Source: Bacilli bacterium (lineage in GTDB: Bacteria > Bacillota_I > Bacilli_A > ML615J-28 > CAG-313). Taken from it: a stretch of 64,000 nt of DNA. The translations under genes and the position numbers were made by a program. Below, piece by piece: positions 1 through 64,000 of the stretch. Numbering within the stretch: the stretch's first letter is position 1; each line of letters starts with the position of its first letter. A model generated the notes under the pieces. It had not been told where the DNA came from, searched no databases, and saw only the letters and a list, made by a program, of their open reading frames with translations. Location of the stretch: positions 620 to 64,619 of the forward strand of contig JAFTPH010000026.1 in the NCBI GenBank assembly GCA_017463365.1. Direction: 5' to 3'.

Positions 1-306
1 CGTGAAGCGAAGAAAAATCAAAAAGTTGTTACTGTAAAAGAAGTACGTTTAAGTCCAACTATTGATACAGGTGATTTTGCAACCAAGCAAAAAGCAGCTC
101 GTCGTTTCTTAACAGATGGGGATAAAGTTAAAGTTAGCTGTCGTTTCCGTGGTCGTATGATTGAATATGCTAATAAGACAAAAGAACTATTTGTTAAATT
201 TGCTGCGGGACTTGAAGATGTTGCTGTTATTGAACAACAACCATCACTAGATGGCCGTAACATGTTTATGCAATTAGGACCAATTCCAGAAAAAAAGAAA
301 AATTAA
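1..306 (+). CDS. infC: Translation initiation factor IF-3, C-terminal part (5' end lies outside the window)
   Basis: Frame-1 translation ...VKVSCRFRGRMIEYANKTKELFVKFAAGLEDVAVIEQQPSLDGRNMFMQLGPIPEKKKN* is a typical IF-3 C-domain. Followed by rpmI-rplT as in the canonical infC-rpmI-rplT operon. Confidence 0.9.
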   Translation, partial: REAKKNQKVVTVKEVRLSPTIDTGDFATKQKAARRFLTDGDKVKVSCRFRGRMIEYANKTKELFVKFAAGLEDVAVIEQQPSLDGRNMFMQLGPIPEKKKN

Positions 307-328
307 TTAACAAGAAGGAGAAAAATTT

Positions 329-529
329 ATGCCAAAAATGAGAAGCCATAGCGCAACTAAAAAGCGCTTAAGAATCACAGGTAGTGGTAAAGTAGTTCGT
401 AGTCAAGCTGGAACAAGCCACTTAGCACCTGGAAAAACACAAAAACAAACAAGACATTTAAGAAAAGAAGCAGCTGTATGTACATCTGATTTACGTCGTA
501 TCAGACAACAAGTTGCTAACATCAAATAA
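329..529 (+). CDS. rpmI: 50S ribosomal protein L35
   Basis: 66 aa [24 protein letters not shown]... matches the L35 consensus. RBS AAGGAG upstream. Confidence 0.95.
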
Positions 530-543
530 GGAGGAAGCCGAAC

Positions 544-912
544 ATGCCAAGAACTAAGGGTGGAGTTGTAAGTCGTAGAAGACGTAATAAAGTTTTAAAA
601 CTTGCTAAAGGTTACTTTGGGTCAAAACATGCGTTATATAAAACAGCTCATGAACAAGTAATGCATTCATTAAGATATGCATATCGTGACCGTCGTGTTA
701 ACAAACGTAATTTCCGTAAATTATGGATTATCCGTGTTAACGCTGCTGCACGTGCTAATGGAATTAACTATAGCTTATTAATGCATGGTTTATCTTTAGC
801 AAATGTTACTGTAAACAGAAAGATGTTAGCTGACTTAGCAGTAAATGATGCTGCTACATTCACAAGTCTTTGTGAAACAGCTAAACAAGCTATCGCTGCT
901 AAAAACAACTAA
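544..912 (+). CDS. rplT: 50S ribosomal protein L20
   Basis: 122 aa [29 protein letters not shown]... matches the L20 consensus. Confidence 0.95.
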
Positions 913-927
913 TTATTAAAATTTAAG

Positions 928-950
928 ACCTACCTACGGTAGGTTTTTTA
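928..950 (+). terminator. Rho-independent terminator after rplT
   Basis: Hairpin ACCTACC-tac-GGTAGGT followed by TTTTTT. Confidence 0.7.
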
Positions 951-1025
951 TTTTCTTGAAATATCATTTAAAAAATGTTATAATTGAATTAATGGGTAGA
1001 AGGTAGAAATATAAAGGAGAATGTT

Positions 1026-2165
1026 ATGAAAAAAGAAAACAGACATCATTATTTGCTAGTAGCATTTGGAGTTATATTGTTTGTAGGGTTACTCCATTTA
1101 AGTTCAATTTTCTCATGGATATCTAATGTTATAAATGTTTTAATGCCGGTAGTATTTGGTTTTATTGTGGGATTTATTCTTAATGTTCCAATGCGAGCAA
1201 TTGAAAGATTAATTGATAAATTACCAAAAAAGAAAGATAAAGGACTAAATCCAAAATTAAAAAGAGGTTTGAGTTTTGCGATTACGATAATAATATTATT
1301 AGGTGTTGTTACTTTATTAGTAGTTGTTGTATCTCCAAAACTAGTAGATTCAGTTATAAGCATTTATAATTTAATTATGAGTAATTGGACAGAGATTATA
1401 AAATTTTTAGAAGAATTAGGAATTGATGCATCTTTAGTTCAAAGTTGGATGGATAAATTGGATATTAAAGAAATAATCCAAGCTTTATCGAAAGACACGA
1501 TTGATTTATTTGACGTAGTATTCAATTTTGTTGGTTCAACAGTTTCAGGTATTATCTCTTTATTAGTAGGTTTTGTTATTGCGATATACGTATTATTGGG
1601 TAAAGAAAATATTATAAATGGTACTAAAAAATTAGTATTAGCGAACTGTAATGAAAAAAGATCTAATTTTATTTTTAAGACATGTAAGTTAGTTGATGAA
1701 AAATATACAAAATTCTTATCTGGTCAATGTGTTGAAGCGTGCATATTAGGATTACTAATGTTTATTGTTTTCAAGATTTTAGGTATTCCATATGCTAGTT
1801 TAATTGCGGTATTAACAGCATTTTGTGCTTTTGTACCTTATGTTGGAGCCTTCCTATCATGTTTTATTGGTGCGGTTCTAATAATGTTAGTTGATCCAAG
1901 TAAGGTAATTATTTATGTTATTGCCTATCTTGTAACGCAATTTGTTGAAAATCAATTCATTTATCCACATGTAGTAGGTACTTCAGTAGGATTAAATGCC
2001 TTATGGACAATTATTGCGGTTTTTATTGGAGGAAAAATACTTGGTTTATTTGGTATGATATTCTTCATTCCTCTTGTTGCAGTAATTGTTACTTTAATTA
2101 ATGAATATACGGATAAAAAACTAAAAGATAAAAACTTAAATGTTTCTATATCAACTGAAAAATAA
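1026..2165 (+). CDS. AI-2E family (PerM/UPF0118) membrane transporter
   Basis: 379 aa polytopic membrane protein with AI-2E-type architecture and a conserved C-terminal region (...FIPLVAVIVTLINEY). Confidence 0.7.
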   Translation: MKKENRHHYLLVAFGVILFVGLLHLSSIFSWISNVINVLMPVVFGFIVGFILNVPMRAIERLIDKLPKKKDKGLNPKLKRGLSFAITIIILLGVVTLLVVVVSPKLVDSVISIYNLIMSNWTEIIKFLEELGIDASLVQSWMDKLDIKEIIQALSKDTIDLFDVVFNFVGSTVSGIISLLVGFVIAIYVLLGKENIINGTKKLVLANCNEKRSNFIFKTCKLVDEKYTKFLSGQCVEACILGLLMFIVFKILGIPYASLIAVLTAFCAFVPYVGAFLSCFIGAVLIMLVDPSKVIIYVIAYLVTQFVENQFIYPHVVGTSVGLNALWTIIAVFIGGKILGLFGMIFFIPLVAVIVTLINEYTDKKLKDKNLNVSISTEK

Positions 2166-2169
2166 ATAA

Positions 2170-2202
2170 AAAAACATCTCACACATAAGTGTGAGATGTT
2201 TT
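2170..2202. terminator. Bidirectional terminator between convergent genes
   Basis: AAAAACATCTCACAC-ataa-GTGTGAGATGTTTT. Confidence 0.75.
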
Positions 2203-2210
2203 AATTATAA

Positions 2211-4043
2211 TTAGTTTTTCTTTCTTAAGATGATAAATGCTAAAGAGATACAAGCAATTAATGAAGTTGTAAGAGTTAATAATTCTTTCTTACATCCTTC
2301 TTTTGCAGGAGCTTCAACTTTAATTTCTTCATAAAGAGCAGTAATTACTAAATCTTCTTCAACATCATCAAATTCTTTATCCCAACCAACAAAGTTATAT
2401 CCTTCAACACTTGGGGCTGTTGGTGCTGTTGCATCTTCCCCTTCTTTAACAGTTTCTTCTTTCAAGATGTTTCCGTCTTTATCTTTGAAAGTTACTGTGT
2501 ATTTGTTGATTAATAATTCTTCATTATTGATAATCTCAACTGTTTTAGTAATAGTTGTACCATCAAGTTTAGTAATAACAATATCGTAATAGTAGTTAGT
2601 ATCACTATAGTTAGCTCCTAAATCAAGTGAATAAATATTAGCAAGTTTAATTTTTCTTGATACTTCTTTAAGATTGCTTTCGTTATATAAGTTAACTTCT
2701 TTTCCAGTAACAGTGATTTTATCAACATATCCGTAGATATCAGAATTCCATACTAAAGTTGCTGTTTCTTTTTCAGCATCACGTTCAACTTTAAGAGATT
2801 TTAAGAAACTTTCTTCATTGTATTTTGAACTAACACCACGGCGATTTTTAATTTCTAAACTATATTGTTCATCACCCATATTATTGTACATCTTTAAAGT
2901 TAAACGAGAAGAAGTAACAGTAATGATGCATCCACCATAGTTTAAGTTTTGAACATAGTCCATACCATCATCGTTAGCTTTATATGTTTTATTACCAACA
3001 GCAGGACCAATTACATGAGTTACTCCTAAATCAGGATTTATTTCACCATCTAAACGAGTTTTTTGAACACAGAAGGCATGTTCATGTCCACTTAAAATAA
3101 TGTCAACCGCATATTCTTCAAAAATATCGCCAAAAGCTTGTTTCATACGTTTTGCATCACTTGAATAGTTACCACCAGTAATTAAACCTGCATGAATACC
3201 TACGATGATGAAATCAGCAGTGTTGTTTTCTAAAACTTCAGTAATCCAAGCGCGTTGTTCGTTAACATATTCATTTTTAATAGCATCAACCATTAAGAAT
3301 AAAATATTATTATAGTAGAAGTAGTATGATGAATTCATACGACCTTCAAATGAGTTTTTAGGGTTATTAAAATATTGATTGTAAATTTCTGGTGAATCAT
3401 AACCAGATGCGGCAGTAGTATAATATTCATGGTTTCCAGGGATTGTCGCATTAGGGAATGATTGTACTGATTTGAATTGGCTGAAATAACCATTCCATTG
3501 AGCTTCTTTACCAGCACGGTCTGTTACGTCACCTGTATTTAACATAAAAGCAATATTTGGATTAGCTTTTAATAAATTTTGGAAAACTGCTTCAACTTTA
3601 TCATAACCATTATCATATGTTTGAGAGTCAGTAATCCAAGCGAATGTTGTAACTGATTCATTTAAACCAGTATTAAATTTACAAATATCTGATTTTTCAC
3701 TACCAGCGATTACTTGATAATAGTAAGTTGTATATAATTTTAAACCTGATAAATTAACACTACAAACATAACGTTTTTCAAATGCTGGATAATCTCCTTT
3801 AACTTCACGTTCCCATTCGTGAACTTCAGGAGTTACTTTTGTGAATTTCTTTAAACTTGAATCTGTTCCATAAATAACATAGGAATCTGCATATCTTGTG
3901 TGATAATTAATTCCTATTTTATCCATTGTTTCCCCAGGAGCAGCGGTAATATTGGCAATACCAGCATACATTCCATTAGATGGGATAGAACTAATTAGAA
4001 AAATACTAATTAAAATACTAAAAAATGTCAATAATTTTTTCAT
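2211..4043 (-). CDS. Cell-surface calcineurin-like metallophosphoesterase (purple-acid-phosphatase-like) with a Flg_new-type repeat and a C-terminal membrane anchor
   Basis: 610 aa. N-terminal signal peptide. Metallophosphatase motifs GDVTDR...GNHEYY...GHEHAF. C-terminal 'GYNFVGWD' Listeria-Bacteroides (Flg_new) repeat and a hydrophobic C-terminal helix. Confidence 0.7.
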   Translation of the reverse strand: MKKLLTFFSILISIFLISSIPSNGMYAGIANITAAPGETMDKIGINYHTRYADSYVIYGTDSSLKKFTKVTPEVHEWEREVKGDYPAFEKRYVCSVNLSGLKLYTTYYYQVIAGSEKSDICKFNTGLNESVTTFAWITDSQTYDNGYDKVEAVFQNLLKANPNIAFMLNTGDVTDRAGKEAQWNGYFSQFKSVQSFPNATIPGNHEYYTTAASGYDSPEIYNQYFNNPKNSFEGRMNSSYYFYYNNILFLMVDAIKNEYVNEQRAWITEVLENNTADFIIVGIHAGLITGGNYSSDAKRMKQAFGDIFEEYAVDIILSGHEHAFCVQKTRLDGEINPDLGVTHVIGPAVGNKTYKANDDGMDYVQNLNYGGCIITVTSSRLTLKMYNNMGDEQYSLEIKNRRGVSSKYNEESFLKSLKVERDAEKETATLVWNSDIYGYVDKITVTGKEVNLYNESNLKEVSRKIKLANIYSLDLGANYSDTNYYYDIVITKLDGTTITKTVEIINNEELLINKYTVTFKDKDGNILKEETVKEGEDATAPTAPSVEGYNFVGWDKEFDDVEEDLVITALYEEIKVEAPAKEGCKKELLTLTTSLIACISLAFIILRKKN

Positions 4044-4201
4044 TTGTCATGCACCTCTTTCACATAAAATTTTAACATAAATAGATATTTTATGCAAACG
4101 ATTTCTAAATTTAAAAAAATGTTCACGGAAAGTTCGGTTTTCTTTTCTTGCAAGTAAAATAATAATATGATATAATAAATAGAAATGAAAGGGGCAATAC
4201 T

Positions 4202-5017
4202 ATGTATCAAAAGATTAAAGATAGTTTATTTTACCCAAAAAGATTAGCAACAAGCTATCAAAGTAAAACAATCTGGTTTTTAATATTTATGATTGTGCTT
4301 TCAGCATTACCATTTATTTTATATACTGCTGTTAATGGGGTAATATCAAGTAATGATATTCGTAATGCGAAAAGAGTCTTTTTTGAAGAACCAGTAATTG
4401 AGTATAAAATTGAAAATAACCAATTAATACCATATGAGGTAACAACAAACAATCGTTATGTTGTAATTAAATCGGAATCTATTGGAGTTGCGTTTGTCAA
4501 TAATCCTAATGAAACAATCACTGTAAATGAATATTTAGTTATTGTTTTTGATAAAGATGCGGTTTTTTTACAATCACCGAATTTACCATTGTTAAATTAT
4601 AAAGTAGCTGATTATAGTGAATTAAATGGTATTGATTTTAAGGATGCGAAAGACTATAATAATGATGTATTTTGGAATACTATTCTAGGTATTTTAAATA
4701 ATAAGATTGATAAAATGAAATTTATTATTTATCCGGTTACTTTTATAACTATTATTATGCAATTTGCTATAAGCATTGTACTTGGAATATTATTTAATAC
4801 AATTTTATTAATGATGTTTGAACGAGTTCCGGGAGTATCATTTAAAGAAGTATATAAGAATTCAACAGTTGCTTTCTTTCCATATGTTATTACAACGATT
4901 TTAGCATATGCATTTAATTTAGCAATCATTCAATATTTGGGAAATATAATTTCATTCATTTATGCGTTAATCGCTCACAATGAATATCGTAAAATGAAAT
5001 ACAAGGAGATAAGATAA
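4202..5017 (+). CDS. Hypothetical polytopic membrane protein (possibly DUF1189-like)
   Basis: 271 aa with several TM helices. Sigma-A-like promoter upstream (TTGCAA-17-TATAAT at ~4150-4178). Stop lies 1 nt before the leuS start. Confidence 0.5.
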
Positions 5018-5018
5018 T

Positions 5019-7424
5019 ATGAGTACTTATGAACATTTAAAAGTTGAAGCCAAGTGGCAAAAATACTGGAAAGAACATGAAACATTTAAAACTGATGTTT
5101 GGGATTTTTCTAAACCTAAATTCTATGCTTTAGATATGTTTCCATATCCATCAGGAGTAGGACTTCATGCGGGACACCCAGAAGGTTATACAGCAACTGA
5201 TGTAGTATCAAGAATGAAGAGAATGCAAGGTTTTAATGTTTTACATCCAATGGGATTTGACTCATTCGGACTTCCTGCTGAACAATATGCAATTAATACG
5301 GGAAATCATCCAGATGGATTTACAAAGAAGAATATTGGAACATTTAAAAACCAACTTGAAATGTTAGGTTTTTCATATGATTGGTCAAAAGAAATTTCGA
5401 CTTGTGATCCTGATTTCTATAAGTGGACACAATGGATATTTAAACAATTATTTGAAGATGGACTAGCTAAAAAAGTTGATATGCCTGTAAACTGGTGTGA
5501 AGAGCTTGGAACTGTACTTGCTAATGATGAAGTAATTGATGGTAAAAGTGAACGTGGTGGATATCCAGTGGTTCGTAAGAATATGAAACAATGGGTTATT
5601 GATATTCCTAAATATGCGGAAAAATTATTAAGTAATTTAGATAATATTGATTGGCCAGAATCTACTAAAGAAATTCAACGTAACTGGATTGGTAAATCAA
5701 TTGGAGCTCATGTTGATTTCAAAGTTGCAGGAAATGATGATGTATTTACAGTTTTCACAACTCGCTGTGATACTTTATTTGGAGCAACATATTGTGTATT
5801 ATCACCAGAACATGATCTAGTTAAAAAGATTATGACAAAAGAACAAAGTGAAGCAGTACTTGCATATATTGATGCTTGTAGTAAAAAATCTGATTTAGAA
5901 AGAACAGAACTTAATAAAGATAAAACAGGGGTATTTACTGGAGCTTATGCAATTAACCCTGCAAATGGTAAAGAAGTACCAATTTGGATTTCTGATTATG
6001 TACTTGTAAGTTATGGAACAGGGGCAATCATGGCTGTTCCAGCTCATGATGAAAGAGACTATGCATTTGCTAAAAAATTCGGTATTGATATTATTCCAGT
6101 ATTAGAAGGTGGAAATGTAGAAGAAGAAGCTTTTACTGGAGATGGATTACATATCAACTCTGATTTCTTAAATGGTTTAAATAAACAAGAAGCAATTGAT
6201 AAAATGATTGCGTTCTTAGAAGAAAAAGGTATTGGCAGCAAAAAAGTAAACTATCGTTTAAGAGAATGGATTTTTGCTCGTCAAAGATATTGGGGAGAAC
6301 CAATCCCGACTGTTACTTTTGAAGATGGAACAACTAGATCAGTTAGTGATGATGAGTTACCGGTTGTTTTACCAGAACTTGATAATTATAAACCATCTAA
6401 GTCAGGAGACTCACCACTTGCGAAAGCAACTGAATGGGTTAATGTTGAAATGGATGGTAAAAAAGGAGTTCGTGAAACATCAACAATGCCAGGTTCTGCT
6501 GGATCTAGCTGGTATTTCTTAAGATATATTGATCCAAAAAATGAGGAAACTTTTGCTGATAAAAAGTTACTAGAACACTGGATGCCTGTTGACTTATATG
6601 TAGGTGGACCAGAACATGCGGTTGGACACTTATTATATTCAAGAATGTGGATGAATTATTTATATGATAAAGGATTAGTTCCATGTGCCGAACCATTCCA
6701 AAAGTTAGTTCACCAAGGGATGATTTTAGGGTCAAATGGAATTAAAATGGGTAAAAGATTCCCTGAATATGTTGTTGATCCAAATGTTGTTGTAAAAGAA
6801 TATGGAGCAGATGCTTTACGTTTATACGAAATGTTTATGGGACCACTTGAAGCTGATAAACCATGGGATAATAATGGTATTGAAGGTAGCCGCAAATTCT
6901 TAGATCGTATTTGGCGTTTATATACTGAAGATGATAAAATCAAAGAAGAAGAAAATAAAAACTTAGAAAAGATTTATCATCAAACAGTAAAGAAAGTAAC
7001 AGAAGATTATGAAAATCTTAAATTTAATACTGCTATTGCAGCTATGATGATTTTTGTAAACGCGGTATATAAAGAAAATGTATTCCCGAAAGAATATGCA
7101 GAAGGATTTGTTAAATTATTAAATCCTTTAGCACCACATATGGCAGAAGAATTATGGGAAACAACTTTAGGTCACAACAATACATTAGCGTATGATGCTT
7201 GGCCAACATATGATTTAGAAAAAACAAAAGATGATGAAATTACTGTTGTTATTCAAATTAATGGTAAACTTCGTGATAAGGTAAGTGTAGCAGCAACAGC
7301 TTCAAAAGAAGAAATTGAAAAGGCTGCTCTAGCTACTTCAAGAGTTCAAGAATTACTTGCGGGATTAACAATTAGAAAGGTAATTGTTGTTCCTGGTAAA
7401 CTTGTAAACATTGTTGCTAATTAG
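5019..7424 (+). CDS. leuS: Leucyl-tRNA synthetase
   Basis: 801 aa with HAGHPEGY (HIGH-type) motif and class-I LeuRS architecture ([17 protein letters not shown]...). Confidence 0.95.
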
Positions 7425-7425
7425 T

Positions 7426-8046
7426 ATGAAAAAATGGTTTAGTGAAATAAAACTAAAAAACTGTATAATAGCCCTTGCTAGTAGTGTTGTTTTAGCTTTT
7501 GGATTATACAATGTTCATGCAACCGCAGATATTACAGAAGGTGGAATGCTTGGATTAACCCTTTTATTAGACTATTGGTTTAATATTACTCCAGCAATTT
7601 CTAGTTTTATCTTCAATGTTATTTGTTATTTGATTGGTTGGAAAGTGTTAGGACGCAAGTTTATTATTTATTCGTTTTTTGCGACTTTCGGTTTTTCATT
7701 AAGTTATAGAATTTTTGAATTATTCCCCCCAGTATTTCCAGCAATTTATGAATATCCATTAATTGCTTCAATTCTTGGAGCAATCTTTGTTGGGGTAACA
7801 ATTGGTATTTGTGTAAAAATTGGAGGAGCTCCAACTGGTGATGATGCTTTAGCAATGAGTATTTCAAAATCAGCTAAAATTAAAATTGAATGGATATACT
7901 TAATCATGGATATAATAGTTTTAGGTTTATCTTTAACCTATATTCCTTTTTCGAGAATTATTTATTCTTTGATAAGTGTAATAATTTCTGGTCAATTAGT
8001 GGGATTAATATCTCGTAGTAAAAAGAATAAAACAAATATAATTTGA
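7426..8046 (+). CDS. YczE/YitT-family small membrane protein
   Basis: ~206 aa with ~5 TM helices and the ...KIGGAPTGDDALAMSISK... motif typical of the YczE/YyaS family. An alternative upstream start is at 7411. Confidence 0.5.
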   Translation: MKKWFSEIKLKNCIIALASSVVLAFGLYNVHATADITEGGMLGLTLLLDYWFNITPAISSFIFNVICYLIGWKVLGRKFIIYSFFATFGFSLSYRIFELFPPVFPAIYEYPLIASILGAIFVGVTIGICVKIGGAPTGDDALAMSISKSAKIKIEWIYLIMDIIVLGLSLTYIPFSRIIYSLISVIISGQLVGLISRSKKNKTNII

Positions 8047-8092
8047 CATCTTGAAAAATGACATAATTTATTTTATACAAAGGGAGAAAATT

Positions 8093-9568
8093 ATGAATAA
8101 AAAAACAGAACACCATAGTGGAATATTAATGCCAATTAGTTCTTTGCCTTCAAAATATGGGATTGGTAATTTTGGTAAAGATGCTTATAAGTTTGCTGAT
8201 TTTTTAGCAAAAACAAAACAAAAATATTGGCAAGTTTTACCACTAAATCCTACATCATATGGTGATAGCCCATATCAGTCTCCAGCTTCAGCTTCAGGAA
8301 ACCCATATTTTATCGATCCTGAAGTATTATATGAAGATGGTCTATTAACCAAAGAAGATTTAAAAGAGGCTATTAATAAAAATAAGCGTGTTGATTACGG
8401 ATGGCTATTTAATACTAGATATGATTTATTAAGAAAAGCTTTTTCAAGATTTAATCCAAATGATGATTATTTTGTATTCTGTAAAAATAATCAAGAATGG
8501 CTTGATGATTATGCTTTATTTATGAGCTTAAAAGTTCAACATGGTTATGCGGAATGGACAAGTTGGGAAAACGATTATCAAGATTACGAAAAAGCTAAGG
8601 AATTAAAAGAAAATTTTGAAGAAGAAATGAAGTATTGGCGTTTTATCCAATATGAATTTCATAAACAATGGGATAAATTACACCAATATGTTAAGAATTT
8701 AGGAATCAAAATTATTGGTGATATGCCAATTTATGTTGCACATGATAGTATGGATGTTTGGTGTAGTCCAGAAGATTTCTTGTTGGATGAAAAACATCAA
8801 CCTACACTTGTGGCTGGATGTCCTCCTGATGGTTTTTCACCTGATGGACAGTTATGGGGTAATCCAATTTATAATTGGGATAAAATGGAAAAAGATGGTT
8901 TTACATGGTGGAAAAAACGTATCAAAGAAAGCTTTAAACTTTATGATGTTTTAAGAATTGACCACTTTAGAGGATTTGCGGGATACTACGCAATTCCATT
9001 TGGTCATGAAACAGCAAGATTTGGTAGTTGGTATCATGCTCCAGGAATTGAATTATTTGATACTATTAAAAAGCATTTTCCAAAAGCAGAAATTATCGCT
9101 GAAGACTTAGGATTCATAACTGAAGATGTTAGAGAATTACTAGCTAAAACTGGTTTCCCTGGTATGAAAATTCTTCAATTTGCTTTCTATGATGATGATG
9201 CAGAATTCTTACCAAGAATGTTTAAAGATGAAAATTGTATTGTGTATACTGGTTCTCATGACTCTGACTGTACTAAAACTTGGTATCAAAATTTAAATGG
9301 CGATGCTAAGAAACGTTTCAAGAAAGAATGTCCAAAAAGAAAAAATCAAACTGGAACAGAAGCATTAATCGAATTTGCTTTAAACAGTAAAGCTTTTTTA
9401 GCAATCATTCCAATCCAAGATTATTTAGAATTAACTAATGATTTAGGTCGTATGAATACTCCAGCAGTTGCCTCAGGTAACTGGACATGGAGATTAAGTT
9501 CAAGATATGCGACTGATCGATTAATAAATAAAATTAGTAAACTTACTATTGACTCAAAACGTATATAA
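8093..9568 (+). CDS. malQ: 4-alpha-glucanotransferase (amylomaltase, GH77)
   Basis: N-terminus ...SGILMPISSLPSKYGIGNFGKDAYKFADFLAKTKQKYWQVLPLNPT is the canonical MalQ start. RBS AGGGAG before the ATG at 8093. The ORF track begins at an upstream TTG (8051). Confidence 0.9.
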   Translation: MNKKTEHHSGILMPISSLPSKYGIGNFGKDAYKFADFLAKTKQKYWQVLPLNPTSYGDSPYQSPASASGNPYFIDPEVLYEDGLLTKEDLKEAINKNKRVDYGWLFNTRYDLLRKAFSRFNPNDDYFVFCKNNQEWLDDYALFMSLKVQHGYAEWTSWENDYQDYEKAKELKENFEEEMKYWRFIQYEFHKQWDKLHQYVKNLGIKIIGDMPIYVAHDSMDVWCSPEDFLLDEKHQPTLVAGCPPDGFSPDGQLWGNPIYNWDKMEKDGFTWWKKRIKESFKLYDVLRIDHFRGFAGYYAIPFGHETARFGSWYHAPGIELFDTIKKHFPKAEIIAEDLGFITEDVRELLAKTGFPGMKILQFAFYDDDAEFLPRMFKDENCIVYTGSHDSDCTKTWYQNLNGDAKKRFKKECPKRKNQTGTEALIEFALNSKAFLAIIPIQDYLELTNDLGRMNTPAVASGNWTWRLSSRYATDRLINKISKLTIDSKRI

Positions 9569-9576
9569 AACAAACT

Positions 9577-9606
9577 AAAAAGCCGCATTAAACGGCTTTT
9601 ATTTTG
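9577..9606 (+). terminator. Terminator after malQ
   Basis: AAAAGCCGcattaaaCGGCTTTTATTTT. Confidence 0.8.
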
Positions 9607-9657
9607 CTATTTTTTGGTATAAGTGTTATAATTAAATATATAAATATGGAGTATGTT

Positions 9658-10230
9658 ATGAAGAAGTTAATTGCTGATATTGAAAATTATATACCTTTTA
9701 ATGAACAAGAAGTATCTGATAAAAAAGTAATTTTAAATTGGTTAAAAAAAGATATTGATGTTTTAACTAGAAATAATACAGATGCTCACCTTACTGGTTC
9801 AGCTTGGGTTGTAAGTCAAGACTTTAAGAAAATATTAATGGTTTATCATAATATTTTTGATTCATGGGCTTGGATTGGTGGACATGCTGATGGAGATAGT
9901 GATTTACTTAGAGTTGCTATTAAAGAAGTTAAAGAAGAAAGTGGCGTTGAACATATCGAAGTATTATCACCCGATATTTTCTCTTTAGAAGTATTATGTG
10001 TTGATGGACATATTAAAAGAGGAGAATATGTTTCTTCCCATGTTCATTTAAATGTTACTTACTTGTTAAGTGCTTCAACTAGTGATTGCTTGCGTATTAA
10101 ACCTGATGAAAATAGTGGTGTTGAATGGGTTAATATTGAAGATGTAAATGACAGAGTAACAGAAATTTGGATTAAAGAAAAAATATATTCAAAATTATTT
10201 AAGAAAGCAGAATTATTTAGTAAAGGGTAA
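9658..10230 (+). CDS. NUDIX hydrolase
   Basis: Nudix box GGHADGDSDLLRVAIKEVKEESGV (GX5EX7REUXEEXGU). Start chosen at the ATG with a GGAG spacer; upstream alternatives at 9646 and 9604. Confidence 0.75.
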   Translation: MKKLIADIENYIPFNEQEVSDKKVILNWLKKDIDVLTRNNTDAHLTGSAWVVSQDFKKILMVYHNIFDSWAWIGGHADGDSDLLRVAIKEVKEESGVEHIEVLSPDIFSLEVLCVDGHIKRGEYVSSHVHLNVTYLLSASTSDCLRIKPDENSGVEWVNIEDVNDRVTEIWIKEKIYSKLFKKAELFSKG

Positions 10231-10234
10231 TTAT

Positions 10235-11218
10235 ATGAAAAAAATAATTATAACTGGATCTACTGGACATATTGGTAATAATTTAATTAGATATTTGGTT
10301 GAAAACTATTCTGATATACAAATTAAATTATTGGTTAGAAGGCTTAAAGATGAGGCCATCGATGAATTTGATTGCTTGAAAGTGGTAGGAGATTTGAGTG
10401 ATATATCTTTTTTAAGTAAAGAGATTGAAGAAGATAGTATTGTTATTCATAGTGCTGGTTTAATTGATGTTACCAATAAACAAATATCGGAAATGGAAAA
10501 AATTAATAATGATTTAACGAGAAAATTAGTTGATATTTGTATTGAAAAGAAAGTTTCTAAGTTTATTTATATTAGTAGCGTTGATGCGATTAACAAAGAA
10601 GAAGTTGGATTAATTAAAGAACCTACTTGTTTTAATCCTGATCTTTTAGAAAGTAATTATGGTAAATCTAAAGCAAAAGCTACAAGTTATGTATTAGACA
10701 AAATAAATAGTGGTTCACTATGTGGGGTTATTTTATATCCATCGGCAGTAATTGGTCCATTAGATTTTAAAGTATCATCGATTGGACAAGTTTTAGTAGA
10801 TAATATCCATAATCGCATTATGGCTAGACTTGATGGGAAATATAATTTTATTGATGTGCGTGATTTAAGTGAAGCAATCGCATATTGTGTATTTAATGAT
10901 GTTGGTTCATCTTATCTAATAACAGGAGAAATAGTTAGTGTAGATGAATTATTTATGATAATAAATGAAAAACTTGGCAAAAAGAAACTGCCTATTAAGT
11001 TGCCATTTAGTTTAATAATGTTTTTTGCTAACTTTATGCCGCTTTATTATAAATTAAGAGGTGTAAAACCGGTGTTTACAAAGTTCGCTTTAAAGACTTT
11101 AAGAACGAATTGTAATTATGATAATAGTAAGGCAATAGAAGATTTAAAACTTCGAATTAGACCTGCAAAAGACTCAATTAATGATGCGATTGACTGGTTT
11201 ATTAGTCATGGTAATTAA
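10235..11218 (+). CDS. NAD-dependent epimerase/dehydratase family (SDR) protein
   Basis: N-terminal Rossmann motif ITGSTGHIGNNLIRYL. 327 aa. Confidence 0.75.
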   Translation: MKKIIITGSTGHIGNNLIRYLVENYSDIQIKLLVRRLKDEAIDEFDCLKVVGDLSDISFLSKEIEEDSIVIHSAGLIDVTNKQISEMEKINNDLTRKLVDICIEKKVSKFIYISSVDAINKEEVGLIKEPTCFNPDLLESNYGKSKAKATSYVLDKINSGSLCGVILYPSAVIGPLDFKVSSIGQVLVDNIHNRIMARLDGKYNFIDVRDLSEAIAYCVFNDVGSSYLITGEIVSVDELFMIINEKLGKKKLPIKLPFSLIMFFANFMPLYYKLRGVKPVFTKFALKTLRTNCNYDNSKAIEDLKLRIRPAKDSINDAIDWFISHGN

Positions 11219-11310
11219 ATCATTTGCAAAAAGCATAATAATTTGATATAATAAGTAAGAATTTAAGACCAAAATTGGCTACCTAATTTTAGGTATATGA
11301 AAGGAAAATT

Positions 11311-12630
11311 ATGAAAGTAACATTAGAACAAGTTAGAGATAATCTAGCTAAATTAACAATTGAAGTAAGTCCAGAAGAATTTGGAGTTGCTTTAGACAAA
11401 GCATTCGAAAAAGTTGTTAAAGAAGTTAAAATTGATGGATTCCGTCCTGGTAAATGTCCTAAATCAATGTTTATCAAACGTTTTGGATATGAAGCATTAT
11501 ATGAAGAAGCAGTTAACTTTGCTTTAAATGAAACTTATCCAAAAGCAGTTGATGAAAACAAATTATTTGTTGTTAACCAACCTACAATTGATGTTGATTT
11601 CGCAACATTAAACAAAGACAATGGTTTTACTTATACAGCAACTGTTGATGTATTACCAGCATTTGAACTTGGTGAATATAAAGGTTTAGAAGTTAAAAAA
11701 GCTTCTGAAAAAGCAAGTGCTAAAGAAGTAAAAGAACAAATTGAACGTACATTAAAATCAAAAGCTGAAAATGTTGTTAAAGAAACTCCAGCAGAACTTG
11801 GTGATACAGTAGTTATTGATTTTGAAGGATATATTGATGATCAACCATTTGATGGTGGAGCTGGGGAAAATTATCCATTAGAACTTGGTTCTAATTCATT
11901 TATCCCTGGATTTGAAGATCAATTAATTGGAACAAAACCTGAAGATAAAGTTGATGTTAAAGTAACATTCCCTAAAGACTATCATGCAGAACTTGCAGGA
12001 AAAGCAGCCGTATTTAAAGTAACTGTTCATGAAGTTAAAACTAAAGTTGTTCCTGAATTAACTGATGAGTTTGTTGCTGAATTAGAAATCGATGGTGTAA
12101 CAACTGTTGCTGAATATAAAAAACATGTTCAAGAAGAATTAAATGAACATGCTAAAAAACATTCTGATGAAAAATTCACTAACGATTTAGTAGAAAAAGC
12201 TTGCAAAAACACAAAAATTAATATTCCTGAATGTATGATTAACGATTATGTTAATGATATGAAAGCAAGAAGTGAAGCACAAGCTGCTCAATATAAAATT
12301 CCATTTGAAGTATATTTACAATACATGGGATTAACTTTAGAAGCATTTGAAAAACAAGCTAAAGAAGTTGGACAAAAACGTGTTAAAGCTGATTTAGTTT
12401 TAAGCAAAATTGCTGAAGTTGAAGAAATTAAAGTTACACCTGAAGAATTACAAGCAGAAATTGAAAAAGTTGCAAAAGAAAATGGTTTAGATGTTAAAGA
12501 AGTTGCTAAACGTGTAAATCTTAACCAACTTGCATTTAGTTTAGAACAAAGCAAAGTTATTGATTTATTAAAAGCTACAGCAGTAGCTCCTGCTAAAAAA
12601 ACAACAAAAAAAGAAGCAGCTGCTGAATAA
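11311..12630 (+). CDS. tig: Trigger factor (ribosome-associated PPIase chaperone)
   Basis: 439 aa. MKVTLEQVRDN...GFRPGKCPKSMFIKRFG is the trigger-factor N-domain. Followed by clpX and lon, as is usual. Confidence 0.95.
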   Translation: MKVTLEQVRDNLAKLTIEVSPEEFGVALDKAFEKVVKEVKIDGFRPGKCPKSMFIKRFGYEALYEEAVNFALNETYPKAVDENKLFVVNQPTIDVDFATLNKDNGFTYTATVDVLPAFELGEYKGLEVKKASEKASAKEVKEQIERTLKSKAENVVKETPAELGDTVVIDFEGYIDDQPFDGGAGENYPLELGSNSFIPGFEDQLIGTKPEDKVDVKVTFPKDYHAELAGKAAVFKVTVHEVKTKVVPELTDEFVAELEIDGVTTVAEYKKHVQEELNEHAKKHSDEKFTNDLVEKACKNTKINIPECMINDYVNDMKARSEAQAAQYKIPFEVYLQYMGLTLEAFEKQAKEVGQKRVKADLVLSKIAEVEEIKVTPEELQAEIEKVAKENGLDVKEVAKRVNLNQLAFSLEQSKVIDLLKATAVAPAKKTTKKEAAAE

Positions 12631-12690
12631 TAAATTAATCTAGTATAAAACTATGAAAAAATTTCCATAATATTTATGGAGGTTTTGAAA

Positions 12691-13881
12691 ATGGGTGATA
12701 CAAAACATGTGTGTTCCTTTTGTGGAACGGAAATAAAAGATAATAACGTAATGATAGGTATTAATGCATCTATTTGTAATAGCTGTATTGATATCTATTA
12801 TCATATTATGAGCCTAACTGATAGTTTGGTAGATGATTATCATAAAAATGAGAGTTATAATAGTGATTTGACGCCTAAAATAATTTATGAGGCCTTATCT
12901 AAAAAAGTAATTGGTCAAGAACAGGCGAAAAAAGTTTTGTCAGTTGCTTTATACAATCATTATAAAAGAATTAATCATCCCACAAATAAAATTGAAAAAG
13001 CGAATATTTTACTTATTGGTCCAACAGGAACAGGTAAGACATTACTTGCTAAAACGATGGCAGAAATCTTAGAAGTTCCCTTTGCGATTGTCGATGCAAC
13101 AGTATATACTGAAGCAGGGTATGTTGGAGAAGATGTTGAAAATATTTTATTAAAGCTTTTACAAAATGCTGATTTTAATAAAGAAAAAGCTGAACGAGGG
13201 ATTGTGTTTATTGATGAAATCGATAAAATTGCTAGAAAAAGTGAAAGTCCTTCAATTACAAGGGATGTATCGGGAGAAGGGGTACAAAATTCTTTACTAA
13301 AAATTATCGAGGGTAGTATAATCAATGTTCCACCTCATGGAGGAAGAAAACATCCGTATCAAGAATATATTTCGTTTGATACATCAAATGTTTTATTTAT
13401 TTGTGCGGGAGCATTTGCTGGGTTAAATATGCCAAAAACCAGTAAAATTGGTTTTAATGGAAATAATGATGGTTATGATTCAAAAAGTATGGTTGATGCC
13501 TTAGATAGAGTAGGTTTAATTCCAGAACTTCTTGGTAGACTTCCAGTGGTTGTTAATTTAGAACCATTAAATCATCAAGCATTAAAAGATATTTTAATTA
13601 AACCAGATAATGCGATTACGAAACAATATCAAGAATTATTAAAAATTGATAATATTGAACTAAAATTCTTAGATGAAGCTCTTGATGAAATTGTAAGTCT
13701 GGCTGAAAAAGAAAAGACTGGAGCAAGATCATTAAAGCGAATATTAGAAGAAATTATGCTTGATGTAATGTTTAATATTTCAAATGATAAACAACCAAAG
13801 TCGTTAGTTATCACTCAAAAAATGGTAAAAAGAATAAATTTAGAGAATGAATTAGAATTTAAAATGAAAGAAGGAGGTTAA
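12691..13881 (+). CDS. clpX: ATP-dependent Clp protease ATP-binding subunit ClpX
   Basis: C4 zinc-finger N-terminus (CSFCG...CNSC). Walker A GPTGTGKT and Walker B FIDEIDK. RBS TGGAGG upstream of the ATG at 12691. Confidence 0.95.
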
Positions 13882-13884
13882 AAA

Positions 13885-16206
13885 ATGTTCACTTCCAAAG
13901 AAAAAATACAAGCTAAACTTCCTGCGATTTCTTTACGTGGAATTGTTCCGCTTCCTAATAATGAAGTTCGTTTTGAAGTAAGCGATCCGGCAGGACTTAA
14001 AGCTTTAAAAGAAGCTGAACAGTATCAAAATTATATTGTGATTCTTGTACCTAAGAATCCGGTGAATGCTAGTTTTGATATTGCTAATATGAATGAATTT
14101 GGGATTGTTGGGAAGATAATGATTAATATGAATGTTCCTAACAATGTACGTCGTGTTAAATTACAAGGGATTGTTCGATGTCAAATTCATGAAGTATTAC
14201 AAACAACTCCCCATATTTTAGTTGATTTTGAGACAATGCCATCAACTACTAAAGAACCAGATAAAGAATATCCATTATTAAATTTAGTAGCAAATGAATT
14301 AACTGATGAAAATAATAAAATTTCATTTGAAAATAAAGCCGCAATTGAAACTCTAAGTAAGGGGTTAACAAGTGATGAACTTGCTGATATTTTAGCTTAT
14401 AATCTTAAAAATGATTATAATGCTAAACTTCGTTATTTAAATGAAGTAGATGTTTGTGTGCGTTTACAAAATATTTTAGAAGATTTAAAACGTCAAAAGT
14501 TTTATTTAGAGATCGAAAATCAAATTGATCAAGAAGTAAAAAGAAGTATTAATGAGTCTCAAAAAGAATATTATTTACGCGAAAAAATGAAAGCTATTCA
14601 AGAAGAACTTGGTGATAAAGCTAAAAAAGAATCAGATATTGAAGCTTTAAGAACAAAAATCAATGAAAGTAGTATGAGTGAAGCAATGAGAACTAAAATC
14701 ACGGCTGAACTTAATCGTTATGCGACTGTTCCAGCGAATTCGGCTGAAAGTGGTATTATTAGAACTTATATTGATTTTGTTTTAAGTTTACCTTGGGGTA
14801 ATGAATCAGAAGATTGTGATAATATTGCTGAAGCGAAAAAGATTTTAGATGAAGATCATTATGGATTAGATAAAGTAAAAGATCGTATTTTGGAATATTT
14901 AGCTGTTAAAATTATGATGAAAAAGAATCCTCAAACAATCCTTTGTTTAGTAGGGCCACCAGGAGTTGGAAAAACAAGTTTAGCTAAATCAGTGGCTAGA
15001 GCATTAAATAAAAAATTTGTCAAACAAGCTTTAGGTGGAGTAAAAGATGAATCAGAAATTAGAGGTCATCGCCGTACTTATATTGGAGCACTACCTGGAC
15101 GTATTTTACAAGGAATGGTTAAAGCAACAACTAATAATCCAGTATACTTATTAGATGAAATTGACAAAATGAGTAGTGATTATAAAGGGGATCCGACAAG
15201 TGCAATGCTTGAGGTTTTAGATAGTGAACAAAATCGTTATTTTAGCGATCACTATTTAGAAGAACCATATGATTTATCGAAGGTATTCTTTATCGCTACA
15301 GCAAACTATCTTGGTAATATTCCTGCACCGCTTCGTGACCGTTTAGAGATTGTTGAAGTTTCTAGTTATACAGAGTTTGAAAAATTTGAAATTACTCGTC
15401 ATCACTTGATAGATAAACAACTTAAATTACATGGTTTATCAAAAGATATTTTCTCAATCAGTGATCAAGCAATTTACATGATTATTCAAAATTATACTCG
15501 CGAATCAGGAGTACGTGAACTTGAACGTTTAATTGGAGCCGTTATTCGTAAATCAATTAAAAAGATTTTAATGGACAATCTAAAACGTGTTGATATTACG
15601 GTTGATAATTTAGAAGAATATTTAGGTAAAGAAAAATACTCTCCAACTAAAGCGGGAGAAAAAGATCAAATTGGGGTTGTTACCGGTCTTGCCTATACCG
15701 CATATGGAGGAGATACTTTATCAATTGAAGTTACTTACTATAAGGGTAAGGGTGGCTTAGTATTAACTGGTAAGCTTGGTGATGTTATGAAAGAATCTGC
15801 TCAAGCAGCTTTAAGTTATGTTAAAACGAATGCGGAAAAATTTGGCATTGATTTTAATAAATTTAATGAAAATGATATTCATATTCATGTACCAGAAGGA
15901 GCGATTCCAAAAGATGGTCCATCGGCAGGTGTTACCATCGCTACGGCGATAATTTCTGCTTTCTCAAATCGTGAAGTTCGTCATGATGTAGGAATGACAG
16001 GAGAAATTACTCTTCGTGGAAATGTTTTACCAATTGGCGGAGTTCGTGAAAAATCAATTGCTGCTCATCGTGTAGGATTAACTAAAATCTTAATTCCAGA
16101 AGAAAACTTAAAGAACTTAGATGAAGTTCCAACAAGTGTTAAAAACAGTATGGAAATTCTTCCAATTAAAACAATTGATGAAGCAATTAAATATGCTTTA
16201 AAATAA
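13885..16206 (+). CDS. lon: ATP-dependent Lon protease
   Basis: 773 aa. Lon N-domain, AAA+ motif GPPGVGKTS, catalytic Ser in DGPSAGVT and catalytic Lys. Confidence 0.95.
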   Translation: MFTSKEKIQAKLPAISLRGIVPLPNNEVRFEVSDPAGLKALKEAEQYQNYIVILVPKNPVNASFDIANMNEFGIVGKIMINMNVPNNVRRVKLQGIVRCQIHEVLQTTPHILVDFETMPSTTKEPDKEYPLLNLVANELTDENNKISFENKAAIETLSKGLTSDELADILAYNLKNDYNAKLRYLNEVDVCVRLQNILEDLKRQKFYLEIENQIDQEVKRSINESQKEYYLREKMKAIQEELGDKAKKESDIEALRTKINESSMSEAMRTKITAELNRYATVPANSAESGIIRTYIDFVLSLPWGNESEDCDNIAEAKKILDEDHYGLDKVKDRILEYLAVKIMMKKNPQTILCLVGPPGVGKTSLAKSVARALNKKFVKQALGGVKDESEIRGHRRTYIGALPGRILQGMVKATTNNPVYLLDEIDKMSSDYKGDPTSAMLEVLDSEQNRYFSDHYLEEPYDLSKVFFIATANYLGNIPAPLRDRLEIVEVSSYTEFEKFEITRHHLIDKQLKLHGLSKDIFSISDQAIYMIIQNYTRESGVRELERLIGAVIRKSIKKILMDNLKRVDITVDNLEEYLGKEKYSPTKAGEKDQIGVVTGLAYTAYGGDTLSIEVTYYKGKGGLVLTGKLGDVMKESAQAALSYVKTNAEKFGIDFNKFNENDIHIHVPEGAIPKDGPSAGVTIATAIISAFSNREVRHDVGMTGEITLRGNVLPIGGVREKSIAAHRVGLTKILIPEENLKNLDEVPTSVKNSMEILPIKTIDEAIKYALK

Positions 16207-16215
16207 AGTTATTAA

Positions 16216-16257
16216 AAGACTAAAAATATGCTTATTTTTAGTCTTTATTTTTTTAAA
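16216..16257 (+). terminator. Terminator after lon
   Basis: AGACTAAAAATA-tgct-TATTTTTAGTCT followed by a T-run. Confidence 0.8.
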
Positions 16258-16293
16258 ATATGTTATACTATATAGAGAAAGTTAGGTGTTATA

Positions 16294-16830
16294 ATGTTAA
16301 TATTAGTTGGGCCAAGTGCATCAGGAAAAACCGAAGTAGTAAAATTATTAATTGAAAAATATAATATGAAAAAACTTGTAACTTATACAAGTCGTCCTAT
16401 GCGTGTAGGAGAAGTAAATCATCTTGATTATCATTTTTTATCAAAAGAAGAATTTGTGGAAAAAATCAAGAGTGGATTCTTTTTAGAGTATGTTGAATAT
16501 AATGGTAATTATTATGGAACAAGTTATGAAGGTTTGGATCCTGATAAAGTAGTTATTTTAGAACCAAGTGGATTAAAACATTATCTTGAAAGTGCGAAAG
16601 ATTTAGTGAAAATCTGTTATATTACATGTAGTAAAGACTTACGCAAACAAAGAATGATTAAACGTGGTGATTCTTTAGAAAGCATAAAGATGCGTTTATC
16701 TGGTGATGATTTAGTATTTACTGATGAATTAAATAACCTAGCTGATTGGGTAATTAATGATTTAGATTACACATTAGAAAAACTAACCGCTAAAGTGTAT
16801 GAATTATATAAGGAATGGTTGAATGAATAA
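16294..16830 (+). CDS. Guanylate-kinase-family protein (short paralog)
   Basis: P-loop VGPSASGKT and GMP-kinase-like fold signature (YTSRP...YHF...EF). 178 aa is shorter than a canonical Gmk, and the gene is not in the gmk-rpoZ context. Confidence 0.6.
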   Translation: MLILVGPSASGKTEVVKLLIEKYNMKKLVTYTSRPMRVGEVNHLDYHFLSKEEFVEKIKSGFFLEYVEYNGNYYGTSYEGLDPDKVVILEPSGLKHYLESAKDLVKICYITCSKDLRKQRMIKRGDSLESIKMRLSGDDLVFTDELNNLADWVINDLDYTLEKLTAKVYELYKEWLNE

Positions 16831-17521
16831 ACTAGAATGTTTAGAAAATAATAATATTCCTTATATAATAAAAAAAGGTAAATATAAAAGAATAATCATT
16901 GGTTATTACCATCAAACAACTTTAACAATTAAAACACCAATTAATATGCCTTTTCATAAACTTGAAAAATTTATTAATGATAATCTTGAATGGATTATTA
17001 AAAAACAACCTCAAGGGTATTATTTAAATACTAAATATGAAACAGATTCAAAATATCTTTTTTTGGGTCATGAATACAAATTAAAGATTTTAGCATCAAA
17101 TATTGAAAAAGTTGAGCTTTTTAATGATGAACTAGTTATTTATTCAAAGAGTTTAGAAGAAGCCAAAATTAAAACTATTTTAAATAAATGGCGTAAAACC
17201 CAGGCAGAATTGATCTTTCAAGAAGTATTAAATAAATGTTTTAAAGAGATGAATAAGTATTTAATAAAATATCCTCTGTTAGAAATAAAAAAGTATAAAT
17301 CACGTTGGGGATGTTGCTATCCTAAACAAAATAAAATTATTATTAATATTAGTGTAGTAAATTTACCAATTAATTTTATTGAATATGTTATTTTCCATGA
17401 ATTAACTCATTTTGTTCATCTCAATCATAGTAAAGAATTTCACCAATTGTTACAAAAATTTGTACCAAATGAGAGAATTTTAAAAAAAGAAATAACTAAG
17501 TATAATCCTATTTATGAATAA
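16823..17521 (+). CDS. YgjP/SprT-like zinc metallohydrolase (DUF45, M48-like)
   Basis: HEXXH motif in ...FIEYVIFHELTHFVHLNHSKEF..., characteristic of the DUF45 family. Confidence 0.7.
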   Translation: MNKLECLENNNIPYIIKKGKYKRIIIGYYHQTTLTIKTPINMPFHKLEKFINDNLEWIIKKQPQGYYLNTKYETDSKYLFLGHEYKLKILASNIEKVELFNDELVIYSKSLEEAKIKTILNKWRKTQAELIFQEVLNKCFKEMNKYLIKYPLLEIKKYKSRWGCCYPKQNKIIINISVVNLPINFIEYVIFHELTHFVHLNHSKEFHQLLQKFVPNERILKKEITKYNPIYE

Positions 17522-17667
17522 ATTATTGTAATTTATAAAAAAGACTTAAAATTAAGCGATTTTAGGCCTTTTTTTATGAATATTTGACTATTTTTCGAAA
17601 ACTATTTCACTCGACAAATAACCCTAAAATATGATAAAATATTAGAGAAGGGTGATGGGAGGTAATA

Positions 17668-18927
17668 ATGAAAAATAGTTTAAAAGCATTACAAGAAAAG
17701 TATGGGAATGTTGAAAAAGAAAATGTATTAAGATTAATTAGATACATGAAAAGAAAACGCCTTGAACAAGGAAAAACTTTAGAAAATGTTAGTAAAGGTG
17801 TATGTAGTCCTAGCTACTATTCAAAAATTGAAAATGGTTTAGTTGATGTAGATGATTATTATTTAAAGAAATTATGTGAAAATCTAAATATTGAATATGA
17901 CAATGTTAAATGTAATCGCGATGATACATTTTTTAGTACCGTTGTTGAATATTATCTTTTAAATCGTTTTGATTTATTAGATGATAAACTAAAAAGAATG
18001 GTTAATGCGGGAGTATATTGTGATACGGAATTAGAACTGATTATTTTATTAACAGATATTTTAAATAAAAATTTTAATGAAGCTTTTACTTTAATTACTA
18101 AATTAGAAGATATTAGGAATATTTTATCAAAAGAAGAATTATATTTGTTAGCTTTTTTATCAACACTATACTTATTTAAAATTAACCAATTTAAAACAGC
18201 TGCAGAACAAATCGAAATATTAAAAAATAATCCTTCAGATAATATGTATTTTAATATTGCGGTATGGGATTTGGGAGCAGATATTTACTTTTGTTTAGGA
18301 AAAGAAAGTACATTTTTTAGATATTATCAAGGATTAAAACAATTTGATAACCAAGAACTTTACAATAATCGTATTCTAATGCATAATTTACAGTGTCTAG
18401 TATTGTATGCTAAAAATGGGAATGTGGATGTTGAAGATGAACTAGATGTACAGTTATTAACAATAAAAAACAATGACTTAGATGAAAACAAAATCGTTTT
18501 TTATCAAGGTTTAATTTACTACTACTTAGCAGATTATTTAAGAGCTTTAGATATTCTTAATGTTGCTGGTCCTGACTATGCTATTTTATGTCTTGAAGCA
18601 ATGGTATTAAGTAAAATAAATGATTTTGAAAAAAGCGGTAAGTATCTTAGAAAAATAAAAAAGAGCGCAGAGCATTCTGATTATGAAAAACTATATGTTA
18701 GCTATTTAGAATATATGAAGGGTAAATTTGAACAACATAGCTATCTTAAAATGCAAGGATATTTAAAGAGTTATGTTTTACCACTAGGCAAAAAATATGG
18801 TTTATTTTGGCTGTATGAAGAAGAAATACGAGAATATTTGAATTTATGTTTTGAACTTGGTAAATATAAAGAGGTTGTTAGATTTTTAATTAAAAATGGC
18901 GACTTGGATTTTTTAAAGAAACATTAG
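17668..18927 (+). CDS. XRE-family HTH transcriptional regulator with C-terminal TPR-like domain (RNPP/Rgg-like)
   Basis: N-terminal HTH (LENVSKGVCSPSYYSKIENG). ~340-aa C-terminal helical repeat region. RBS GGGAGG. Confidence 0.7.
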   Translation: MKNSLKALQEKYGNVEKENVLRLIRYMKRKRLEQGKTLENVSKGVCSPSYYSKIENGLVDVDDYYLKKLCENLNIEYDNVKCNRDDTFFSTVVEYYLLNRFDLLDDKLKRMVNAGVYCDTELELIILLTDILNKNFNEAFTLITKLEDIRNILSKEELYLLAFLSTLYLFKINQFKTAAEQIEILKNNPSDNMYFNIAVWDLGADIYFCLGKESTFFRYYQGLKQFDNQELYNNRILMHNLQCLVLYAKNGNVDVEDELDVQLLTIKNNDLDENKIVFYQGLIYYYLADYLRALDILNVAGPDYAILCLEAMVLSKINDFEKSGKYLRKIKKSAEHSDYEKLYVSYLEYMKGKFEQHSYLKMQGYLKSYVLPLGKKYGLFWLYEEEIREYLNLCFELGKYKEVVRFLIKNGDLDFLKKH

Positions 18928-18938
18928 GAGGTAATAAA

Positions 18939-19532
18939 ATGGAGTTTCTTGAACTATATCCCAAAATTAAAGAATATGCTTTAGAACATGGAACTCCAAT
19001 TATTATGGAAGATTCTTTAGTATATATTAAAAAGATAATTGAAGAACGAAAAATAAAAAAGATCTTAGAAATTGGTACGGCAATAGCTTATTCAGCTCTT
19101 CATTTCGCAAGCGTAAGCGAAGATGTATTAGTTGATACAATTGAAAGAAATCCAGAAATGATTATGCAAGCAACTAAAAATCTTGAAGAATATGATCTAA
19201 AAAAACAAATAAAAATTCACCCTTTCGATGCGTTAGAATGTTCTTTAGATGATTTTGATAGTGAGTATGATTTATTATTTATTGATGCGGCTAAAGCCCA
19301 ATCACAAAGATTTTTTGAACGTTATTTGCCGTTATTAAAACCAAATGCTTTAATAATTACTGATAATATGAATTTTCATAATGTTTCAGTTGATGATGAA
19401 AATATTTCTAAAAATTTAAGAAATATGTTAAAGAAAATTCAAAGATATCATGATTGGTTAGCTAATCATCCTGATTTTACAACCGAATTTATTGATTTGG
19501 GTGATGGGCTAGCGATTACTTGGAGAAAGTAA
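18939..19532 (+). CDS. trmR: tRNA 5-hydroxyuridine O-methyltransferase (YrrM/TrmR, class I SAM O-methyltransferase)
   Basis: Caffeoyl-CoA-OMT-like SAM fold (LEIGTAIAYSALHFA...LLFIDAAK). Followed by the two U32-peptidase genes, as in the B. subtilis yrrMNO operon. Confidence 0.8.
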   Translation: MEFLELYPKIKEYALEHGTPIIMEDSLVYIKKIIEERKIKKILEIGTAIAYSALHFASVSEDVLVDTIERNPEMIMQATKNLEEYDLKKQIKIHPFDALECSLDDFDSEYDLLFIDAAKAQSQRFFERYLPLLKPNALIITDNMNFHNVSVDDENISKNLRNMLKKIQRYHDWLANHPDFTTEFIDLGDGLAITWRK

Positions 19533-19533
19533 T

Positions 19534-20394
19534 ATGAAATTAGTAGTAGAGTTAAAAGAAAAAAGTTTGATTGATAAATTTTTAGATGTTGATGGCTTTA
19601 TAATTAATCTTGAAGGGCTTAGTTGCTATTATGATGAATTATGTCCTATGGAAGAGTTAGAAGAAGTAATTAAAAAAATCCATCAAAATAATCAAAAAGT
19701 ATATCTTAACGCCAGAAAAATTTTCCATGAAAATGAGCTTGATAATTTAGATCAATTACTTGATCGATTACTTGAATTAGAAATAGATTATTATTTTTAT
19801 GGTGATGTTACTTTTTATGAGATGGCTTGTAAAAAACATTTTACTGATAAACTAATTTATCAAGTTAATACTTATATGACTAATCATTTGGATATTATGG
19901 TGATGTTAAAAGAAAACCATAGTGTTGTTGTATCGACTGAAGTAAGTTTTGACGAATTAAAAGATATTACTAACAAAGTAAAAGAGCCTTTGTATATTCA
20001 TTCATTTGGATATTATCCAATCTTTCATTCACGCCGTGAACTAATCACTAATTACCAAAAGTATCGTCAAATCGAAGTAGATACAAGTAGTAATTATGAT
20101 ATTGTGGAAGAATTAAGAGAAAGTCACTATCCAATTGAACAAAATGAAAATGGAATGGCTGTTTACTTAGATGGGGCTTATTGTTTGGCAGAAGAGATTA
20201 AAGAGTTAGGTTTAGATAATTATTATGTTATAACATCTAAATTTATTGAAACAAATGATTTTGAAAAAATAGTGGATATATATAATAAAGAAGAGTTTGA
20301 TAAATTACCAACTATCGATATTATTTATACCAAAGGTTTACTATATGAAAAAAGCAAACTCCTAAAGAAAGAAGGAGGTGCAAGTTGTGAATAA
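19534..20394 (+). CDS. trhP1: tRNA hydroxylation protein, peptidase-U32-family (YrrN-like)
   Basis: 286 aa. Position and operon context (trmR upstream, YrrO-like downstream). Reduced U32-like sequence. Confidence 0.6.
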   Translation: MKLVVELKEKSLIDKFLDVDGFIINLEGLSCYYDELCPMEELEEVIKKIHQNNQKVYLNARKIFHENELDNLDQLLDRLLELEIDYYFYGDVTFYEMACKKHFTDKLIYQVNTYMTNHLDIMVMLKENHSVVVSTEVSFDELKDITNKVKEPLYIHSFGYYPIFHSRRELITNYQKYRQIEVDTSSNYDIVEELRESHYPIEQNENGMAVYLDGAYCLAEEIKELGLDNYYVITSKFIETNDFEKIVDIYNKEEFDKLPTIDIIYTKGLLYEKSKLLKKEGGASCE

Positions 20395-21586
20395 AGTTGA
20401 ATTATTAGCACCGGCTGGTTCTTTAGAAAAAGCGAAGATAGCTTTAACATATGGAGCTGATGCGGTATACGTGGGAGGAAAACAATTTAGTTTAAGAGCA
20501 AGAGCATCTAATTTTGATTTAAAGGATTTAGAAGAACTAGCTAGTTTTGCCCATAATTTAAACAAAAAAGTTTATGTTACAATGAATATTATTCCACATG
20601 ATGCCGATTTAGATGGTTTAGATGAATATTTAAAAGCATTAGATGCTATAAAAATTGATGCGATTATCACTTCATCAAGATATATTATGGAGCGCGCAAA
20701 AGAGGTTGCTGCCTCTTTAGAATTACATCTTAGTACACAAATGTCAACAACAACTAGTTTAGGAATTGATTATTATCATAAGCGTGGGGTTTCAAGAGTT
20801 GTGTTGGCTAGAGAAGTAACACTTTGTGAAATTGAACAAATTATGAAAAAAACTAATGTTGAGATTGAAGTATTTGTTCATGGTGGAATGTGTTCTAGTT
20901 ATTCAGGGCATTGTGTTTTAAGTAACCATATGACTAATCGTGATGCTAACCGCGGAGGATGTGCTCATTCATGTCGTTGGAATTATACACTATATAAAAA
21001 TGGAGAAAAACAACCAATGTTTTATAATATCGGTTCAAAAGATTTAATGGCGCTTAAATTTATTCCTAAGTTATTGGATTTAGGGGTTGCATCTTTAAAA
21101 ATAGAAGGACGTATGAAGTCTAGTTATTACTTAGCGGTTGTTATTAGAAGTTATCGAATGTTAATAGATGCTTATTATGAAAAGGGCTATGTAACCGAAG
21201 AAGATTTAAAAAAATCAGAAATTGAAATTGGAAAAGCTGAAAATCGTTTGACTTCTAATGGATTTTTTGAAGGATTACCGAAAGTTGAAGGTGGACTTTA
21301 CGATGATCGTTCAGAACATCCAACAAAAGAATATATTGGATGGGTTATGGCATATGATGAATCGACAAATGTCGCATTGATTGAACAACGCAATTATTTT
21401 AAAGTGGGAGATGAAGTTGAATTCTTTGGTCCAACTTTACCAAATACTAAAATGATAATTGATGAAATAATTGATTATGAAACAAAAGAAAAAAGGGAAG
21501 TTGCTAATCATCCACTACAATTATTATTAATTAAAGTTCCGTTTAAATTGACGAAGGATGATATGGTGCGTAAAGTTAATATATAA
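20387..21586 (+). CDS. trhP2: tRNA hydroxylation protein, peptidase U32 family (YrrO-like)
   Basis: Canonical U32 N-terminus ...VELLAPAGSLEKAKIALTYGADAVYVGG and the E-x-F-x-H-G-x-x-C motif (IEVFVHGGMC). GTG start at 20387 with GGAGG 8 nt upstream (ORF track: 20378). Confidence 0.85.
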   Translation: MNKVELLAPAGSLEKAKIALTYGADAVYVGGKQFSLRARASNFDLKDLEELASFAHNLNKKVYVTMNIIPHDADLDGLDEYLKALDAIKIDAIITSSRYIMERAKEVAASLELHLSTQMSTTTSLGIDYYHKRGVSRVVLAREVTLCEIEQIMKKTNVEIEVFVHGGMCSSYSGHCVLSNHMTNRDANRGGCAHSCRWNYTLYKNGEKQPMFYNIGSKDLMALKFIPKLLDLGVASLKIEGRMKSSYYLAVVIRSYRMLIDAYYEKGYVTEEDLKKSEIEIGKAENRLTSNGFFEGLPKVEGGLYDDRSEHPTKEYIGWVMAYDESTNVALIEQRNYFKVGDEVEFFGPTLPNTKMIIDEIIDYETKEKREVANHPLQLLLIKVPFKLTKDDMVRKVNI

Positions 21587-21589
21587 TTC

Positions 21590-21618
21590 TTGCAATTTTT
21601 CATAAAATTTGGTATAAT
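21590..21618 (+). promoter_or_regulatory. Sigma-A-type promoter for greA
   Basis: TTGCAA (21590-95), 17-nt spacer, TATAAT (21613-18). Confidence 0.6.
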
Positions 21619-21659
21619 AATATGCAAGAAAAATCAAGGAAAATTGAGAGGTTAAAAAT

Positions 21660-22151
21660 ATGAGTGAAAAATTTACCTTAACTGAAGAAGGTTTAAAGAA
21701 TCTTCAAGATGAGTTATATCAACTAAAAAACGTTGATCGTGTTAAAAATATTACTGCTTTACAAGAAGCAAGAGCCCAAGGGGACTTATCAGAAAACGCT
21801 GACTATGATGCAGCACGTGATCAACAAGCACAAATTGCGGCAAGAATTAGCACAATTGAAAAAATCTTAAAAAACTATGAAATTATTAAAGACGGAGCTA
21901 ATAATCTTGGTAAATGGGTTAAAATCGAATTCTTAGATTTAGAAGATGAAGATGAACCATCAGTTGAAGTTTACAAAATTGTTGGGACATTAGAAGCTGA
22001 CCCATTACGTCAATTAATTTCTAATGAATCTCCGCTTGGTAGCGCAATCGTTAACCATAAAGTGGGTGACAAAGTTTATGTTAAATCTGAAAGTGGTGAA
22101 GAATTCTGGGTATTAATCCACGAAATCTCATCAAAAGAAATTGACGCATAA
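21660..22151 (+). CDS. greA: Transcription elongation factor GreA
   Basis: 163 aa. Coiled-coil N-domain with the conserved acidic tip (...GDLSENADYDAARDQQA...) and the FKBP-like C-domain. Confidence 0.95.
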   Translation: MSEKFTLTEEGLKNLQDELYQLKNVDRVKNITALQEARAQGDLSENADYDAARDQQAQIAARISTIEKILKNYEIIKDGANNLGKWVKIEFLDLEDEDEPSVEVYKIVGTLEADPLRQLISNESPLGSAIVNHKVGDKVYVKSESGEEFWVLIHEISSKEIDA

Positions 22152-22152
22152 T

Positions 22153-22827
22153 ATGATTGCTGTAATATGCGCAATGCAAATTGAGGCTGAAGCCTTAATT
22201 CAAAAGCTAGATAATATTACTGAAAAGAAAGTGCTTAATAAAACTTTTTATCAAGGTAGTTTAAATGGAAAAGAAGTGGTTTTAGTAATTTGTGGTATTG
22301 GTAAAGTTGCCGCAGGAATTACAACCGCATTATTGATTGAGCATTTTAAACCAGAGCTTATTATCAATTCAGGAATTGCTGGAGGATATGATAAAGGGCT
22401 AAATACCCTTGATTTGGTAGTGTCTAAAGAAGTTTCTTATTATGATGTAAATTTAACTGCTGATGGAGAAGAATACGGAAAACTTCCAAATATGCCAAAA
22501 TATTTTGAAAGTAGTATTGATGCGGTTGAATCATTAAAAGATATCGATTATCAATATGGTTTAATAGTAACAGCTGATACTTTCGCTGATAACCGTGAAG
22601 TAATAGATAATATTGTATCTAAATACTATCAAAACAAAAAAGTTTTAGCGGTTGATATGGAATCTGCATCTGTTGCTCAAGTTTGTTTTGAAAATAATGT
22701 ACCATTTATTAACTTTAGAGTAATCTCTGATGTTATTGGTGCTGAATCACAAATTGATGGATATTATAACTTTGCCAAAAGTGCTGCAGATAAATCAATT
22801 GAAGCAATTTTAAATATTGTTAAATAA
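22153..22827 (+). CDS. mtnN: 5'-methylthioadenosine/S-adenosylhomocysteine nucleosidase
   Basis: MIAVICAMQIEAEAL...GIGKVAAGITTALLIEHF and ...MESASVAQV motifs of MTA/SAH nucleosidase (Pfs). Confidence 0.9.
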   Translation: MIAVICAMQIEAEALIQKLDNITEKKVLNKTFYQGSLNGKEVVLVICGIGKVAAGITTALLIEHFKPELIINSGIAGGYDKGLNTLDLVVSKEVSYYDVNLTADGEEYGKLPNMPKYFESSIDAVESLKDIDYQYGLIVTADTFADNREVIDNIVSKYYQNKKVLAVDMESASVAQVCFENNVPFINFRVISDVIGAESQIDGYYNFAKSAADKSIEAILNIVK

Positions 22828-22829
22828 TA

Positions 22830-22858
22830 AAACATTCCGTTAGGAATGTTTTTCTTTT
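22830..22858 (+). terminator. Terminator after mtnN
   Basis: AACATTCC-gtta-GGAATGTT followed by TTTCTTTT. Confidence 0.8.
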
Positions 22859-22942
22859 AAAAATAAATTTAAACATAGTTTTTATTGCAATTTTCATCAA
22901 TATATAGTATAATTAAAAGGATGTTATAAAGGAGATATACTT

Positions 22943-24883
22943 ATGGAAAAAACAAATAAGTGTTATGTTACAACCCCAATTTATTATGCAAGTGGAAAAG
23001 TTCACATTGGTAATGCTTATACCACAGTGGCTTGTGATGCCTTTGCGAGATTCGAAAGAATGATGGGGAAAGATGTTAGATATTTAACAGGAATGGATGA
23101 ACATGGATTAAAAATTCAACAATCAGCTGAAAAAGCTGGTGTTACACCACTTGATCATGTTAATTGTATTGCTGCAGAAACTAAAGAACTTTGGAAAAAT
23201 CTAGGTATTACTTATGATGATTTTATCCAAACTACAGAAGTTAGACATACAAAAATTGTTCAAAAAGTTTTTGAACAATTACTTGCTAATGATGATATTT
23301 ACTTAGGTCATTATGAAGGTGATTATTGTGTATCATGTGAAGCATATTTCACAAAAAGTCAATTAGGAGAAGGAAATACTTGTCCAGACTGTGGTAAACC
23401 AACTACTCGTGTTTCAGAAGAAAGTTATTTCTTAAGACTAAAAAAATATGCTGAACCATTACTTGAATACATTAATACTCATCCTGACTTTATTCAACCA
23501 GAAACTCGTCGCAATGAAGTTGTTTCATTTATTGAATCAGGATTAGAAGATTTATGTGTTAGTAGAACTACTTTCACATGGGGTGTTCCAATTCCATCAA
23601 ATCCTAGACATGTTATTTATGTTTGGATTGATGCATTATTTAACTATTTAAGTGCTCTTGGATATGGATCTGATGATGATAGTAATTATCAAAAATATTG
23701 GGTAAATAATGATAAAGTTTGTCATGTTGTAGGAAAAGATATTTTAAGATTCCACGCTGTATATTGGCCAATTATGTTAATGGCTTTAAATATTCCAATT
23801 AATTTTAAACTTTATGTTCATGGTTGGATCTTAATGAAATCTGGTAAAATGAGTAAATCTAAAGGTAATATGGTTTATCCAATGGATTTAGCTGCTAGAT
23901 ATTCAGTTGATGCGGTTAGATATTATTTAACTAAAGAATTACCACTTGGTAATGATGGATTATTTAGTTATGAACGTTTTGTTGAACGTTATAATAATGA
24001 TTTAGCAAATGATTTAGGTAATTTACTTAGCCGTACGGTATCAATGATTAATAAGTACTTTAAAGGTTCACTTTCAAATGAAATTGAAAATACAGATTTT
24101 GATGCTGCTTTAGAAGAAGTGCTTAAAGTGAATGTTGATGAATATAAAAATGAAATGGATTCATTCCATTTACAAAATGCGGTAGGAAAAATTAACAATA
24201 TTGTTTCTCGTGCTAATAAATATATTGATGAAACTACTCCTTGGGTTTTAGCTAAAGATGAGTCTTTAAAAGCAAAACTTGCGAGTGTAATGTATCATTT
24301 AGCTGAAACATTAAGAATTGTTAGTGATATTGTAGCGCCAATTATGCCAAGTGTTGCATTAAAAATTCGTGCATCTTTAGGTTTAACAGAAGCGTTTGAT
24401 GATTTAAAAACATTAGAATATGGTTATAAGTATCAAAATAATGTTGCTGAAAAGGTTGAACCATTATTCAAACGTGTTGATTTAGCAGAAGAACTTGCAT
24501 ATTTTGAAGCACAATCTAAGGCAAAAGAAGTTAAAAAAGAAGAAAAAGAAGAGGAAAAAATCCCTGAGATAACTATTGATGATTTCGCGAAAGTTTCACT
24601 AAAAATTGGGGAAATCAAAGAATGTAAGAAACATCCTAATGCGGAAAAATTACTTGTTTCACAAATTCAAATTGGAAATGAAACACGTCAAATTGTTTCA
24701 GGAATTGCTAAATACTATGATCCAACAGAACTTGTTGGTAAAAAAGTAGTAGTAGTTACTAATTTAAAACCGGTTAAAATTAGAGGAGTTGAATCATTTG
24801 GTATGGTTCTTTGTGCCTCAGATGAAAATGATTTAGAATTATTGGAAGTTAAAAAATTAGAAAATGGTAGTGTAGTTAGATAA
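22943..24883 (+). CDS. metG: Methionyl-tRNA synthetase with C-terminal tRNA-binding (EMAP/Trbp111-like) domain
   Basis: HIGH-type motif (KVHIGNAYT), KMSKS motif, Zn-knuckle CxxC...CPDC, and C-terminal ...VVVVTNLKPVKIRGVESFGMVLCA. Promoter TTGCAA-17-TATAAT at ~22888-22916. Confidence 0.95.
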   Translation: MEKTNKCYVTTPIYYASGKVHIGNAYTTVACDAFARFERMMGKDVRYLTGMDEHGLKIQQSAEKAGVTPLDHVNCIAAETKELWKNLGITYDDFIQTTEVRHTKIVQKVFEQLLANDDIYLGHYEGDYCVSCEAYFTKSQLGEGNTCPDCGKPTTRVSEESYFLRLKKYAEPLLEYINTHPDFIQPETRRNEVVSFIESGLEDLCVSRTTFTWGVPIPSNPRHVIYVWIDALFNYLSALGYGSDDDSNYQKYWVNNDKVCHVVGKDILRFHAVYWPIMLMALNIPINFKLYVHGWILMKSGKMSKSKGNMVYPMDLAARYSVDAVRYYLTKELPLGNDGLFSYERFVERYNNDLANDLGNLLSRTVSMINKYFKGSLSNEIENTDFDAALEEVLKVNVDEYKNEMDSFHLQNAVGKINNIVSRANKYIDETTPWVLAKDESLKAKLASVMYHLAETLRIVSDIVAPIMPSVALKIRASLGLTEAFDDLKTLEYGYKYQNNVAEKVEPLFKRVDLAEELAYFEAQSKAKEVKKEEKEEEKIPEITIDDFAKVSLKIGEIKECKKHPNAEKLLVSQIQIGNETRQIVSGIAKYYDPTELVGKKVVVVTNLKPVKIRGVESFGMVLCASDENDLELLEVKKLENGSVVR

Positions 24884-24898
24884 TTATCGAGGAATTAT

Positions 24899-25843
24899 AT
24901 GGAACAGACTAAAAAGAAAATATTAGACTTTTTTGATCAAAGAACTAGACATTCTTTATTATTGACTATTGTTGGAACATTAATTTATTCGGCTGCTGTT
25001 GTATGGCTTTTAAACCTTGGAGATTTCTTTGCTGGAGGAATTACTGGTATTTCTCAGTTAATTTCTAGATTTGTTTGGGGTAAAGTTACACCAATTGTTG
25101 GTTTATTTATTGGATTAATTAATTTACCGCTTTTCTTATTTGGAACAAAAGGAGTAAGTAAAAAGTTTGCGATTTTGACATTAATATCTGTCGGATTACA
25201 AACTGTTGTGGTAGCTTTTTTCCAATTCGTTGCTGATGCAGGATTTAATCCGTTAAAAGATTTTATTGGTGTTGTAACAGAAAATGGTGTCGAATTTGAC
25301 AGTGGTGCTAGACTTTTAGTGGCTATTTTAGGTGGAGCTGTATCAGGGTACGGAATATCTTTATGCTTAAAAGCAGGTGGATCAAGTGGTGGGATGGATG
25401 TAATCGCAAACTACTTACTTGTTAAGAAAAATATTTCGTTTGCGAAATACTCATTTATCGTTGATTTAATTATTATTGCTTGTGCATCAATTATTAGTAT
25501 TGAAACTTCTTTATTTACTATTGTACGATTAATTTGTTCAAGTATTGTTGTTGCTAATTTTTACACATCATATCGTATGATGAAATTACAAATTATCACA
25601 AGCACTGATAAAATGGAAGCATTGCGTACTAATATTCTTCAAAGGTTCCATCATGGTATTACTATTTATGATGTTGTAGGTGGTTATACAATGGAACCGC
25701 GTAAGATGATGGAAATAGTTCTTTCAATGTATGAAGTAGATGAATATATAAATTATATTGAAAAAGAAGATCCTAAAGCTTTTATTGAAGTATCGGAATT
25801 AAAGAATCTACGAGGAAATTATAAGAAGAGAACGGTTGTTTAA
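24899..25843 (+). CDS. YitT-family membrane protein (DUF161 + C-terminal DUF2179)
   Basis: Polytopic N-terminus with GG..G motifs and a C-terminal soluble domain (...HHGITIYDVVGGYT...). Confidence 0.7.
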   Translation: MEQTKKKILDFFDQRTRHSLLLTIVGTLIYSAAVVWLLNLGDFFAGGITGISQLISRFVWGKVTPIVGLFIGLINLPLFLFGTKGVSKKFAILTLISVGLQTVVVAFFQFVADAGFNPLKDFIGVVTENGVEFDSGARLLVAILGGAVSGYGISLCLKAGGSSGGMDVIANYLLVKKNISFAKYSFIVDLIIIACASIISIETSLFTIVRLICSSIVVANFYTSYRMMKLQIITSTDKMEALRTNILQRFHHGITIYDVVGGYTMEPRKMMEIVLSMYEVDEYINYIEKEDPKAFIEVSELKNLRGNYKKRTVV

Positions 25844-26037
25844 ACTGTTCTTTTTTCTCTAAAATAAAATTAAAAAATAATATATTATATAATTTGACAA
25901 ATTTTAGTTGTTAGTGTATAATACATACGATACATTTTGAAAAGAAAACCCACATTGCCCTCTACAATCGTTTTTAGAGGACAACATTCTTTGAAACGAT
26001 TTAAAATTAATTGAAGAAATTATGGAGGAAAATGAAA
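25844..26037 (+). promoter_or_regulatory. rplM-rpsI promoter and structured 5' leader (candidate L13-leader-type autoregulatory RNA)
   Basis: TTGACA-17-TATAAT at ~25893-25921. ~115-nt leader with hairpin CCCTCTA...TAGAGG upstream of the rplM RBS. Confidence 0.4.
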
Positions 26038-26475
26038 ATGCGCTCAACATTTATGGCGAAAAAAGAAACTATTGAACGTAAGTGGTACGTTGTTGATGCT
26101 CAAGATTTAGTATTAGGACGTATGGCTGCGGATGTTGCAACTGTATTAAGAGGAAAACATAAACCAATCTTCACTCCACATGTAGATTGTGGTGATTATG
26201 TAATTATCGTTAATGCAGAAAAAATTGCTTTAACAGGAGCAAAATGGCAAAAGAAAGAATATGTACGTCACAGTGGATATCCTGGTGGATTAAAGGTGCG
26301 TACAGCTACTGAAATGCTTGAAAAACAACCACAAAAGATTGTTGAAAAAGCAGTAAGAGGAATGCTTCCAAAAGGTAAACTTGGTGATGATATGTACCGT
26401 CGTTTATTTGTATACGTTGGTCCAGAACATAAACAAGCTGCTCAAAAACCAGAACCATTCCCAACAGTTAAATAA
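26038..26475 (+). CDS. rplM: 50S ribosomal protein L13
   Basis: [21 protein letters not shown]... is the typical L13 N-terminus. GGAGG 8 nt upstream. The ORF track starts at an upstream TTG (26011). Confidence 0.95.
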
Positions 26476-26489
26476 GGAGGAAAAACGAA

Positions 26490-26882
26490 ATGGAAAAAGC
26501 ATCATATCAAGCTACAGGTCGTCGTAAGAGTTCAGTTGCTCGTGTACGTATGGTACCTGGTACAGGTAAATTTGAAGTTAATGGACGTAATTTCGTAGAA
26601 TACATTCCTTCAGCAGCAATCAGATTAGACGTACTTCAACCATTAAACTTAACAACTACAGGAGATCAATATGATATCTATGTAAATGTTTGTGGTGGTG
26701 GTATTAGTGGTCAAGCTGGAGCTATTCGTTTAGGAATTAGCCGTGCTTTATTACTAGTAAACCCTGATTATCGTAGTACATTAAAGAAAGCAGGACTTCT
26801 TACTCGTGACCCTCGTTCTATTGAACGTAAAAAATATGGTCTACACAAAGCTCGTCGTGCACCACAATTCTCAAAACGTTAG
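26490..26882 (+). CDS. rpsI: 30S ribosomal protein S9
   Basis: 130 aa ending ...[14 protein letters not shown], the canonical S9 C-terminus. Confidence 0.95.
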
Positions 26883-26944
26883 TCAGTATCTACATTGGTT
26901 TGCTAAAATCAACAACAATTATCGATATTGTTAAAGACGCTAAG

Positions 26945-26980
26945 TTAAGACCACAATTTAATTGTGGTCTTATTTATTTA
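26945..26980 (+). terminator. Terminator after rpsI
   Basis: AAGACCACAATT-taat-TGTGGTCTTATTTATTT. Confidence 0.75.
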
Positions 26981-27000
26981 AAAATGAAAGGAAGATGGTT

Positions 27001-28341
27001 ATGCAAATAAAATTATATAACTCACTAACTAATAAAATTGAAGATTTTAAACCTATTAAAGAAGGGGAAGTATCAATGTATGTTTGTGGACCAACGGTTT
27101 ACAATGATATTCACATTGGAAATGCTCGTCCAGTTGTTTTCTTTGATATGGTACATCGATTCTTTGATTACTTAGGATATAATGTTAAATATGTTTCTAA
27201 TTTTACAGATATTGATGATAAAATTATCAAAAAAGCTTCAGAATTGAGTATAACTGAAGAAGAGGTTGCGGAAAAATATATTAACGCATATTTAGATGTG
27301 TGTCGTGGTTTTAATTGTATGCCATACTATGCTAATCCTCGTGTAACTAATACAATTGATCAAATTACAGATTATATTAAACAATTAGTAGATTTAGGCT
27401 ATGCATATCAAAGTGGAGATAATGTTTATTTTAGAGTGCGTAAAGCTAAACAATATGGGATTTTAAGTAATCAACAATTAGATAATTTAGAAGCTGGTTC
27501 AAGAATTAGCATTGAATCTGGTAAAGAAGATCCAAGTGATTTCGTATTATGGAAATTAACTAGTGATGATGGAAAAAAATGGAATAGTCCATTTGGAAAG
27601 GGACGTCCTGGTTGGCACACAGAATGTTGTGTAATGATTAATGATATTTTTAAAGGTCAAATAGACATTCATGGTGGAGGTAATGATTTAAAATTCCCGC
27701 ATCATGAAAATGAAATTGCTCAAGAAATGTGTATGCATGATTCAACAATTGCAAATTATTGGTTACATAATGCTCGTATTGATTTGGCAGGAGAAAAAAT
27801 GAGTAAGTCATTAGGTAATGTTGTTTGGGCTAAAGATTTACTTGAAAAATATCCATATCAAGCGGTTAGATTAATGATTCTTAGTAATCATTATCGCCAA
27901 AGTATTGCTTATAAAGAAGATTTAATTGAAAGAAGTTGTACTGAATGGGAAAAAATCAACAGAGCATACTTAAGTTTACATCGTGAACTTGAACTAGCAG
28001 ATGTGAATTTTGAAGGTGCAGAAGAAGTATTTTTACCTGAATTCTTAAACAATATGGCTGATGATTTTAATACTCCAAATGCATTTACAACAATGTTTAA
28101 ATTATTAAAAGAAATTAATACATCAATGCGAACTGCAGTTAAAGATTATCAAGTTTTAGCAACATATAAAAACTCTTTATCAGCAATGTTGAATATTTTA
28201 GGAATGATTCCTGATGTTAAACCTTTAAATAAAGAAGAAAAAGAAATATTACTTGCTTGGAAAAAAGCAAGAGCTGAAAAGAATTTTGAACTTGCTGATG
28301 AACTTCGTGCAAAAATTACAGAAATGGGAATTAAATTTTAA
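27001..28341 (+). CDS. cysS: Cysteinyl-tRNA synthetase
   Basis: MQIKLYNSLTNK...YVCGPTVYNDIHIGNAR (HIGH) and KMSKSLGN motifs. RBS AAAGGAAG. The ORF track starts upstream at 26962. Confidence 0.95.
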   Translation: MQIKLYNSLTNKIEDFKPIKEGEVSMYVCGPTVYNDIHIGNARPVVFFDMVHRFFDYLGYNVKYVSNFTDIDDKIIKKASELSITEEEVAEKYINAYLDVCRGFNCMPYYANPRVTNTIDQITDYIKQLVDLGYAYQSGDNVYFRVRKAKQYGILSNQQLDNLEAGSRISIESGKEDPSDFVLWKLTSDDGKKWNSPFGKGRPGWHTECCVMINDIFKGQIDIHGGGNDLKFPHHENEIAQEMCMHDSTIANYWLHNARIDLAGEKMSKSLGNVVWAKDLLEKYPYQAVRLMILSNHYRQSIAYKEDLIERSCTEWEKINRAYLSLHRELELADVNFEGAEEVFLPEFLNNMADDFNTPNAFTTMFKLLKEINTSMRTAVKDYQVLATYKNSLSAMLNILGMIPDVKPLNKEEKEILLAWKKARAEKNFELADELRAKITEMGIKF

Positions 28342-28745
28342 TGGAAAAAGAACTTCCAAATAAATATGAATTACTAAGTGGAGCTAATCTTGCTTTTATC
28401 GGTGATGCATATTATGAACTTAGAATTAGAAAATATTTGATAGATAATAAGATAACTAAAAGTAATGAACTTAAAAATTTAAGTGTAAAATATGTTAGTG
28501 CTCATGCTCACTACTTGATTTGTACTGTTTTATTGGATATGTTAACAGAAACTGAAAAAACTATTTACAAAAGAGGTAGAAATGGAGCTCATCATAATTA
28601 CCGTAGAAACTTAGATTATAATGAATATAATTGTTCAACAGGTTTTGAGGCAGTTATTGGTTATTTATATTTACAACAAGATTTTAAACGTTTAGATGAA
28701 TTGATTGAATTATCTATTAAAATTATTGAAGAGGGTAAGATATGA
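28341..28745 (+). CDS. mrnC: Mini-ribonuclease III
   Basis: LAFIGDAYYELRIR (RNase III signature). 134 aa. Lies between cysS and rlmB as in B. subtilis (yazC). Confidence 0.9.
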   Translation: MEKELPNKYELLSGANLAFIGDAYYELRIRKYLIDNKITKSNELKNLSVKYVSAHAHYLICTVLLDMLTETEKTIYKRGRNGAHHNYRRNLDYNEYNCSTGFEAVIGYLYLQQDFKRLDELIELSIKIIEEGKI

Positions 28746-29458
28746 TTATAGTAGGAAAAAATCCCATTGTGGAAGCAATTAGAAATAAACGTAATATTAG
28801 TAAATTAATAGTTGCTGAAAACTTAAAAGATCAAAGTTTTTTAAAATTACTTAAAGATAATCGTCTTAAATATGAAGTTCTTCCTCAACATGTTATTACT
28901 AAAAAATATGGTGATAAAAATGGAGGGATTGTTGCGGAAATAATCGAATATGATTATGCGACATTAGATGAGGTTTTAAGAAAAACTAGTAAAAAACAAG
29001 ATGGTGGAGTATTAATGATTTTGGATGGTCTAGAAGACCCTCACAATTTAGGTGCAATTTTAAGAAGTGCTGATGCTACAGGGGCAGATGCAATTATCAT
29101 CCCTAAAAATCGTAGTGTTAGTTTGAATCAAACAGTTGCGAAAGTATCAACTGGAGCGATTGAATATGTCGATGTAGTTCAAGTTACTAATCTAACTCAA
29201 ACAATTCAAGAACTAAAGAAGAATGGTTATTGGGTAATTGGTTTAGAACTTGATGGGACAATTGACTTTAAACAACAAGATTATCATGGGAATATTGCGG
29301 TTGTAGTAGGATCAGAAGGCAAGGGAATTTCAAGATTGGTTAAAGAAAATTGTGATATTTTAGTTAAAATACCAATGTATGGTAAAGTTAATTCTTTAAA
29401 TGCATCAGTAAGTGCAGGATTAATTTTGTACGAAATTGTTCGTAATCGGAAGGCGTAA
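28742..29458 (+). CDS. rlmB: 23S rRNA (guanosine2251-2'-O)-methyltransferase RlmB (SpoU family)
   Basis: SpoU/TrmH motifs (ILDGLEDPHNLGAILRSADATG...VVGSEGKGIS...NSLNASVSAGLILYE). Start ATG overlaps the mrnC TGA. Confidence 0.9.
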   Translation: MIIVGKNPIVEAIRNKRNISKLIVAENLKDQSFLKLLKDNRLKYEVLPQHVITKKYGDKNGGIVAEIIEYDYATLDEVLRKTSKKQDGGVLMILDGLEDPHNLGAILRSADATGADAIIIPKNRSVSLNQTVAKVSTGAIEYVDVVQVTNLTQTIQELKKNGYWVIGLELDGTIDFKQQDYHGNIAVVVGSEGKGISRLVKENCDILVKIPMYGKVNSLNASVSAGLILYEIVRNRKA

Positions 29459-29985
29459 TGAGTGAATTTGGAAAAATAAATGATAACGAATTATTATATC
29501 TAATTCAAGAAGGTAGCGAAGAAGCCTTAGAGTTGATGTTTCAAAAATATGATCCCCTTATTAAAACTAAAATGAAGAGATTTAAGATTGAAGCAGATAT
29601 TGCGGAAGATTGCTTACAAGAAGGAAGATTAATGCTTCTTAAAGCGATAAAACTGTATGATGCATCATCTAATAAAACATTCAATAAATATTTTGATTTA
29701 ATACTTACTAATCGATTAATATCTTTGTTAAGGGAAAATAAACGTAAAGATAATATTACATATATGACAGAAGAGATAGAAGATGCCAATAACAGAGAAA
29801 ATAAAGAACTTGAAAATTTTGATTATTCTAAACTAAAATTGTCAGATATGGAAAAAGAAATATACAAAATGAGATTTCTTAGAAATTTCAAAGTATCAGA
29901 TATTTGTCAGATATTAAAAGTCTCGGAAAAAACAGTTTATAATTCAATTCAAAGAATTAAAAATAAACTTGATGAGTTAAAATAA
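29458..29985 (+). CDS. sigH: Sigma-70 family sigma factor, SigH-like (short)
   Basis: Sigma region 2 (...LMFQKYDPLIKTKMKRF...) and region 4 HTH (...KVSDICQILKVSEKTVYNSIQRIKNKL). Position between rlmB and rpmG-secE-nusG matches B. subtilis sigH. Confidence 0.75.
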   Translation: MSEFGKINDNELLYLIQEGSEEALELMFQKYDPLIKTKMKRFKIEADIAEDCLQEGRLMLLKAIKLYDASSNKTFNKYFDLILTNRLISLLRENKRKDNITYMTEEIEDANNRENKELENFDYSKLKLSDMEKEIYKMRFLRNFKVSDICQILKVSEKTVYNSIQRIKNKLDELK

Positions 29986-30001
29986 AAATAGGTATTAATA
30001 T

Positions 30002-30030
30002 ATTTGACAAATAGAACAAAATTTGGTAAA
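30002..30030 (+). promoter_or_regulatory. Sigma-A-type promoter for rpmG-secE-nusG
   Basis: TTGACA-17-TAAAAT upstream of rpmG. Confidence 0.5.
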
Positions 30031-30051
30031 ATTATAAAAGCGGGTGATATC

Positions 30052-30201
30052 ATGAGAGAAAAAGTTATTCTTGTTTGTGAAGAATGTCTTTCACGAAATT
30101 ACACAACTGAAAAGAATAAGTTGAACACAACTGAACGTGTTATAATGAAAAAATTCTGTAAAAAGTGCAACAAACATACTGTGCACAAAGAAACTAAATA
30201 G
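30052..30201 (+). CDS. rpmG: 50S ribosomal protein L33
   Basis: [23 protein letters not shown]...[16 protein letters not shown] with the four-Cys zinc ribbon. The ORF track starts upstream at 30004. Confidence 0.9.
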
Positions 30202-30213
30202 GAGGACATTAAG

Positions 30214-30618
30214 ATGTCAGAACAAAAAGTTAAAAAAGAAAAAAAGGGTGCAATGTCATTTTTAAGTAAAGAATACAAATATGAAAATTTAATTCTTGCT
30301 TTTATTGCTCTTTTCGCAATCGTTTTAGGGGTTTTAATTATCTCTGGAGCATTAGTAGTTGATTCAGGACTATTCTTAATTGGAAGTTATCCGAAAGTAT
30401 TCGCTTGGATCTTAGTAGGTTTAGGAGCAATATCTTTATTATTAGTAGTTTATCCATTCTACAAACCTTCATTTGATGAAGCTAAACATATTAAAGGTTT
30501 AAAGAGAAGTGAATTCTTAATTAACATTGTACGTGTATTAGTATTTATTGTTGTACTTGCATTATTCTTCTTTGTATGTGATTTAGCTTTAGATCCTTTA
30601 ATGCAATTATTTAAGTAG
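30214..30618 (+). CDS. secE: Preprotein translocase subunit SecE (N-terminally extended, 3-TM form)
   Basis: C-terminal region KHIKGLKRSEFLINIVRVLVFIVVLALFFFVCDLALD matches the SecE core TM. Lies between rpmG and nusG. 134 aa versus ~60 aa in most Bacillota. Confidence 0.8.
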   Translation: MSEQKVKKEKKGAMSFLSKEYKYENLILAFIALFAIVLGVLIISGALVVDSGLFLIGSYPKVFAWILVGLGAISLLLVVYPFYKPSFDEAKHIKGLKRSEFLINIVRVLVFIVVLALFFFVCDLALDPLMQLFK

Positions 30619-30627
30619 GAACGATAA

Positions 30628-31176
30628 ATGGCATACGAAAATGAAAGAGCGTGGTACGTTATCCAATCTTATTCAGGAATGGAAAACGCTGCGAAAACTA
30701 ATTTAGAAAGACGTATTAAATCAATGAATATGGAAAATTATATTTTCCGTGTGTTAATTCCCGAAACAATTCGTTTAGAAAAGAAGAAAAATGGTGAAAT
30801 GAAAGAAGTTGTTGAAAAACAATTTCCAGGTTACATTTTTGTTGATATGATTGTAACTGATGAATCATGGTTCGTTGTTCGTAATACACCAATGGTTACA
30901 GGATTCTTGGGTTCAAGTGGTGGAGGAGCTAAACCAGTACCTCTATCTAATGATGAAATTATTCCAATTCTTAAGAGCTGTGGTATTACATTAGAAGTGG
31001 CAACAAAATTCCAAGTTGGAGATAAAGTTCGTGTACTAACTGGTACATTTGTTGGACAAGAAGCAACAGTTGAAAAAATGGATCTTGAAAAACAAGAAGT
31101 TACTATTTTAGTGGATTTCTTCGGAAGACAAACACCTACTGAAATCAGTTTTGACGAAGTAGAAAAAGTGGAATAA
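30628..31176 (+). CDS. nusG: Transcription termination/antitermination factor NusG
   Basis: NGN domain (WYVIQSYSGMENAA...) and KOW domain (FQVGDKVRVLTGTFVGQEATVEKMD). Confidence 0.95.
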   Translation: MAYENERAWYVIQSYSGMENAAKTNLERRIKSMNMENYIFRVLIPETIRLEKKKNGEMKEVVEKQFPGYIFVDMIVTDESWFVVRNTPMVTGFLGSSGGGAKPVPLSNDEIIPILKSCGITLEVATKFQVGDKVRVLTGTFVGQEATVEKMDLEKQEVTILVDFFGRQTPTEISFDEVEKVE

Positions 31177-31177
31177 T

Positions 31178-31204
31178 AGATGTGCGAAAGCGCATCTTTT
31201 TATT
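31178..31204 (+). terminator. Terminator after nusG
   Basis: GATGTGCG-aaa-GCGCATC followed by TTTTTATTTT. Confidence 0.8.
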
Positions 31205-31235
31205 TTGTAAAAAAAGTAGAAGCAATTGCTTCTAC
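31203..31235 (-). terminator. Terminator of the antisense vWA lipoprotein gene
   Basis: On the minus strand, GTAGAAGCAATTGCTTCTAC followed by TTTTTTTAC. Lies immediately 3' of the stop at 31236. Confidence 0.75.
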
Positions 31236-32579
31236 TTACTTTTGAGTTTGATAATATGGAATTGGCTCTGTTACAACTCCTGTATGATATTCATTGATAA
31301 TTCTAACAAGCATGGCATTTAAATATTCAACTACAGCTTTTTCTTCAGTTGTTGCGTCAATATGACCATTACCAATACCTGAATCATTAGTTATATAGGT
31401 GTATGTTCCGCCAGTCATTAAAGCTTCAGTTCTTAATAAGAATTCAGTCCATTTATTAATTCCGCTTGAAGCAACAGGGATTATTCTAATTCCTTTGTTA
31501 GCAGCAGAAATAATTGATGAGGCAAATAAATTAATCTTTTCTGCGGTTGAGTGTGGTGGAGCATCTAGGACATGGATAAGTAATTTAGTCGAAGGACTAC
31601 TTGACCAATTAGCTTGGGTTACGGCGATATTTAATGCCTCATCAACGGCTTCTTCAAAGTCTCCTCCACCATTAGCAGATTGTTTATTAATATTTTGGAT
31701 TTGTTCATTAATATCGTTTGTAAAATCAAATAATCTTGTTACGTATTGATCGCCTTTATCACGATAGAATAATAATGATAATCTGATTGTATTATTGTCG
31801 GTATTAATGCTTTCGATTACATCTTTAATTTCTGATTTTAAATATTCTAGTTCATCACCCATAGAACCAGTTGTATCGATAACAAACATTAAATCTAATA
31901 TTTTTTTGTTGTTATCGTTTTGATAATCTGAAAGTTCTAAGTTGATAGTATCTTGTGGATATTCGGTTAATTCATAAAGTTGGTCGCCATATGCGATAAC
32001 ATATGGGAAAGAAGGGTTTTCTGGTAAGAAAAGATATGCATTTCCGAAAACATCGGTTACAGCATTGAAAGAGTATGTTTCATTGAAAAGTCTTACCTTT
32101 AATCCACTAATTGCTTCTTCATTAGAAACATTTACTTTGATCATTTTTTGAGTATAAAGTTTAGAATTATATTTGCTTAGGGTAGTGAAATAATTGCTGA
32201 ATAAACCTTCAGAATTTTCTTGGCTTGATTCGAATAATGATAACCAATAATCGTACTTTTTAATATCACTCCATTCAGAAGAAGTGATTTGTCCAGCGAG
32301 TGGCCCTTGTTTATTCTCATCTATTATAATATCATCTGATTTATCGCCATATGATTCATCTCCTGGTGAATCAGTAACATCGTAATCTGGTGAAGATGGA
32401 TCATAAGAATCAGAGGCGTCACTAGAAACGCCAGGCTTAACGTATTCTGGTGTGAATCCAGATGAACCTCCAGGTGATAATGAATCTGCATCGCTATAGG
32501 CTCCGCCTGCTGCACAACCACATAGAGAAATAGATAGAATTGCTAGTAAAATATATAATAAAAATTTTTTGATTTTCAT
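31236..32579 (-). CDS. Lipoprotein with von Willebrand factor type A (vWA) domain
   Basis: Lipobox LSISLCGCAAGG after an N-terminal signal peptide. Long acidic Ser/Asp/Pro-rich linker. vWA domain with MIDAS-like motif DLMFVIDTTGSMGDE. Strong RBS AAAGGAGG on the minus strand. Confidence 0.75.
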   Translation of the reverse strand: MKIKKFLLYILLAILSISLCGCAAGGAYSDADSLSPGGSSGFTPEYVKPGVSSDASDSYDPSSPDYDVTDSPGDESYGDKSDDIIIDENKQGPLAGQITSSEWSDIKKYDYWLSLFESSQENSEGLFSNYFTTLSKYNSKLYTQKMIKVNVSNEEAISGLKVRLFNETYSFNAVTDVFGNAYLFLPENPSFPYVIAYGDQLYELTEYPQDTINLELSDYQNDNNKKILDLMFVIDTTGSMGDELEYLKSEIKDVIESINTDNNTIRLSLLFYRDKGDQYVTRLFDFTNDINEQIQNINKQSANGGGDFEEAVDEALNIAVTQANWSSSPSTKLLIHVLDAPPHSTAEKINLFASSIISAANKGIRIIPVASSGINKWTEFLLRTEALMTGGTYTYITNDSGIGNGHIDATTEEKAVVEYLNAMLVRIINEYHTGVVTEPIPYYQTQK

Positions 32580-32823
32580 ATTTTTTCCTCCTTTTTATCT
32601 TTGTAAATATAACATTAAAAATAGTGGTTTTTATTGGAAAAATTTAATAAAAATTTATCTAAAAAATATATGTATTTTACTTGCTTTTTTTTAGACTTTA
32701 GTATATAATATTAGACGCGTGCATTGACAGCACATATACTATATAATTTTTATAATTTTTTATAAGTGGGAGAATATTTATTATTCATTTGACCACGCAC
32801 GGACAAAAAAGGAGGTGTGTCTC

Positions 32824-33249
32824 GTGGCAGCAAAACAAATTAAAAAAGTAATTAAATTACAAATCGCTGCAGGTAAAGCTAATCCAGCTCCACCAGTTGG
32901 ACCAGTTTTAGGACAAGCACAAGTAAACATTCAACAATTTTGTACTCAATTCAATGACAAGACAAAAGATCAAATGGGAAGTATTATTCCAGTTGTAATT
33001 ACAGTTTATGATGACCGTACATTTACATTTGAGACTAAAACTCCACCAGCATCTGATTTGTTAAAGAAAGCAGCTGGAATCAGCAAAGGAGCATCTACTC
33101 CTAAGAAGACAAAAGTTGCTACAATTTCTAGAGAAAAATTATTAGAAATTGCAAGAACAAAGATGCCTGATTTGAATGCTTACGATGAAGAAGCAGCTGC
33201 ACGTATCGTTGAAGGTACTGCAAGACAAATGGGAATCGTTGTAGAATAA
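32824..33249 (+). CDS. rplK: 50S ribosomal protein L11
   Basis: (V)[30 protein letters not shown] is the canonical L11 N-terminus. GTG start with GGAGG ~10 nt upstream (ORF track: ATG 32815). Confidence 0.9.
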
Positions 33250-33341
33250 TCTACGACAACCAAATTAAGATAGATAAAAAATCTGTCTAAAATAGTGGAA
33301 GAATTAAATTCGTTAGACCACATTTAGGAGGAAAAAATAAT

Positions 33342-34034
33342 ATGGCAAAAAGAGGTAAAAAGTATCAAGAAGCTTTAAAGTTAGTTGATAGATTAAATAA
33401 ATATTCTATCGATGAAGCTATCGAATTAGTTAAAAAAACTAGCTATGCTAAATTTGATGCTACAGTTGAACTTTCTTGCAGATTAAACATCGACACACGT
33501 AAAGCAGAACAAAACTTACGTGGTGCTGTATCATTACCAAACGGAACTGGGAAAACTGTTCGCGTATTAGTTATCGCAAAAGATGCAAAAGCTAAAGAAG
33601 CTTTAGCAGCTGGTGCAGATTATGCAGGTGATGCTGAATACTTAGAAAAGATTAAAGAAGGTTGGTTTGAATTTGATACATTAATTGCTACTCCTGATAT
33701 GATGGGTGAACTTGGTAAATTAGGACGTATCTTAGGGCCTAAAGGATTAATGCCAAACCCTAAAACAGGAACAGTAACAATGGATGTTGAAAAAACTGTT
33801 AAAGAATTTAAAGCCGGTAAAGTAGAATACCGTGCTGACAAAACTGGTAACATTTTAGTTCCAGTTGGTAAAGCTTCATTTGGAGCTCAACAATTAAAAG
33901 AAAATATTCAAGCTATTTACAATCAATTAATGCGTGTTAAACCATCAACTGTTAAGGGTGTATATATGCTAAACATTTCTGTTTCAGCTACTATGGGTCC
34001 TGGAATCAAAATTGATGGATCAACAATCGCTTAA
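33342..34034 (+). CDS. rplA: 50S ribosomal protein L1
   Basis: [32 protein letters not shown]... matches the L1 consensus. 230 aa. Confidence 0.95.
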
Positions 34035-34162
34035 TATTAAATAGTAAAATTTATAAATAGTATATAGTTCAAACGTCATTGCCGTAGACAGTAGGTGTTG
34101 TCTATGACAACTTAATTTCCTACCGAGGAAGAAATCCGAAAAATTTTCAGGAGGTGAAAACA
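34035..34162 (+). promoter_or_regulatory. rplJ-rplL 5' leader (candidate L10-leader autoregulatory RNA structure)
   Basis: 128-nt intergenic segment with an imperfect long hairpin (GTCATTGCCGTAGACAG...TGTTGTCTATGAC) directly upstream of the rplJ RBS. Position is equivalent to the L10(L12)4-binding leader of Bacillus. Confidence 0.45.
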
Positions 34163-34648
34163 ATGAATGAAGCGACAATCGCTAAAAAACAAGAACAAGT
34201 TGAATTAGTTACTGAAAAGATGACAAACGCTGGTTCAACAGTATTCGTTGATTACCTAGGATTAACTGTAGCTGAAGTTACTGAATTAAGAATTAAGCTA
34301 CGTGCTGAAAACTGTGAAATGAAAGTTATTAAAAATAACATTTTACGTCGTGCTGCTGAAAAAGCAGGTTACGAAGTTGATGCTCAAAGTTTAGTAGGAC
34401 CTAGTGCTGCTGTATTCTCTCAAGATGAAGTTGGTGCAAGTAAGGTTTTATTCGGGTTTGCGAAAGATCACAAAATCACTGTTAAGAGCGGGGTTGTAAG
34501 TGGTGTAGCAACAGATGCTAAACAACTTGAACAATTATCAAAATTACCAAACAAACTTGGTATGGTATCTATGTTATTAAGTGTAATGCAAGCTCCAATT
34601 CGCGGCTTAGCATGTGCAATTAAAGCAGTTTCAGAAAAAGAAGAATAA
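34163..34648 (+). CDS. rplJ: 50S ribosomal protein L10
   Basis: [20 protein letters not shown]... matches the L10 consensus. GGAGG 9 nt upstream. The ORF track starts at an upstream GTG (34154). Confidence 0.95.
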
Positions 34649-34673
34649 ATCGTTAATAGGAGGAACAAACGAA

Positions 34674-35045
34674 ATGGCAAAAATTAGTACTGCAGATTTT
34701 ATTGCTGCAATCAAAGAAATGAGTGTATTAGAATTAAATGAATTAGTTAAGGCTATCGAAGAAGAATTCGGTGTTACTGCCGCAGCTCCAGTAGCTGTTG
34801 CTGCAGGTCCAGCTGTTGTTGAAGAAACAGGACCATCTGAAGTATCTGTTATCTTAAAGAGTGCAGGTGCTGCAAAATTAGCTGTAATTAAATTAGTTCG
34901 TGAAGTAACTGGATTAGGATTAAAAGAAGCTAAAGACTTAGTTGACAATGCTCCAAAACCAGTTAAAGAAAACATTTCTCCAGAAGATGCTGAAGCTTTA
35001 AAAGCTAAATTAGTTGAAGCTGGTGCTGAAGTAGAAATTAAATAG
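34674..35045 (+). CDS. rplL: 50S ribosomal protein L7/L12
   Basis: [34 protein letters not shown]... matches the L7/L12 consensus and ends ...[18 protein letters not shown]. The ORF track starts upstream at 34614. Confidence 0.95.
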
Positions 35046-35062
35046 TTTAATTTAATGCATTA

Positions 35063-35094
35063 AAAACCTGGAGATTATATCTTCAGGTTTTATT
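35063..35094 (+). terminator. Terminator (partial/attenuator) after rplL
   Basis: AACCTGGAGAT-tat-ATCTTCAGGTTTTATTT. Confidence 0.65.
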
Positions 35095-35108
35095 TATAGG
35101 AGTAAATT

Positions 35109-35705
35109 ATGAGCAATCAATATTTTGAAAACAATGAAAATTTAAAAAGTAATATTCAAACTATTAGATACTATTTTAAGAAAACAACCCTTTTATTTGA
35201 TACAGATCATGGGGTATTCTCTAAAGGTGGAATTGATTTTGGAAGTAACGCTTTACTTCAAACATTGCCATCATTAGAAGATAAAACGACCCTTTTGGAT
35301 GTAGGTTGTGGATATGGAACAATGGGGTTAACCCTTGCTAAAAAATATTCAAATCTTACGGTTGATATGGTAGATGTTAATCTAAGAGCTATTGATTTAT
35401 GTAAGAGTAATGCTCTTAAAAATGATGTTAACAATGTTAATGTATTTGAAAGTAATTGTTATGAAAATGTTGATAAAACTTATGATATTATTATTTCTAA
35501 TCCCCCAATTAGAGCAGGTAAAAAAGTTGTCTTTGCGATTCTAGAAGGGGCATATGAACACCTTGTAGATGATGGGGAATTATGGATTGTTATTCAGAAA
35601 AAACAAGGAGCAGAATCGTCTTTAAAACATTTAAGAGAACTTTATGAAAATGTCGAAATTGTTAACAAAGATGGTGGATATTGGATAATAAAATCTAGGA
35701 AATAA
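35109..35705 (+). CDS. ybxB: Class I SAM-dependent methyltransferase (YbxB/RsmC-like, 16S rRNA m2G family)
   Basis: LDVGCGYGTMG SAM motif and NPPIRAG (N-methyl transfer motif). Lies between rplL and rpoB as in B. subtilis ybxB. Confidence 0.8.
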   Translation: MSNQYFENNENLKSNIQTIRYYFKKTTLLFDTDHGVFSKGGIDFGSNALLQTLPSLEDKTTLLDVGCGYGTMGLTLAKKYSNLTVDMVDVNLRAIDLCKSNALKNDVNNVNVFESNCYENVDKTYDIIISNPPIRAGKKVVFAILEGAYEHLVDDGELWIVIQKKQGAESSLKHLRELYENVEIVNKDGGYWIIKSRK

Positions 35706-35722
35706 TCAAAAAGTAAAAAAAT

Positions 35723-35752
35723 AAAGTCTTTCGATTTCGAAAGACTTTTTTT
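35723..35752 (+). terminator. Terminator after ybxB
   Basis: AAGTCTTTCGA-tt-TCGAAAGACTTTTTTT. Confidence 0.85.
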
Positions 35753-35782
35753 GCCTTTTTTTAAAAAAGTAGGAAATTTTTC

Positions 35783-35815
35783 TTGACAAAAGTTTATCAT
35801 TGTGGTATCATAATA
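35783..35815 (+). promoter_or_regulatory. Sigma-A-type promoter for rpoB-rpoC
   Basis: TTGACA (35783-88), 17-nt spacer, TATCAT/CATAAT. Confidence 0.55.
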
Positions 35816-35871
35816 GAATATGATAGGATAGGGCATTTTGCAATCTAAACTGTATCGAGAGGTGGATTATT

Positions 35872-38800
35872 TTGAGTTGGAAAAATGTTCAATATGGAAA
35901 GAAAAGAGTTCGTCGTAACTATTCAAGAGTTCAAACAAGCGTTGAATTACCTAATTTGATTGAGGTACAAACTGGATCTTTCCAATGGTTGATTGACACA
36001 GGATTAAAAGAATTATTTAAAGAAATTTCTCCAATTAAGGACCATGGTGATGGAGAAAAATTTGAATTATATTTTGGTGATTATGAATTTGATGAACCAA
36101 AATATTCAATTACAGAAGCTAAAGTTCATAGTGTAAACTATTCTAAAGCTTTAAAAGTTAATGTTAGATTAATTAACAAAGAAACTGGTGAAATTAAAGA
36201 AGACAAGTTATTTATGGGTGAATTCCCATTCATGACTCCTTGGGGAACATTTATTATTAATGGTTCAGAACGTGTTATCGTTACCCAAATTATTCGTTCA
36301 GCAGGGGTTTTCTTCTCTAAAGAAAAGAATAAGAAGACTGGTCGTGTTAATTATTCAGGACAAATTATCCCAACACGTGGAGCATGGATTGAATTTGAAC
36401 TTGGAACAAAGGATATCTTCTATGCGAAACTTGACCGTTCTAAGAAAGTACCTTTATCTACTTTAATTAGAGCATTAGGGGTAAAACGTAACAATGATAT
36501 GATTGAATTATTCGGGGAATCTGAATTCATGCGTAATACTTTCGCGAAAGACTTAACTTTCGGGGAAGATGATGCGATTAAAGAATTATATGATCGTTTA
36601 CGTCCAGGTGAAAAAACATCTGCCGACACAGCAAGAAAATTCATTGCGAGCCGTTTATTTGATGTTCGCCGCTATGACCTTGCAAGTGTTGGACGTTATA
36701 AAGTTAATAAAAAATTAGACGTTATTCAAAGAGCAATTGGACATCGTTTAGCAGAAGATTTTGTAAATAAAGAAACAGGAGAAATCATTTTACCTGCTGG
36801 AACAGAAATCCATTACAAAGATGCTAAAGGTATTAATACTGTTGAAGTTCTTGAACAAAACCGTAAACATTTACGTGTTGAAAAAGAATTTGAATTAATG
36901 CTTGAAGGTAATAGTGTATTACTTGAAACATTAGAAGTATTAGTAAAAACATCTGATGGAGAAAAACGCGTTAAGATCATTGGTAATGACCAACGTGAAA
37001 CTGTTAACCATGTAGTATTATCTGATATTTTTGCCTCTATCTCTTATTACTTAAACTTACATGACGGTGTTGGACGTACTGATGACATTGACCATTTAGG
37101 TAACCGTCGTCTACGTTTAATTGGTGAATTATTACAAAACCAATTCCGTATCGGTTTAACTAAGTTAGAAAAGAATGTTCGTGACCGTATGTCAACATCA
37201 GTTGATTCACGTACAGTAGTACCTCAAAACTTAGTTAATATTCGTCCATTAATTTCAACAATTCGTGAATTCTTTGGTAGTAGCCAATTATCACAATTTA
37301 TGGACCAAATTAACCCTCTTTCTGAATTAACACATAAACGTCGTCTATCTGCCTTAGGGCAAGGTGGGTTATCAAGAGAACGTGCTGGTTTCGAAGTTCG
37401 TGACGTACATCCATCACACTATGGTAGAATTTGTCCGGTAGAAACACCAGAAGGACAAAACATCGGGTTAATTAACTCACTTGCTTCATACGCAAAAGTA
37501 AACTTATATGGATTTATCCAAACTCCATATTTAACAGTTAAGAATAATCGTGAAGATCCATCTTACAAAGAAGGTATTCATAAAGCATACATTGATACAA
37601 GTATTGAACCACGCTATTTAACAGCAGATGAAGAAGAAGAATACGTAATTGCGCAAGCTAACGTTCATATGAGTAAAGATCCAGTTACTGGAGAAATTAC
37701 TATTACTGATGATAAAGTTATCGCTCGTAAGAACGGTGAATTCGTAGAAGTTAGTAAAATGGATGTTAACTTACTAGACGTATCTCCTAAACAAGTAGTT
37801 GCGATTTCAACAGCATGTATTCCATTCCTAGAACACGACGATACAACTCGTGCGCTAATGGGTGCCAACATGCAACGTCAAGCGATTCCACTACTTAAAC
37901 CAGAAGCACCATTTGTTGGTACTGGTATCGAATATAAAGCTGCTAAAGACTCAGGGGTTGCTATTGTTGCTGATTACGCTGGGGTTATCGAATACGTTGA
38001 TGGATACAAAATTGTTCTTTGTGATAATAATGGTATTCGTCATACTTATGAAATGACTAAATATGAACGTTCTAACCACTCAACATGTGTTAACCAACGT
38101 CCAATTGTAAGAGTTGGGGAAACAATTGAAGTGGGAGATGTTTTAGCTGATGGATCATCAATGGATCAAGGAGAACTTGCATTAGGACGTAACGTAGTTA
38201 TTGCCTTCATGACATGGAATGGTTATAACTTCGAGGATGCTGTTATCATGAGTGAACGTTTAGTTCAAGATGACGTATACACTTCAATCCATATTGAAGA
38301 ATATGATATCGAAGTACGTGATACAAAACTTGGTAAAGAAATGATTACCGCAGACTTAGATGGGGAAGCTAAAGATTCAATTCAAAACTTAGGACCTAAT
38401 GGAATCGTTAGATTAGGGGCAGAAGTTAAAGAAGGAGATACTTTAGTAGGTAAAGTTACTCCTAAAGGATTAACTGAACCAACTCCAGAAGAACGTTTAA
38501 GTCAAGCATTATTCTCTGATAATTCAAAAGATGTTCGTATTACTTCCCTTAAAGTTCCACATGGTGGAGGCGGAATCGTAAGTAAGATTGAACACTTCAC
38601 AAGAAAAGATGGAGCAGAACTTCCACCTTCAGTAAATGAAGTTGTACGTGTGTACATTGTACAAAAACGTAAGATTTCTGAAGGGGATAAGATGGCTGGT
38701 CGACATGGTAATAAAGGGGTTATTTCTAACATCCTTCCAATCGAAGATATGCCATTTATGGAAGATGGTACTCCAGTAGATATTATGCTTAACCCTCAAG

Positions 38801-39486
38801 GGGTTCCTTCTCGTATGAACATCGGACAAGTACTTGAAATTCACTTAGGTATGGCTGCTAAGAAACTAGGAGTTCACGTTGCTACACCAGTATTTGACGG
38901 GGTTAAACAAGAAGATTTAGTAGAAATCATGAATGAAGCTCGTAATATGGAACGCGAAGCTGCCTTAAAAGATTCACGTGATTTCAAAGCTCCAGTTGAT
39001 GAATTTGGTAAGATGTATTTATACGATGGACGTACAGGACGTCGTTTCGATAACAAGATTTCAGTTGGAGTAATGTATATGATTAAGTTAGCTCACATGG
39101 TTGACGATAAATTACATGCTCGTAGTGAAGGACCATATACACTTGTAACACAACAACCAATGGGTGGTAAAGCTCAAAATGGTGGTCAACGTTTCGGGGA
39201 AATGGAAGTTTGGGCCCTTGAAGCATATGGGGCAGCTCATACATTACAAGAAATGATGACAATTAAGTCTGATGATATCGTTGGACGTAATAAAGTTTAT
39301 AAAGCAATCGTTGATGGAGAACCTATTCCAGAACCAGGTATTCCTGAATCATTCCGTGTATTAATCAAAGAATTACAAGGTTTAGGATTAAGTGTTAAAC
39401 TTGTTAATACTAATGGAGAAGACGTTGCTAATGAAAGTTTAGTTGAACAGTTTGCGGAAGCACAAGCAAGCAAACGTGGACTATAA
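35872..39486 (+). CDS. rpoB: DNA-directed RNA polymerase subunit beta
   Basis: 1204 aa, TTG start. Conserved blocks throughout (e.g. ...[15 protein letters not shown]..., [16 protein letters not shown]). Confidence 0.97.
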
Positions 39487-39491
39487 TAGGG

Positions 39492-42400
39492 GTGATTAAT
39501 TTGAGTAACAAAAAATATGAATATATTCAAGTTGGTATCGCATCTGCTGAAGAAATTATTTCTTGGGCAAACCCTGTGTTACGTGAAGAAGTAAAAAACG
39601 GAAATGTTTTAAAATACAACCCTTTACGTAAAGACAAGATGGCAGTATATGACAAAGATGGAAACTTCTTAAAAGATTACGATTTAAAAGGTGAAGTTAA
39701 AAAACATGAAACTATTAACTATCGTACTTTAAAACCAGAAAAAGATGGTTTATTCTGTGAAGTTATCTTTGGTCCTACAAAAGATTACCAATGTGCTTGT
39801 GGAAAGTCTCGTAAGAGTCTTAATGGAGAACATAAAGTTTGTGAAAAATGTGGAGTTGAATTAACTGAAAGTAAAGTTCGTCGTGAACGTATGGGTTACA
39901 TTTCACTTGCTGCTCCAGTTGTTCATAACTGGTATTTACGTAGTGTTCCTAGTAAAATTGGTATTTTACTTGATATGAAAACTACTCAAGTAGATGACGT
40001 TGTATATCTTGCTTCATATATCATTACAGAAGTAAACGAAGAAATTGAAGAATTACATGAAGGAATGATTATTACAGAACAAGAACATGCAATGTATAAA
40101 CGTCAATATCCGTTTAAATATAAAGTTAAAACGGGTGCTGATGCGATTCGCTATTTGCTTGAAAAACTTGATGTTAAAGAAATCGTTGCACAAATTCGTG
40201 AAGAATTAAAAACTGCAACTAAGCAAAAACGCGAAAAATTAATTAAGAGATTAGAGATTGCGGAAGCATTCGCTCAATCAGATAATAAACCTGAGTGGAT
40301 GGTTATGGACGTTGTTCCAGTAATCCCACCAGATTTAAGACCAATGGTTCAACTTGATGGTGGACGTTTCGCAACTACCGATCTAAACGACTTATATCGT
40401 CGTATCATTAATCGTAATAACCGTTTACGTAAACAATTTGAAGTTTTCGCACCGGAATTAATTACGAAAAATGAAAAACGTATGCTTCAAGAAGCAGTTG
40501 ATGCCTTAATTGACAACACTGGTTTAAATCGTCGTAATAAACGACCAGTTATGGACAAGAATCGTTCTTTAAAATCTTTATCTGATTTATTAAGAGGTAA
40601 ACAAGGACGTTTCCGTCAAAACTTATTAGGTAAACGTGTTGACTACTCAGGACGTAGTGTTATCGTTGTTGGTCCAGATTTAAAAATGTACCAATGTGGT
40701 ATTCCACGTGAAATGGCCTTAATCTTATTTAAACCATTTATTATCAATTATTTACGTCAAAAAGATGCGTTAAATGGAGAAGTAATTAAAGAAAAAGCTG
40801 GTATTAAACGTGCGAAAGAAATGATTGAAAAAGGTACACCAGAAGCAATGGAAGCCTTAGAAAAGATTGTCGTTGAACATCCTGTTCTATTAAACCGTGC
40901 TCCGACATTACACCGTCTTTCAATCCAAGCTTTCGAACCAAAACTTGTAGAAGGTAAAGCAATTCGTCTTCACCCACTAGTTACAACAGCCTTCAATGCC
41001 GACTTTGACGGGGACCAAATGCCTGTGCATGTACCACTATCAGAAGAAGCTCAAACTGAAGCTCGTTTGTTAATGCTTGCATCTAAAAATATTCTTGCTC
41101 CAAAAGATGGAAAACCTATCGTTACACCATCTCAAGACATGATTATTGGTAACTACTATTTATCAATTGAAAGAAGTCAACCTGCTTATGACTTTGACAA
41201 CTATGATGATTTACATGAAGCATATATGGCTAATTTTGTATCATTCAATAGTAAAATTGAAACAGAAACTGAATTCTATCGTAACATCAAATATTTAGAT
41301 GATGCGGTAAGAGATGGATTATGTGAAAAGAATCAACATTTCCATATCGAAGCTCGTGAAGGACGTTTATTTAAGAATCCATCAGAAGCAGAACTTGCTT
41401 ATGAAAGAGGAGAAATTGATTTCCATACTAGATTTGTAATTCCTGCTCATACATTAAATAAACCATTCGTTCATATTGAAGAATCATGGAAAGAAACTGA
41501 TCCTGAAAAATACGAAGCAGCGGTAAAACGTAATGAAGAAAGAATGAATAAATATATTATTACTACACATGGTAAGATTATATTCAATTCAATCTTCCCT
41601 GAAAACTTCTCATACGTTAATGAAGCAACTCAAGAAAACTTGTCCGTTGAGACAGATGAACGTTTCTTCGTTAATAAAGGAGAAAACTATAAGGAAGCTA
41701 TAGCTGCGTTACCTCTTAATCCTCCATTTAAGAAGAAATTCTTAAGTATGATTATCAGTGAAGTATTTAAACAAGCTAAACTTGTTGAAACATCTAAGAC
41801 TCTAGATAAGATGAAAGACTTAGGTTTCTATTACTCAACAATGTGTGGTATTACGGTATCAGCCTTTGACGTAATGGATATCCCAGGTAAACCTGAAATC
41901 TTAGAAGTAGCCGAAACAAAAGTTAAAAAATACAACTCAATGTATCGTCGTGGTATCTTAAATGAAAGTGAACGTAAAAAGAACGTTATTCAAGTATGGA
42001 CAGATGCTAAAGATTTAATTGAAAAACAAATCAAACAAGTTATGGCGGATCACGCTTCTACTAACCACATCTTCATGATGGCGGACTCTGGTGCCCGTGG
42101 ATCAAGTTCGAACTTTACGCAACTTGCCGGTATGCGTGGGCTAATGGCTAAACCAAATGGGGAACCAATGGAAATCCCAATCAAATCTTGTTTCCGTGAA
42201 GGAATGTCAATGTCAGAATTCTTCATTTCTACTCACGGTGCGCGTAAAGGTTCTACCGATACAGCATTAAAGACTGCCGAATCTGGATACTTAACAAGAC
42301 GTTTAGTAGACGTTTCTCATGATGTTACAGTAACATGTGATGATTGTGGAACTGATAAGGGTATGGTTATGACTGATTTAATCAATACTCGTGATGATAC

Positions 42401-43583
42401 TACAATTGTTAAATTGAAAGATCGTATTATTGGACGTTTTGCTTCTAAACCTATTTATTCAAAAGCAAAAAATCCTGAAACTGGTAAGAAAGACTTAATT
42501 GTTGATCGTAACCAAATTATTACTGAACCAATCGCAGATGATATTATTGCTCGTGGTGACTTAGCTGTTAAAAAGTATGTTCAAAGAGATGGCGAAGTAC
42601 GCAACCTTAAGTGTGTTGAGGTAAGAACATTATTAACATGTGATGCTCGCGTGGGTGTTTGTGTTAAGTGTTATGGATCTGACTTATCAACTACTGAAAC
42701 AGTTGAAAAAGGTGAAGTTGTTGGAGTTGTTGCAGCTCAATCAATCGGTGAACCTGGTACTCAGTTAACAATGAGAACATTCCACAGTGGTGGGGTTGCC
42801 GGAGACGATATCACTCAAGGGTTACCACGTATCCAAGAATTATTTGAAGCACGTGAACCTAAAGGTAAAGGTATTATCTCAGAAATTAAAGGTAAGGTTA
42901 AAGAAATTATACCTGAACAAAATAATCGATTCACTGTTGTTATTGAATCTCCACTTGATCCAAATGGTTCAAATGACAAAAAATACTTAACAGACAGTGG
43001 AAAGAAACCAATTGTTAAAGTTGGTGACGAAGTTGAAGCTGGAGACTTAATTGTTGATGGATTAATTCATCCAAAAGAGTTACTTCGTGTAGCAAGTGTT
43101 GATAAAGTTGAAGAATACATCCTTAAAGAAGTACAAAAAGTTTACCGTGCTCAAGGGGTTGATATTTCTGATAAACACGTTGAAATCATTATCAAACAAA
43201 TGTTACAAAAAGTATTAGTAGTTGATGAAGGTGGTACAGATTTACTTCCAGGTACATTTGTATCTAAAGCAGAAATGATTAAGATTATCGAAGATACAAT
43301 GGCTAAAGGTAAGAGATTACCAGTTATTAAACCAGTTATCTTAGGTATTACAAGAGCTTCATTAAAAGCTGACTCATTCTTATCAGCAGCATCATTCCAA
43401 GAAACTACTAGAGTATTAACTGAAGCAGCTATTCGTGGAAAGATTGACTACTTAGAAGGATTAAAAGAAAATATCATCATTGGTGGATTAATTCCTGCAG
43501 GAACTGGTCTTGTAAGAGACGTAGAAGTTACTCCTACAGATGAAACTGAAGCTAAATATGATATTCCTAAAATGATAGCTTAA
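39492..43583 (+). CDS. rpoC: DNA-directed RNA polymerase subunit beta' (expanded, 1363 aa)
   Basis: Zn-binding CxxC...CxxC near the N-terminus. NADFDGD active-site motif. Trigger-loop region. Start may be GTG 39492 or TTG 39501. Carries a lineage-specific ~70-aa expansion relative to the ~1200-aa Bacillus protein. Confidence 0.97.
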
Positions 43584-43586
43584 TTA

Positions 43587-43612
43587 ATAGACCCTTAAGG
43601 GTCTATTTTTTA
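43587..43612 (+). terminator. Terminator after rpoC
   Basis: TAGACCCTTAAGGGTCTA followed by TTTTTT. Confidence 0.85.
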
Positions 43613-43627
43613 ATTATTATATTGAAA

Positions 43628-43656
43628 TTGACAAAAAACAGAATAATTAGTATAAT
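43628..43656 (+). promoter_or_regulatory. Consensus sigma-A promoter upstream of the 150-aa hypothetical gene
   Basis: TTGACA (43628-33), 17-nt spacer, TATAAT (43651-56). Confidence 0.65.
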
Positions 43657-43700
43657 TTAGTTAGTGTAGGGTAAATTTTAAAATTTATGGGAGGTTAAAA

Positions 43701-44153
43701 ATGGAAGTAATTGTTTTTTCGTCTTCAGGATGTGAATTAATTCAAAATGAAGAAAGCGTTAGTAGGGATTTAGATATAGATTATGATTTGAAATATGTTT
43801 GTTATAAATATAATATAAATAACAATGACCTATTTCAAATCAATGAAACTACTAATAGTTTTTTCTTGAGATTATTTGGCAATCTCTTGACATTATTAAT
43901 GATTGGTGGTATTCATAGTTCTGAGAATTTAAGGAATATTCAATATAATGCATATAAACAAAATAAAAAGCTTGCTAGCTTTATATTTATGCCTTTATTA
44001 AGAATGCGAGGCAAAATTAAAATTAAACCTATAAAATGTACTGATGATACAGTTGTTTGTATTTATTTATTAAAATCAAAAATTCCATTTATGGTAGATG
44101 TTTTTGATGGTGAAATAGAAATTATAGAAAATAAAAGAGGATTTAAGATATAA
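43701..44153 (+). CDS. Hypothetical protein (150 aa, no recognisable domain)
   Basis: ORF with RBS GGGAGG, its own consensus promoter and a downstream hairpin terminator (44206-44237). Cys-containing, one hydrophobic segment. Confidence 0.5.
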   Translation: MEVIVFSSSGCELIQNEESVSRDLDIDYDLKYVCYKYNINNNDLFQINETTNSFFLRLFGNLLTLLMIGGIHSSENLRNIQYNAYKQNKKLASFIFMPLLRMRGKIKIKPIKCTDDTVVCIYLLKSKIPFMVDVFDGEIEIIENKRGFKI

Positions 44154-44341
44154 ATTATTTTACATTTATTGATAAAATTGAAAACTTATAATAATTAATG
44201 ATACTGTTACCCATACCAATTTTGGTATGGGTATTTTAAATTGTTTCGAAAAAAGTAAAAAATGATGATATTTTTTTAAAATTATTTATTTCTTAACAAA
44301 AATATGGTATAATATAGAAAAAGAATAGAGAGGGTGAAAGT

Positions 44342-46633
44342 ATGTTTGCAAGTGTCATAATAGATAATGCTAGTAGTAATACGGATTATGAATTTGAATA
44401 TTTAGTACCAGAATATGCACTCGCATTCATCAAAGTAGGGTGTAGAGTAAAGGTTAAATTTGGAACTAGCGAACGTTTATGGATGGGGTATGTTATTGAT
44501 TTACATGAAGAATCTTTGTTTGAAGGGGATAAAAAAGAAATAATTGAGGTTTTAGATTTAGAACCATTAATTAATGAAGAACAATTAGTATTAAGTGAAT
44601 ATATCAAGAATGATACAATTTGTCCTCGCTCAAGAGTTTTAAATTTAATGATTCCTAGTGCTTTAAGATTAAAATCATCAAAATATTTAGTTACAGAAGA
44701 TGTAACAAAGCTTGATGCTAATTTAGCTATTTTATTTAAGGGTAAAAACACCTTAAAAATTACGAATGAGTTAGAAAGTCATAGTAGATTAATTAATAAA
44801 GCGTTAAAAGATGGTTTAATTAAAATAATGTATGATGCTAGTGATACACTAGCTAATCCTCAAATTACAAAGTATTTTATTAAGGAACAAGATTTTCAAA
44901 ATAAGTTATTTTTAGTTACTAATTCTTTAGAAATTGATTTTTTAAATTATTTAAAAAATCAAGAAGAACCATCATCTTTAAATGAAATAATTGAGAATTA
45001 TCCAATTAGTAGTTATCGTGTAAAAAAACTTGCTGAGGCAGGAATTATTGAAAAACAAAAATTCAGTAATATAAAACACAAAAAAAGAGAAGTAAAAGTT
45101 GATACTGAGTTAATTAAATTAAATGATAAATTTATTGAATTATTAAATGGTAGTAAAGAATTATTGTGGATGCCATCAAGTAATAATGAAGAATTAACGG
45201 TTATTTTGGAAATTCTTAAACAAGATAGTTTAAAAAATAAGAAGACGTTAATTTTAGTTCCAGATATTTTATCAAGTTATCGTTATCAAAGTTTAATTAG
45301 TTTAAATACTGATGCGAAAGTATTATGTTTAAATTCAGAAATTGGTAGTACAGAAAACTATGAAATATATGAACAAATAAGAAAAGAAAACTTCGATGTG
45401 ATGGTTACAACCCCAGTTGGAGCTTTATATCCATATCAAGATATAGGAACTATTTTGATAATTGACCAAGAAAGCGAAAACTATCGTAATGATCAAAGTC
45501 CAAGATATGATTTAAATGAAGTATTTAAATATCGTATTAAAAATATCGGACAAAGATTAATTTTCCATAGCTATGCGCCAACAATGAAGTGTTACGCAGA
45601 AAGCTTAACTATTTTACCGAAATTAGAATGTAATTTACCGAAAATTGACGTTGTTAATTTAAAAAATGAATTAATTATGGGAAATAAGAGTCCAATTTCA
45701 AGAGTATTACATAATGAAATTGAAAGAACTCTTAAAAGAAAAGGTAAAGTTTTACTTATTTTAAATAATAAAGGTTATAGTCAATCAGTTCTTTGTCGTA
45801 ATTGTGGTGAAGTAATTAAATGTGATGAATGTGATATACCATTACAATATCAAAAAGAAAAAGAAATTTTAGTTTGTCCAAAATGTGGTAAGCGTAAAGA
45901 TTTTACCGCATCTTGTCCAAAATGTGGAAGTAGTTTTATTCGCCATATTGGTCTTGGAATGGAAAAACTAAAAGAAGTTTTAGAAGAAGAATTTGAAGAT
46001 ATCAGAGTTGGGGTTTTAAAAGATTCTAATTATCGTGATTATGAAGAAGAAGTTTTAAAACTAAATGATGATATAAGTGATGTAATTATTAGTAGTGATA
46101 TATTTTCTCGTTCAATCATCAATGAAAAAATTGAACTTGTGGTAGTTGTTGCTTTAGACATTGTGACTAAATCACCAAGTTATCATGCGGGAGAAAGAGC
46201 GTATTCTTTATTAAAACATGCGTTAAATCATTTATCTAGTGAAGATCATAAACTAGTAATTCAAACCTATAATCCAGAGATTCCAGTATTAAAATATTTC
46301 TTGTTAGATGAATATGATAAATTCTTTATTGATGAATTAAGGGTACGTGAAATTGCCAAATTGGACCCAATTTATGAAGTAAATCGTATTTTTATTAAGA
46401 GTGAATATAAAGAAATGTATAAAACAGCCAACATAATTAAGAAACATTTATATAATACTGTTCGTCATAATATTCAAATATTAGGTCCAGCCTATAATAA
46501 ACAAGAAAGATGTGTACAATTACTAGTAAAACACCAACATAAAAATATTAATAATGTTTATCAACAAATATATAAACTTTATCAAAATTCTAAGACAATG
46601 ATTATTTTTGATAAATATCCAAGAAACATATAA
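44342..46633 (+). CDS. priA: Primosomal protein N' (PriA) orthologue with degenerate helicase ATPase motifs
   Basis: PriA-like N-terminus (VIIDNASSNTDYEFEYLVP...GCRVKVKFGTSERLWMGYVID). Two Zn-finger CxxC pairs (CRNCGEVIKCDECD...CPKCGKR...CPKCGSS). priA-fmt synteny. The Walker A position reads LLWMPSSNNEELTV (no GxGKT) and the DEEH position reads IIDQESEN. Confidence 0.8.
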   Translation: MFASVIIDNASSNTDYEFEYLVPEYALAFIKVGCRVKVKFGTSERLWMGYVIDLHEESLFEGDKKEIIEVLDLEPLINEEQLVLSEYIKNDTICPRSRVLNLMIPSALRLKSSKYLVTEDVTKLDANLAILFKGKNTLKITNELESHSRLINKALKDGLIKIMYDASDTLANPQITKYFIKEQDFQNKLFLVTNSLEIDFLNYLKNQEEPSSLNEIIENYPISSYRVKKLAEAGIIEKQKFSNIKHKKREVKVDTELIKLNDKFIELLNGSKELLWMPSSNNEELTVILEILKQDSLKNKKTLILVPDILSSYRYQSLISLNTDAKVLCLNSEIGSTENYEIYEQIRKENFDVMVTTPVGALYPYQDIGTILIIDQESENYRNDQSPRYDLNEVFKYRIKNIGQRLIFHSYAPTMKCYAESLTILPKLECNLPKIDVVNLKNELIMGNKSPISRVLHNEIERTLKRKGKVLLILNNKGYSQSVLCRNCGEVIKCDECDIPLQYQKEKEILVCPKCGKRKDFTASCPKCGSSFIRHIGLGMEKLKEVLEEEFEDIRVGVLKDSNYRDYEEEVLKLNDDISDVIISSDIFSRSIINEKIELVVVVALDIVTKSPSYHAGERAYSLLKHALNHLSSEDHKLVIQTYNPEIPVLKYFLLDEYDKFFIDELRVREIAKLDPIYEVNRIFIKSEYKEMYKTANIIKKHLYNTVRHNIQILGPAYNKQERCVQLLVKHQHKNINNVYQQIYKLYQNSKTMIIFDKYPRNI

Positions 46634-46648
46634 GAAAGAGGTAGAGAT

Positions 46649-47563
46649 ATGTTAAAAATTGTTTTTATGGGAACACCATCATTTAGTGTTCCAATTTTAG
46701 AAGCGTTAATTAAAGAATATGATGTGGCGTTGGTTGTTACTCAACCGGATAAAGAAGTAGGAAGAAAAAGAGAAGTTGTTGCATCTCCTGTAAAGAAGTG
46801 TGCTTTAGAACATAATATTCCCGTTTTTCAACCTCAAAACATTCGAAAAGATTATCAACCAATTATTGATGCCAATCCTGATTTAATTGTTACTGCTGCG
46901 TTTGGACAAATTATTGGGACGAAGATTTTAAATTATCCAAAATACCGCTCAATAAACGTTCATGCTTCTTTACTTCCCAAATACCGAGGAGGTGCTCCAA
47001 TTCACTATTCCGTTATTAATGGTGATAAAGAAACCGGAGTTACAATCATGTATATGGAAAAAGCTATGGATGCGGGAGACATTTTAAGTCAAAGAGCAAT
47101 TCCGATTTTAGAAGAAGATACAACTGGTACAATGTTTGAAAAATTATCTTTGGTTGGTCGTGATTTATTAATGGAAACTATTCCAGCTTTAATCAAAGGT
47201 GAAATTACACCAATTAAACAAAATGAAGATGAAGTTACATATGCTTACAACATTACCGCAGAACAAGAAACTTTAGATTTAAACGAAGAAGCAAAAGTTT
47301 TAATTAATAAAATAAGAGGATTACTTCCTGCACCTGGAGCCAATATGGTTATTAAAGGTGATACTATCAAAGTATATCAAGCAAAAGTAAGTGAATTAAC
47401 ACATAATGCAAGTGTTGGAACAATTATTGGAAAAACTAAAAAGTATTTTAGTGTTGCTTGTGGTAATTCTACAGCTATTGATATCTATGAATTACAAGTG
47501 TCAGGTAAAAGAAGAATGATGGCCGCTGACTTTATTAATGGTGGGCTTGCTAAATACATGTAA
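46649..47563 (+). CDS. fmt: Methionyl-tRNA formyltransferase
   Basis: MLKIVFMGTPSFSVPILEAL...HASLLPKYRGGAPI (SLLP formyltransferase motif). 304 aa. Confidence 0.95.
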   Translation: MLKIVFMGTPSFSVPILEALIKEYDVALVVTQPDKEVGRKREVVASPVKKCALEHNIPVFQPQNIRKDYQPIIDANPDLIVTAAFGQIIGTKILNYPKYRSINVHASLLPKYRGGAPIHYSVINGDKETGVTIMYMEKAMDAGDILSQRAIPILEEDTTGTMFEKLSLVGRDLLMETIPALIKGEITPIKQNEDEVTYAYNITAEQETLDLNEEAKVLINKIRGLLPAPGANMVIKGDTIKVYQAKVSELTHNASVGTIIGKTKKYFSVACGNSTAIDIYELQVSGKRRMMAADFINGGLAKYM

Positions 47564-47575
47564 ATGAGGTGCTTT

Positions 47576-48109
47576 ATGAAACCTAAACTTTATTATTCGC
47601 GTGAAGAAATGTTTATTTTAAATCGTGATAAACTTTTAGAACGCGGAGTTACAATTGATGATATTAGTATCATTGCTTTTAATCAACAAAAACGATATTA
47701 TGAAAATGTTGAATATAATTTATGTAAAGAAAGTGTCGAAAAGATTTTATCTTTAAGAGATATTTTTCATTTATTACAATTGGGAGTTGAAATTGATAGA
47801 TTAGCAGAGGTTGGAGCATTTAATGGTCCAATTCAAGATATCATTCGCTATGATTTAGGGGTATTTGGTATTGATGAAATATTTGGTTTAGATATTGCGA
47901 GACTATATGGAGCGATTGGTCAAACTAACTTCGGAGATATTGATGTTAATAAACCTGGAATTGTTGAAAAATTAAATCATGATGGTAAAGGAGACAAAGA
48001 TAGCTGTCATACTTTCTTAGATGATATTGTTGGAGCTATTGCTGCCGCAGCATCAACTAGAGTATCTCAAATAATGAGTGAAAACGAAGCAGCTAGAAAA
48101 GATAATTAA
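47576..48109 (+). CDS. Hypothetical protein (~177 aa, Gly/Ala-rich C-terminus)
   Basis: ORF with AGGTG RBS (alternative ATG at 47564). No family recognised from sequence alone. Confidence 0.45.
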   Translation: MKPKLYYSREEMFILNRDKLLERGVTIDDISIIAFNQQKRYYENVEYNLCKESVEKILSLRDIFHLLQLGVEIDRLAEVGAFNGPIQDIIRYDLGVFGIDEIFGLDIARLYGAIGQTNFGDIDVNKPGIVEKLNHDGKGDKDSCHTFLDDIVGAIAAAASTRVSQIMSENEAARKDN

Positions 48110-48111
48110 TT

Positions 48112-49308
48112 ATGAATTCGATAAAAGATATATATAAAATAGGTCATGGTCCATCAAGTTCCCATACAATGGGACCTGCTAAAGCTAGTCAAATTTTTAA
48201 AAGTCGATATCCTGATGCTGATTTTATTAGTGTAGAGTTATTTGGTTCTTTAGCTTTAACTGGTAAAGGGCATTTAACTGATAAAGCGATTATTAATGAA
48301 ATTTTACCAACAAAAGTAGAAGTAAAATTTAATTTTGATATTGTTTATGAATATCATTCAAATGCGATGAAGTTTTTAGCTTATAAAGATAATATTCAAA
48401 TTGGAGAATGGTTAGTCTTTAGTATAGGGGGCGGAGAACTTCGTGAGTTGAATGAAGAAATTATTAGTGATGGAAAGAAAGTATATCCTGTATCAACAAT
48501 GGGAGAAGTTTTGAAAGAATGTGAAGAAAAAAATCTTTCATTAGTTGATTATTGTTTGCAATATGAAGATAGTGATTTAAGAGATTTTTTAAAAGTTGTT
48601 TTAGCTCAAATGGAAGAAACAACAAAAAAAGGTATTACAACTACTGAAGAAGTTTTACCTGGTAAATTAAAATTACGCCGTAAAGCCAAAGATTTTTACG
48701 CAAAATATAAAGAAACTAACGATACAGATATTTTATCGTTTGCGGTGGCACTAGCAACAGCAGAAGAAAATGCGGCAGGGGGGATTGTGGTAACGGCTCC
48801 AACTTGTGGTTCATGTGGAGTATTACCAGGAACAATCTTACCAGAATTATATTATGGTAGATCGACGGAAGAAGAACTAGTTGATTCATTAATTGTTGCG
48901 GGACTAATTGGGAATATTGTTAAAACTAATGCTTCTATTTCTGGAGCTGAAGTTGGTTGTCAAGGCGAAATTGGAGTTGCATGCAGTATGGCATGTGGTG
49001 CATTAGCCTACCTTAAAAAGGCAACTAATGTCCAAATTGAGTGTGCTGCTGAAATTGGTTTAGAACATCATTTAGGGATGACTTGTGATCCTGTTTATGG
49101 ACTTGTTCAAATACCATGTATTGAACGTAACGCTATGTGTAGTGAATATGCTAGAAAAGCTGTAAAATACGCAATGATTACTGATGGTACTCATACGGTT
49201 ACTTTGGATAGTGTTATTGAGGTTATGCATGAAACAGGAAAAGATATGCATACCAAATATAAAGAAACATCAACTGGTGGTTTAGCATTAAGAAATATTG
49301 AGGAATAG
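48112..49308 (+). CDS. sdaA: L-serine dehydratase, single-chain (fused beta-alpha) iron-sulfur type
   Basis: N-terminal GHGPSSSHTMGPAKA (beta-domain signature) and C-terminal ...TAPTCGSCGVLPG...GCQGEIGVACSMA (alpha-domain Cys ligands) in one 398-aa polypeptide. Confidence 0.8.
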   Translation: MNSIKDIYKIGHGPSSSHTMGPAKASQIFKSRYPDADFISVELFGSLALTGKGHLTDKAIINEILPTKVEVKFNFDIVYEYHSNAMKFLAYKDNIQIGEWLVFSIGGGELRELNEEIISDGKKVYPVSTMGEVLKECEEKNLSLVDYCLQYEDSDLRDFLKVVLAQMEETTKKGITTTEEVLPGKLKLRRKAKDFYAKYKETNDTDILSFAVALATAEENAAGGIVVTAPTCGSCGVLPGTILPELYYGRSTEEELVDSLIVAGLIGNIVKTNASISGAEVGCQGEIGVACSMACGALAYLKKATNVQIECAAEIGLEHHLGMTCDPVYGLVQIPCIERNAMCSEYARKAVKYAMITDGTHTVTLDSVIEVMHETGKDMHTKYKETSTGGLALRNIEE

Positions 49309-49309
49309 C

Positions 49310-50737
49310 ATGATGAATAGTAATGAAATTAAAGAAGAACTAAAAGTTATTCAAGAACACGAAAAATATAAAGTTGAGTTTATTTCCATGACTCATGATG
49401 GACGTGGAGTCTGTAAATTAAGTGGGATTACTATGGACGATAAACCTTTAGAAAACTACCCTATCTTTGTTGAAGGGGCTATTATTGGAGAAATTGGGAT
49501 TATCGAAATTACCCAAATGAAAAAAAGTTATGGATTAGGACAAATTGTTAGAATTTTTAATGACAAAAAAAGTCCAAATCGTGTAACTCCAAGTTGCCCA
49601 ATCTTTGGAGAATGTGGTGGATGTCAATTAATGCATTTGTCATATGAAGGACAGTTAAGTTTTAAAAAAGGAATGGTTCGTGAAACTTTACGCAAAATTG
49701 GTGGTTTTGATAAAATCCATATCAATGATGTTATTGGAATGGAAGATCCAACAAAATATCGTAATAAAGTTCAAGTTCCATTTGGAGAATTAAAGGGAAA
49801 AGCAATAAGTGGTTTCTATAAACTAAATTCTCATGAAATAATCCCTTTAACTGAATGTTCAATTCAAACTGAAGAAATGACAGAAATTGTTAAATTTATT
49901 CGTAATTTATGTAATGAATATCATATTAAAGGTTATAATGAAAAATTAAATAAAGGTGATATTCGTCACGTTTTAATTCGTGAAAGTATTAAAACAGGTG
50001 AAGTAATGGTTATTCTTATTTGTACAAAAGCAGAATATCCTGAACTTGATGAGTTAGTAAATAAGCTTGTTAAACGTCATCCACGTATTGTATCAGTAAT
50101 GATTAATGTTAATAAGTATCAAACTAATACAATTCTTGGTAATTATTTTAAAGTATTATATGGTAGAAACTATATAATTGATGAATTATGCGGTTTAAAA
50201 TTCAAAATTGGATGTCGTTCATTCTATCAAGTAAATGCATATCAAACAGAAAAACTATATAATAAAGTTTTAGAAGTTGGAGCATTTAAAGATACTGATG
50301 TAGTAATAGATGCATATTGTGGTATTGGTACAATTGGTAGTACAATTGCTAAAAAAGCAAAATATGTTTACGGTGTCGAAATAGTCGAAGAAGCCATTCA
50401 AAATGCAAAAGAAAATGCTGAAATGAATGGACTAACCAATATTGAATTTGTATGTAATAAAGCCGAAGATCAAATTAAAGAATGGGCAAAAATGGGCATT
50501 AAAGCTGATGCAATTGTCGTAGACCCTCCACGTAAAGGTTGTGAAGGAGATTTCTTAAAAACGGTTGTAGAAATGAATATTCCTAAAATTGTCTATGTTT
50601 CTTGTGATGTCGCAACCCTTGCTAGAGATTTAAAATATTTAGCTGAAAATGGATATAATGTTGGTCATATTCAACCTGTAGACATGTTCCCTCAAACAAA
50701 CCATATAGAAAATGTGGTTTGCGTAACGAAGAAATAG
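49310..50737 (+). CDS. rlmD: 23S rRNA (uracil-C5)-methyltransferase, RlmD/RumA family (TRAM + 4Fe-4S + MTase)
   Basis: TRAM-like N-terminus. Cluster cysteines CPIFGECGGCQLMHL. SAM motif DAYCGIGTIG. Catalytic ...DPPRKGC... and C-terminal nucleophile Cys region. Confidence 0.85.
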   Translation: MMNSNEIKEELKVIQEHEKYKVEFISMTHDGRGVCKLSGITMDDKPLENYPIFVEGAIIGEIGIIEITQMKKSYGLGQIVRIFNDKKSPNRVTPSCPIFGECGGCQLMHLSYEGQLSFKKGMVRETLRKIGGFDKIHINDVIGMEDPTKYRNKVQVPFGELKGKAISGFYKLNSHEIIPLTECSIQTEEMTEIVKFIRNLCNEYHIKGYNEKLNKGDIRHVLIRESIKTGEVMVILICTKAEYPELDELVNKLVKRHPRIVSVMINVNKYQTNTILGNYFKVLYGRNYIIDELCGLKFKIGCRSFYQVNAYQTEKLYNKVLEVGAFKDTDVVIDAYCGIGTIGSTIAKKAKYVYGVEIVEEAIQNAKENAEMNGLTNIEFVCNKAEDQIKEWAKMGIKADAIVVDPPRKGCEGDFLKTVVEMNIPKIVYVSCDVATLARDLKYLAENGYNVGHIQPVDMFPQTNHIENVVCVTKK

Positions 50738-50743
50738 TACATT

Positions 50744-51307
50744 ATGGATAAAAGTCAAATTATTAATAACGTATCTAAATTATTAAATGAAAATAGGTTT
50801 GAAGAAGCTAAGATGCTTATTCAAAGTGAGTATCCTCATGAACATATAGAAATTGAAAAACGATCATATACTCTTAAACAGAAAATGACTCAATTTCTTA
50901 AAGATGGTTTCATAGATAGATATACTGGACAAAGACTTGTTAATCCAGGAATGTTAAAAGTTATAACTTACTATTGTCCAAAAGAATTTCCATATGATCC
51001 TCATTGGAAAATGACCAAAACTCATATTGCTTACTGGAATTTGATACCTACTATTGATCATATTTTTCCAATTGCATTAGGAGGTATTGATGATTCTAGT
51101 AATTGGGTTACTACATCAATGAAAAATAATTCTATAAAAAATAATTATTCATTAGAGGAAATAAACTGGCATTTACACGAAAGTGGAAATTTGGATGATT
51201 GGGATGGATTAACAAAGTTATTTATTGAGATAGTTGAAAAGAATAATGATTTACTAAAAGATTCATATATAAAAAGCTGGTATAAAATTTCTAAAGATTT
51301 GATTTAA
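50744..51307 (+). CDS. HNH-endonuclease-family protein
   Basis: IDHIFPIALGGIDDSSNWVTTSMKNNSIKNN resembles the HNH core (H-N...N). Confidence 0.55.
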   Translation: MDKSQIINNVSKLLNENRFEEAKMLIQSEYPHEHIEIEKRSYTLKQKMTQFLKDGFIDRYTGQRLVNPGMLKVITYYCPKEFPYDPHWKMTKTHIAYWNLIPTIDHIFPIALGGIDDSSNWVTTSMKNNSIKNNYSLEEINWHLHESGNLDDWDGLTKLFIEIVEKNNDLLKDSYIKSWYKISKDLI

Positions 51308-51322
51308 TAAAAAATTATAAAG

Positions 51323-51352
51323 TGAAACTCCTTATTTAATAAGGGGTTTTTC
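51323..51352 (+). terminator. Terminator after the HNH gene
   Basis: AAACTCCTTAtttaaTAAGGGGTTTTTCC. Confidence 0.7.
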
Positions 51353-51476
51353 CATATAATAATAATTTTCTCACTTTTGTTTAATTGAAGTCATCATTTT
51401 GTTTATGGTAAAATATTTTAAAGAACTGTATAATGATGGTGTAACGTTACAAAAATATAATACAAGGAGATAATTA

Positions 51477-52574
51477 ATGAATTTAGGTTTAAGAATTAAA
51501 GAATTACGTATTGAACATGATTTAACTCAAGAAGATTTAGCCGAACAACTAGGAGTATCAATTCAAGCCATATCTAGATGGGAAAATAGTATTACATGTC
51601 CGGATATTTCCGTTTTACCAATACTAGCTAATATGTTTGATGTGACTGTTGATTATTTATTAGATGTAGATATTAAGAAAAAACAACAAGAAATCAATGA
51701 AATAGAGGCTAAATATAATAAGAATTGTAATGTTGGAAAAGTAGAAGATAATGAAAAATTATTGTTAGAAGGGTTAAGTAAATATCCTAATAATTGGGTA
51801 TTAAAATCATCTTTATTAGACACTTATTTTACTTATGTTTGTAGATATGAAAGAGATGATCCAAAATATCAAGAATATATAGACAAAACAATTAAATTAG
51901 GTAATGAAATATTAAATAAATGTGTTTTAGATAATAAAAGATATTTTGCTATGCAAATACTGGTATATACTTACAGATGGACTAATGAATTAGAAAAAGC
52001 CAAAGAAATTGTCAAAAAATTACCAAGTTTTTATGTAACTAATGATTGGTTATATCCAGAAGTTGTTACTGGGTTTGAAAGAATCAAAGCTGTTGAAAGA
52101 AATATAAATTCCATAGTAGAATTATTTTATAGTGCTTTAACATCAACATATGGAAGAAGAGAAGTAGGACTTAGAGCCAAAGAACTTTTAAAATTTAAAA
52201 CATTCTTAGATTTAGTATATGAAGATGGCGACTATGGATTTTATCACATAAGACTATTTGATTTATATTTTATGTGTGCTAGTGATCAAGCTCAAATAAA
52301 AAATAAAGATGAAACGCTAAAGTATTTAAATTTAGCTATTTATTATGGAGAAATTTTTGATAAAATAAAAGATGAAGGTAAAGTTATTAAACATACAAGT
52401 TTTTTAGTAGATTGTTTAGAAAACAATCCGAATAGTTGGACATTCTCAGGTGATTGTGTTGCTTTAAAAAGAGCAGTTGATTATTTAGAAAAGGATAAAT
52501 ATGATTTCTTGAGAGAAGATGAAGAGTTTAAAAAAATTAAAGAAGAGTTAATTAATAAATTGACAAATAAATAG
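51477..52574 (+). CDS. XRE-family HTH transcriptional regulator with C-terminal helical-repeat (TPR/RNPP- or Rgg-like) domain
   Basis: HTH MNLGLRIKELRIEHDLTQEDLAEQLGVSIQAISRWENS. ~300-aa C-terminal alpha-helical region. RBS AAGGAG. The 3' end is embedded in repeat copy 1. Confidence 0.8.
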   Translation: MNLGLRIKELRIEHDLTQEDLAEQLGVSIQAISRWENSITCPDISVLPILANMFDVTVDYLLDVDIKKKQQEINEIEAKYNKNCNVGKVEDNEKLLLEGLSKYPNNWVLKSSLLDTYFTYVCRYERDDPKYQEYIDKTIKLGNEILNKCVLDNKRYFAMQILVYTYRWTNELEKAKEIVKKLPSFYVTNDWLYPEVVTGFERIKAVERNINSIVELFYSALTSTYGRREVGLRAKELLKFKTFLDLVYEDGDYGFYHIRLFDLYFMCASDQAQIKNKDETLKYLNLAIYYGEIFDKIKDEGKVIKHTSFLVDCLENNPNSWTFSGDCVALKRAVDYLEKDKYDFLREDEEFKKIKEELINKLTNK

Positions 52575-52658
52575 AGATATTTTACACTAACTAAAGTATT
52601 GCTTGAGTTCATTCAAAAACCTCTTTATTGTTTTTGAAAGATAAGAATTATATAAATT
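52548..52658 (+). repeat. 111-bp direct repeat, copy 1 (regulator 3' end + promoter-like element + 9-bp inverted repeat)
   Basis: ~97% identical to 58759-58869 (4 mismatches in 111 bp). Contains TTGACA-17-TACACT and TTCAAAAAC-n9-GTTTTTGAA. Confidence 0.9.
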
Positions 52659-52725
52659 TTTTTAGATGAATAAAGTTTGTAAAATAATACTTAACTAATA
52701 AGTTCAAAATAAATAAACGAAATAC

Positions 52726-52754
52726 TTTACATTTATTATTTATTTTGATATAAT
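52726..52754 (+). promoter_or_regulatory. Near-consensus sigma-A promoter for the small peptide gene
   Basis: TTTACA (52726-31), 17-nt spacer, TATAAT (52749-54). GAAAGGAG RBS then ATG at 52798. Confidence 0.65.
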
Positions 52755-52797
52755 GACTTTAGCAAATATAAAAATTACTTGAAAGGAGTTGATTACT

Positions 52798-52863
52798 ATG
52801 AAAAATATAAATGAACATAAATTAGAAGTAATCAGTTTCTTTTGTGTAACTGTAGTTTGTTAA
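52798..52863 (+). CDS. Small peptide ORF (21 aa, MKNINEHKLEVISFFCVTVVC), a candidate signalling-peptide or RiPP-like precursor
   Basis: ATG 7 nt after GAAAGGAG. Consensus promoter upstream. Polar N-terminus and hydrophobic Cys-containing C-terminus ending in Cys. Hairpin with U-tract downstream (52896-52930). Located directly 3' of an RNPP/Rgg-like regulator and 5' of exporter genes. Not in the supplied ORF track because it is under 60 aa. Confidence 0.5.
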   Translation: MKNINEHKLEVISFFCVTVVC

Positions 52864-52895
52864 GTTTTATTAATTATAATATACTTTTAAAATTT

Positions 52896-52930
52896 AAACA
52901 CTTCTAATTTATAGGAGTGTTTTTTATTTG
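52896..52930 (+). terminator. Hairpin with U-tract between the peptide ORF and downstream genes (possible partial terminator/attenuator)
   Basis: AAACACT-tctaatttatagg-AGTGTTT followed by TTTTATTT. Confidence 0.5.
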
Positions 52931-52960
52931 CTAAATATTTAATTAGGAGATTAAAAGTAT

Positions 52961-54541
52961 ATGAATTTATTAAAAAATTATTTAGCTAAATTACATGCTC
53001 AAAATAAAAATAGAATTGATGAACTATATTTAGACAGGTTAAGTAAAATAGATGATTACAAAATATTAGAATATGAATTTTTAGGATTGAAATTTTGGTT
53101 TTTTGGAACATCTCATAGAAATCCTGAAAAACTTATTTTAAATATTGAAATTCCTAAAACATATATTAGTGATAATCTAAATACTGATAATGTAGTAGCA
53201 TTTGAACATTACGTTTTAAAAATTTTATATGAAGACGTTAATAAAATTAATGATGAATATTTTAACAAAAATAAGAGTACTAGAGAAAAGCCATATGTGG
53301 AGTCCCAAAAAACAAATGAAATTATAATTAAAAGAAATGGTATTACTTACGATTTTAAAAAGAAGGTATTTCATTATAAATTAATATTTGTTGTTCCACT
53401 TATAAATAATACTTCTATTAATGGTAAAAGTACTTTTAAGGCAATCAAAGAAATTATTTCTTTAGTATCAAAAAAATTAGAGTTTATTAACAAAGATGAA
53501 TTAAATAAAAATGTTGATATTTACTTAAAGCAACAAGAAATTAGAAGATACATTAGGGAAAATAATTTAGTTACGTTTATTGCTAATGATAGTATTTTAC
53601 CAAGAAAAGAAGGAACTAATAAACCATTAGAAGATGCAACTAAATTTATATCACCTAAGTCACTTGAAACATTAATCAAGTTAAATGATGGTACAAAGAT
53701 TTTAGGAATGGGAATTAAAAAAGGAATAACTGTTATTACTGGTGGTGGTTATTCGGGTAAAACTACTTTACTTGAAGCAATTGAAACGGGTGTATATGAT
53801 CATGAGTATGGGGATGGAAGAGAATATTGTATTACTGATGATTCTGCCATGAAGATTTGCGCTGAAGATGGTAGATATGTCACAAATACTGATATTTCAC
53901 CATTTTATAAGTATATTCCATCAAGTGAAGGGATTCATAACTTTTCAACGCAAGATGCAAGTGGAAGTATTTCACAAGCAGTAAATATTATAGAAGCAAT
54001 TAATTGTGAAAGTAAGTTACTTTTAATTGATGAAGATAGAAGTGCAACTAATTTTATGATAAGAGATTATAATATGCATTTAGTTGTGAAAAATGATCCA
54101 ATAATACCATTTACTAATAGGATTAAAGAAATCTATAATGATTATGACGCGTCAACGATATTAGTAATAGGTGGTTCAAGTGTATATTTGAATTATGCTG
54201 ATTGTGTAATTTTGTTAGAAGATTATTTGCCTAAAGATATAACTGGTTTTATTAAAGGATTAGATTTGATGAAAGTTGTAGAGGAGCCAGATAAGACAAA
54301 TTTTATATCAAAAAGAAAAATAGCTAATTTTAAATCAAAAGAAATGTTTAACTATTTTAATTTTGTTGCAAATGATAAAAGTAAAAATATTGTGATTGAT
54401 GAATATCAAGCTGATATCACGTTTATATCAACATTAATTTCAGATAGTCAAATAAACTATTTAGCTTATATAATGCAGTTAATACTATCTAGAAGTGAAT
54501 TTTGGGGTGATGATATTATTTATAGCATTATGTATAAATAA
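52961..54541 (+). CDS. Stand-alone 'ABC-class ATPase' protein (PF09818-like P-loop NTPase of unknown function)
   Basis: 526 aa, no TM. Walker A in the C-terminal half (GGGYSGKTTLLEAIETG) and Walker B-like LLLIDEDRSATNF. Long N-terminal non-ATPase region. RBS TTAGGAG. Confidence 0.6.
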   Translation: MNLLKNYLAKLHAQNKNRIDELYLDRLSKIDDYKILEYEFLGLKFWFFGTSHRNPEKLILNIEIPKTYISDNLNTDNVVAFEHYVLKILYEDVNKINDEYFNKNKSTREKPYVESQKTNEIIIKRNGITYDFKKKVFHYKLIFVVPLINNTSINGKSTFKAIKEIISLVSKKLEFINKDELNKNVDIYLKQQEIRRYIRENNLVTFIANDSILPRKEGTNKPLEDATKFISPKSLETLIKLNDGTKILGMGIKKGITVITGGGYSGKTTLLEAIETGVYDHEYGDGREYCITDDSAMKICAEDGRYVTNTDISPFYKYIPSSEGIHNFSTQDASGSISQAVNIIEAINCESKLLLIDEDRSATNFMIRDYNMHLVVKNDPIIPFTNRIKEIYNDYDASTILVIGGSSVYLNYADCVILLEDYLPKDITGFIKGLDLMKVVEEPDKTNFISKRKIANFKSKEMFNYFNFVANDKSKNIVIDEYQADITFISTLISDSQINYLAYIMQLILSRSEFWGDDIIYSIMYK

Positions 54542-54701
54542 TATTAAAATTTTAGATGAATCAATACAACAAATTATTTCACAGTATAATTTTAAGTGTG
54601 ATGTATGGTTTGACGATATACGTAAACAAGATATCATAAGTTGTATAAATAGATTAAGAGGAATTCGTTTTGAATTTATAAGTTAAAGGAGAGTGATACT
54701 G

Positions 54702-56495
54702 ATGAATTTAGATAAACCAAATATTATAAAAAACTTCTTTTACTCACTAAAGAAGATTTATAAAATTGATAAAATATTTGTTTTTGAGACTATAATACAT
54801 ACAATAATTTCTGCATTAGTTGTTTTTATGTATCCATATATATTAAAGATGGCAATAGAAGCTATTGAACAAAATTTAAGTTTTAAAGAATTAATACTAA
54901 AAGTACTTATTGTTGTAGTAAGTGTAATGATTTTAGTTTTCTTTAATCAGGCATGTTGGAGAGATCAATCTTATAGAGCGCGAAAATTATCTGCGCTATT
55001 TACAAGAGAATATCATTTAAACTCATTAAAAACTGATTATGAGAAATTTGAACAACCAGAATCACAAGATGCTTTTGAAAAAGGATCACGAGCACTAGGA
55101 ACAAGAAGTGGATTTATAGGTTTATATACAAATATGTTTACAACTATTAGTAAAGTAATTACCTTTATAATTGGTTGTGGAATAATACTAAGAGTAAGTA
55201 TTTGGTTGATAGTAATAATTGTTTTATTAGCAATTATAAAATTATTATTAACAAGTTATAATACTAAAAAAGAAAAAACAAACTTTCATGATAAAACACC
55301 TGGTATATGGAGAAAAATTAGTTATACAAATAATATATCAAAAAATTTGACAATAGGAAAAGATTTACGTATTTATGAAATGGATAAGTTTATAGATATG
55401 GAAAGACAAAAAACTATTGATGAATATATGAAACTTTATAAAAAAGAAGAAATTAGATCTAATATATTAGGCACAATAATTAATTTAATACATATATTAG
55501 ATGAAGTTGCATTATATTCATTTATGCTTTATGAAGTAATTAACAATAATATGAGTATTGCTGATTTTACTTTTATTATTGCATCAATTAGAACATTATC
55601 AAGATCGTTGACAGTTATAATAAATAATTTTAGCAATAACTTATCATATAGTTTACAGGTTAATGATTATCGAAAATTTGAAACATTAGATTTATCATTT
55701 AATGGTGATACTAAACCTCTTGTAGCAGATGAGGTAGAAATTGAATTTAAAAATGTAAGCTATAGCTACTATATGCAAGAAGGATATACACTAAAGAATA
55801 TCTCGTTTAAAATTAAGAAAGGCGAACGAATAGCACTTGTTGGTCATAATGGTGCAGGGAAAACAACTCTAATAAAACTTATTTGTGGATTTTATCATCC
55901 AACTGAAGGAGAAATCCTTATTAATGGAGTAAATATAAATGAGATAGATAGAGAAAGCTTAATAAAACTAATTGCTCCTGTTTTCCAAGATTCTAATCAT
56001 TATGCGGTCAGCATAAAAGAAAACATTGCTATGGAGACAATTGGGAATATAGATGATGAAAAATTATATATGTCACTTAATCTCGCTGGCTTATTACAAA
56101 AAATAGAAAGTTTAAAAAATGGTGTTGATACAATTATAACTCGTGATATGGATGATACAGGTGTTGAATTATCAGGTGGAGAGAGTCAAAAATTATCGAT
56201 TGCAAGAGCTATTTACAAGAATGCTCCATTTGTAATTTTAGATGAACCAACTAGTGCACTTGATCCTATAGCAGAATCTGAATTGTATATGAATTTGAAT
56301 AAAATTATTAATAATCATTCAGCTATATTTATTTCTCATAGACTTTCATCAACAAAATTTTGTGACAGAATATTCTTCTTAGAAAAAGGAGAATTGCTTG
56401 AAGTAGGCACACATAATGAATTAATGAGTATAGATAGTGAATATAAGAAACTATTTAATATGCAAGCAGAATATTATAAGGAGGTAGATGAATAA
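54702..56495 (+). CDS. ABC transporter permease/ATP-binding protein (half-transporter, exporter type), subunit 1
   Basis: N-terminal 6-TM domain. Walker A GHNGAGKTT, signature LSGGESQK, Walker B ILDEPTSALD, H-loop FISHRL. Confidence 0.85.
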   Translation: MNLDKPNIIKNFFYSLKKIYKIDKIFVFETIIHTIISALVVFMYPYILKMAIEAIEQNLSFKELILKVLIVVVSVMILVFFNQACWRDQSYRARKLSALFTREYHLNSLKTDYEKFEQPESQDAFEKGSRALGTRSGFIGLYTNMFTTISKVITFIIGCGIILRVSIWLIVIIVLLAIIKLLLTSYNTKKEKTNFHDKTPGIWRKISYTNNISKNLTIGKDLRIYEMDKFIDMERQKTIDEYMKLYKKEEIRSNILGTIINLIHILDEVALYSFMLYEVINNNMSIADFTFIIASIRTLSRSLTVIINNFSNNLSYSLQVNDYRKFETLDLSFNGDTKPLVADEVEIEFKNVSYSYYMQEGYTLKNISFKIKKGERIALVGHNGAGKTTLIKLICGFYHPTEGEILINGVNINEIDRESLIKLIAPVFQDSNHYAVSIKENIAMETIGNIDDEKLYMSLNLAGLLQKIESLKNGVDTIITRDMDDTGVELSGGESQKLSIARAIYKNAPFVILDEPTSALDPIAESELYMNLNKIINNHSAIFISHRLSSTKFCDRIFFLEKGELLEVGTHNELMSIDSEYKKLFNMQAEYYKEVDE

Positions 56496-58267
56496 TGAAA
56501 CTAAAAACAATTAAGAGAAATCTAAAATATTTTATTCCTTTACTTCTAAAGATTAGTCCAATGTCAATTATTATAATGGTATTAGTGGCATTTATAAATT
56601 CAATTAGTAATATAGCCTGGGTCGTGTTTCCAAAGTTGATATTAGATGAACTTTTTTATACAAAAAATTATGATAAATTATTCATTATTGTTATTGCATT
56701 TATTTTAATTCAATTAATATGGAGAGTATTAGGCGATATATTTAATAGTATGAATTATTATATTATACGAAAAGCAGATTTTAAAATAGATAAATTATTT
56801 AACGAAAAGATTGCTCATATTGATTACTTTCATATAGAAGATCCACAATTTAATGATGAATTAAGTTATGCGAAAAATTGTTTAAGCCAATATAGTAATG
56901 GGATTTATTCGGTAACTTGGGCAATTAAAGAATTTGTTGAAAATATAATATCAATATTAAGTGTTGTTGGAATAATTATAGCAAGTGGAGAATTCTTTAT
57001 TATACTTGTAACATTGATAGGTGTGATATTAAATACAATCTTTTATGGAAAATTTCAAAAAATAGACGAAGAGTTTAATAATGGAACAGTTCGATTTTTT
57101 AGAAAACAATGGTATTATGGCAATAGTATGATGGCATTTAGAAGTCAAAAGAATTTGAGGATGTATAGTGCAGATAATTTGATAAAAAACAGAAGTGATG
57201 AAGTAAATAATGATCTATTTAAAATAGAAGAAGAAACAAACAAAAAAAGAAATAAAGTAAGTTTATTTGAAACTAGTTTTAGCTATTTATTTACTACTTT
57301 TATAACAATAATAATTCTTGCATTTGCGGTATATTATAAAAATTTAGAATTAACTGTTTTTACAATGCTATATGGTGCAGTTCAAACACTAGATAATGGA
57401 ATTGCAAATTTAATATATTCATCAAAAAAATATTATCAAGATTGTGTTTATCAAGAAAACTTTATTAATTTAATGGAAATTGAATCTATATTTAAAGATG
57501 GTAAAAAAGCTATAGAAAATATAGAAACAATTGAATTTAAGAATGTTAGTTTCAAGTATCCAAGATGTGATTATTATGTACTCAAAAACTTAAGTTTCAA
57601 AATTGATTCTAAAGAAAAAATATCATTAGTAGGTTTAAATGGTAGTGGTAAAACAACGATAATCAAATTGATTTGTAGATTCTTTGATGTTAATGAAGGA
57701 GAAATATTAATCAATGGAGAAAACATAAAGTTATATAAATATGAAGACTATATGAAATGTTTAGCCATTGTATTTCAAGATTTTAAAATTATATCATTTA
57801 GTGTTAAAAACAATATTGCAATACTTGATGAAAATAAAGAAAAACTATATGATGTTTTAAAAAGAAGTGAAGCATTAGAAAGAATAAATGAATTACCTGA
57901 TAAAGAAAATACTTATATTAATAAATGGTTTGATAAAAAAGGTGTTGAATTCTCTGGTGGAGAACTTCAAAAATTTGCTTTGGCTAGAGCATTATATAAA
58001 GATGCAGATTTTGTTGTTTTAGATGAGCCAACAAGTGCGTTAGACCCTGTGAGTGAGTCAAAAATCTATTATCATTTCAAAGATGTTGTGGGAGAAAAAT
58101 TGACATTATTTATTTCACATAGGCTATCAAGTTGTATATTTAGTGATAAAATACTAGTACTTGATGGATATAATATTGTTGAAACTGGAACTCATGAAGA
58201 ACTTATGAAAAATAAAGAAGGCTTGTATAGAAAAATGTTTATGGCTCAAGCAGAATATTATAATTAG
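56495..58267 (+). CDS. ABC transporter permease/ATP-binding protein (half-transporter), subunit 2
   Basis: Start overlaps the previous stop (ATGA). Strong RBS AAGGAGG. Walker A GLNGSGKTT, signature FSGGELQK, Walker B VLDEPTSALD. Confidence 0.85.
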   Translation: MKLKTIKRNLKYFIPLLLKISPMSIIIMVLVAFINSISNIAWVVFPKLILDELFYTKNYDKLFIIVIAFILIQLIWRVLGDIFNSMNYYIIRKADFKIDKLFNEKIAHIDYFHIEDPQFNDELSYAKNCLSQYSNGIYSVTWAIKEFVENIISILSVVGIIIASGEFFIILVTLIGVILNTIFYGKFQKIDEEFNNGTVRFFRKQWYYGNSMMAFRSQKNLRMYSADNLIKNRSDEVNNDLFKIEEETNKKRNKVSLFETSFSYLFTTFITIIILAFAVYYKNLELTVFTMLYGAVQTLDNGIANLIYSSKKYYQDCVYQENFINLMEIESIFKDGKKAIENIETIEFKNVSFKYPRCDYYVLKNLSFKIDSKEKISLVGLNGSGKTTIIKLICRFFDVNEGEILINGENIKLYKYEDYMKCLAIVFQDFKIISFSVKNNIAILDENKEKLYDVLKRSEALERINELPDKENTYINKWFDKKGVEFSGGELQKFALARALYKDADFVVLDEPTSALDPVSESKIYYHFKDVVGEKLTLFISHRLSSCIFSDKILVLDGYNIVETGTHEELMKNKEGLYRKMFMAQAEYYN

Positions 58268-58498
58268 TTAACTATAAATTTTTGTGCTATACTATTAAAG
58301 TAAAAATGATATTAGGAGGTGCATTTATATAATTTATAGAACGTTAATTGTGTTAGTTATGATATTATTTATGATACCTCTTGTAGAGGGTAATCGAGAT
58401 AAAGAAGATATAATAGATTTTTAAATAATATAAAAAAAGGTAAGATTATTAAATATCAAAATATGTAATTAATATAAATAGTATTAAAATTTATAAAA

Positions 58499-58540
58499 TT
58501 AAGAAATGTAACTATCTTAACTGGTAGTTACATTTCTTAA
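58499..58540. repeat. Perfect 16-bp inverted repeat with 10-bp spacer in a 640-bp non-coding region
   Basis: TTAAGAAATGTAACTA-tcttaactgg-TAGTTACATTTCTTAA. Confidence 0.8.
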
Positions 58541-58758
58541 TTCTCTATTAATCTTAAAATAACTGGAAGTAAAAATGTAATGATAATTAAGATTTATAAT
58601 ATATTTCTTAATTATTAACTAATTTTATATCATTTTTAGGAGTAAAATAAAAAATAGGTATATTTAAAAATCATTAAAATAGGTGTAAATCTTTAAATTA
58701 AGAGAAAAATTATCTTGTTTATAGTATTATAAGTGTTTTCTATTACATACAAACAATA

Positions 58759-58869
58759 TTAATTAATAAATTGACAAATAAATAGAGATATTTTATACTA
58801 ACTAAAGTAGTGCTTGAGTTCATTCAAAAACCTCTTTATTGTTTTTGAAAGATAAGTATTATATAATTT
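58759..58869 (+). repeat. 111-bp direct repeat, copy 2 (carries a pseudo-3'-end ...ILINKLTNK* of a regulator gene)
   Basis: ~97% identical to 52548-52658. Contains TTGACA-17-TATACT (better -10 than copy 1) and the same 9-bp inverted repeat. Lies ~40 bp upstream of the ATG at 58911. Confidence 0.9.
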
Positions 58870-58910
58870 AAGTGTAAATGATCATTTAAATAAAATATAA
58901 GGAGAATAAT

Positions 58911-59645
58911 ATGGCTTTTAACGAACAAATACAAAAACTAAGAAAAGAATGTGGAATGACTCAAAATGAACTTGCTGAAAAACTATTTATTAGTTATCAA
59001 GCAGTAAGTCAATGGGAAAATGGTAATACAAAACCTGATATTGACTTATTACCAAAACTTGCTGAAATATTTAATGTATCAATTGATGAATTATTTGGTA
59101 GAAAAACTGTTAAATGTAATTTAACTAATGTAGAAGAAAATACTTTATATTTTGTTATTGCAACCTCAGATGAAATTATGGGAATAATGGATTTAGAAGA
59201 ATTAAAGAAAAAGCAAAATGAAGTAAAAGTTACTATTGAAGGAGATACTTTAAATGTTGTAAGTTCATCTACTGTAACTATAAAAGGTAATGTTCAAGGT
59301 AATGTTGATGCCAATCAAGATGTTAATACTTCAGCTATTGGTGGTAATGTTAGAGCAGGTTGTGATATTAATTGTGCTAATATTACAGGGAATGCTAGCG
59401 CAGGTTGTGATATTTCTTGTGCGAATATTAGTGGAAACGTTGCTGCTGGATGCGAACTTAATTGTTCGGATATTAGAGGAAATGTTTCAGTAGGTGGGAA
59501 TCTAACTTGTGAAAAAATTGAGGCTGATACTGTTAAAGCTGGCGGTATAATTTATTGTAATAAAGAAATAAAAGCTAATAAAATAGAAACTAATAATACA
59601 GTAGAGAGTAAAAATAAAACAAGTAAAATTACTATTGAAATGTAA
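58911..59645 (+). CDS. XRE-family HTH protein fused to a C-terminal Cys-rich 15-residue-repeat (beta-helix/bactofilin-DUF4097-like) domain
   Basis: HTH LRKECGMTQNELAEKLFISYQAVSQWENG. C-terminal tandem repeats GNVRAGCDINCANIT / GNASAGCDISCANIS / GNVAAGCELNCSDIR / GNVSVGGNLTCEKIE. RBS TAAGGAG. Confidence 0.75.
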   Translation: MAFNEQIQKLRKECGMTQNELAEKLFISYQAVSQWENGNTKPDIDLLPKLAEIFNVSIDELFGRKTVKCNLTNVEENTLYFVIATSDEIMGIMDLEELKKKQNEVKVTIEGDTLNVVSSSTVTIKGNVQGNVDANQDVNTSAIGGNVRAGCDINCANITGNASAGCDISCANISGNVAAGCELNCSDIRGNVSVGGNLTCEKIEADTVKAGGIIYCNKEIKANKIETNNTVESKNKTSKITIEM

Positions 59646-59648
59646 CAA

Positions 59649-59678
59649 AAGGGTATAGATTATTCTATACCTTTTCTT
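59649..59678 (+). terminator. Terminator after the XRE/beta-helix gene
   Basis: AAAGGGTATAGAttaTTCTATACCTTTTCTT. Confidence 0.8.
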
Positions 59679-59749
59679 ATATTATATTTGAATTTTTTAG
59701 TAAATAAGAGTATAATAGGTGTATATTAAAAAATAGGTGAGGAATATTT

Positions 59750-60079
59750 ATGTTCAATTTTTTATTAATAGATCCACAAACAATGGCTATATTTGCAGAA
59801 ACATTTGAAATAATTATGATATTATGTTTTGGTTTCTCATGGCCAATTTCAATTATTAAAACTTTAAAAGCCAAAACAGCGGCAGGTAAGAGTCCATTAT
59901 TTATTATTTTAATTATTACTGGGTACATCTTTGGTATCGCAAGTAAAATTATATCTGATAATATTGGTATTGCTTTTATTTTTTATTGTATTAATTTATG
60001 TACAACATCTTTTGATTTAGCATTACAATTATATTATCGTAAGAAAGATGCATTAAAAAACAAGGGGAATAATATATGA
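59750..60079 (+). CDS. Small 3-TM membrane protein, PQ-loop/SemiSWEET- or LAB_N-like (MtN3 clan)
   Basis: 109 aa with three hydrophobic helices. The ...FSWPISIIKTLKAKTAAGKS... segment resembles the PQ-loop signature. Stop overlaps the downstream start (ATGA). Confidence 0.45.
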   Translation: MFNFLLIDPQTMAIFAETFEIIMILCFGFSWPISIIKTLKAKTAAGKSPLFIILIITGYIFGIASKIISDNIGIAFIFYCINLCTTSFDLALQLYYRKKDALKNKGNNI

Positions 60080-60807
60080 AGAGTTTTGAGAAGGGAAACA
60101 TTAGGATTAAACTTGCTGAAACGAAAGAAGAATACGAAGGACTATATCGTTTAAGATATTTTGATTTATTATTAAATTACAATATCAATAATCAAAATGA
60201 TGAACAACTTGATACAGATGCATATGATAAAGTTTGTGATCATCTTATCGCAGTAGATACTAATACAAATGAAGTAGTGGGAACATATAGGATTATAAAA
60301 AAGAGCCATTTATTAGGTGAAATGCCATTTCTAACAGAAAGTGAATTTGATCTAACACCTTTAAAAAAATATGAACTAATGGAATTGGGTCGTGCGGTGG
60401 TTAAAGAAGAATATCGTGATGGTTCTGTTATTGGATTACTTTGGAGTGGCATAATTAGATACGCGATTGAAGAAAATATGGAATATATGGTTGGTACTGC
60501 TTCATTCCATGGAACAGATTATCGTGAATTTGAAGATGTATTTAGTTATTTATATCACAATAATTTATCACCAACGGAGATTAGATGTAATGTAAATCAA
60601 GATTCAGCCATTGATATGCAGATATTAAATGATTATCAAGAAGAAGTTGCTAAAAAAAATATGCCCCCTCTTATTAAAGGTTATTTGCGTTTAGGTGCAA
60701 CAATTGGTAATGGAATTTATATTGATAGAGACTTTAATAGCTTAGATGTTTTAATTGTTTTGAAAATAAGTGAAATTAATCCTAGATATTTAAAACGATA
60801 TTTATAA
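60076..60807 (+). CDS. GNAT-family N-acyltransferase of the OlsB / N-acyl amino acid synthase (Acetyltransf_5) type
   Basis: Characteristic ...PPLIKGYLRLGA... motif plus Y-R-I-I-K and G-R-A-V-V segments typical of OlsB/NAS/hemolysin-like N-acyltransferases. 243 aa. Confidence 0.7.
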   Translation: MKSFEKGNIRIKLAETKEEYEGLYRLRYFDLLLNYNINNQNDEQLDTDAYDKVCDHLIAVDTNTNEVVGTYRIIKKSHLLGEMPFLTESEFDLTPLKKYELMELGRAVVKEEYRDGSVIGLLWSGIIRYAIEENMEYMVGTASFHGTDYREFEDVFSYLYHNNLSPTEIRCNVNQDSAIDMQILNDYQEEVAKKNMPPLIKGYLRLGATIGNGIYIDRDFNSLDVLIVLKISEINPRYLKRYL

Positions 60808-60817
60808 TTAATTAAAA

Positions 60818-60846
60818 ATACCTGCTAAATTTGCAGGTGTTTATTC
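60818..60846 (+). terminator. Terminator after the N-acyltransferase gene
   Basis: ACCTGCaaatttGCAGGT followed by GTTTATTCTTT. Confidence 0.75.
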
Positions 60847-60927
60847 TTTATCACAAAACTTGTAAAAATATTCTTTTTTTAGTACAATATATGAGTGATT
60901 ATTTTTAAACCAAATGAGGAGGAAGTT

Positions 60928-62388
60928 ATGTCAGCCTTTAATAATGAAAAATACCTAGAACTTCAAGCGAAAAAAATATCAGAGCGAATTGCCAAATTTA
61001 ATAATAAATTATATTTAGAGTTTGGAGGTAAAATATTTGATGATTATCATGCATCAAGAGTTTTGCCTGGTTTTGAGAGCGATTCTAAAGTTCAAATGTT
61101 ATTTGGTTTAAGAGATAAAGTAGAAATAATTATTACTATTAGTGCTGGACATATTCAAACATCTAAAATGCGTGGAGATTATGGTATCTCTTACGAAGAT
61201 GAAGTGTTTAGAATGATAGAGTCTTTCAATAAAATGAATTTATATGTTGGAAGTGTTGTTGTTACTAAATATAATAAAGAACCAGCTGTTAAAGTATTTG
61301 GAAGAAAATTAGCAGCTAGAGGAATTCCACTATTCTATCATTATCAAATAGATGGTTATCCAGTAGACACAGACAAGATTGTTAGTGAAGAGGGTTTTGG
61401 TAAGAATGATTATGTTAAAACAACTCGTTCATTAATTGTTGTTACTGCACCAGGTCCTGGAAGTGGGAAAATGGCAACTTGTTTGTCTCAATTATATCAT
61501 GAAAATAAAAATGGAATTAGAGCTGGGTATGCTAAATATGAAACATTCCCAATTTGGAATTTAGCTTTAAAACATCCAGTAAATTTAGCGTATGAGGCAG
61601 CAACTGCTGATTTAAATGATGTAAACATGATTGACCCTTTCCATTTAAATGCTTATAATGAATTAGCAGTTAACTATAATCGTGATGTTGAAGTATATCC
61701 AATTTTAGAAGCTTTATTCAAAAAAATATATGGAGAATGTCCATATAAATCTCCTACTGATATGGGAGTTAATATGGTAGGATTCTGTATTGAAGATGAA
61801 GAGGCTGTTACAAAAGCTTGTGAACAAGAAGTTATTAGAAGATATTTTGAAACAAAATTAAATGTTTTATTTGGTAAAACTAGTGAATCTGTAGTTAAGA
61901 AACAAAAATTAATTATGGGGCAATTAGGTGTTCATGTTTGTGATCGTCCAATTGTTGATATCGCGATGAATAAGGCAGAAAAAGAACAACGTCCGGTTTT
62001 AGCAATGAAGATGCCAGATGGAACAGTTATCACTGGTAAACAATCATCTCTTTTAACAGCGACTTCGGCAGCTATTCTTAATTCAATTAAATATTTATCA
62101 GGAATTAAAGATAAATTAAAATTAATTTCTCCAAATGTTTTTGAACCACTTCAAAAGTTAAAAAGAGAAGTTTTACAGTCTGATAATCTAAGATTAAATG
62201 CGCAAGACTTAATAACTGCTTTATCTATTTCTGCCACAACTAATCCAATTGTTGAAGAGGCTTTAGAGATGCTTAAAGAGTTAAAAGGAATTGAAGCTCA
62301 TTCAACTGTCGTATTATCATATGAAGATGCTCAAGTACTAAAGAGTTTGAAAATTAATTTAACTCAAGAAGCTATTTTGAATAATTAG
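60928..62388 (+). CDS. DUF1846 (UPF0371) family protein
   Basis: ~486 aa. MSAFNNEKYLELQAKKISERI...HASRVLPGFESDSK... is typical of the UPF0371 family. RBS GAGGAGG before the ATG at 60928. The ORF track starts upstream at 60895. Confidence 0.6.
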   Translation: MSAFNNEKYLELQAKKISERIAKFNNKLYLEFGGKIFDDYHASRVLPGFESDSKVQMLFGLRDKVEIIITISAGHIQTSKMRGDYGISYEDEVFRMIESFNKMNLYVGSVVVTKYNKEPAVKVFGRKLAARGIPLFYHYQIDGYPVDTDKIVSEEGFGKNDYVKTTRSLIVVTAPGPGSGKMATCLSQLYHENKNGIRAGYAKYETFPIWNLALKHPVNLAYEAATADLNDVNMIDPFHLNAYNELAVNYNRDVEVYPILEALFKKIYGECPYKSPTDMGVNMVGFCIEDEEAVTKACEQEVIRRYFETKLNVLFGKTSESVVKKQKLIMGQLGVHVCDRPIVDIAMNKAEKEQRPVLAMKMPDGTVITGKQSSLLTATSAAILNSIKYLSGIKDKLKLISPNVFEPLQKLKREVLQSDNLRLNAQDLITALSISATTNPIVEEALEMLKELKGIEAHSTVVLSYEDAQVLKSLKINLTQEAILNN

Positions 62389-62504
62389 GTTATAGTTTAC
62401 TATAACCTTTTTTATTTTATCATAAACGCTTGAGAAAAAAAGAGATTTGTGGTAAAATATATAAGGTTATGTAAAAATTTGTTTAAAAAATAGGAGATAA
62501 AAAA

Positions 62505-63953
62505 ATGTCAAGAATTAAATTTTTTAAAGAAAAGAATCTACCTTTAGAAATGCATAAAGTTAGAATAGTACAAAAATTAAATTTATTACCGATTGATGAA
62601 AGATTAAAGGCAATTCAAGAAGCTGGTAACAATACTTTCTTATTACGTAATAGTGATGTATATTTAGATATGCTTACTGATAGCGGAACTAATGCGATGA
62701 GTGATCGTCAACTTGGAGCTATGATGATTGCTGATGACTCATATGCTGGAAGTGCAACATTCTATCGTTTAGAAGAAGCTGTTCAAAAATTCTTTGGTAA
62801 AAAATATTTCTTACCTGCTCACCAAGGTCGTGCATGTGAAAATATTTTAGCTAAAACATTAGTTAAACCAGGTGATGTTGTTCCAATGAACTATCACTTT
62901 ACAACTACTAAAACTCATATTGTTTTAGCGGGTGGACGTGTTGAAGAAATCTTTAAAGATGAAGCTATTGAAACAACAAGTAGCGAACCATTTAAAGGTG
63001 ATATTGATTTAGTAAAATTAGAAAAATTAATTAATGAAGTAGGACCAGAACATGTTCCATTTGTTCGTATTGAAATGGGAACTAATCTTATTGGTGGACA
63101 ACCTGTAAGTTTAGGTAATGTTCAAGATACTAAAGCTATTTGTAAAAAATATAATATCCCATTAATGATTGATGCATCATTAATTACTGATAACTTATAT
63201 TTTAATAAAATTCGTGAAGAAAAATGTGCAGATATGACAATCGCTGAAATTGCTTTAGAAATTAGTAAATGTGCTGACATCGTTTATTTCTCTGCTCGTA
63301 AACTTGGTAGTGCTAAAGGTGGCGGAATTGTCATTGATGATAAAGCTCTATATGATAAAATGAAAGTTTTAATCCCTGTTTATGAAGGTTTCTTAACATA
63401 TGGTGGTATGTCAACAAGAGAAATGGAAGCAGTTGCAGTTGGATTAGAAGAAGCAGTCGATATGGATATGATTTCTCATGGACCAGAATTTATCGAAGAA
63501 TTTGCGCGAATCTTAACTGAATACAATGTCCCAATTGTTACTCCTCCAGGAGGACTTGGACTTCACCTTAATGCTCGTGAATTTGTTGGACATATTAAAG
63601 GAGAAGAATATCAAGCTGCTTCACTTGTTGCTGCAATCTATCTTGTTAGTGGTGCAAGAGGAATGGAAAGAGGAACATTAAGTGAAGAAAAAAATCCTGA
63701 TGGATCTGAACATATTGCTTCATGTGAACTTGTTCGTTTAGCTTTACCAAGACGTGTATTTACTTTATCACAAGTTAGATTTATCGCTGATCGTCTTGCA
63801 TGGTTATATGAAAATCGTGAATTAATTGGTGGATTAAGATTTGTTGAAGAACCATCTGTAATGCGTTTCTTCATCGGAAGACTTGAACCAACTAGTGATT
63901 GGCAAGAAAAACTAGTTGCTAAATTCAAAGAAGATTTTGGAGATAGTCTATAA
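62505..63953 (+). CDS. tnaA: Beta-eliminating lyase: tryptophanase / tyrosine phenol-lyase family (PLP-dependent)
   Basis: 482 aa. Conserved TnaA/TPL blocks (LLRNSDVYLDMLTDSGTNAMS; SARKLGSAKGGGIV with the PLP lysine region; GGQPVSLGN). Confidence 0.8.
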   Translation: MSRIKFFKEKNLPLEMHKVRIVQKLNLLPIDERLKAIQEAGNNTFLLRNSDVYLDMLTDSGTNAMSDRQLGAMMIADDSYAGSATFYRLEEAVQKFFGKKYFLPAHQGRACENILAKTLVKPGDVVPMNYHFTTTKTHIVLAGGRVEEIFKDEAIETTSSEPFKGDIDLVKLEKLINEVGPEHVPFVRIEMGTNLIGGQPVSLGNVQDTKAICKKYNIPLMIDASLITDNLYFNKIREEKCADMTIAEIALEISKCADIVYFSARKLGSAKGGGIVIDDKALYDKMKVLIPVYEGFLTYGGMSTREMEAVAVGLEEAVDMDMISHGPEFIEEFARILTEYNVPIVTPPGGLGLHLNAREFVGHIKGEEYQAASLVAAIYLVSGARGMERGTLSEEKNPDGSEHIASCELVRLALPRRVFTLSQVRFIADRLAWLYENRELIGGLRFVEEPSVMRFFIGRLEPTSDWQEKLVAKFKEDFGDSL

Positions 63954-63964
63954 AATAATAAAAT

Positions 63965-64000
63965 CAGTTCAATAGATATATTTCTATTGAACTTTTTTTG
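63965..64000 (+). terminator. Terminator after the tnaA-like gene
   Basis: GTTCAATAGAtatattTCTATTGAAC followed by TTTTTTT. Confidence 0.8.

Follow-up and report, generated by a model that had tools for sequence, protein, structure and literature searches.

The 763 aa product of a gene in the 64 kb window (the whole stretch of DNA analysed) is a PriA homologue in which the motor motifs have been erased. It is probably a selected orthologue of PriA that acts as an ATPase-dead scaffold for fork recognition. Its open reading frame, ATG start and length match exactly those given in an earlier account of this DNA made from the letters alone (the sequence-only reading). The NCBI label for the protein is hypothetical protein. 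The gene, its parts and its immediate surroundings are as follows.

44305..44313, + strand: extended -10 promoter-like element TGgTATAAT upstream of priA, putative, by consensus match only
44328..44337, + strand: Shine-Dalgarno sequence GAGAGGGTGA, read directly from the sequence, ending 5 nt before the ATG
44342..46633, + strand: priA orthologue, coding sequence including stop, ATG start, PriA pseudohelicase of 763 aa
44342..44656, + strand: 3′ DNA-binding domain (3′BD), aa 1-105, PF17764
44657..45151, + strand: winged-helix (WH) domain and linker, aa 106-270, approximate boundaries from AF2 secondary structure and Foldseek
45152..45601, + strand: RecA-like lobe 1, aa 271-420, fold kept and catalytic motifs erased, from alignments, AF2 and Foldseek
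45173..45199, + strand: former Walker A/P-loop, P278-SSNNEELT-286 replacing GVTGSGKTE
45461..45472, + strand: former Walker B, I374-D-Q-E377 against E. coli D320-E-E-H323, from ungapped alignments
45479..45511, + strand: equivalent of the aromatic-rich loop (ARL, motif IIa), N380-YRNDQSPRY-D390, aligning to E. coli S326-H336
45602..45787, + strand: RecA-like lobe 2, first part, aa 421-482, from AF2, L-INS-i and Foldseek
45788..45934, + strand: cysteine-rich region (CRR), four CxxC pairs, aa 483-531, from invariant Cys
45935..46291, + strand: RecA-like lobe 2, second part, aa 532-650, with former motifs V and VI, from alignments
46217..46243, + strand: former motif VI, H626-ALNHLSSE-634 replacing QVAGRAGRA, both arginine fingers lost
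46292..46633, + strand: C-terminal domain (CTD), aa 651-763, from the NF004066 alignment and AF2 (pLDDT about 90)
46649..47563, + strand: fmt, methionyl-tRNA formyltransferase, TIGR00460, 320.9 bits against a cutoff of 201.5

The promoter-like element lies 3′ of the orf150 terminator (44208-44233), and, as read from the sequence, priA has its own promoter-like element together with a strong ribosome-binding site.

The identification as PriA made in the sequence-only reading is borne out by the 3′BD, eight zinc cysteines, priA-fmt synteny and an AF2 model that matches full-length PriA. An N-terminal DNA-binding region had been proposed, and PF17764 (PriA 3′BD) is matched with E 1.4e-17 and 63.8 bits, well above the Pfam cutoff of 22.7, with Y20, G41 and K65 conserved; PF18074 (PriA_C) gave no match to the 763 aa protein in the Pfam scan. 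The NF004066 alignment covers aa 2-743 (E 1.9e-99) and TIGR00595 is also matched (E 5.3e-67), with scores of 334.1 and 226.5 bits that lie under the curated cutoffs of 813 and 230.35. These sub-cutoff scores and the "hypothetical" label mean that automated surveys will wrongly count such genomes as PriA-less. A phmmer comparison with the solved E. coli and Klebsiella PriA gave an E-value of about 2e-36. The AF2 model has pLDDT 86.2 and pTM 0.78, and its best Foldseek matches are PriA (4NL4, 8FAK and 6DGD; E about 1e-41), with full-length alignments of about 800 columns and TM 0.64-0.79; the runner-up family is Mfd (E 1e-11). The full-length Foldseek and NF004066 alignments imply that the WH domain and CTD are present, and sequence and model together indicate RecA lobes with an inserted Cys-rich region predicted to bind two zinc ions. 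The four CxxC pairs reported previously were found at C485/488, C494/497, C512/515 and C525/528. All eight cysteines are invariant in 69/69 relatives, compared with 17-18 of 18 canonical sequences; zinc-ribbon Pfam matches in the CRR are weak.

Canonical Bacillota PriAs are ssDNA-dependent ATPases and 3′-5′ helicases. In those of B. subtilis and S. aureus, motifs Q, I, Ia, Ib, II, III, V and VI are all retained, whereas every catalytic residue is absent from the 763 aa protein. The absence of Walker A claimed in the sequence-only reading is confirmed, as phmmer, MAFFT and L-INS-i alignments with E. coli PriA independently place P278-SSNNEELT-286 opposite G224-VTGSGKT-E232. Loss of the DEEH box also stands, but the DQES assigned to it was one residue out of register relative to the ungapped alignments, and neither register yields a hydrophobic strand followed by a D-E catalytic pair. 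By sequence, the product can be classed as a pseudohelicase, being clearly descended from PriA and having lost the catalytic residues of motifs I and II.

The same degeneration is common to all 69 full-length homologues when relatives are compared. In this clade the canonical Walker A residues are absent at G281, G283 and T285 (0/69 each) and found at K284 in 8/69, and the Walker B Asp position is occupied by L, I or M in 67/69 and by Asp in none. Further losses extend beyond those claimed earlier: the Q motif (Q replaced by V, I or A in the clade), motif Ib (GxRSA replaced by TTPVG here and by TTPxG in the clade), motif V (S584-S-D-I-F-S-R-S in place of the canonical motif) and the motif VI arginines, which remain in 1/69 and 8/69. 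These absences are deterministic facts of the sequences, and chance is therefore not at issue.

Motor-less PriA was found in at least 28 GTDB species, represented by uncultured gut Bacilli MAGs. When 1.84e9 proteins were searched exhaustively, its sequences fell into about 40 clusters (50% identity), and mosaic intermediates between motor-less and canonical PriA were not found. No literature link between Staphylococcus sp. CAG:324 or the clade MAGs and the GTDB order RFN20 was found. The motor-less proteins are monophyletic in 200/200 NJ bootstraps, likewise when the helicase lobes are excluded, and the sequences thus grouped indicate a single origin for the motor loss in this clade. The clade nests among canonical low-GC PriAs, for example those of Acholeplasmatales. 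As Acholeplasmatales were placed as sister in just 98/200 bootstraps of the full-data tree and 10/200 without the lobes, they are named only as the nearest canonical relatives found (Acholeplasma/Paracholeplasma PriA, e.g. WP_030004495). In the NJ tree, which takes in no Deinococcus-Thermus sequence, the clade falls within low-GC PriAs of Bacilli and Acholeplasmatales whose motifs are intact, and from this an origin independent of Deinococcus-Thermus is inferred.

The elements that contact DNA have been retained. In the 3′BD, Y20 and G41 are found in 69/69 members and K65 in 66/69, and the position of E. coli D17 (E19 here) is acidic in 66/69. The ARL equivalent is near-invariant (Y381 68/69, N383 66/69, D384 66/69, Q385 68/69, P387 69/69, R388 68/69, Y389 64/69), and its NDQSPRYD sequence resembles the SES-SPRYD of canonical Bacillota PriA. 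In E. coli PriA, crosslinks at the fork junction involve Q330 and E331 (PMC5175346). The loop acts as a wedge in this junction, and PriA recognises forks through contacts that do not depend on ATP (PMC10175261). The column of Klebsiella R697 in the SSB-tail pocket is a gap in the clade, where the CTD alignment is unreliable, and shows no conservation among canonical low-GC PriAs. Mean identities at equal overall divergence are higher in the clade than among canonical PriAs for the 3′BD (0.50 vs 0.34) and CTD (0.46 vs 0.28) but lower for the motor lobes (0.43 and 0.37 vs 0.54 and 0.56). Within the clade, identity is highest in the 3′BD and lowest in the WH domain and linker (0.27-0.34). Constraint on the sequence has moved from the motor lobes to the 3′BD, CRR, CTD and fork-junction loop.

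A mechanism can be proposed in which the SF2 motor was inactivated in the common ancestor of this Mollicutes-related gut Bacilli clade, after which every motif for ATP binding and hydrolysis would have been overwritten. The six-domain PriA fold would have persisted, with selection keeping the protein as a sensor that is specific for the structure of abandoned forks and D-loops and needs no ATP. [quoted passage not shown] A protein lacking ATPase activity but retaining fork binding would then nucleate the Gram-positive primosome through successive recruitment of DnaD, DnaB and DnaI with the replicative helicase. Unwinding of the nascent lagging strand would fall to other helicases, or only forks with a pre-existing gap in the lagging strand would be restarted. 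Loading through DnaD, DnaB and DnaI, the role predicted in the sequence-only reading, is suggested by a DnaD homologue encoded near priA on the contig of a basal clade member and by analogy with B. subtilis; DnaD, DnaB, DnaI, SSB and replicative helicase genes were not found in the 64 kb window (NCBIfam and Pfam scans covering nearly every ORF of 100 aa or more).

The concept of a motor-dead PriA is not new, as the D. radiodurans pseudohelicase (Lopper et al. 2015) and E. coli priA300, neither of them mentioned in the sequence-only reading, precede it. In priA300 (K230R), PriA-PriB restart works without ATPase or helicase activity (PMC5778457), and this independence of primosome assembly from ATPase is the basis for the scaffold proposed here. 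However, priA300 and K230A/D are single-residue laboratory mutants of an intact motor and are defective in the PriA-PriC route, whereas the loss in the gut Bacilli is natural, ancient, spread over several motifs and fixed throughout the clade. D. radiodurans PriA has non-consensus motifs I and II and neither ATPase nor helicase activity, yet its affinity for ssDNA and forks is close to normal and it also contacts DnaB, the replicative helicase (PMC4504706). Deinococcus-Thermus PriA is thus also a natural, retained PriA with loss in motifs I and II for which a role as a non-motor restart factor fits, as proposed here, but its P-loop is still recognisable, with GKT changed to GRT. In the gut Bacilli replacement extends to the entire P-loop, the Asp of Walker B, motifs Q and Ib and the two arginines of motif VI, and the lineage falls within a group that relies on DnaD/DnaB/DnaI rather than on a Deinococcus-type system. 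The clade would represent a second, more extreme natural loss of the PriA motor after Deinococcus, probably an independent one.

The residues that replaced the ATP site are themselves near-invariant: P278 in 57/69, E/Q283 in 68/69, N331 in 66/69, T356 in 67/69, D375 in 66/69, E377 in 64/69 and N380 in 64/69. It is conceivable, if rather doubtful, that they rebuild the erased site so as to lock both RecA lobes in one conformation, possibly resembling the fork-bound state with the docking face of the CRR exposed. That would make PriA an adaptor that is constitutive and independent of nucleotide, and Bacillus-type DnaD/DnaB/DnaI restart would proceed without a PriA motor, settling a question open in B. 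subtilis studies. The same pattern, which resembles a new constrained configuration and is unlike random decay, in lobes still under purifying selection, could instead mark a new interaction surface on a branched-DNA binder working outside replication restart. Such a protein might cap forks, block polymerase access or serve as an adaptor for another repair pathway. Mycoplasma lineages have lost priA altogether, indicating that PriA-free restart is possible in related lineages (PMC3313985). This new role is nevertheless unlikely, given that the elements of canonical PriA for fork recognition and partner docking are the most conserved parts, the ancestral operon position is unchanged and motor-dead PriAs are documented in restart (PMC5778457, PMC4504706).

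Position also bears on whether the gene is the priA of these genomes or an accessory degenerate paralogue, with an active canonical PriA encoded elsewhere. The priA-fmt synteny noted previously is upheld, with fmt directly downstream, and the order rpoC-priA-fmt-pgpA-sdaA-rlmD is kept in 28/28 related loci, one per species. A canonical PriA fills the same priA-fmt-pgpA slot in a Paracholeplasma-type contig, and a basal clade member has the arrangement gmk-rpoZ-priA-fmt. The view of each relative's locus spans about 20 kb around priA, which leaves room for a second copy, but the clade forms one lineage among low-GC PriAs, as vertical descent predicts, and canonical sisters from these gut MAG sources were absent from the results of the exhaustive search. 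A paralogue is accordingly very unlikely, and the motor-less gene is, on sequence and gene order, a vertically inherited priA orthologue in the orthologous position.

Turnover of ATP through non-canonical residues, or through intact motifs overlooked by misalignment, is less probable again. In some members a D-E-E triplet lies close to motif II (E at 376 in 20/69), and a second weak nucleotide site has been proposed for E. coli PriA (PMC5778457). However, the losses coincide, taking in Gly, Lys and Thr of Walker A, Asp of Walker B, the Q motif and the two arginine fingers, and K230R alone abolishes the activity of E. coli PriA (PMC5778457). The sequence-only reading would have been overturned by intact Walker motifs elsewhere in the protein, and a regex scan of whole sequences found none: GxxxxGK[ST] and GRxGR each occur in 0/75 clade members, the 763 aa protein included, and in 18/19 and 17/19 canonical PriAs, respectively. 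With three aligners in agreement, misalignment and a cryptic P-loop were ruled out.

Intact priA ORFs of 763-811 aa are found in 27/27 readable species, and full-length ORFs persist across divergence to about 30% identity. Over six species pairs, dN/dS for priA is 0.042-0.184, determined by NG86 on the closer pairs since YN00 is unsuited to saturated pairs. Every domain is below 0.3, barring one noisy 49-codon estimate for the CRR, with 0.03-0.20 for lobe 1 and 0.03-0.24 for the second part of lobe 2. These ratios show purifying selection at the sequence level, and because the gene is kept in this way while the ATP-site residues are absent, "ATPase-dead but retained" appears to be the right reading. 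Constraint has been relaxed, as the evolutionary rate of priA is about double that of the adjacent genes (72% vs 85-98% identity to L001; dN/dS 0.18 vs 0.03-0.10) and its GC content is lower at the first and second codon positions. The single apparent pseudogene, L028 (UBA1245), in which priA is read as four ORFs, was rejected, as the breaks are N runs (412 N in the contig) and rlmD is broken too. That priA is a decaying pseudogene or functionless relic, as its place as the fastest-evolving gene of the block, its AT enrichment and its "hypothetical protein" label might suggest, is the least probable explanation of all, being contradicted by the intact ORFs, the low dN/dS, the confident fold prediction, an alignment in which 31 columns are invariant and more than 60 nearly so, and the assembly origin of the sole fragmentation.

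The selected scaffold shares with canonical Bacillota PriA a predicted six-domain architecture, the zinc cysteines, the 3′BD residues and the priA-fmt order, and differs from it in the erased motor and in scoring under the NCBIfam PriA cutoffs. Like Mycoplasma, the gut Bacilli are Mollicutes-related and fast-evolving, with relaxed replication-restart machinery, but a full-length, selected, motor-less protein is kept where Mycoplasma has deleted the gene. A reductive series would run from the canonical PriA of Bacillus and Acholeplasma through the motor-less form of the gut Bacilli clade to the absence of PriA in Mycoplasma. The clade offers ready-made proteins for complementation and reconstitution, and as a natural experiment suggests that the core function of PriA is recognition of the fork and nucleation of the primosome, not unwinding.

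The priA gene of the window (44342..46633, +) starts with ATG and predicts a protein of 763 aa, and re-reading of the window matched the ORF described in the sequence-only reading exactly. Two signals precede it, both 3′ of a terminator-like hairpin that ends the preceding small ORF.

Signals upstream of priA
44305-44313, +, extended -10-like element TGgTATAAT, read from the sequence
44328-44337, +, strong Shine-Dalgarno sequence GAGAGGGTGA

Identification as PriA was borne out by a Pfam match over cutoff to the PriA 3′ DNA-binding domain (3′BD; PF17764, E 1.4e-17), and by phmmer against all PDB chains, where the significant matches are to PriA only (E. coli and Klebsiella, ~2e-36). Alignments to the NCBIfam PriA equivalog models run end to end, yet all score under their curated cutoffs, NF004066 far under (aa 2-743, E 1.9e-99, 334 bits against 813) and TIGR00595 just under (E 5.3e-67, 226.5 bits against 230.35). 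Because of these scores, the proteins of the window sub-clade (the window protein, P0001 and P0302) are named 'hypothetical protein' in GenBank, the identical sequence being 'MAG: hypothetical protein IJX78_01430 [Bacilli bacterium]'. The more basal relatives P0239 and P0244 still carry the name 'primosomal protein N''. This is an annotation blind spot, and for these genomes a survey of gene presence or absence would get the PriA count wrong. A 121 aa antisense ORF (44386-44751, -) within the 3′BD region, with a sub-threshold DUF7765 match (E 5e-4, 20.5 bits against a cutoff of 27), is most likely a spurious ORF of AT-rich DNA.

Motif positions were taken from three independent alignments, namely phmmer, MAFFT of 88 homologues, and L-INS-i with E. 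coli K-12 PriA (NC_000913.3), and all three are concordant. The absence of Walker A from its expected position, claimed earlier, is thus confirmed. Loss of Walker B also stands, but the DQES previously placed opposite DEEH was one residue out of register. The Q motif is altered too, and this change, with those in motifs Ib, III, V and VI, is additional to the losses first recognised.

Helicase motifs, E. coli PriA followed by the window protein
Walker A: G224-VTGSGKT-E232, P278-SSNNEEL-T286
Walker B: D320-E-E-H323, opposite I374-D-Q-E377
Motif Ib: GTRSA, TTPVG
Motif III: GSATP, HSYAP
Motif V: GTQMLAKG, SSDIFSRS
Motif VI: QVAGRAGRA, HALNHLSSE, both arginine fingers gone

Intact motifs elsewhere in the protein are ruled out, as a regex scan found neither GxxxxGK[ST] nor GRxGR anywhere in the window protein or in 75 members of its clade of motor-less relatives, whereas canonical PriAs carry them in 18/19 and 17/19 cases, respectively. 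The cysteines of the Cys-rich region (CRR), which the sequence-only reading had as retained, are all present, 8 of 8 being invariant in 69/69 sequences. Retained 3′BD residues include Y20 and G41 (both 69/69) and K65 (66/69), and 66/69 clade sequences have an acidic residue at the position of E. coli D17, a residue described as crucial to 3′-end recognition (PMC4129139).

An AlphaFold2 model built from a 35-sequence clade alignment is confident (mean pLDDT 86.2, pTM 0.78, every segment ≥50). The top Foldseek matches in the PDB are full-length structures of PriA (4NL4, 8FAK chain H and 6DGD; E 8e-42 to 1e-40, TM ≤0.79), with Mfd the next family at ~1e-11. The complete PriA architecture is therefore predicted to be kept although the catalytic residues are lost.

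A large group of relatives has the same degeneration. In a word-indexed search, P0001-P0075 (to ~31% identity) lack DEAD/ResIII Pfam matches, and homologues from P0076 onward are canonical. With each GTDB species represented by a single genome, a scan found the variant in 28 species. All of these are uncultured MAGs from the gut (human, goat, sheep, water deer, rabbit and other samples), and they go under the names Bacilli bacterium, 'uncultured Mollicutes', 'Staphylococcus sp. CAG:324', 'Erysipelotrichaceae bacterium' or 'Bacillales UBA1245'. When 1.84 billion representatives were searched exhaustively with a profile and the matches classified by motif, ~40 clusters at 50% identity lacked motifs I, II and VI together, and no mosaic intermediates were present among the classified proteins. 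In an NJ tree the motor-less PriAs of these clusters form one clade, with bootstrap support of 200/200 from all columns, from the lobes only, and from the 3′BD, WH, CRR and CTD columns only; convergent loss of motifs therefore does not account for the grouping. Of two deep sub-branches, one keeps motif V as 'IIGT' and the other, including the window protein, has an NDQSPRY loop; catalytic residues are absent from both. The nearest canonical relatives, with motifs intact, include Acholeplasma and Paracholeplasma brassicae PriA, but the exact canonical sister is weakly supported (98/200).

Two other eroded PriAs were found. P0093 (JGI metagenome, 716 aa) is unrelated to the clade and does not come from the window; it has GPENERKA for GVTGSGKT and VEEEH for IDEEH, has lost motif VI and keeps Ia and Ib. 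Among named sequences it is closest to a Candidatus Neomarinimicrobiota PriA, and it may represent another pseudohelicase lineage of independent origin. P0171 (Acholeplasma sp./Acholeplasmatales MAGs, 768 aa), a partly eroded canonical neighbour of the clade, has Walker A GPPASGKT, DEAH, and a motif VI, GRI--RN, without the second arginine finger, which hints that constraint on the PriA motor is relaxed across a wider Mollicutes-related group.

The window gene could be a paralogue, with a second, canonical priA elsewhere in the clade genomes, but positional and phylogenetic evidence argue against this. As the earlier appeal to priA-fmt synteny had it, fmt (TIGR00460, 320.9 bits) lies directly 3′ of priA, and the order rpoC-priA-fmt-pgpA-like-sdaA-rlmD, or its core priA-fmt-pgpA, is kept in 28/28 related loci. 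The same ancestral slot is held by canonical priA in a Paracholeplasma-type contig. P0106, a basal degenerate member on a Logan SRR15311598 contig (L031), lies within gmk-rpoZ-priA-fmt-pgpA-sdaA-rlmD, the classical Bacillus neighbourhood. The window gene thus appears to be the priA orthologue. A DnaD homologue (PF21984 DnaD_N and PF07261 DnaB_2, 211 aa) at L031 2022-2657, 3.3 kb upstream of the P0106 priA, indicates that at least one clade member encodes the expected PriA partner.

The PgpA-family gene 3′ of fmt (47564-48109, +; 181 aa, PF04608, with a weak sub-threshold CobZ match) is the most conserved of the block after rpoC (68-92% identity across 28 species), and the Paracholeplasma-type contig shows its linkage to priA-fmt as well. 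The gap between rpoC and priA is 758 bp in the window and 137 bp in the related locus L001. It holds orf150, which has its own RBS, has no Pfam or NCBIfam match and is absent from 28/28 related loci, and the region looks like a lineage-specific inserted cassette. A block further downstream (50744-59645), with GC of 0.24-0.26 against 0.30-0.35 in core genes, looks like accessory DNA.

orf150 region (within 43584-44341)
43628-43656, promoter TTGACA-17-TATAAT, perfect sigma-70 consensus
43701-44153, +, orf150, 150 aa, between rpoC and priA
44208-44233, terminator hairpin

Low-GC block
50744-51307, weak HNH-like ORF
51477-52574 and 58911-59645, two RstR-like HTH repressor genes
52961-54541, PF09818 ABC_ATPase P-loop protein
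54693-58267, two ABC exporter genes

An intact priA ORF of 763-811 aa is present in every readable species. In L028 (Bacillales bacterium UBA1245, DBWF01000026.1) priA is apparently split into four overlapping ORFs. Pseudogenisation is ruled out there, as the breaks fall on stretches of N (412 N within 10 kb) and rlmD is broken likewise; the split is a masking or scaffolding artefact mistakable for pseudogenisation.

Split regions in L028, breaks coinciding with N runs
5045-7298, priA
8755-10163, rlmD

By NG86, six species pairs give priA dN/dS values of 0.095, 0.042, 0.155, 0.172, 0.172 and 0.184, where fmt gives 0.044-0.110, and the degenerate RecA-like lobes are constrained too (HD1 0.03-0.20, HD2 0.03-0.24). 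priA is the fastest-evolving gene of the block (72% identity to L001 against 85-98% for its neighbours) and its first two codon positions are enriched in A and T (GC1/GC2 0.39/0.26 against 0.45-0.50/0.29-0.38 for the neighbours).

Domains were compared at matched divergence (mean pairwise identity 0.41 in the clade, 0.42 in canonical PriAs). The lobes are most conserved in canonical PriAs (0.54 and 0.56), whereas in the clade they reach only 0.43 and 0.37, and the 3′BD (0.50 against 0.34 in canonical PriAs), CTD (0.46 against 0.28) and CRR (0.46 against 0.47) are most conserved. The most conserved element of lobe 1 in the clade, N380-Y-x-N-D-Q-S-P-R-Y-D390 (≥64/69 at nearly all positions), resembles the canonical low-GC ...SES-SPRYD... 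and aligns with the E. coli aromatic-rich loop (ARL; Y327...Y335), of which Q330 and E331 crosslink at the fork junction (PMC5175346) and which is wedged into the junction in the cryo-EM complex (PMC10175261).

[quoted passage not shown] Since the elements making such contacts are the most constrained in the clade, we propose that its PriA would be an ATP-independent sensor of forks and D-loops that nucleates the Gram-positive primosome. Other helicases would then have to remove any nascent lagging strand, or else only forks with a gap in that strand would be restarted. That ATPase activity is lost and fork binding kept, and who the partners are, is what we infer. Within the reach of sequence, predicted structure and evolutionary evidence, the original interpretation of a motor-dead PriA that is retained and selected is supported; the primosome-scaffold role is plausible.

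Deinococcus-Thermus PriAs have a natural GKT to GRT change, and their motifs I and II are poor; neither ATPase nor unwinding activity was measurable for purified D. radiodurans PriA, which binds ssDNA and forks (Kd 215 nM and 108 nM) and contacts DnaB (PMC4504706). In a full-text literature search, PriA was linked with the term 'pseudohelicase' only in that work and papers citing it. In contrast to those point changes, the ATP site of the clade is almost wholly erased, and the clade probably arose independently, inside low-GC Bacilli. Mycoplasmas have lost priA outright (PMC3313985), and the clade therefore looks like an intermediate in a reductive series. Motor-independent PriA is an established concept and no conceptual surprise to PriA specialists; the clade is a clean, so far unreported second natural case of motor-dead PriA, and with it the question still open for Bacillus-type systems can be put to a direct test.

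Follow-up and report, generated by a model that had tools for sequence, protein, structure and literature searches.

The window, the 64,000-nt stretch of DNA that was analysed, comes from an uncultured gut Bacilli bacterium and contains a 6.2-kb block that is an insertion in a recombination hotspot, with an XRE-family regulator gene on either side. The left-hand gene (51477–52574, + strand) encodes a 365-aa HTH regulator of the XRE type (Pfam HTH_3, E = 5e-17). Its C-terminal domain is TPR-like, and the family profile matches PlcR (2qfc) over residues 2–177 and designed TPR proteins over residues 72–184. The right flank of the hotspot is formed by the gene for a 244-aa XRE HTH protein (58911–59645, + strand; Pfam HTH_3, E = 1e-17) with a repetitive C-terminal domain, called a beta-helix in the initial annotation. 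The cargo between them is one operon, consisting of a promoter, a leader, a PF09818 ATPase gene, which is frameshifted here, and two half-ABC exporter genes.

The block is bracketed by two direct repeats of 111 nt each (52548–52658 and 58759–58869, no strand assigned), identical at 107 of 111 positions (96%), close to the approximately 97% initially reported. Exactly two occurrences of a 98-nt core of the repeat are present in the window, with 0 expected from 100 shuffles; because a 35-nt core was seen only once in JGI metagenomes, and there as a single copy, the repeat is not of a dispersed type. As had been proposed, the left copy is the true 3′ end of the regulator gene and contains its final 27 nt (…ELINKLTNK*), together with a 9-bp hairpin and a promoter-like site (TTGACA-17-TACACT), and the right copy, which natively lies upstream of the XRE/beta-helix gene, carries the same 3′ codons as an orphan. 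L007 and L008 likewise have orphan-like sequence ahead of the beta-helix gene. Two features absent from the initial annotation are a TTGACA-17-TATACT promoter-like site in the right repeat (58771–58799), for the downstream XRE/beta-helix gene, and a non-coding right junction of about 490 nt just inside the repeats (58268–58758, no strand assigned). Within this junction, 58423–58498 and 58619–58758 are homologous to spacers flanking a Fic gene in L008, and a hairpin with 23-bp arms is located at 58492–58547; the left junction resembles a "fused" empty allele, and the right one retains the L008-type spacers. The repeats mark the insertion junctions, with the left copy supplying the stop codon of the regulator.

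Since the site is empty in two close relatives (L006, L090) and filled by other cargo, a SoFic-like Fic gene, in another (L008), the cassette is a strain-variable insertion, and the earlier suggestion of insertion at the 3′ end of the regulator gene gains support in the form of an insertion/deletion polymorphism. The two empty-site variants found among relatives are independent, and both consist of the regulator stop and one copy of the 111-nt repeat, beyond which lies the XRE/beta-helix gene, with orthologues of the 244-aa protein (90–92% identity) directly after the regulator; in L007, right-side sequence starts within 7 nt of the regulator stop. At all four positions where the left and right copies differ, the empty-site allele of L006 has the base of the right copy, and recombination between both copies would yield exactly the empty allele of the relatives. 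Orthologues of the XRE/TPR regulator (87–88% identity) exist without the cassette; this gene flanks the cassette, is not part of it and is a bystander. The exact flanking of the insert by direct repeats, the restoration of the target gene's 3′ end by the left copy, the presence of exactly one copy at empty sites, the different cargo of other alleles in the same slot, and similar short 17-nt repeats (ATTAATAAATAAATT) on either side of the Fic insert in L008 would also fit attL and attR of a decayed, CIME-like integrative element, inserted at the regulator 3′ end by a site-specific recombinase supplied in trans rather than through homologous or illegitimate recombination. This origin is unlikely, however: no recombinase gene was found within 10 kb of the cassette and no integrase or transposase gene in the cassette itself, an att core of 111 nt would be long, and all alleles have the repeat as the promoter region native to the following gene. 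In addition, the leader–ATPase–exporter module occurs in unrelated contexts without these repeats: leader and ATPase share 91% identity with L003/L011, where a different exporter pair (~31% identity) comes next, and L010 contains the same exporters (84–90% identity), with a second ATPase paralogue placed after the leader.

The first structural gene (52961–54686, + strand) encodes a PF09818 "ABC-class" ATPase (Pfam ABC_ATPase, E = 9e-100). Its previous description as a stand-alone ABC-class ATPase holds, but the length of 526 aa reflects a frameshift truncation: a 1-nt insertion (T at 54539) breaks the gene into a first ORF (52961–54541, 526 aa) and 48 C-terminal codons in the +1 frame, to 54686, whereas homologues are 570–576 aa long. 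Because of this frameshift, the cassette is possibly decaying here. Its PDB relatives are 5D6A, annotated as "Predicted ATPase of the ABC class", and MRB1590/KRBP72 of T. brucei (4YIX, 4YIY, 4YJ1), which align with it in the central P-loop domain over ~270 residues (E = 1e-62 to 1e-66), including the motifs NG(S/A)ILPR, GGGxxGK(S/T)T and LL(I/L)DED, but the N- and C-terminal domains have no sequence match. MRB1590, the only characterised relative, binds RNA (PMC4538832) and is a mitochondrial RNA-editing accessory factor. A literature search for functional studies of bacterial PF09818 proteins found none, and nothing indicates a peptide-maturation enzyme, one of the roles first considered.

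Downstream, half-ABC exporter 1 (54702–56495, + strand; TMD-NBD, 597 aa; Pfam ABC_tran, E = 3e-34) is followed by half-ABC exporter 2 (56495–58267, + strand; 590 aa), whose start overlaps the stop of the former; exporter 1, which also has a gene call in L001, is counted from ATG 54702, the listed ORF beginning at GTG 54693. The best NCBIfam matches of both are generic MsbA-like models, well under family cut-offs. BmrCD, LmrCD, PatAB and EfrCD, heterodimeric ABCB-type exporters of Firmicutes, are likewise encoded by two adjacent, translationally overlapping TMD-NBD genes; they typically contain one degenerate nucleotide-binding site, whereas both sites look canonical in the cassette exporters, and Walker B Asp-Glu and H-loop His can be read in the translations of both subunits. 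The association of exporters with PF09818 recurs independently in L064, L086/87, L089 and L041.

The operon begins with a sigma-70-type promoter with an extended -10 TG (TTTACA-17-TATAAT, 11/12 matches; 52726–52754, + strand), which agrees with the consensus promoter already assigned to the small ORF and is conserved in L003, L011 and L010. It precedes a leader RNA of about 150–170 nt (52778–52930, + strand), which the predicted fold, covariation and a covariance model identify as a three-helix transcription attenuator. In the predicted fold, 52781–52797 pairs with 52827–52843 (P1 helix), 52818–52829 pairs with 52900–52911 in a 12-bp antiterminator duplex (AT; -12.1 kcal/mol), and an intrinsic terminator (52896–52922 plus T-run), previously missed, lies between the small ORF and the ATPase gene, all on the + strand. 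The small ORF, earlier described as a Cys peptide, is a 21-codon leader uORF (52798–52863, + strand; MKNINEHKLEVISFFCVTVVC) with a Shine-Dalgarno sequence (SD), GGAG, 9 nt upstream, and the terminator begins 32 nt past its stop. P1 pairs the uORF's own SD, spacer and AUG with its codons 10–16; the AT strand lies within the uORF and directly precedes the P1 3′ arm, with which it overlaps by only 2–3 nt, and its partner is the terminator 5′ arm and loop. The AT strand and the 3′ strand of P1 fall on the uORF codons K-L-E-V-I-S-F-F.

Of the 86 sequences searched, 51, from Bacilli, Lachnospiraceae, Ruminococcus, Paenibacillus and others, have the leader just ahead of a PF09818 gene; about 35 of the 86 loci, for example in halophilic Bacillaceae, have a PF09818 gene without it. 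Isolates that bear the leader include Paenibacillus ginsengarvi, Gottfriedia acidiceleris and Clostridium punense. In 1.29 Mb, the covariance model gave 51 matches at E < 0.05, each on the coding strand and directly ahead of a PF09818 gene, and the leader is its sole match within the window (62.7 bits, E = 2e-10). The order uORF, terminator, ATPase gene recurs in distant taxa, and most leader loci contain no ABC exporter and no such regulator nearby; of the co-occurrence initially proposed as a check, that of small ORF and PF09818 ATPase is recurrent, but mostly without exporters. RNAfold recovered P1 in 29/29 leaders, and the AT duplex lies just upstream of the P1 3′ arm. In a MAFFT alignment built independently of the structure, P1 and AT were 79.7% paired, compared with 32–47% when slid, with double-sided changes at 13 of 18 pairs; AT alone had compensatory changes at 6/7 pairs, and the terminator was 93% paired with compensatory changes at 9/9. 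None of 500 shuffles reached the observed values. The initial scan chose leaders by requiring an ORF, and only the model matches in non-seed loci escape that bias; all of these leaders have an SD, an ATG or GTG at the modelled start and an ORF of 13–26 codons, and many retain 6–7 of the 7 AT pairs, which lie outside the covariance model. The antiterminator motif CGGAU falls in reading frames 0, 1 and 2 in 7, 7 and 6 cases, respectively, and the AT core starts 17–40 nt after the AUG. Across Firmicutes, the leader is a conserved RNA switch ahead of genes of the PF09818 ATPase family, and it has no match among Rfam 15 families; its architecture, covariation and exclusive association with PF09818 genes are shown by the sequence comparisons.

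A translation-sensing transcription attenuator controlling the ATPase and exporter operon is the best explanation for this leader, and from its anatomy alone we infer the ON/OFF logic. With no ribosome on the start region, P1 and the terminator would form and transcription would stop ahead of the ATPase gene. If a ribosome were held on the SD/AUG or within the first few codons, P1 would stay open and the AT strand would be free; AT would then form and the operon would be transcribed. The conserved core of the AT strand never starts less than 17 nt past the A of AUG, and flanking pairs may begin ~1 nt earlier. Under this held-ribosome model, operon expression would report early-translation arrest, as in known antibiotic-inducible leaders. 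With an overlap of only 2–3 nt, P1 and AT could also be present together as a pseudoknot; the logic would then be reversed, such that the operon would be ON by default and translation through the AT strand could switch it OFF. We assign a probability of roughly 75% to the joint reading of a hotspot insertion that carries one operon under a translation-sensing attenuator, with the regulator as a bystander.

Adjacent P1 and AT with almost no overlap also correspond to an H-type pseudoknot layout, and this, along with conservation of the leader at the RNA level and RNA binding by MRB1590, the only characterised ATPase relative (PMC4538832), would suit a riboswitch or protein-binding RNA in which a small molecule or a protein, possibly the ATPase, stabilises the pseudoknot and uORF translation is incidental. 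We consider this quite unlikely: neither the length nor the sequence of the P1 loop is constant, with no aptamer-typical conserved junction or bulge, GGAGG and AUG are nearly invariant even when unpaired and keep correct initiation spacing, and the frame is open through both regulatory strands in every match, including non-seed loci.

In amino-acid leader attenuators (trp, his, leu, pheA), 1:2, 2:3 and 3:4 pairings are read by the ribosome position on a leader ORF. The PF09818 leader has the same four-segment logic; unlike these attenuators, it has no regulatory codon runs and no conserved peptide sequence, its segment 1 is the ribosome-binding site itself, and the genes downstream are not biosynthetic. 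bmrCD, vmlR and ermK belong to the class of antibiotic-response attenuators. Members of this class (B. subtilis bmrB-bmrCD, vmlR and yxjB, the streptococcal msrD leader MsrDL, and ermK) share with the PF09818 leader a uORF that lies close to the promoter and has a strong SD, an intrinsic terminator ahead of the structural genes and an alternative antiterminator overlapping the uORF; in bmrCD, the controlled genes include a heterodimeric ABC exporter pair, as here. The PF09818 leader differs in that it has neither sequence similarity to them nor an Rfam match, its uORF has its own SD and AUG sequestered by its own codons (P1), the AT strand lies inside the P1 loop, always starting at least 17 nt after the AUG, and the first controlled gene encodes an uncharacterised PF09818 ATPase. 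The general class of ribosome-dependent transcription attenuators of antibiotic-response genes is documented (PMC6851288, PMC10314930).

As in RRNPP and Rgg-SHP systems (PlcR-PapR, Rgg-SHP), an HTH regulator with a TPR-like domain adjoins a short ORF with a charged N-terminus, a hydrophobic C-terminus and its own promoter, upstream of exporters, and the initial annotation accordingly described a peptide-pheromone or bacteriocin/RiPP locus, in which the regulator would sense the 21-aa peptide, the ABC pair export it and the ATPase mature it; this is highly improbable, as the regulator is retained without the small ORF in L006, L007, L008 and L090, the ORF belongs to the ATPase leader and accompanies the ATPase gene in unrelated genomes without the regulator and mostly without exporters, regulator and ORF are not co-inherited, and no C39 peptidase domain (in the exporters), immunity gene or modification enzyme was detected, as the same annotation had stated. 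Nor is the peptide conserved as a mature product would be: both Cys and the C-terminal half vary (…GFFHVTVFC in L010, …NSYIIKHF in L009), and the conserved residues fall on RNA helices. The conserved part of the 21-aa ORF is accounted for by RNA base-pairing, with CGGAU present in all three frames.

The 6.2-kb cassette between the two 111-nt direct repeats includes a small ORF (52798-52863, + strand), which the initial annotation had read as a 21-aa cysteine-containing peptide. The ORF does have its own near-consensus promoter, as had been claimed, and it is followed by an intrinsic terminator (52896-52922 plus a T-run), missed at that stage, which lies between the ORF and the gene for the PF09818 ATPase. 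Inspection of the upstream regions of 80 PF09818 loci drawn from GTDB species representatives revealed the same leader architecture in Lachnospiraceae, Ruminococcus, Oscillospiraceae, other Clostridia, Paenibacillus and Bacillaceae: a promoter, a strong Shine-Dalgarno sequence (SD), an upstream ORF (uORF) of 13-26 codons, an intrinsic terminator and, after 25-360 nt, the ATPase gene. Cultivable carriers of the leader include Paenibacillus ginsengarvi KCTC 13059 (L033), Gottfriedia acidiceleris DSM 18954 (L034), Clostridium punense DSM 28650 (L027) and P. athensensis (L056). RNAfold placed a hairpin (P1) in 29 of 29 leaders; it is formed by the SD, the spacer and the AUG on one side and an internal segment of the ORF on the other. 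Spacers vary by locus, and the partner strand changes along with them. Directly 5' of the P1 3' arm lies an antiterminator strand that can pair with the 5' arm and loop of the terminator helix (T); because the antiterminator helix (AT) and T have a strand in common, they are mutually exclusive. In the window, UAAAUUAGAAGU (52818-52829) pairs with ACUUCUAAUUUA (52900-52911) over 12 bp at -12.1 kcal/mol, versus -10.7 to -11.2 kcal/mol for the terminator. The AT pairing is made by UCGGAUGU with ACAUCCGA in most Clostridia, by strands with swapped sequences in the locus L013, and by yet another sequence in Paenibacillus. The linker between uORF and terminator in two leaders (L029 and L036) contains a near-copy of the SD-spacer-AUG segment (GAUGAGUAAUAUGAAA), and if this copy pairs with the P1 3' arm, it could form an extra alternative helix in some leaders.

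Covariation was counted on a MAFFT alignment (A4) that was not fitted to any structure. For P1 and AT together, 79.7% of the cells were paired, compared with 32-47% when the pairing was slid, 13 of 18 pairs changed on both sides, and 0 of 500 shuffles reached the observed value; the corresponding figures for P1 and T were 81.6%, 33-46%, 17 of 22 and 0 of 500. Taken singly, AT had 81% of cells paired with 6 of 7 pairs changed on both sides, and the terminator 93% with 9 of 9. A covariance model comprising P1 and T only, with AT not modelled, was then used to scan 1.29 Mb (the window and 85 loci; E<0.05), and all 51 matches were on the coding strand and directly upstream of a PF09818 gene, including the single match in the window (52778-52930, 62.7 bits). 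About 22 of the matches came from loci outside the model seed; at the modelled start, every one has an ORF of 13-26 codons that opens with ATG or GTG and is preceded by an SD, and the stronger among them kept 6-7 of the 7 AT pairs, although AT lies outside the model. No leader match to the Rfam 15 families was obtained at gathering scores in the window and 10 leader-bearing loci, and assignment to a known RNA family was dropped when gathering and permissive thresholds, applied to the window and to 11 loci, gave only chance-level E values of 1 to 3. The only Rfam family detected in the window was the ribosomal protein L10 leader (RF00557; 34064-34158, + strand, 48.3 bits).

A promoter-proximal, SD-bearing ORF, an intrinsic terminator and, overlapping the uORF, an antiterminator that excludes the terminator are among the features that characterize ribosome-dependent attenuators; all three are present, and judged from sequence and predicted pairing the element appears to be a leader-peptide transcription attenuator in kind. 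Its closest functional analogues are the bmrB-bmrCD, vmlR, yxjB and msrD leaders; it differs from these in that the ribosome-binding site of the uORF itself makes up segment 1, that the antiterminator strand is located within the P1 loop, and that the leader is dedicated to an ATPase family of uncharacterised function.

The minimum-free-energy fold of the window leader consisted of P1 and T (-36.4 kcal/mol), compared with -30.6 kcal/mol when AT was enforced. Counted from the A of the AUG, the conserved AT core starts 17-40 nt downstream (median 22), and flanking pairs may add about 1 nt upstream; with its flanking pairs, the window AT reaches 20 nt after this A. In the model that we prefer, we infer a switch that is OFF by default and turned ON by a held ribosome. 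When the start region is free of ribosomes, P1 and T would form and transcription would end ahead of the ATPase gene, whereas a ribosome held at the SD/AUG or the first codons would block P1 and leave the AT strand, just past its footprint, free to capture the terminator 5' arm, and the operon would be transcribed. A normally elongating ribosome would cover the AT strand and then depart, allowing P1 and T to form. The same ribosome-position logic operates in trp-type and antibiotic-inducible leaders. The logic may also be the inverse, with the leader ON while untranslated and turned OFF when translation runs through the AT strand; P1 and AT overlap by only 2-3 nt, which might allow the two helices to coexist as an H-type pseudoknot. 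Under either logic, expression of the ATPase, and here also of the exporters, would report the state of early translation. Control by a riboswitch or a bound protein seems less likely, since the P1 loop varies and shows no conserved features of the aptamer kind.

The window ATPase matched PF09818 (ABC_ATPase) with 333.7 bits (cut-off 23.2; E 9e-100). The type assigned to it in the initial annotation thus stands, but its length of 526 aa reflects a frameshift, as homologues have 570-576 aa. Compared with four relatives (L003, L011, L010 and L009), the gene carries an extra T at 54539 (in 54533-54542), and the missing C-terminus is found as a 48-codon tail in the +1 frame, up to 54686. The identical truncated product occurs in two independent assemblies. 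The extra T may be a real inactivating mutation, or conceivably part of a +1 recoding site (AAA-UAA-U); a plain 1-nt insertion would be the simpler reading than a programmed +1 frameshift at that site. The exporter is encoded by two overlapping genes for TMD-NBD proteins, both of which retain the Walker B catalytic glutamate and the histidine of the H-loop. In its core, the ATPase closely matches PDB 5D6A ("Predicted ATPase of the ABC class"; E 2e-66) and MRB1590 of T. brucei (E 2e-62), an ABC-fold ATPase that binds RNA and belongs to the kRNA editing machinery (PMC4538832, PMC11754742). The PF09818 family is large, with more than 7,000 homologous proteins (90%-identity clusters) retrieved; solved structures exist, and our literature search found no paper on the function of bacterial PF09818 proteins or on the leader.

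Analysis of the genes downstream of the ATPase showed that about half of the loci have no co-directional gene within 350 nt. Exporter pairs follow the ATPase gene in independent lineages, namely in the window together with L010, in L003 together with L011 (a different pair), in L064, in L086/87, in L089 and, less closely, in L041; this adjacency is above chance, yet not a rule. Of the co-occurrence of ATPase, peptide ORF and exporters that had been put forward for checking, the ATPase with its small-ORF leader was found widely, but the exporters only in several lineages. Eight leaderless Bacillaceae loci (L055, L060, L061, L068, L071, L074, L083 and L088) have PF09818 followed by queG (epoxyqueuosine reductase), and in single loci the downstream gene encodes TrmO, a YbaK-type tRNA-editing domain or a MiaB/RimO-like enzyme; these neighbours hint weakly at a connection with translation or tRNA.

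A more far-reaching reading, to which we give a probability of about 30%, is that the leader belongs to a widespread and hitherto undescribed class of attenuators that sense translation and are dedicated to PF09818 ATPases. These bacterial MRB1590 homologues would be induced when translation is arrested at initiation or in early elongation, as by peptidyl-transferase-centre antibiotics, and would serve as a new stress or resistance factor with ribosomes or mRNA as its target, with multidrug-type ABC exporters recruited under the same switch in several lineages. The covariation-supported leader is the first regulatory clue to when PF09818 ATPases are needed, and provides a testable regulatory context for a widespread family.

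The small ORF had previously been read, together with the XRE/TPR regulator gene on its left (51477..52574, + strand), as part of a peptide-pheromone or bacteriocin/RiPP locus. However, the antiterminator motif CGGAU is spread over all three reading frames (0, 1 and 2 in 7, 7 and 6 leaders, respectively), and the conserved K-L-E-V-I-S-F-F codons coincide exactly with the AT strand and the 3' arm of P1. Even within the group to which the window belongs, neither the C-terminal half of the peptide nor either cysteine is conserved (SFFCVTVVC, GFFHVTVFC, NSYIIKHF). Conservation of the leader lies at the RNA level. GGAGG and AUG hardly vary and are spaced correctly, and the reading frame stays open across both regulatory strands in every case; this speaks for translation of the ORF as a sensor and against a role for the peptide as a product. 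We had initially considered an SHP-like pheromone, with E or D preceding a hydrophobic tail and an E-to-D change in L003 that looked conservative; this was dropped, as the tail is unconserved in L009, L010 and distant leaders and the supposed motif is the antiterminator strand. The regulator orthologues in L006, L007, L008 and L090 are all without the small ORF, and the ORF accompanies PF09818 genes in unrelated genomes lacking this regulator. The regulator itself has a clear HTH and putative TPR-like repeats. Its family profile extends to PlcR (2qfc; residues 2-177, E 1.5e-6) and to designed TPR proteins (residues 72-184), and no Pfam TPR match was found; the XRE/TPR label thus appears fair, and no cognate peptide is linked to the gene. 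A peptide-pheromone (RRNPP/Rgg) locus is contradicted by the ORF not being co-inherited with the regulator and by the lack of a conserved mature C-terminal peptide. The bacteriocin/RiPP reading fails on every feature sought: the small-ORF peptide has no GG/GA motif of a double-glycine leader, Pfam finds only ABC_tran and ABC_membrane in the exporters and alignments to peptidase-containing NCBIfam models start past the peptidase (C39) region, and no modification or immunity family (Pfam, NCBIfam) occurs in the cluster, in which the PF09818 ATPase is the only other gene. The absence of a peptidase-domain exporter, immunity gene and modification enzyme had itself been noted earlier, and was borne out by the Pfam and NCBIfam searches. 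Because the defining features of RRNPP and bacteriocin loci were tested and not found, the cassette is neither; the undescribed peptide system once suspected is not there, and the ORF is part of the leader. The case shows that RNA pairing is able to mimic peptide conservation, and a false lead is removed.

Comparison with other genomes revealed that the cassette is modular. The leader and ATPase (52693-54706) are common to L003, L004 and L011 at 91% DNA identity, and beyond the ATPase these three loci have another exporter pair (~31% protein identity) and another genomic context. L010 has the same leader and the same exporters (84% and 90% identity), with a second PF09818 paralogue between the leader and the ATPase orthologue, and L009 has the leader and ATPase (68% identical) without exporters. 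Tandem PF09818 paralogues, two or three behind one leader and 36-43% identical to the window ATPase, were seen in L010 (6285-9725), L024, L025, L028 and L049, an arrangement that points to hetero-oligomers; MRB1590 itself is dimeric. Where the alternative exporter pair occurs, in the L003/L011 context, it is followed by several ORFs (L003 5727-6281 and downstream; 184, 203, 292 and 297 aa) without a Pfam match.

The source of the window is an uncultured "Bacilli bacterium" MAG, and contigs of close relatives with 87-88% identical regulators showed four arrangements. L006 and an independent JGI contig, L090, are empty sites in which the regulator stop is followed by one 111-nt copy and then by the XRE/beta-helix gene (58911..59645, + strand, in the window), the very arrangement that had been suggested as a check. 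L008 carries in the same slot a minus-strand Fic gene (8146-9189; PADLOC SoFic match, E 7e-42) and no ATPase/exporter cassette, and its regulator has its own, similar 3' end (…LINKLVNQ). In L007, sequence found just left of the window's right repeat appears no more than 7 nt after the regulator stop. The cassette is a presence/absence polymorphism in a hotspot. PADLOC gave no match for the ATPase and only generic NBD matches for the exporters, and an anti-phage defence system was rejected, with only the L008 Fic gene being SoFic-like.

The bracketing repeats are present as first described, 111 nt each (52548-52658 and 58759-58869) and identical at 107 of 111 positions; the left repeat holds the last 27 nt of the regulator gene (…ELINKLTNK plus the stop), and the right one an orphan copy of the terminal codons. 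A 98-nt core occurs in exactly 2 copies in the window versus 0 expected (100 shuffles). The repeat is not dispersed, because the JGI metagenome collection yielded its 35-nt core only once, in a single copy; with these counts, a dispersed repeat or MITE was ruled out. A sigma-70-like site is present in both repeats (TTGACA-17-TACACT on the left, TTGACA-17-TATACT on the right), which identifies the right copy as the region upstream of the next gene. At the four mismatch positions, L006 and L008 both have the right-copy base; the right copy is thus ancestral, and the left copy either diverged or was imported. The bracketed interval also includes ~490 nt of non-coding DNA, and 58423-58498 and 58619-58758 are homologous to the spacers around the L008 Fic gene.

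Recombination between the two 111-nt copies would yield exactly the L006/L090 allele. The insertion looks like cargo exchange at a hotspot, with the 111-nt repeats as a possible route. Of the earlier proposal of insertion or duplication by recombination, the presence/absence part was confirmed, but several recombination scenarios for the origin of the 111-nt duplication were worked through on paper and none uniquely accounts for both junctions. Repeats at both junctions and a one-copy empty site are shared with att-flanked (CIME-like) integrative elements; no recombinase, transposase or integrase domain was found among the genes within 10 kb on either side, and because of this absence the cassette is not defined as an integrative element. 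A search by eye for terminal inverted repeats of the cassette gave only a 9-nt match (TTAACTAAT; 52693 and 58264), judged to be chance in 20%-GC DNA, and a tRNA-targeted island was rejected, with no tRNA genes in the window or the related loci.

The XRE regulator of this gut Bacilli species lies within a small hypervariable island, whose slots variously hold an HNH-like gene, a SoFic-like gene or the cassette. The slot at 50744-51307 contains the HNH-like gene, which is absent from L008 and replaced by two other ORFs in L007, and the slot at 59750-60807 contains genes for a 109-aa membrane protein and an OlsB-like N-acyltransferase, both absent from L006 and L090. The XRE genes that flank the hotspot share 72% DNA identity in their HTH-coding parts (51563-51661 and 58997-59095), and are paralogous regulators on either side of it. 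Within the XRE/beta-helix gene, three direct repeats with 45-nt spacing (59368-59483; 77-81% identical) encode 'C(A/S)NI(T/S)GN' units of the C-terminal domain.

Follow-up and report, generated by a model that had tools for sequence, protein, structure and literature searches.

The 64,000 nt of DNA analysed here (the window) contain a promoter-like module of 111 nt twice, once beside a peptide/ABC exporter cassette and once in front of a gene for an XRE/beta-helix protein, which raises the question of whether the module places both units under one regulator. The initial annotation had proposed such an arrangement, with a perfect 9-bp dyad in each copy as the shared operator. The account that we prefer, and to which we assign a probability of about 70%, is that the module is the self-regulated promoter-operator of the XRE gene and that copy 1 is a recent paralogous duplicate at an insertion junction. 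The element is of an ordinary kind, recently duplicated.

52548–52658, forward strand: module copy 1, a duplicate at the cassette's left edge, joined to the 365-aa regulator gene at that gene's 3' end (107/111 identity).
58759–58869, forward strand: module copy 2, the promoter/operator region native to the XRE-HTH/beta-helix gene; relatives have its orthologue as a single copy 5' of that gene.

The two copies form a direct repeat of 111 nt each at the positions first annotated, and at 96% identity over this length a chance origin is ruled out. An assembly artefact is also ruled out; an independent ENA contig (L001) has both copies, and a Logan contig (L002) ends precisely at copy 1. The copies differ at four positions rather than the three first counted: 52585 C/T, 52599 T/G, 52646 A/T and 52656 A/T (copy 1/copy 2). 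At 4/4 positions copy 2 has the ancestral state, while the base in copy 1 is derived and unique to it in a comparison with five relatives. The initial annotation had called for these mismatches to be compared for an effect on −10 strength; judged against the consensus, two of the four weaken −10 hexamers of copy 1, changing TATACT to TACACT in one promoter (P1) and TATAAT to TATAAA in another (P2). A G at 52601/58812 is specific to the window and common to both copies.

Copy 2 is orthologous to the single-copy region upstream of the XRE gene in L003/L006, L004, L088–L093 and L087, and close relatives have one module only, directly 5' of the orthologous XRE gene. The 365-aa regulator gene adjoins this single module in L003, L006 and L088, is separated from it by a Fic gene in L004, and is absent in L087. 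When metagenomes were scanned for the module with the dyad unconstrained, only one further locus turned up, L006, which is of the L003 type. Similarity to L004 continues 5' of the module, and blastn aligned 83.7% identical sequence over 312 nt, module included.

58619–58758, forward strand: conserved non-coding stretch 5' of copy 2, common to L004 (blastn).

Copy 2 had been placed correctly in front of the XRE/beta-helix gene, and it is native there in close relatives. The statement that copy 1 lies in front of the peptide cassette holds in that the cassette is downstream, but the peptide ORF begins 140 nt away and has its own promoter and terminator.

58771–58799, forward strand: P1 of copy 2, TTGACA-17-TATACT (consensus scan).
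52560–52588, forward strand: P1 of copy 1, TTGACA-17-TACACT (consensus scan).
58839–58867, forward strand: P2 of copy 2, a family-conserved core promoter, TTGTTT-17-TATAAT (alignment of 38 loci).
52628–52656, forward strand: P2 of copy 1, TTGTTT-17-TATAAA (alignment of 38 loci).
58875–58888, forward strand: palindrome TAAATGATCATTTA, 14 bp and perfect, where P2 transcription is predicted to start; unique in the window (0 mismatches).

P1 is the promoter of the initial annotation, and its hexamers and 17-nt spacer are present in both copies as described, including the overlap of the copy-1 −35 with the regulator codons K-L-T (AAA TTG ACA). The P1 copies, with a consensus score of 10–11/12, rank in the top four for sigma-70 similarity over 9 kb, in a region where such hexamer matches are not in excess (72 vs 82 expected from shuffled sequence). 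The position of P1 is kept in the close clade only (TTGACA-17-TATAAT in L004, TTGCTA-17-TATAAT in L087), and P1 is absent from the aligned upstream regions of L094/L098. P2 scores 9/12 and occurs at the same position with a 16–18 nt spacer in 38 aligned loci; 36 of these have the −10 at 24–63 nt from the start codon, and in L017 and L022 it is 110 and 112 nt away. Both promoters have sigma-70 hexamers at a 16–18 nt spacing, but a conserved position relative to the gene is a property of P2, with P1 keeping its place in the close clade alone. The predicted family-wide promoter is P2 rather than P1. The TAAATGATCATTTA palindrome is conserved in L003, L004, L087, L088–L093 and L098; copy 1 is without it because it falls outside the repeat.

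58801–58819, forward strand: predicted operator O1, an imperfect inverted repeat, ACTAAAG-tagtg-CTTGAGT (copy 1: 52590–52608), a conserved repeat in homologues.
58822–58841, forward strand: predicted operator O2, ATTCAAAAACCTCTTTATTG (copy 1: 52611–52630), whose last three bases are the TTG of the P2 −35.

Describing the module as promoter plus operator was correct in that a promoter and operator-like sites are present; the conserved parts are not the dyad and the TTGACA promoter. Both O1 and O2 fall within the 111 nt. O1 is of the general type TCAAC-N-GTTGA, represented here by CTAAAG...CTTGAG; it is imperfect in the source clade (7/8), perfect in L094/L098 (ACTCAAGC-N3-GCTTGAGT), and reads TCAACC-N3-GGTTGA in Clostridia homologues. 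The O2 pattern is TTCAA-N7-CTTTATTG, and ATTCAA-N6-CTTTATTG is found in all close and mid-distance homologues as well as in L015 (37% identical). Among 35 loci selected by their protein, 27 have an O1-like repeat (2.9 expected) and 15 a strict O2 (0.8 expected). Genome contigs were also scanned with generic HTH patterns, and the homologues of at most 41% identity among the matches listed served as an unbiased test set. Some 38 homologous loci in unrelated contexts, with protein identity as low as 27%, have the order O1-O2-(−35)-17-(−10), and the box tracks the HTH type where the C-terminal domain differs (21/44 HTH-only homologues, Paenibacillus included). O1 lies 25–26 nt from the −35 in 16 loci and 35–38 nt from it in nine, with four loci off phase at 29–30 nt; that the two main classes are one helical turn apart fits protein binding on DNA, not RNA structure.

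These sites resemble autoregulatory XRE/Cro-CI operators in that they abut the core promoter of their own gene, with O2 supplying the −35 and O1 25–26 nt upstream, and in that regulator gene and sites are co-inherited in different genomes and contexts. The half-site CCAAC occurs with the recognition helix T-N-Q-S-V-S and TCAAC with F/Y-Q-A-V-S, a suggestive pairing of half-site and helix variants. Some other factor of wide conservation, and not the adjacent protein, could be the one to which the conserved box belongs. The window holds no further exact copies of TCAAC-N5-GTTGA, TAAATGATCATTTA or a palindrome of the 365-aa regulator family, TGTAAnnTTACA, and matches to the three motifs with one or two mismatches are found neither in the module nor beside the cassette; no extra regulon members are visible in these 64 kb. 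In the literature searched, nothing pertinent came up on fusions of XRE to bactofilin or on the sequence of the box. Elsewhere, an O1-like site is present in L104 (about 6563–6580), 5' of an unrelated 203-aa protein.

58911–59645, forward strand: XRE-HTH plus beta-helix (bactofilin-like) protein, 244 aa, the proposed binder of O1/O2 (Pfam HTH_3, E = 1e-17).
51477–52574, forward strand: XRE-HTH plus TPR-like regulator, 365 aa, with an RNPP-like fold (model pLDDT 94).
51440–51451, forward strand: palindrome TGTAACGTTACA at the promoter of the 365-aa regulator gene, a candidate box, identical in L003–L005.

An XRE-type HTH protein would be the most plausible binder of the module. The AlphaFold model of the 244-aa protein comprises an HTH and a beta-helix, and the solved structures closest to its N-terminal HTH_3 are those of ImmR, 434 repressor, P22 c2 and SinR. 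Its C-terminal domain, a Cys-rich beta-helix, falls below the gathering threshold for bactofilin PF04519 (16.1 bits against 27.9, E = 0.014), a match that is above threshold in the homologues P0166/P0169; as modelled, the domain is bactofilin-like only. The 365-aa regulator has the HTH + TPR fold of its best matches, PlcR, ComR, PrgX and Rgg2 (Foldseek PlcR E = 1.6e-5), with low TM-scores (0.3–0.4). The one exact match to TGTAAnnTTACA in the window is that at 51440–51451, a counterpart (TGTAAGCTTACA) occurs in L101 with a regulator homologue of 54% identity, and the module does not contain this palindrome. No peptide gene was found beside relatives of the regulator (87–88% and 54% identity). 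An RNPP quorum-sensing pair of regulator and peptide was rejected as the default reading, as the regulator's relatives lack the peptide and the peptide region is leader/attenuator-like.

52693–58267, forward strand: accessory cassette of leader ORF, ABC_ATPase and two ABC exporters, absent from the regulator–XRE interval in L003/L006, L004 and L088.
52726–52754, forward strand: leader promoter, TTTACA-17-TGaTATAAT (consensus scan).
52798–52863, forward strand: leader ORF (the 'peptide') of the cassette.
52896–52922, forward strand: leader terminator (terminator scan).
52961–54541, forward strand: ABC_ATPase gene of the cassette, frameshifted.
54693–56495 and 56495–58267, forward strand: ABC exporters of the cassette.

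The cassette is found in other contexts (L104/L105/L107), and its promoter is conserved in L104/L105 independently of the module, which does not occur 5' of the leader promoter within the 49 nt of contig available there. The ORF called the 'peptide' seems to serve the ABC_ATPase gene as leader and attenuator, and the apparent frameshift of that gene, at about 54539, is a hint that the cassette is decaying. A 13-bp perfect inverted repeat at the peptide promoter (52704–52748), unique in the window, was dropped as an operator; it is not conserved in L104/L105. With the peptide having its own promoter and terminator, copy 1 having derived −10 hexamers and no start-site palindrome, and the regulator having a separate palindrome, the evidence leans against the possible control of both units by one regulator.

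52548–52561, forward strand: 14-mer TTAATTAATAAATT, common to the regulator 3' end and the module start (also 58759–58772).
58423–58498, forward strand: relic of the regulator 3' tail and native downstream flank, beyond the cassette (match to L004).

Copy 1 stands at the junction of an insertion of about 5.9 kb that comprises the leader ORF, the frameshifted ABC_ATPase gene and the two ABC exporters. L003/L006 have the structure of the window minus the inter-repeat segment, with one module, and the junctions of both L003 and copy 1 fall at TTAATTAATAAATT, which is the probable crossover site. In L004, TTAATAAATAAATT is present at the regulator 3' end and again at the module start. The relic matches L004 8011–8093 with 74% identity over 84 nt (E = 2e-8), including an identical run of 21 nt. 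The ORFs of the segment include no recombinase or transposase that would mark the boundary of a mobile element. Copy 1 may have arisen by Campbell-type insertion at the 14-mer, or by an older duplication followed by gene conversion. The window-specific G shared by the copies suggests that gene conversion may keep copy 1 similar, and this could reflect function. In sequence, copy 1 is probably a weak or decaying promoter; that all four substitutions lie on one copy has a p of about 0.06–0.12, too few changes to prove decay. Direct repeats of 111 nt also predict loss of the ABC cassette by homologous recombination, an instability that would explain strain-to-strain differences at the locus.

58823–58849, forward strand: dyad TTCAAAAAC-n9-GTTTTTGAA of the initial annotation (copy 1: 52612–52638), exact in both copies.

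In the arrangement first proposed, the dyad would serve as the binding site of a dimeric HTH regulator, one of the neighbouring XRE proteins, which would govern both the peptide/ABC unit and the XRE gene. The perfect 9-bp dyad is real in both copies, has only these two matches in the window with up to three mismatches allowed, and lies downstream of the P1 −10, at a distance of 23 nt rather than some 25 nt. HTH proteins are encoded beside both copies, and the left arm is within the conserved O2. Taken alone the dyad is only mildly unusual: when the module was dinucleotide-shuffled 5000 times, 3.7% of the shuffled sequences had a perfect inverted repeat of 9 bp or more around a 3–15 nt loop. 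Its left arm and 'loop' (ATTCAA-N6-CTTTATTG) persist down to homologues of 37% identity, while the right arm erodes quickly: it reads GTTTTTGAG in L003, GTTTTTGGA in L088/L004, GAAAATATT in L087, GTTTTATTC in L098 and GAATATATT in L094, matching at 8/9 positions in L003 and L088 and 7/9 in L004, and is essentially lost in L087, L094 and L098. Conservation or co-variation of both arms, as expected of an operator formed by the dyad, is not seen in the orthologous regions. The P2 −35 lies in the dyad loop and right arm, and the P2 −10 at the right end of the module; the dyad is the left half of O2 joined to a lineage-specific stretch of P2 −35 and spacer. Given also the different palindrome of the 365-aa regulator and a peptide unit with its own signals, we regard the dyad operator as quite improbable. 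That the dyad acts in RNA, by ending transcription of the 365-aa regulator gene or by forming a hairpin in the 5' leader of P1 transcripts, is less probable by far. The terminator scan called nothing else between the regulator gene and the unit that follows it, and the copy-2 leader folds at −21.1 kcal/mol (z = −3.4), but this fold is lost in copy 1, L004 (z = −1.5) and L087 (z = −0.6) without compensatory changes, and an Rfam scan of 50500–60500 at E ≤ 1 gave no relevant match. The hairpin alone (−7.1 kcal/mol, z = −1.6) has an AT-rich 9-bp stem with only two G-C pairs and a 9-nt loop; no T run follows and the terminator scan did not call it, in agreement with the earlier view that it is not a canonical terminator. 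Most family members have a single promoter, with both sites 5' of it, so that O1 and O2 are not transcribed there.

The remaining alternatives concern copy 1. It could be functional wiring, by which the cassette or read-through from the regulator gene comes under the XRE/beta-helix protein as a regulon expansion. Copy 1 keeps both sites intact, with the sole change in the O1 loop, the shared lineage-specific G points to gene conversion or a very recent origin, and copy 1 lies between the terminator-less regulator gene and the cassette; against this, both of its −10 hexamers are weakened, it lacks the start-site palindrome, the cassette promoter is conserved without the module and the ABC_ATPase gene is frameshifted. 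We judge this wiring unlikely. That the second-site repeat is only a recombination scar or substrate, with direct repeats bounding a 6.2-kb segment of gain and loss, is a less doubtful proposition, though a tentative one: the single module of L003/L006, the regulator-tail relic past the cassette, the 14-nt homology at the junction and assemblies ending at the repeat all agree with it, whereas the segment encodes no recombinase. It accounts for the origin of copy 1 but not for the role of copy 2, and so is compatible with a self-regulated promoter-operator and its duplicate instead of being a true alternative to them.

Under the preferred reading, the XRE/beta-helix protein would most likely bind O1 and O2 and control its own transcription, the 244-aa protein probably sitting as dimers on one helix face. 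O2 would abut P2 and supply the TTG of its −35, and the clade-specific P1 upstream would fire into O1. Copy 2 would be the native region of gene 58911–59645, and copy 1 would have been made, or kept similar, through recombination at the 14-nt homology, in the same rearrangement that would have separated the 365-aa regulator gene from the XRE gene by the cassette of about 5.9 kb. Retaining O1 and O2, copy 1 would at most give the XRE/beta-helix protein one more site to bind. For annotation, the repeat is best read as one native promoter-operator and a young paralogous copy at an insertion junction, not as a shared box of the quorum-sensing style. A by-product is a candidate cis-element (O1, O2 and a fixed core promoter) for the widespread, unstudied beta-helix-tailed XRE regulators, which gives a defined DNA probe and a route to regulon searches. 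A bolder and rather unlikely extension is that the double operator TCAAC-N-GTTGA / TTCAA-N7-TTTATTG is the cognate site of a large, uncharacterised XRE HTH subfamily across Bacillota, with many members fused to a polymer-forming, bactofilin-like beta-helix, that beta-helix oligomerisation bridges the phased sites, and that the recent duplication captured the ABC cassette into the regulon; if true, the locus would show operator duplication enlarging a regulon while the process is under way.

Several known systems share features with this locus. In ComRS the same box, the ComR box upstream of comS and comX, is duplicated before the peptide gene and a regulator gene, which is the logic that the initial annotation had proposed. 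The 365-aa neighbour has the HTH + TPR fold of the RNPP regulators PlcR, ComR, PrgX and Rgg2, but unlike RNPP boxes such as those of PlcR, ComR and Rgg/SHP its family palindrome is not in the module, and its relatives are without an adjacent peptide gene. The dyad resembles a Rho-independent terminator as a stem-loop 3' of a stop codon, and differs in its weak, AT-rich stem, where a G+C-rich one is typical, and in having no U tract. As in islets gained by recombination, the nearest relatives lack the 6.2-kb segment and have one repeat where the window has the segment between two direct repeats of 111 nt; unlike the flanking repeats of islets, those here are promoter regions, come with neither an integrase or transposase nor an att-like core, and apparently had their crossover at a 14-nt AT-rich homology. 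With respect to autoregulated Cro/CI-type repressors (434, P22 c2, SinR, ICEBs1 ImmR), none of the operators described in the literature searched matched the half-site (TCAAC/GTTGA, here CTAAAG/CTTGAG), the C-terminus of the 244-aa protein is a beta-helix instead of a dimerisation or peptidase domain, the locus has no phage or ICE context, and binding is predicted from sequence. Like these repressors, the 244-aa protein has an N-terminal HTH_3, and like their tandem operators, the inverted-repeat sites lie on or just upstream of its own −35, two of them in helical phase.

The 111-nt direct repeat (hereafter the module) was present at 52548-52658 (copy 1) and 58759-58869 (copy 2), although its copies differed at four positions (52585 C/T, 52599 T/G, 52646 A/T and 52656 A/T; copy 1/copy 2) rather than the three counted in the initial annotation. 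Both copies were also present in an independent contig, and a short-read contig stopped exactly at copy 1; the repeat is therefore a genuine feature of the organism. The promoter recognized previously (P1) was confirmed as TTGACA-17-TACACT in copy 1 and TTGACA-17-TATACT in copy 2, both within the top four sigma-70-like matches of a 9-kb scan, and the copy 1 -35 did overlap the final codons (K-L-T) of the 365-aa regulator. The dyad proposed as a shared operator of the peptide unit and the XRE gene, TTCAAAAAC-n9-GTTTTTGAA, was exact in both copies, with no further match elsewhere in the window when up to three mismatches were allowed. By itself the dyad is only mildly improbable; 3.7% of dinucleotide shuffles of the module yielded a perfect inverted repeat of 9 bp or longer.

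Gene order around the two module copies
5' of the 365-aa gene, + strand: HNH protein gene
51477-52574, + strand: 365-aa XRE-HTH protein
52548-52658, + strand: module copy 1, after the 365-aa gene and before the 21-codon ORF
52726-52754, + strand: promoter of the 21-codon ORF, TTTACA-17-TGaTATAAT
52798-52863, + strand: 21-codon ORF with its own promoter and terminator
52896-52922, + strand: terminator of the 21-codon ORF
after the 21-codon ORF, + strand: ABC_ATPase (PF09818) gene
after the ABC_ATPase gene, + strand: two ABC exporter genes
between the second ABC exporter gene and copy 2: about 490 nt of non-coding DNA
58759-58869, + strand: module copy 2, directly before the 244-aa gene in gene order
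58911-59645, + strand: 244-aa XRE-HTH protein, terminator after the gene

Homologous loci were compared to determine which gene the module belongs to. In L003 and L006 (regulator 87% identical) the regulator is followed by one module and then directly by the 244-aa gene, and the regulator/module junction is the same as at copy 1. L004 contains the regulator, an opposite-strand Fic gene, about 140 nt homologous to window positions 58619-58758, a single module and the 244-aa gene, while in L088 and L005 about 60 nt lie between regulator and module. L087 retains the module core and the 244-aa gene without any 365-aa regulator. These single-module layouts assign the module to the 244-aa gene as its native upstream region and identify copy 2, whose flanking sequence is conserved to either side, as the ortholog. 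The interval from rlmD to the 244-aa gene varies among close relatives (window 50744-58911 versus L003, L004, L005 and L087), holding an HNH gene, small ORFs (180 and 139 aa), the 365-aa regulator, the Fic gene or the ABC cassette, depending on the genome. In two short contigs (L089 1-130 and L091 1-40) the sequence immediately 5' of the module terminates in ...ACAAATAGAGATAAC, similar to the P1 spacer of the window (ACAAATAAATAGAGATA). This stretch may be a truncated second module fragment; if so, it would hint at repeated recombination at the module site.

Against five relatives, copy 1 alone carried the variant base at all four differing positions, and two of these changes weaken -10 hexamers (TATACT to TACACT; TATAAT to TATAAA). 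On the far side of the cassette, 58423-58498 shows homology to the terminal 28 nt of the regulator gene in L004 and to the native sequence that follows it there (84 nt at 74% identity, E = 2e-8, including a 21-nt identical run), and a 14-mer, TTAAT(T/A)AATAAATT, is common to the regulator 3' end and the module start. Together these features point to an insertion of copy 1 and the cassette (about 52562-58422) at the 14-mer of an L004-like backbone; L003-type genomes have the same locus without the inter-repeat segment. Copies 1 and 2 differ at four sites and copy 2 and L003 at five, and both copies share a window-specific G (52601/58812), which places either the duplication or a gene conversion involving both copies after the divergence from L003. 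An 18-bp perfect inverted repeat, AATTAAGAAATGTAACTA-n10-TAGTTACATTTCTTAATT (58492-58547; extendable to 23 nt at 91%), also lies in the non-coding DNA that separates copy 2 from the last ABC gene, at approximately the site of the bidirectional terminator and Fic gene in L004.

The proposal that the module is the control region of the peptide unit did not hold. The ORF has its own promoter and terminator; these and the ORF are 91% identical to the window in the homologous contigs L104/L105, where the 49 nt of contig available 5' of the homology boundary show no relationship to the module. Because of this unrelated flank, and because L107 holds the leader and ABC_ATPase gene without the exporters, the cassette is taken to be independent of the module. 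It is a mosaic: leader plus ABC_ATPase (52693-54706) is 91% identical to L104/L105 DNA, and the exporter genes (54707-58267) match only in patches of 69-76%. The ABC_ATPase gene (52961-54686) carries a frameshift when set against its 570-aa homologue P0235: residues 1-522 are encoded by 52961-54538 and residues 523-570 by 54540-54683 in the next frame, reflecting either a pseudogene or a MAG assembly error. The 21-codon 'peptide' ORF (product MKNINEHKLEVISFFCVTVVC) looks like a predicted leader or attenuator of this gene (leader region 52726-52922; counterparts L104 1-320 and L107 4700-4870). Within the ORF, AAATTAGAAGT (52819-52829) is an exact complement of ACTTCTAATTT in the terminator 5' arm (52900-52910), the resulting long-range helix is present in the minimum-energy fold, and the RBS/start segment GGAGTTGATTACT can pair with intra-ORF AGTAATCA. 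L107 keeps both pairings (leader fold z = -6.2) with a different peptide C-terminus (MNNLINKLEVINSYIIKHF); the C-terminal half is invariant in L104/L105. A 13-bp perfect inverted repeat, TCAAAATAAATAA-n19-TTATTTATTTTGA (52704-52748), brackets the leader promoter -35; it has no second copy in the window and is not preserved in L104/L105.

Comparison of the module across relatives defined two operator-like sites (O1 and O2) and a second promoter (P2).

Elements of the module and its 3' flank
58801-58819 (copy 2, ACTAAAG-tagtg-CTTGAGT), 52590-52608 (copy 1): O1
58822-58841 (copy 2, ATTCAAAAACCTCTTTATTG), 52611-52630 (copy 1): O2
58839-58867 (copy 2, TTGTTT-17-TATAAT), 52628-52656 (copy 1, TTGTTT-17-TATAAA): P2
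58875-58888: perfect palindrome TAAATGATCATTTA, 3' of copy 2, at the predicted P2 start

Clade members and L098 retain this palindrome; it is missing from copy 1 because it lies outside the repeat. The initial annotation was correct in viewing the module as a promoter accompanied by operator-like sites of an XRE-type protein, but P1 is not the conserved promoter: it is confined to the close clade (TTGACA-17-TATAAT in L004, TTGCTA-17-TATAAT in L087) and absent from L094 and L098, whereas the P2-type layout extends across 38 loci. Nor is the perfect dyad the key symmetry. It joins the left half of O2 to bases of the P2 -35 and spacer, and its right arm changes from GTTTTTGAG in L003 to GTTTTTGGA in L088 and L004, GAAAATATT in L087, GTTTTATTC in L098 and GAATATATT in L094, while ATTCAA-N6-CTTTATTG is invariant throughout and recurs in L015 (37%-identical homologue). 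As an RNA hairpin the dyad is weak (-7.1 kcal/mol, z = -1.6); a larger copy 2 leader fold (z = -3.4) is lost in copy 1, L004 and L087, and Rfam gave no match for the module region.

Homologues of the 244-aa protein with 48-51% identity (L094, after an aro operon, and L098, after a lipase gene) and with 27-41% identity (Clostridia MAGs, from a protein-only scan) all share the upstream order O1, O2, spacer and -10. O1 is an inverted repeat, ACTCAAGC-N3-GCTTGAGT or TCAACC-N3-GGTTGA, and O2 is TTCAAC-N6-7-nTTTATTG, the terminal TTG of which doubles as the promoter -35, with a TATAAT-like -10 after a spacer of 16-18 nt. In 36 of 38 loci the -10 lies 24-63 nt from the start codon; the exceptions are L017 (110 nt) and L022 (112 nt). 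Among 35 loci selected by protein similarity alone, an O1-like repeat was upstream in 27, versus 2.9 expected from the remainder of the same loci, and the strict O2 pattern in 15 (0.8 expected). The box also precedes 21 of 44 genes sharing the HTH domain only, including those of Paenibacillus species; it therefore tracks the DNA-binding domain. Most loci fall into two classes of O1 to -35 spacing, 25-26 nt in 16 and 35-38 nt in 9, which are separated by one helical turn, and half-site variants pair with recognition-helix variants (an association uncorrected for phylogeny). These properties point to a protein-bound DNA site, and the simplest reading is that O1 and O2 are predicted autoregulation sites of the adjacent HTH protein.

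Two HTH proteins were considered as the ligand. The structure model of the 365-aa protein (pLDDT 94) has PlcR, ComR, PrgX and Rgg2 as its nearest solved structures, identifying it as a predicted HTH + TPR protein of the RNPP type. Its own promoter carries a conserved 12-bp palindrome, TGTAACGTTACA (51440-51451), just downstream of the TGTATAAT extended -10; L003-L005 share the same palindrome sequence, and a 54%-identical homologue in another context (L101) has TGTAAGCTTACA. The pattern TGTAA(C/G)(G/C)TTACA is likely the putative autoregulatory box of this RNPP-like family, and TGTAACGTTACA has no other exact match in the window, the module included. No peptide gene was found beside the regulator in its relatives. 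Given this separate palindrome, the relatives without a peptide gene and the retention of the module in L087 without the regulator, the putative sites of the module are more plausibly assigned to the 244-aa protein. The 244-aa protein consists of an HTH and a Cys-rich beta-helix; its bactofilin match is under threshold, and more distant homologues exceed it. We infer from these comparisons that the module is an ordinary autoregulated promoter region and that copy 1 is a recent duplicate arising from the insertion. The most useful result is the O1/O2 architecture, which is common to a broad, unstudied XRE subfamily and is directly testable.

Follow-up and report, generated by a model that had tools for sequence, protein, structure and literature searches.

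In Bacillus subtilis, a heterodimeric multidrug ABC exporter is subject to ribosome-mediated transcription attenuation at the bmrB-bmrCD locus, which is induced by antibiotics directed against protein synthesis (PMC4191407). Antibiotic-sensing attenuators also precede genes for soluble ribosome-rescue factors, as in the leaders of rli80-hflXr (Listeria), vmlR and other ARE ABC-F genes (PMC6310831, PMC9226507). ATPases of the family PF09818 (COG3044, 'predicted ATPase of the ABC class') include MRB1590 (KRBP72; PDB 4YIX, 4YIY and 4YJ1) and the V. vulnificus protein with PDB entry 5D6A. MRB1590 of T. brucei is an RNA-binding dimer with a basic N-domain pore and slow ATPase activity (PMC4538832). 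For KRBP72, ATPase activity was found to be required to pass an RNA stem-loop, and RNA-binding activity to be dispensable for function (PMC11754742). MRB1590 acts in kinetoplastid mitochondrial RNA editing, a process that bacteria do not have.

The locus described here lies in a 64,000-nt stretch of the genome of a Bacilli bacterium (contig JAFTPH010000026.1), referred to below as the window; coordinates are positions within it, and all features given are on the + strand. It resembles bmrB-bmrCD in its small leader ORF, predicted alternative stem-loops, intrinsic terminator and two adjacent ABC half-transporter genes, a likeness of layout and logic for which no homology is claimed. Unlike in bmrB-bmrCD, a gene for a PF09818 ATPase stands between leader and exporters, the leader is phylogenetically tied to this ATPase rather than to the pumps, and the terminator begins 32 nt after the stop codon of the leader ORF instead of lying inside the leader coding region. 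With rli80-hflXr and vmlR, the window shares a proposed logic of anti-antiterminator, antiterminator and terminator, a short upstream ORF (uORF) overlapping the anti-antiterminator, and a regulated gene coding for a soluble NTPase. In contrast to these systems, its leader has neither RLR nor any other known arrest motif, and its putative anti-antiterminator consists of the uORF's own Shine-Dalgarno (SD) sequence and start region. With only one NBD and neither linker nor arm, the ATPase is not an ABC-F protein, nor is it HflX, and a role for it on ribosomes is pure conjecture.

The ATPase itself is not new, as its family has solved structures, and the useful result is its context: in gut Firmicutes, nearly every PF09818 copy examined stands behind the same type of leader (uORF, SD-sequestering hairpin, terminator). 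We read the locus, with somewhat better than even confidence, as an attenuator-controlled PF09818 operon, the ATPase of which probably acts on RNA.

The ATPase gene and its frameshift

An earlier note, made from the bare sequence, had reported a 526-aa ORF at 52961..54541 and assigned it to PF09818. The ORF is present (526 codons, ATG to stop), albeit as a truncated reading of the gene, and the assignment was borne out by an HMM search, in which residues 178–434 matched Pfam PF09818 (ABC_ATPase) with an E value of 9.2e-100 and 333.7 bits against a cut-off of 23.2 bits. Both nucleotide-binding motifs named in the note were recovered, namely Walker A GGGYSGKTT (53741..53767, residues 261–269) and Walker B LLLIDED, noted as LLLIDE (54017..54037, residues 353–359); an ABC-signature-like motif ASGSISQA lies at 53957..53980 (residues 333–340). 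Walker A, Walker B and the SGS.SQ signature-like motif are invariant in an alignment across 23 homologues. NCBIfam contained no family-level model for the ATPase, giving only chance matches far below cut-off, and the repaired protein (see below) matched none of the defence-system families of PADLOC. When the literature was searched in full text for what PF09818, COG3044 or the 'ATPase of the ABC class' does in bacteria, only trypanosome work and incidental mentions came up, in line with the note's description of the family as uncharacterised.

The N-terminal region had been described as having no recognisable fold. At the level of family models this holds, with no Pfam model covering residues 1–177 even at E values up to 10 (residues 1–180 searched); at the level of structure it does not, as the predicted model fits both MRB1590 and 5D6A. 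These two proteins were also the PDB relatives found by sequence (4e-65 for 5D6A, 7e-60 for MRB1590). An AlphaFold model of the repaired 574-aa ATPase (pLDDT 82.7, pTM 0.87) superposed over its whole length on 4YJ1, 4YIX and 5D6A (TM 0.77–0.82, 595–625 columns), and ordinary ABC NBDs reached a TM of only ~0.23 against it. The predicted architecture is that of MRB1590 and 5D6A, with an N-domain, an ABC-fold core and a C-domain. The window protein differs from these relatives in that identity is only ~24% and in that its N-domain gives no sequence alignment to MRB1590: the profile alignment begins only at residue 164, and it gave no placement on the window protein for Arg199 and Arg200, the RNA-binding residues of MRB1590. 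Further differences are the frameshift of the window copy and the dedicated leader, a putative attenuator, of the PF09818 members in Firmicutes, the group surveyed here.

Comparison with three contigs coding for a 90% identical protein revealed one extra base in the window copy, after TATAAA at ~54539. This 1-nt insertion creates the premature TAA that ends the 526-codon frame, while homologues are 570–576 aa long. The missing C-terminal 48 codons (NIKILDESIQQ...DIRKQDIISCINRLRGIRFEFIS, 54540..54686) follow out of frame and, read in the +1 frame, give the 48 residues NIKILDESIQQ...CINRLRGIRFEFIS, a conserved part of the C-terminal domain. This tail holds the residues D557 and R564, invariant in the family according to the homologue alignment, aligns with the C-terminus of 5D6A, with which it shares an R..D...NR.R motif, and weakly matches PF21117 (MRB1590_C, E 0.19). 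The window copy is an ordinary member of PF09818, here damaged, with no full-length frame that includes the C-terminal domain.

Since the identical 526-aa product is recorded on six contigs from about three samples (NCBI MBQ8292457.1), the frameshift has been seen repeatedly and does not stem from a single faulty assembly; a sequencing artefact common to assemblies of the same reads may nevertheless explain the extra base. Truncation has probably impaired the product, except if an occasional +1 slip at AAA-TAA yields the full-length protein, and the activity of the frameshifted ATPase, whatever its nature, may therefore be lost in the window. It is possible, and we say so tentatively, that the gene is dead in this strain and that the unit now only expresses the two exporters under an inherited attenuator. 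This would agree with the removal of 48 residues, invariant ones included, with the presence of the frameshift in several assemblies and samples, and with 325-aa members of the ATPase cluster, which suggest more truncated variants. The out-of-frame tail, however, is intact and close to that of intact relatives, with no more stops or decay, so the lesion would have to be recent or compensated, for example by slippage at the same AAA-TAA site. A dead ATPase would in any case be compatible with, and not opposed to, the attenuator-controlled operon that we favour.

Leader anatomy and conservation

A promoter-like site (TTTACA, 17 nt, TG-TATAAT; 52726..52754), identified by consensus match with 11 of 12 positions agreeing and an extended -10, precedes the leader ORF. 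The SD sequence (AAAGGAG) and spacer of this ORF, AAAGGAGTTGATTACT (52782..52797), form the 5′ arm of a helix, P1, the proposed anti-antiterminator. The ORF itself comprises 21 codons (52798..52863, MKNINEHKLEVISFFCVTVVC) and is the 'peptide gene' of the earlier note. Its codons V11–F15 contain the 3′ arm of P1 (AGTAATCAGTTTCTTT, 52827..52842), which base-pairs with the SD and spacer just described (-16.7 kcal/mol, z -4.8). Codons K8–V11 contain the antiterminator segment AAATTAGAAGT (52819..52829), the exact reverse complement of 52900..52910, which comprises bases of the terminator 5′ arm and loop; this duplex has an energy of -12.1 kcal/mol, with a z of ~-4 against shuffles. The two segments overlap by 3 nt in the window. 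The intrinsic terminator (52896..52927) consists of an 11-bp stem, AAACACTTCTA/TAGGAGTGTTT, a loop ATTTA and a T-run, and is the sole terminator-like site in 52400..54800, an interval in which 0.2 such sites are expected by chance.

In about 60 of 85 loci, a uORF with an SD was found 130–270 nt upstream of an ATPase gene whose product is 35–95% identical to that of the window. Such a uORF occurred together with a terminator, as a hairpin and T-run between uORF and gene, in 65 of the 85 sequences; the equivalent leader ORFs called in these (17–31 codons) amounted to 53 distinct ones. RNAalifold recovered only seven P1 pairs with weak energy from the leader alignment, and the helix was extended by hand and then tested by pair counting. 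Of 50 distinct leaders, 92% had an SD-to-uORF duplex with a z below -2, and 83.8% of P1 cells were paired, compared with 30–61% when the partner was slid. Forty-seven cells had changed on both sides, against 15.7 in shuffles, a value reached by none of 500 shuffles. The leader ATG did not vary among 45 aligned leaders, even though the bases with which it pairs do. 

A covariance model of the leader (R1) gave 65 matches with E values below 1e-6, all on the + strand and directly upstream of a PF09818 gene, in a search set of 85 sequences (~1 Mb); no comparable match occurred elsewhere in the 1.07 Mb, both strands of which were searched. The leader family occurs in Lachnospiraceae, Ruminococcus and Butyrivibrio. 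Rfam returned chance-level matches only for the window leader and that of locus L013, and, in eight loci searched whole, none at gathering score at the leaders; in the absence of an Rfam match, the leader appears to be undescribed.

In every case, the antiterminator segment lies immediately next to the 3′ arm of P1, and its sequence varies by clade, yet complements the local terminator arm, as in the pairs UUAGAAGU/ACUUCUAA, AUCUGAUGC/GCAUCCGAU, UCAGAUG/CAUCUGA and GUAUGCUC/GAGCAUAC. The z of this complementarity ranged from -3.7 to -6.9 in the window's clade and was below -2 in only 32–34% of leaders, about one third; some clades seem to use another antiterminator partner. The leader peptides vary freely save where the RNA pairs: the third codon positions of AAA TTA GAA GTA ATC are invariant, whereas flanking codons change non-synonymously. 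The peptides have no known arrest motif in common and no run of one amino acid, and comparison by eye of their N-termini with macrolide arrest motifs (RLR, +x+) revealed no consistent motif. Clostridial leaders contain additional long-range pairings, which also mask the SD of the ATPase gene itself.

Nearly all conserved uORF positions fall on RNA pairings, as might be expected if the leader were mainly a ligand- or protein-binding RNA switch, operating for example through autoregulation by an RNA-binding ATPase, with the uORF secondary. Autoregulatory leaders and riboswitches are typically linked one to one with a gene family, as strictly as is the case here; the only member of the family to have been characterised, MRB1590 of T. 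brucei, is an RNA-binding protein, and the masking of the ATPase SD in clostridial leaders would fit as well. We nevertheless consider such a switch unlikely, since all 53 distinct leaders have a strong SD, an invariant ATG and a 17–31-codon frame ending before the terminator, and since P1 encloses only the variable uORF, with neither a conserved unpaired pocket nor a multi-helix junction such as those of riboswitch aptamers; the lack of an Rfam match also counts against it. Most likely, the 21-codon uORF is the leader frame of a ribosome-dependent transcription attenuator and not a processed or cargo peptide.

Gene neighbourhood and the export hypothesis

Downstream of the ATPase gene, the two ABC half-transporter genes reported in the earlier note are present, as is the short ORF upstream. 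Exporter 1 (membrane domain and NBD; 54702..56495) has a likely ATG start at 54702 behind AGGAGAG, and follows the ATPase after a junction of 16 nt; its mechanical ORF begins at GTG 54693. The start of exporter 2 (56495..58267) overlaps the stop codon of exporter 1. No terminator was found between the ATPase and exporter 1 or elsewhere inside the operon. Searches of NCBIfam gave only generic MsbA-like models below cut-off for the exporters, and those of PADLOC only generic NBD and HTH similarities for the exporter and HTH genes.

From this arrangement the note had drawn a candidate peptide-processing or exporter-accessory ATPase, and had suggested a neighbourhood survey of the family for recurrent linkage to short ORFs or exporters. 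The short ORF does recur, in the ~60 loci mentioned above, but it is only in the window's clade (at least 64% identity) that exporters come directly after the ATPase. By neighbour clustering, ABC exporters were present in 17 of the 85 loci, 11 of them in this clade, and no other neighbour recurred in more than 7 of 85. Within the clade, the order of peptide ORF, ATPase and two exporters is kept in L001–L003 and L005–L011, and two exporter pairs only ~31% identical to each other follow 90% identical ATPases, as might be expected if an exporter partner were selected for. It is on these grounds that the ATPase might serve the two exporters, or process an exported 21-aa peptide.

We regard this as very improbable. 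Among homologues of 35–46% identity, the only comparable exporter pair is that of L048, ~450 nt downstream, and L004 and L049 (63–67% identical) have no exporters at all; nearly all loci nevertheless retain the short ORF and the terminator, with or without exporters. Both exporters have their own NBDs, and neither matched a C39 peptidase domain. The peptide, free in sequence except at RNA pairings, contains no double-glycine (GG or GA) site or signal motif, and an intrinsic terminator parts its ORF from the ATPase. The absence of a C39 domain and of a double-glycine leader also sets the window apart from bacteriocin and pheromone export cassettes. As the short ORF recurs independently of exporters and always together with an SD-sequestering helix and a terminator, it is to be regarded as a regulatory leader and not as a substrate. 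To see a peptide-export cassette in the locus is tempting but mistaken, and is corrected here; in AT-rich genomes, a short ORF beside ABC pumps can turn out to be the leader of an attenuator.

The remaining neighbour of interest is a 365-aa HTH_3 regulator with a long C-terminal domain (51477..52574), situated 223 nt upstream of the 21-aa ORF and outside the conserved unit. A regulator, a ~21-aa peptide with a hydrophobic C-terminus and ABC exporters standing side by side recall the rgg/shp layout, and could be taken for quorum sensing of the RRNPP or Rgg type, in which the regulator would sense a hydrophobic peptide exported by the pumps. This seems to us the least credible of the readings considered: unlike in Rgg/SHP systems, regulator and peptide ORF are not conserved as a pair. 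The regulator forms a singleton cluster, has no counterpart ahead of the leader in L005, L006 and L007, which are the closest relatives, and matched no TPR model. The ORF, for its part, belongs to a terminator-containing leader that fronts PF09818 genes in many genomes of Lachnospiraceae, Ruminococcus and Butyrivibrio without such a regulator.

A putative translation-dependent switch and the role of the ATPase

Returning to the attenuator-controlled operon, a single transcription unit would start at a promoter near 52726 and comprise a leader of ~170 nt, the PF09818 ATPase gene and the two ABC half-transporter genes. By default, the leader SD and start region would pair with codons 11–15 (P1) and outcompete the antiterminator segment in codons 8–11, so that the terminator at 52896..52927 could form and transcription would stop. 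Under inducing conditions, a ribosome held on the start or first few codons, or on the last codons, would block P1, codons 8–11 would pair with the terminator 5′ arm, and RNA polymerase would read into the ATPase and exporter genes. Because it is a ribosome on the leader that would block P1, the signal sensed would be translation arrest, for which ribosome-targeting antibiotics and a starvation-type initiation block are candidates, and the operon is probably induced in this way. The analysis establishes the family, fold and frameshift of the ATPase and the anatomy, conservation and specificity of its leader. The direction of the switch is deduced from sequence and folding and, like the inducing signal and the ATPase substrate, is a proposal.

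To explore the mechanism, the nascent transcript was folded as far as the terminator loop, with a simulated ribosome footprint. Placing the footprint on codons 1–4 raised the probability that the terminator 5′ arm pairs upstream from 0.45 to 0.83 in the window; across 50 leaders, the same simulation raised it by more than 0.2 in 23 and lowered it in one. When the complete terminator was included, equilibrium folding favoured the terminator at almost every ribosome position, and the attenuator model therefore relies on co-transcriptional kinetics. The overlap of only 3 nt between P1 and the antiterminator segment in the window likewise means that their mutual exclusion would not be absolute.

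Since the leader tracks the ATPase across Firmicutes and not the exporters, we take the ATPase to be the primary regulated effector; drug-type exporters would have joined its regulon in the window's clade. Homology with MRB1590/KRBP72 makes it probable that the enzyme is a dimer that uses ATP to act on RNA or on a complex of RNA and protein. A bolder extension, speculative and of rather low probability in our estimation, is that PF09818 ATPases of Firmicutes are effectors of translation stress or antibiotic response that act on RNA or ribosomes, are controlled through a hitherto undescribed, family-specific attenuator sensing a ribosome stalled on a uORF, the ribosome-binding site of which would serve as anti-antiterminator, and, in the window's clade, have twice had exporters of multidrug type recruited to their regulon. 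If true, soluble NTPases induced by stalled ribosomes, with ARE ABC-F proteins and HflXr as two kinds, would gain a large family of 'function unknown' as their third. The leader also gives a cheap and concrete experimental handle on the PF09818 family.

In two of the loci (L008 and L009), the gene behind the leader is a tandem PF09818 paralogue.

Identity, reading frame and fold of the ATPase

The open reading frame at 52961..54541 (+), 526 aa, exists, and carries Walker A GGGYSGKTT at residues 261–269, Walker B LLLIDED at 353–359 and a signature-like ASGSISQA at 333–340. PF09818 membership was confirmed by the HMM search that the earlier note had proposed (E 9.2e-100, residues 178–434); no specific NCBIfam model exists and no PADLOC model matched. 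The identical 526-aa sequence is NCBI entry MBQ8292457.1, which derives from a metagenome-assembled genome and is annotated 'hypothetical protein [Bacilli bacterium]'. Related loci occurred in genomes of uncultured gut Bacilli and in Erysipelotrichaceae-like ones, and relatives of 35–46% identity in Lachnospiraceae, Ruminococcus, Butyrivibrio and further Clostridia. In the literature searched, no study addressed the role of bacterial PF09818 members.

Homologues were 570–576 aa long, and the window frame ended 48 residues short. The lost C-terminal tail (NIKILDESIQQIISQYNFKCDVWFDDIRKQDIISCINRLRGIRFEFIS) was located in the +1 frame (54540..54686) and closely matched the C-terminus of P0001, a homologue 90% identical to the window ATPase; DNA alignment to three P0001-encoding contigs revealed one extra base at about 54539, after TATAAA, giving TAA. 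The out-of-frame tail includes the family-invariant D557 and R564 and can be aligned to the R-P-x-D...N-R-x-R segment at the C-terminus of 5D6A, a solved Vibrio vulnificus structure. In the closest genome (L006, 95% identical) the 574-codon frame is intact. Because the truncated allele is documented in about 3 samples (6 contigs), the frameshift is probably a real lesion of the window's lineage rather than a one-off assembly error; as the tail is undecayed, the lesion would be recent or else compensated. One possibility at the site (54533..54545, TAT AAA TAA T) is a +1 slip of Lys-tRNA from AAA onto AAT, by which the conserved C-terminal part would be read in frame again; 5' of the site there was no evident SD-like stimulator. 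That the window strain's ATPase is a pseudogene would be compatible with all other findings. The gene adds a new member, though a frameshifted one, to an already known family.

The earlier note saw no recognisable fold in the N-terminal region. This held for Pfam, with residues 1–177 unmatched, but not for structure: the repaired 574-aa protein, when modelled with AlphaFold2 (pLDDT 82.7, pTM 0.87), matched Trypanosoma brucei MRB1590 over its whole length (TM 0.82/0.78 for 4YJ1, 0.77/0.77 for 4YIX) and 5D6A at 0.77/0.81, compared with about 0.23 at most for ordinary ABC nucleotide-binding domains. The predicted fold is a known one. MRB1590 is a dimer and slow ATPase with a basic RNA-binding pore built from its N-domains (PMC4538832); RNA editing needs the ATPase activity of the same protein, KRBP72, to get past a stem-loop (PMC11754742).

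Gene neighbourhood

Scanning with a 23-sequence profile (one genome per species) returned 525 relatives, the best 79 loci being retained; 6 loci were added from exact-protein look-ups, among them L003, too short for a complete neighbourhood. ABC exporters lay directly 3' of the ATPase only in the window's clade (at least 64% identity; L001–L003, L005–L011). L004 and L049 (63–67% identity) had no downstream ABC exporters, and among 66 more distant loci a comparable pair occurred in L048 only. Placement was thus non-random in the window's clade, but the exporter link is no property of the PF09818 family. Within the clade, two distinct exporter pairs followed ATPases that are 90% identical: one pair shares 66–99% identity with the window's, the second about 31%. 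The exporters have therefore been swapped, or else acquired on two occasions, behind one and the same ATPase gene. The pair of about 31% identity was found in L001 (2078..5651), L010 and L011, after ATPases 90% identical to the window's. No further family was present in more than seven loci when neighbours within 5 kb were clustered.

Both exporters have their own nucleotide-binding domains; no peptidase domain was found in either, and no double-glycine site in the peptide of the small upstream ORF (uORF). The peptide-processing or exporter-accessory role proposed from sequence alone failed the comparative test, the exporters not being kept with the ATPase and the peptide ORF. The earlier note was right in its family assignment and, once corrected, in its observation; its functional interpretation was not supported. 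An RRNPP quorum-sensing reading likewise failed, the HTH regulator being a singleton and absent from L005–L007.

The ATPase and exporter genes probably form an operon: a short gap separates the true stop of the ATPase (54686) from the ATG of exporter 1 (54702), exporter 2 begins in overlap with the stop of exporter 1 (56495), and no terminator-like site was detected across 54500..59000. Among the flanking genes, a 187-aa protein (50744..51307) with weak, sub-threshold HNH endonuclease matches (E about 1e-3) keeps its position in L005 and L085. The HTH_3 regulator (51477..52574), whose 365 aa include a long, unassigned C-terminal domain, has no cluster partner in a 15-billion-protein collection and is missing at the corresponding position in the closest relatives. 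It therefore seems to have been inserted, in this lineage specifically, between the HNH-like gene and the leader. Behind the exporters, a 644-nt stretch (from 58268) has no ORF above 32 aa and precedes the gene of a further HTH_3 protein (58911..59645). The C-terminal half of this protein consists of G-N-[VA]-x-A-G-C-[DE]-[IL]-x-C-x-[ND]-I repeats, for which no Pfam family was found.

A leader specific to the family

A 17–31-codon ORF with a strong SD was present 130–270 nt 5' of the ATPase in about 60 loci, with a hairpin and T-run in the intervening interval; uORF and hairpin occurred together in 65 of 85 sequences (53 distinct). The window leader comprises a promoter-like TTTACA-17-TGnTATAAT (52726..52754), the SD AAAGGAG (52782), the uORF MKNINEHKLEVISFFCVTVVC (52798..52863; the earlier 'peptide gene') and a terminator (52896..52927), the sole one in 2.4 kb against a chance expectation of 0.2, followed by the ATPase SD and its ATG at 52961. 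A helix, P1, pairs the uORF SD, spacer and start codon (52782..52797) with a segment within the uORF (52827..52842). Of 50 distinct leaders, 92% had a P1 duplex stronger than its shuffled counterparts (z below -2), and pairing held in 83.8% of cells of a 45-sequence alignment, versus 30–61% with the partner slid. Two-sided changes numbered 47 cells versus 15.7 in shuffles, none of 500 reaching 47; GATT/AATC, for example, became GGCT/AGCT, GGTC/GACC or TTTTT/AAAAA.

A covariance model of the leader gave 65 matches with E below 1e-6, all on the coding strand just 5' of a PF09818 gene, and no comparable match elsewhere in 1.07 Mb on both strands. L008 and L009 each carry a second, tandem PF09818 paralogue, and there the leader lies in front of this paralogue. 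No Rfam match was obtained; a family-specific leader of this kind is a result worth pursuing, and offers a way of testing what bacterial PF09818 proteins do. As separate observations, the sole non-canonical match below E 1e-3 was a weak one in L072 (6549..6635 (-), 29.9 bits, E 6e-4), immediately 5' of the true leader, and L017 carries an unrelated T-box leader (3460..3726, RF00230, 102.7 bits) about 3 kb 5' of its PF09818 gene. In L008 (5124..8725), and alike in L009, the leader (MKNINIYKLEVIGFFHVTVFC) stands first; behind it come a divergent 565-aa paralogue, whose motifs are changed to GGAFSGKST and LILIEED, then the orthologue of 574 aa and then the two exporters.

The conserved 'peptide' blocks of the uORF fall on RNA pairings. 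In the window's clade AAA TTA GAA GTA ATC is invariant at all three codon positions, and codons 5–7 and 13–20 show non-synonymous changes; between clades the peptides are unrelated, save for the stretch encoding the P1 3' arm. Yet the ATG is invariant despite varying pairing partners, and the frame stays open for 17–31 codons, always closing 5' of the terminator. We therefore conclude that the uORF is probably translated for its regulatory effect, its product not being the point. The leader points to control by translation status.

Proposed switch

The segment directly 5' of the P1 3' arm is complementary to the 5' arm of the terminator; in the window, 52819..52829 (AAATTAGAAGT) and 52900..52910 are reverse complements without a mismatch. 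This antiterminator complementarity is retained with clade-specific sequences and is statistically clear in about one third of leaders only. Folding of the nascent RNA was taken as far as the terminator loop, and the ribosome was represented by a footprint of 31 nt. Footprints on codons 1–4 or 17–20 raised the upstream pairing probability of the window's terminator 5' arm from 0.45 to about 0.8; the early-codon effect was seen in 23 of 50 leaders, with the opposite direction in one. With the whole terminator included, folding at equilibrium did not discriminate. Less probably, the leader would be an RNA switch that binds a ligand or a protein, as in autoregulation by the ATPase.

If the leader is read as a ribosome-controlled attenuator, P1, as an anti-antiterminator, and the terminator would form when no ribosome is stalled, leaving the unit off, while a ribosome halted at either end of the uORF would allow the antiterminator to form and turn the unit on; we infer both what induces the unit and which way the switch works. 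The same logic has been shown experimentally for bmrB-bmrCD (PMC4191407) and rli80-hflXr (PMC6310831). For the window, the switch is proposed from sequence and folding.

Clostridial leaders (L013 117..345, L036, L037, L045, L055) display additional long-range pairings, in which ARAATCGTC right after the terminator pairs with uORF codons around ACGATTYT. This segment overlaps ATCGTCCTTC, the partner of the ATPase ribosome-binding site GAAGGACGAT, an arrangement that suggests a second layer of control, at translation.
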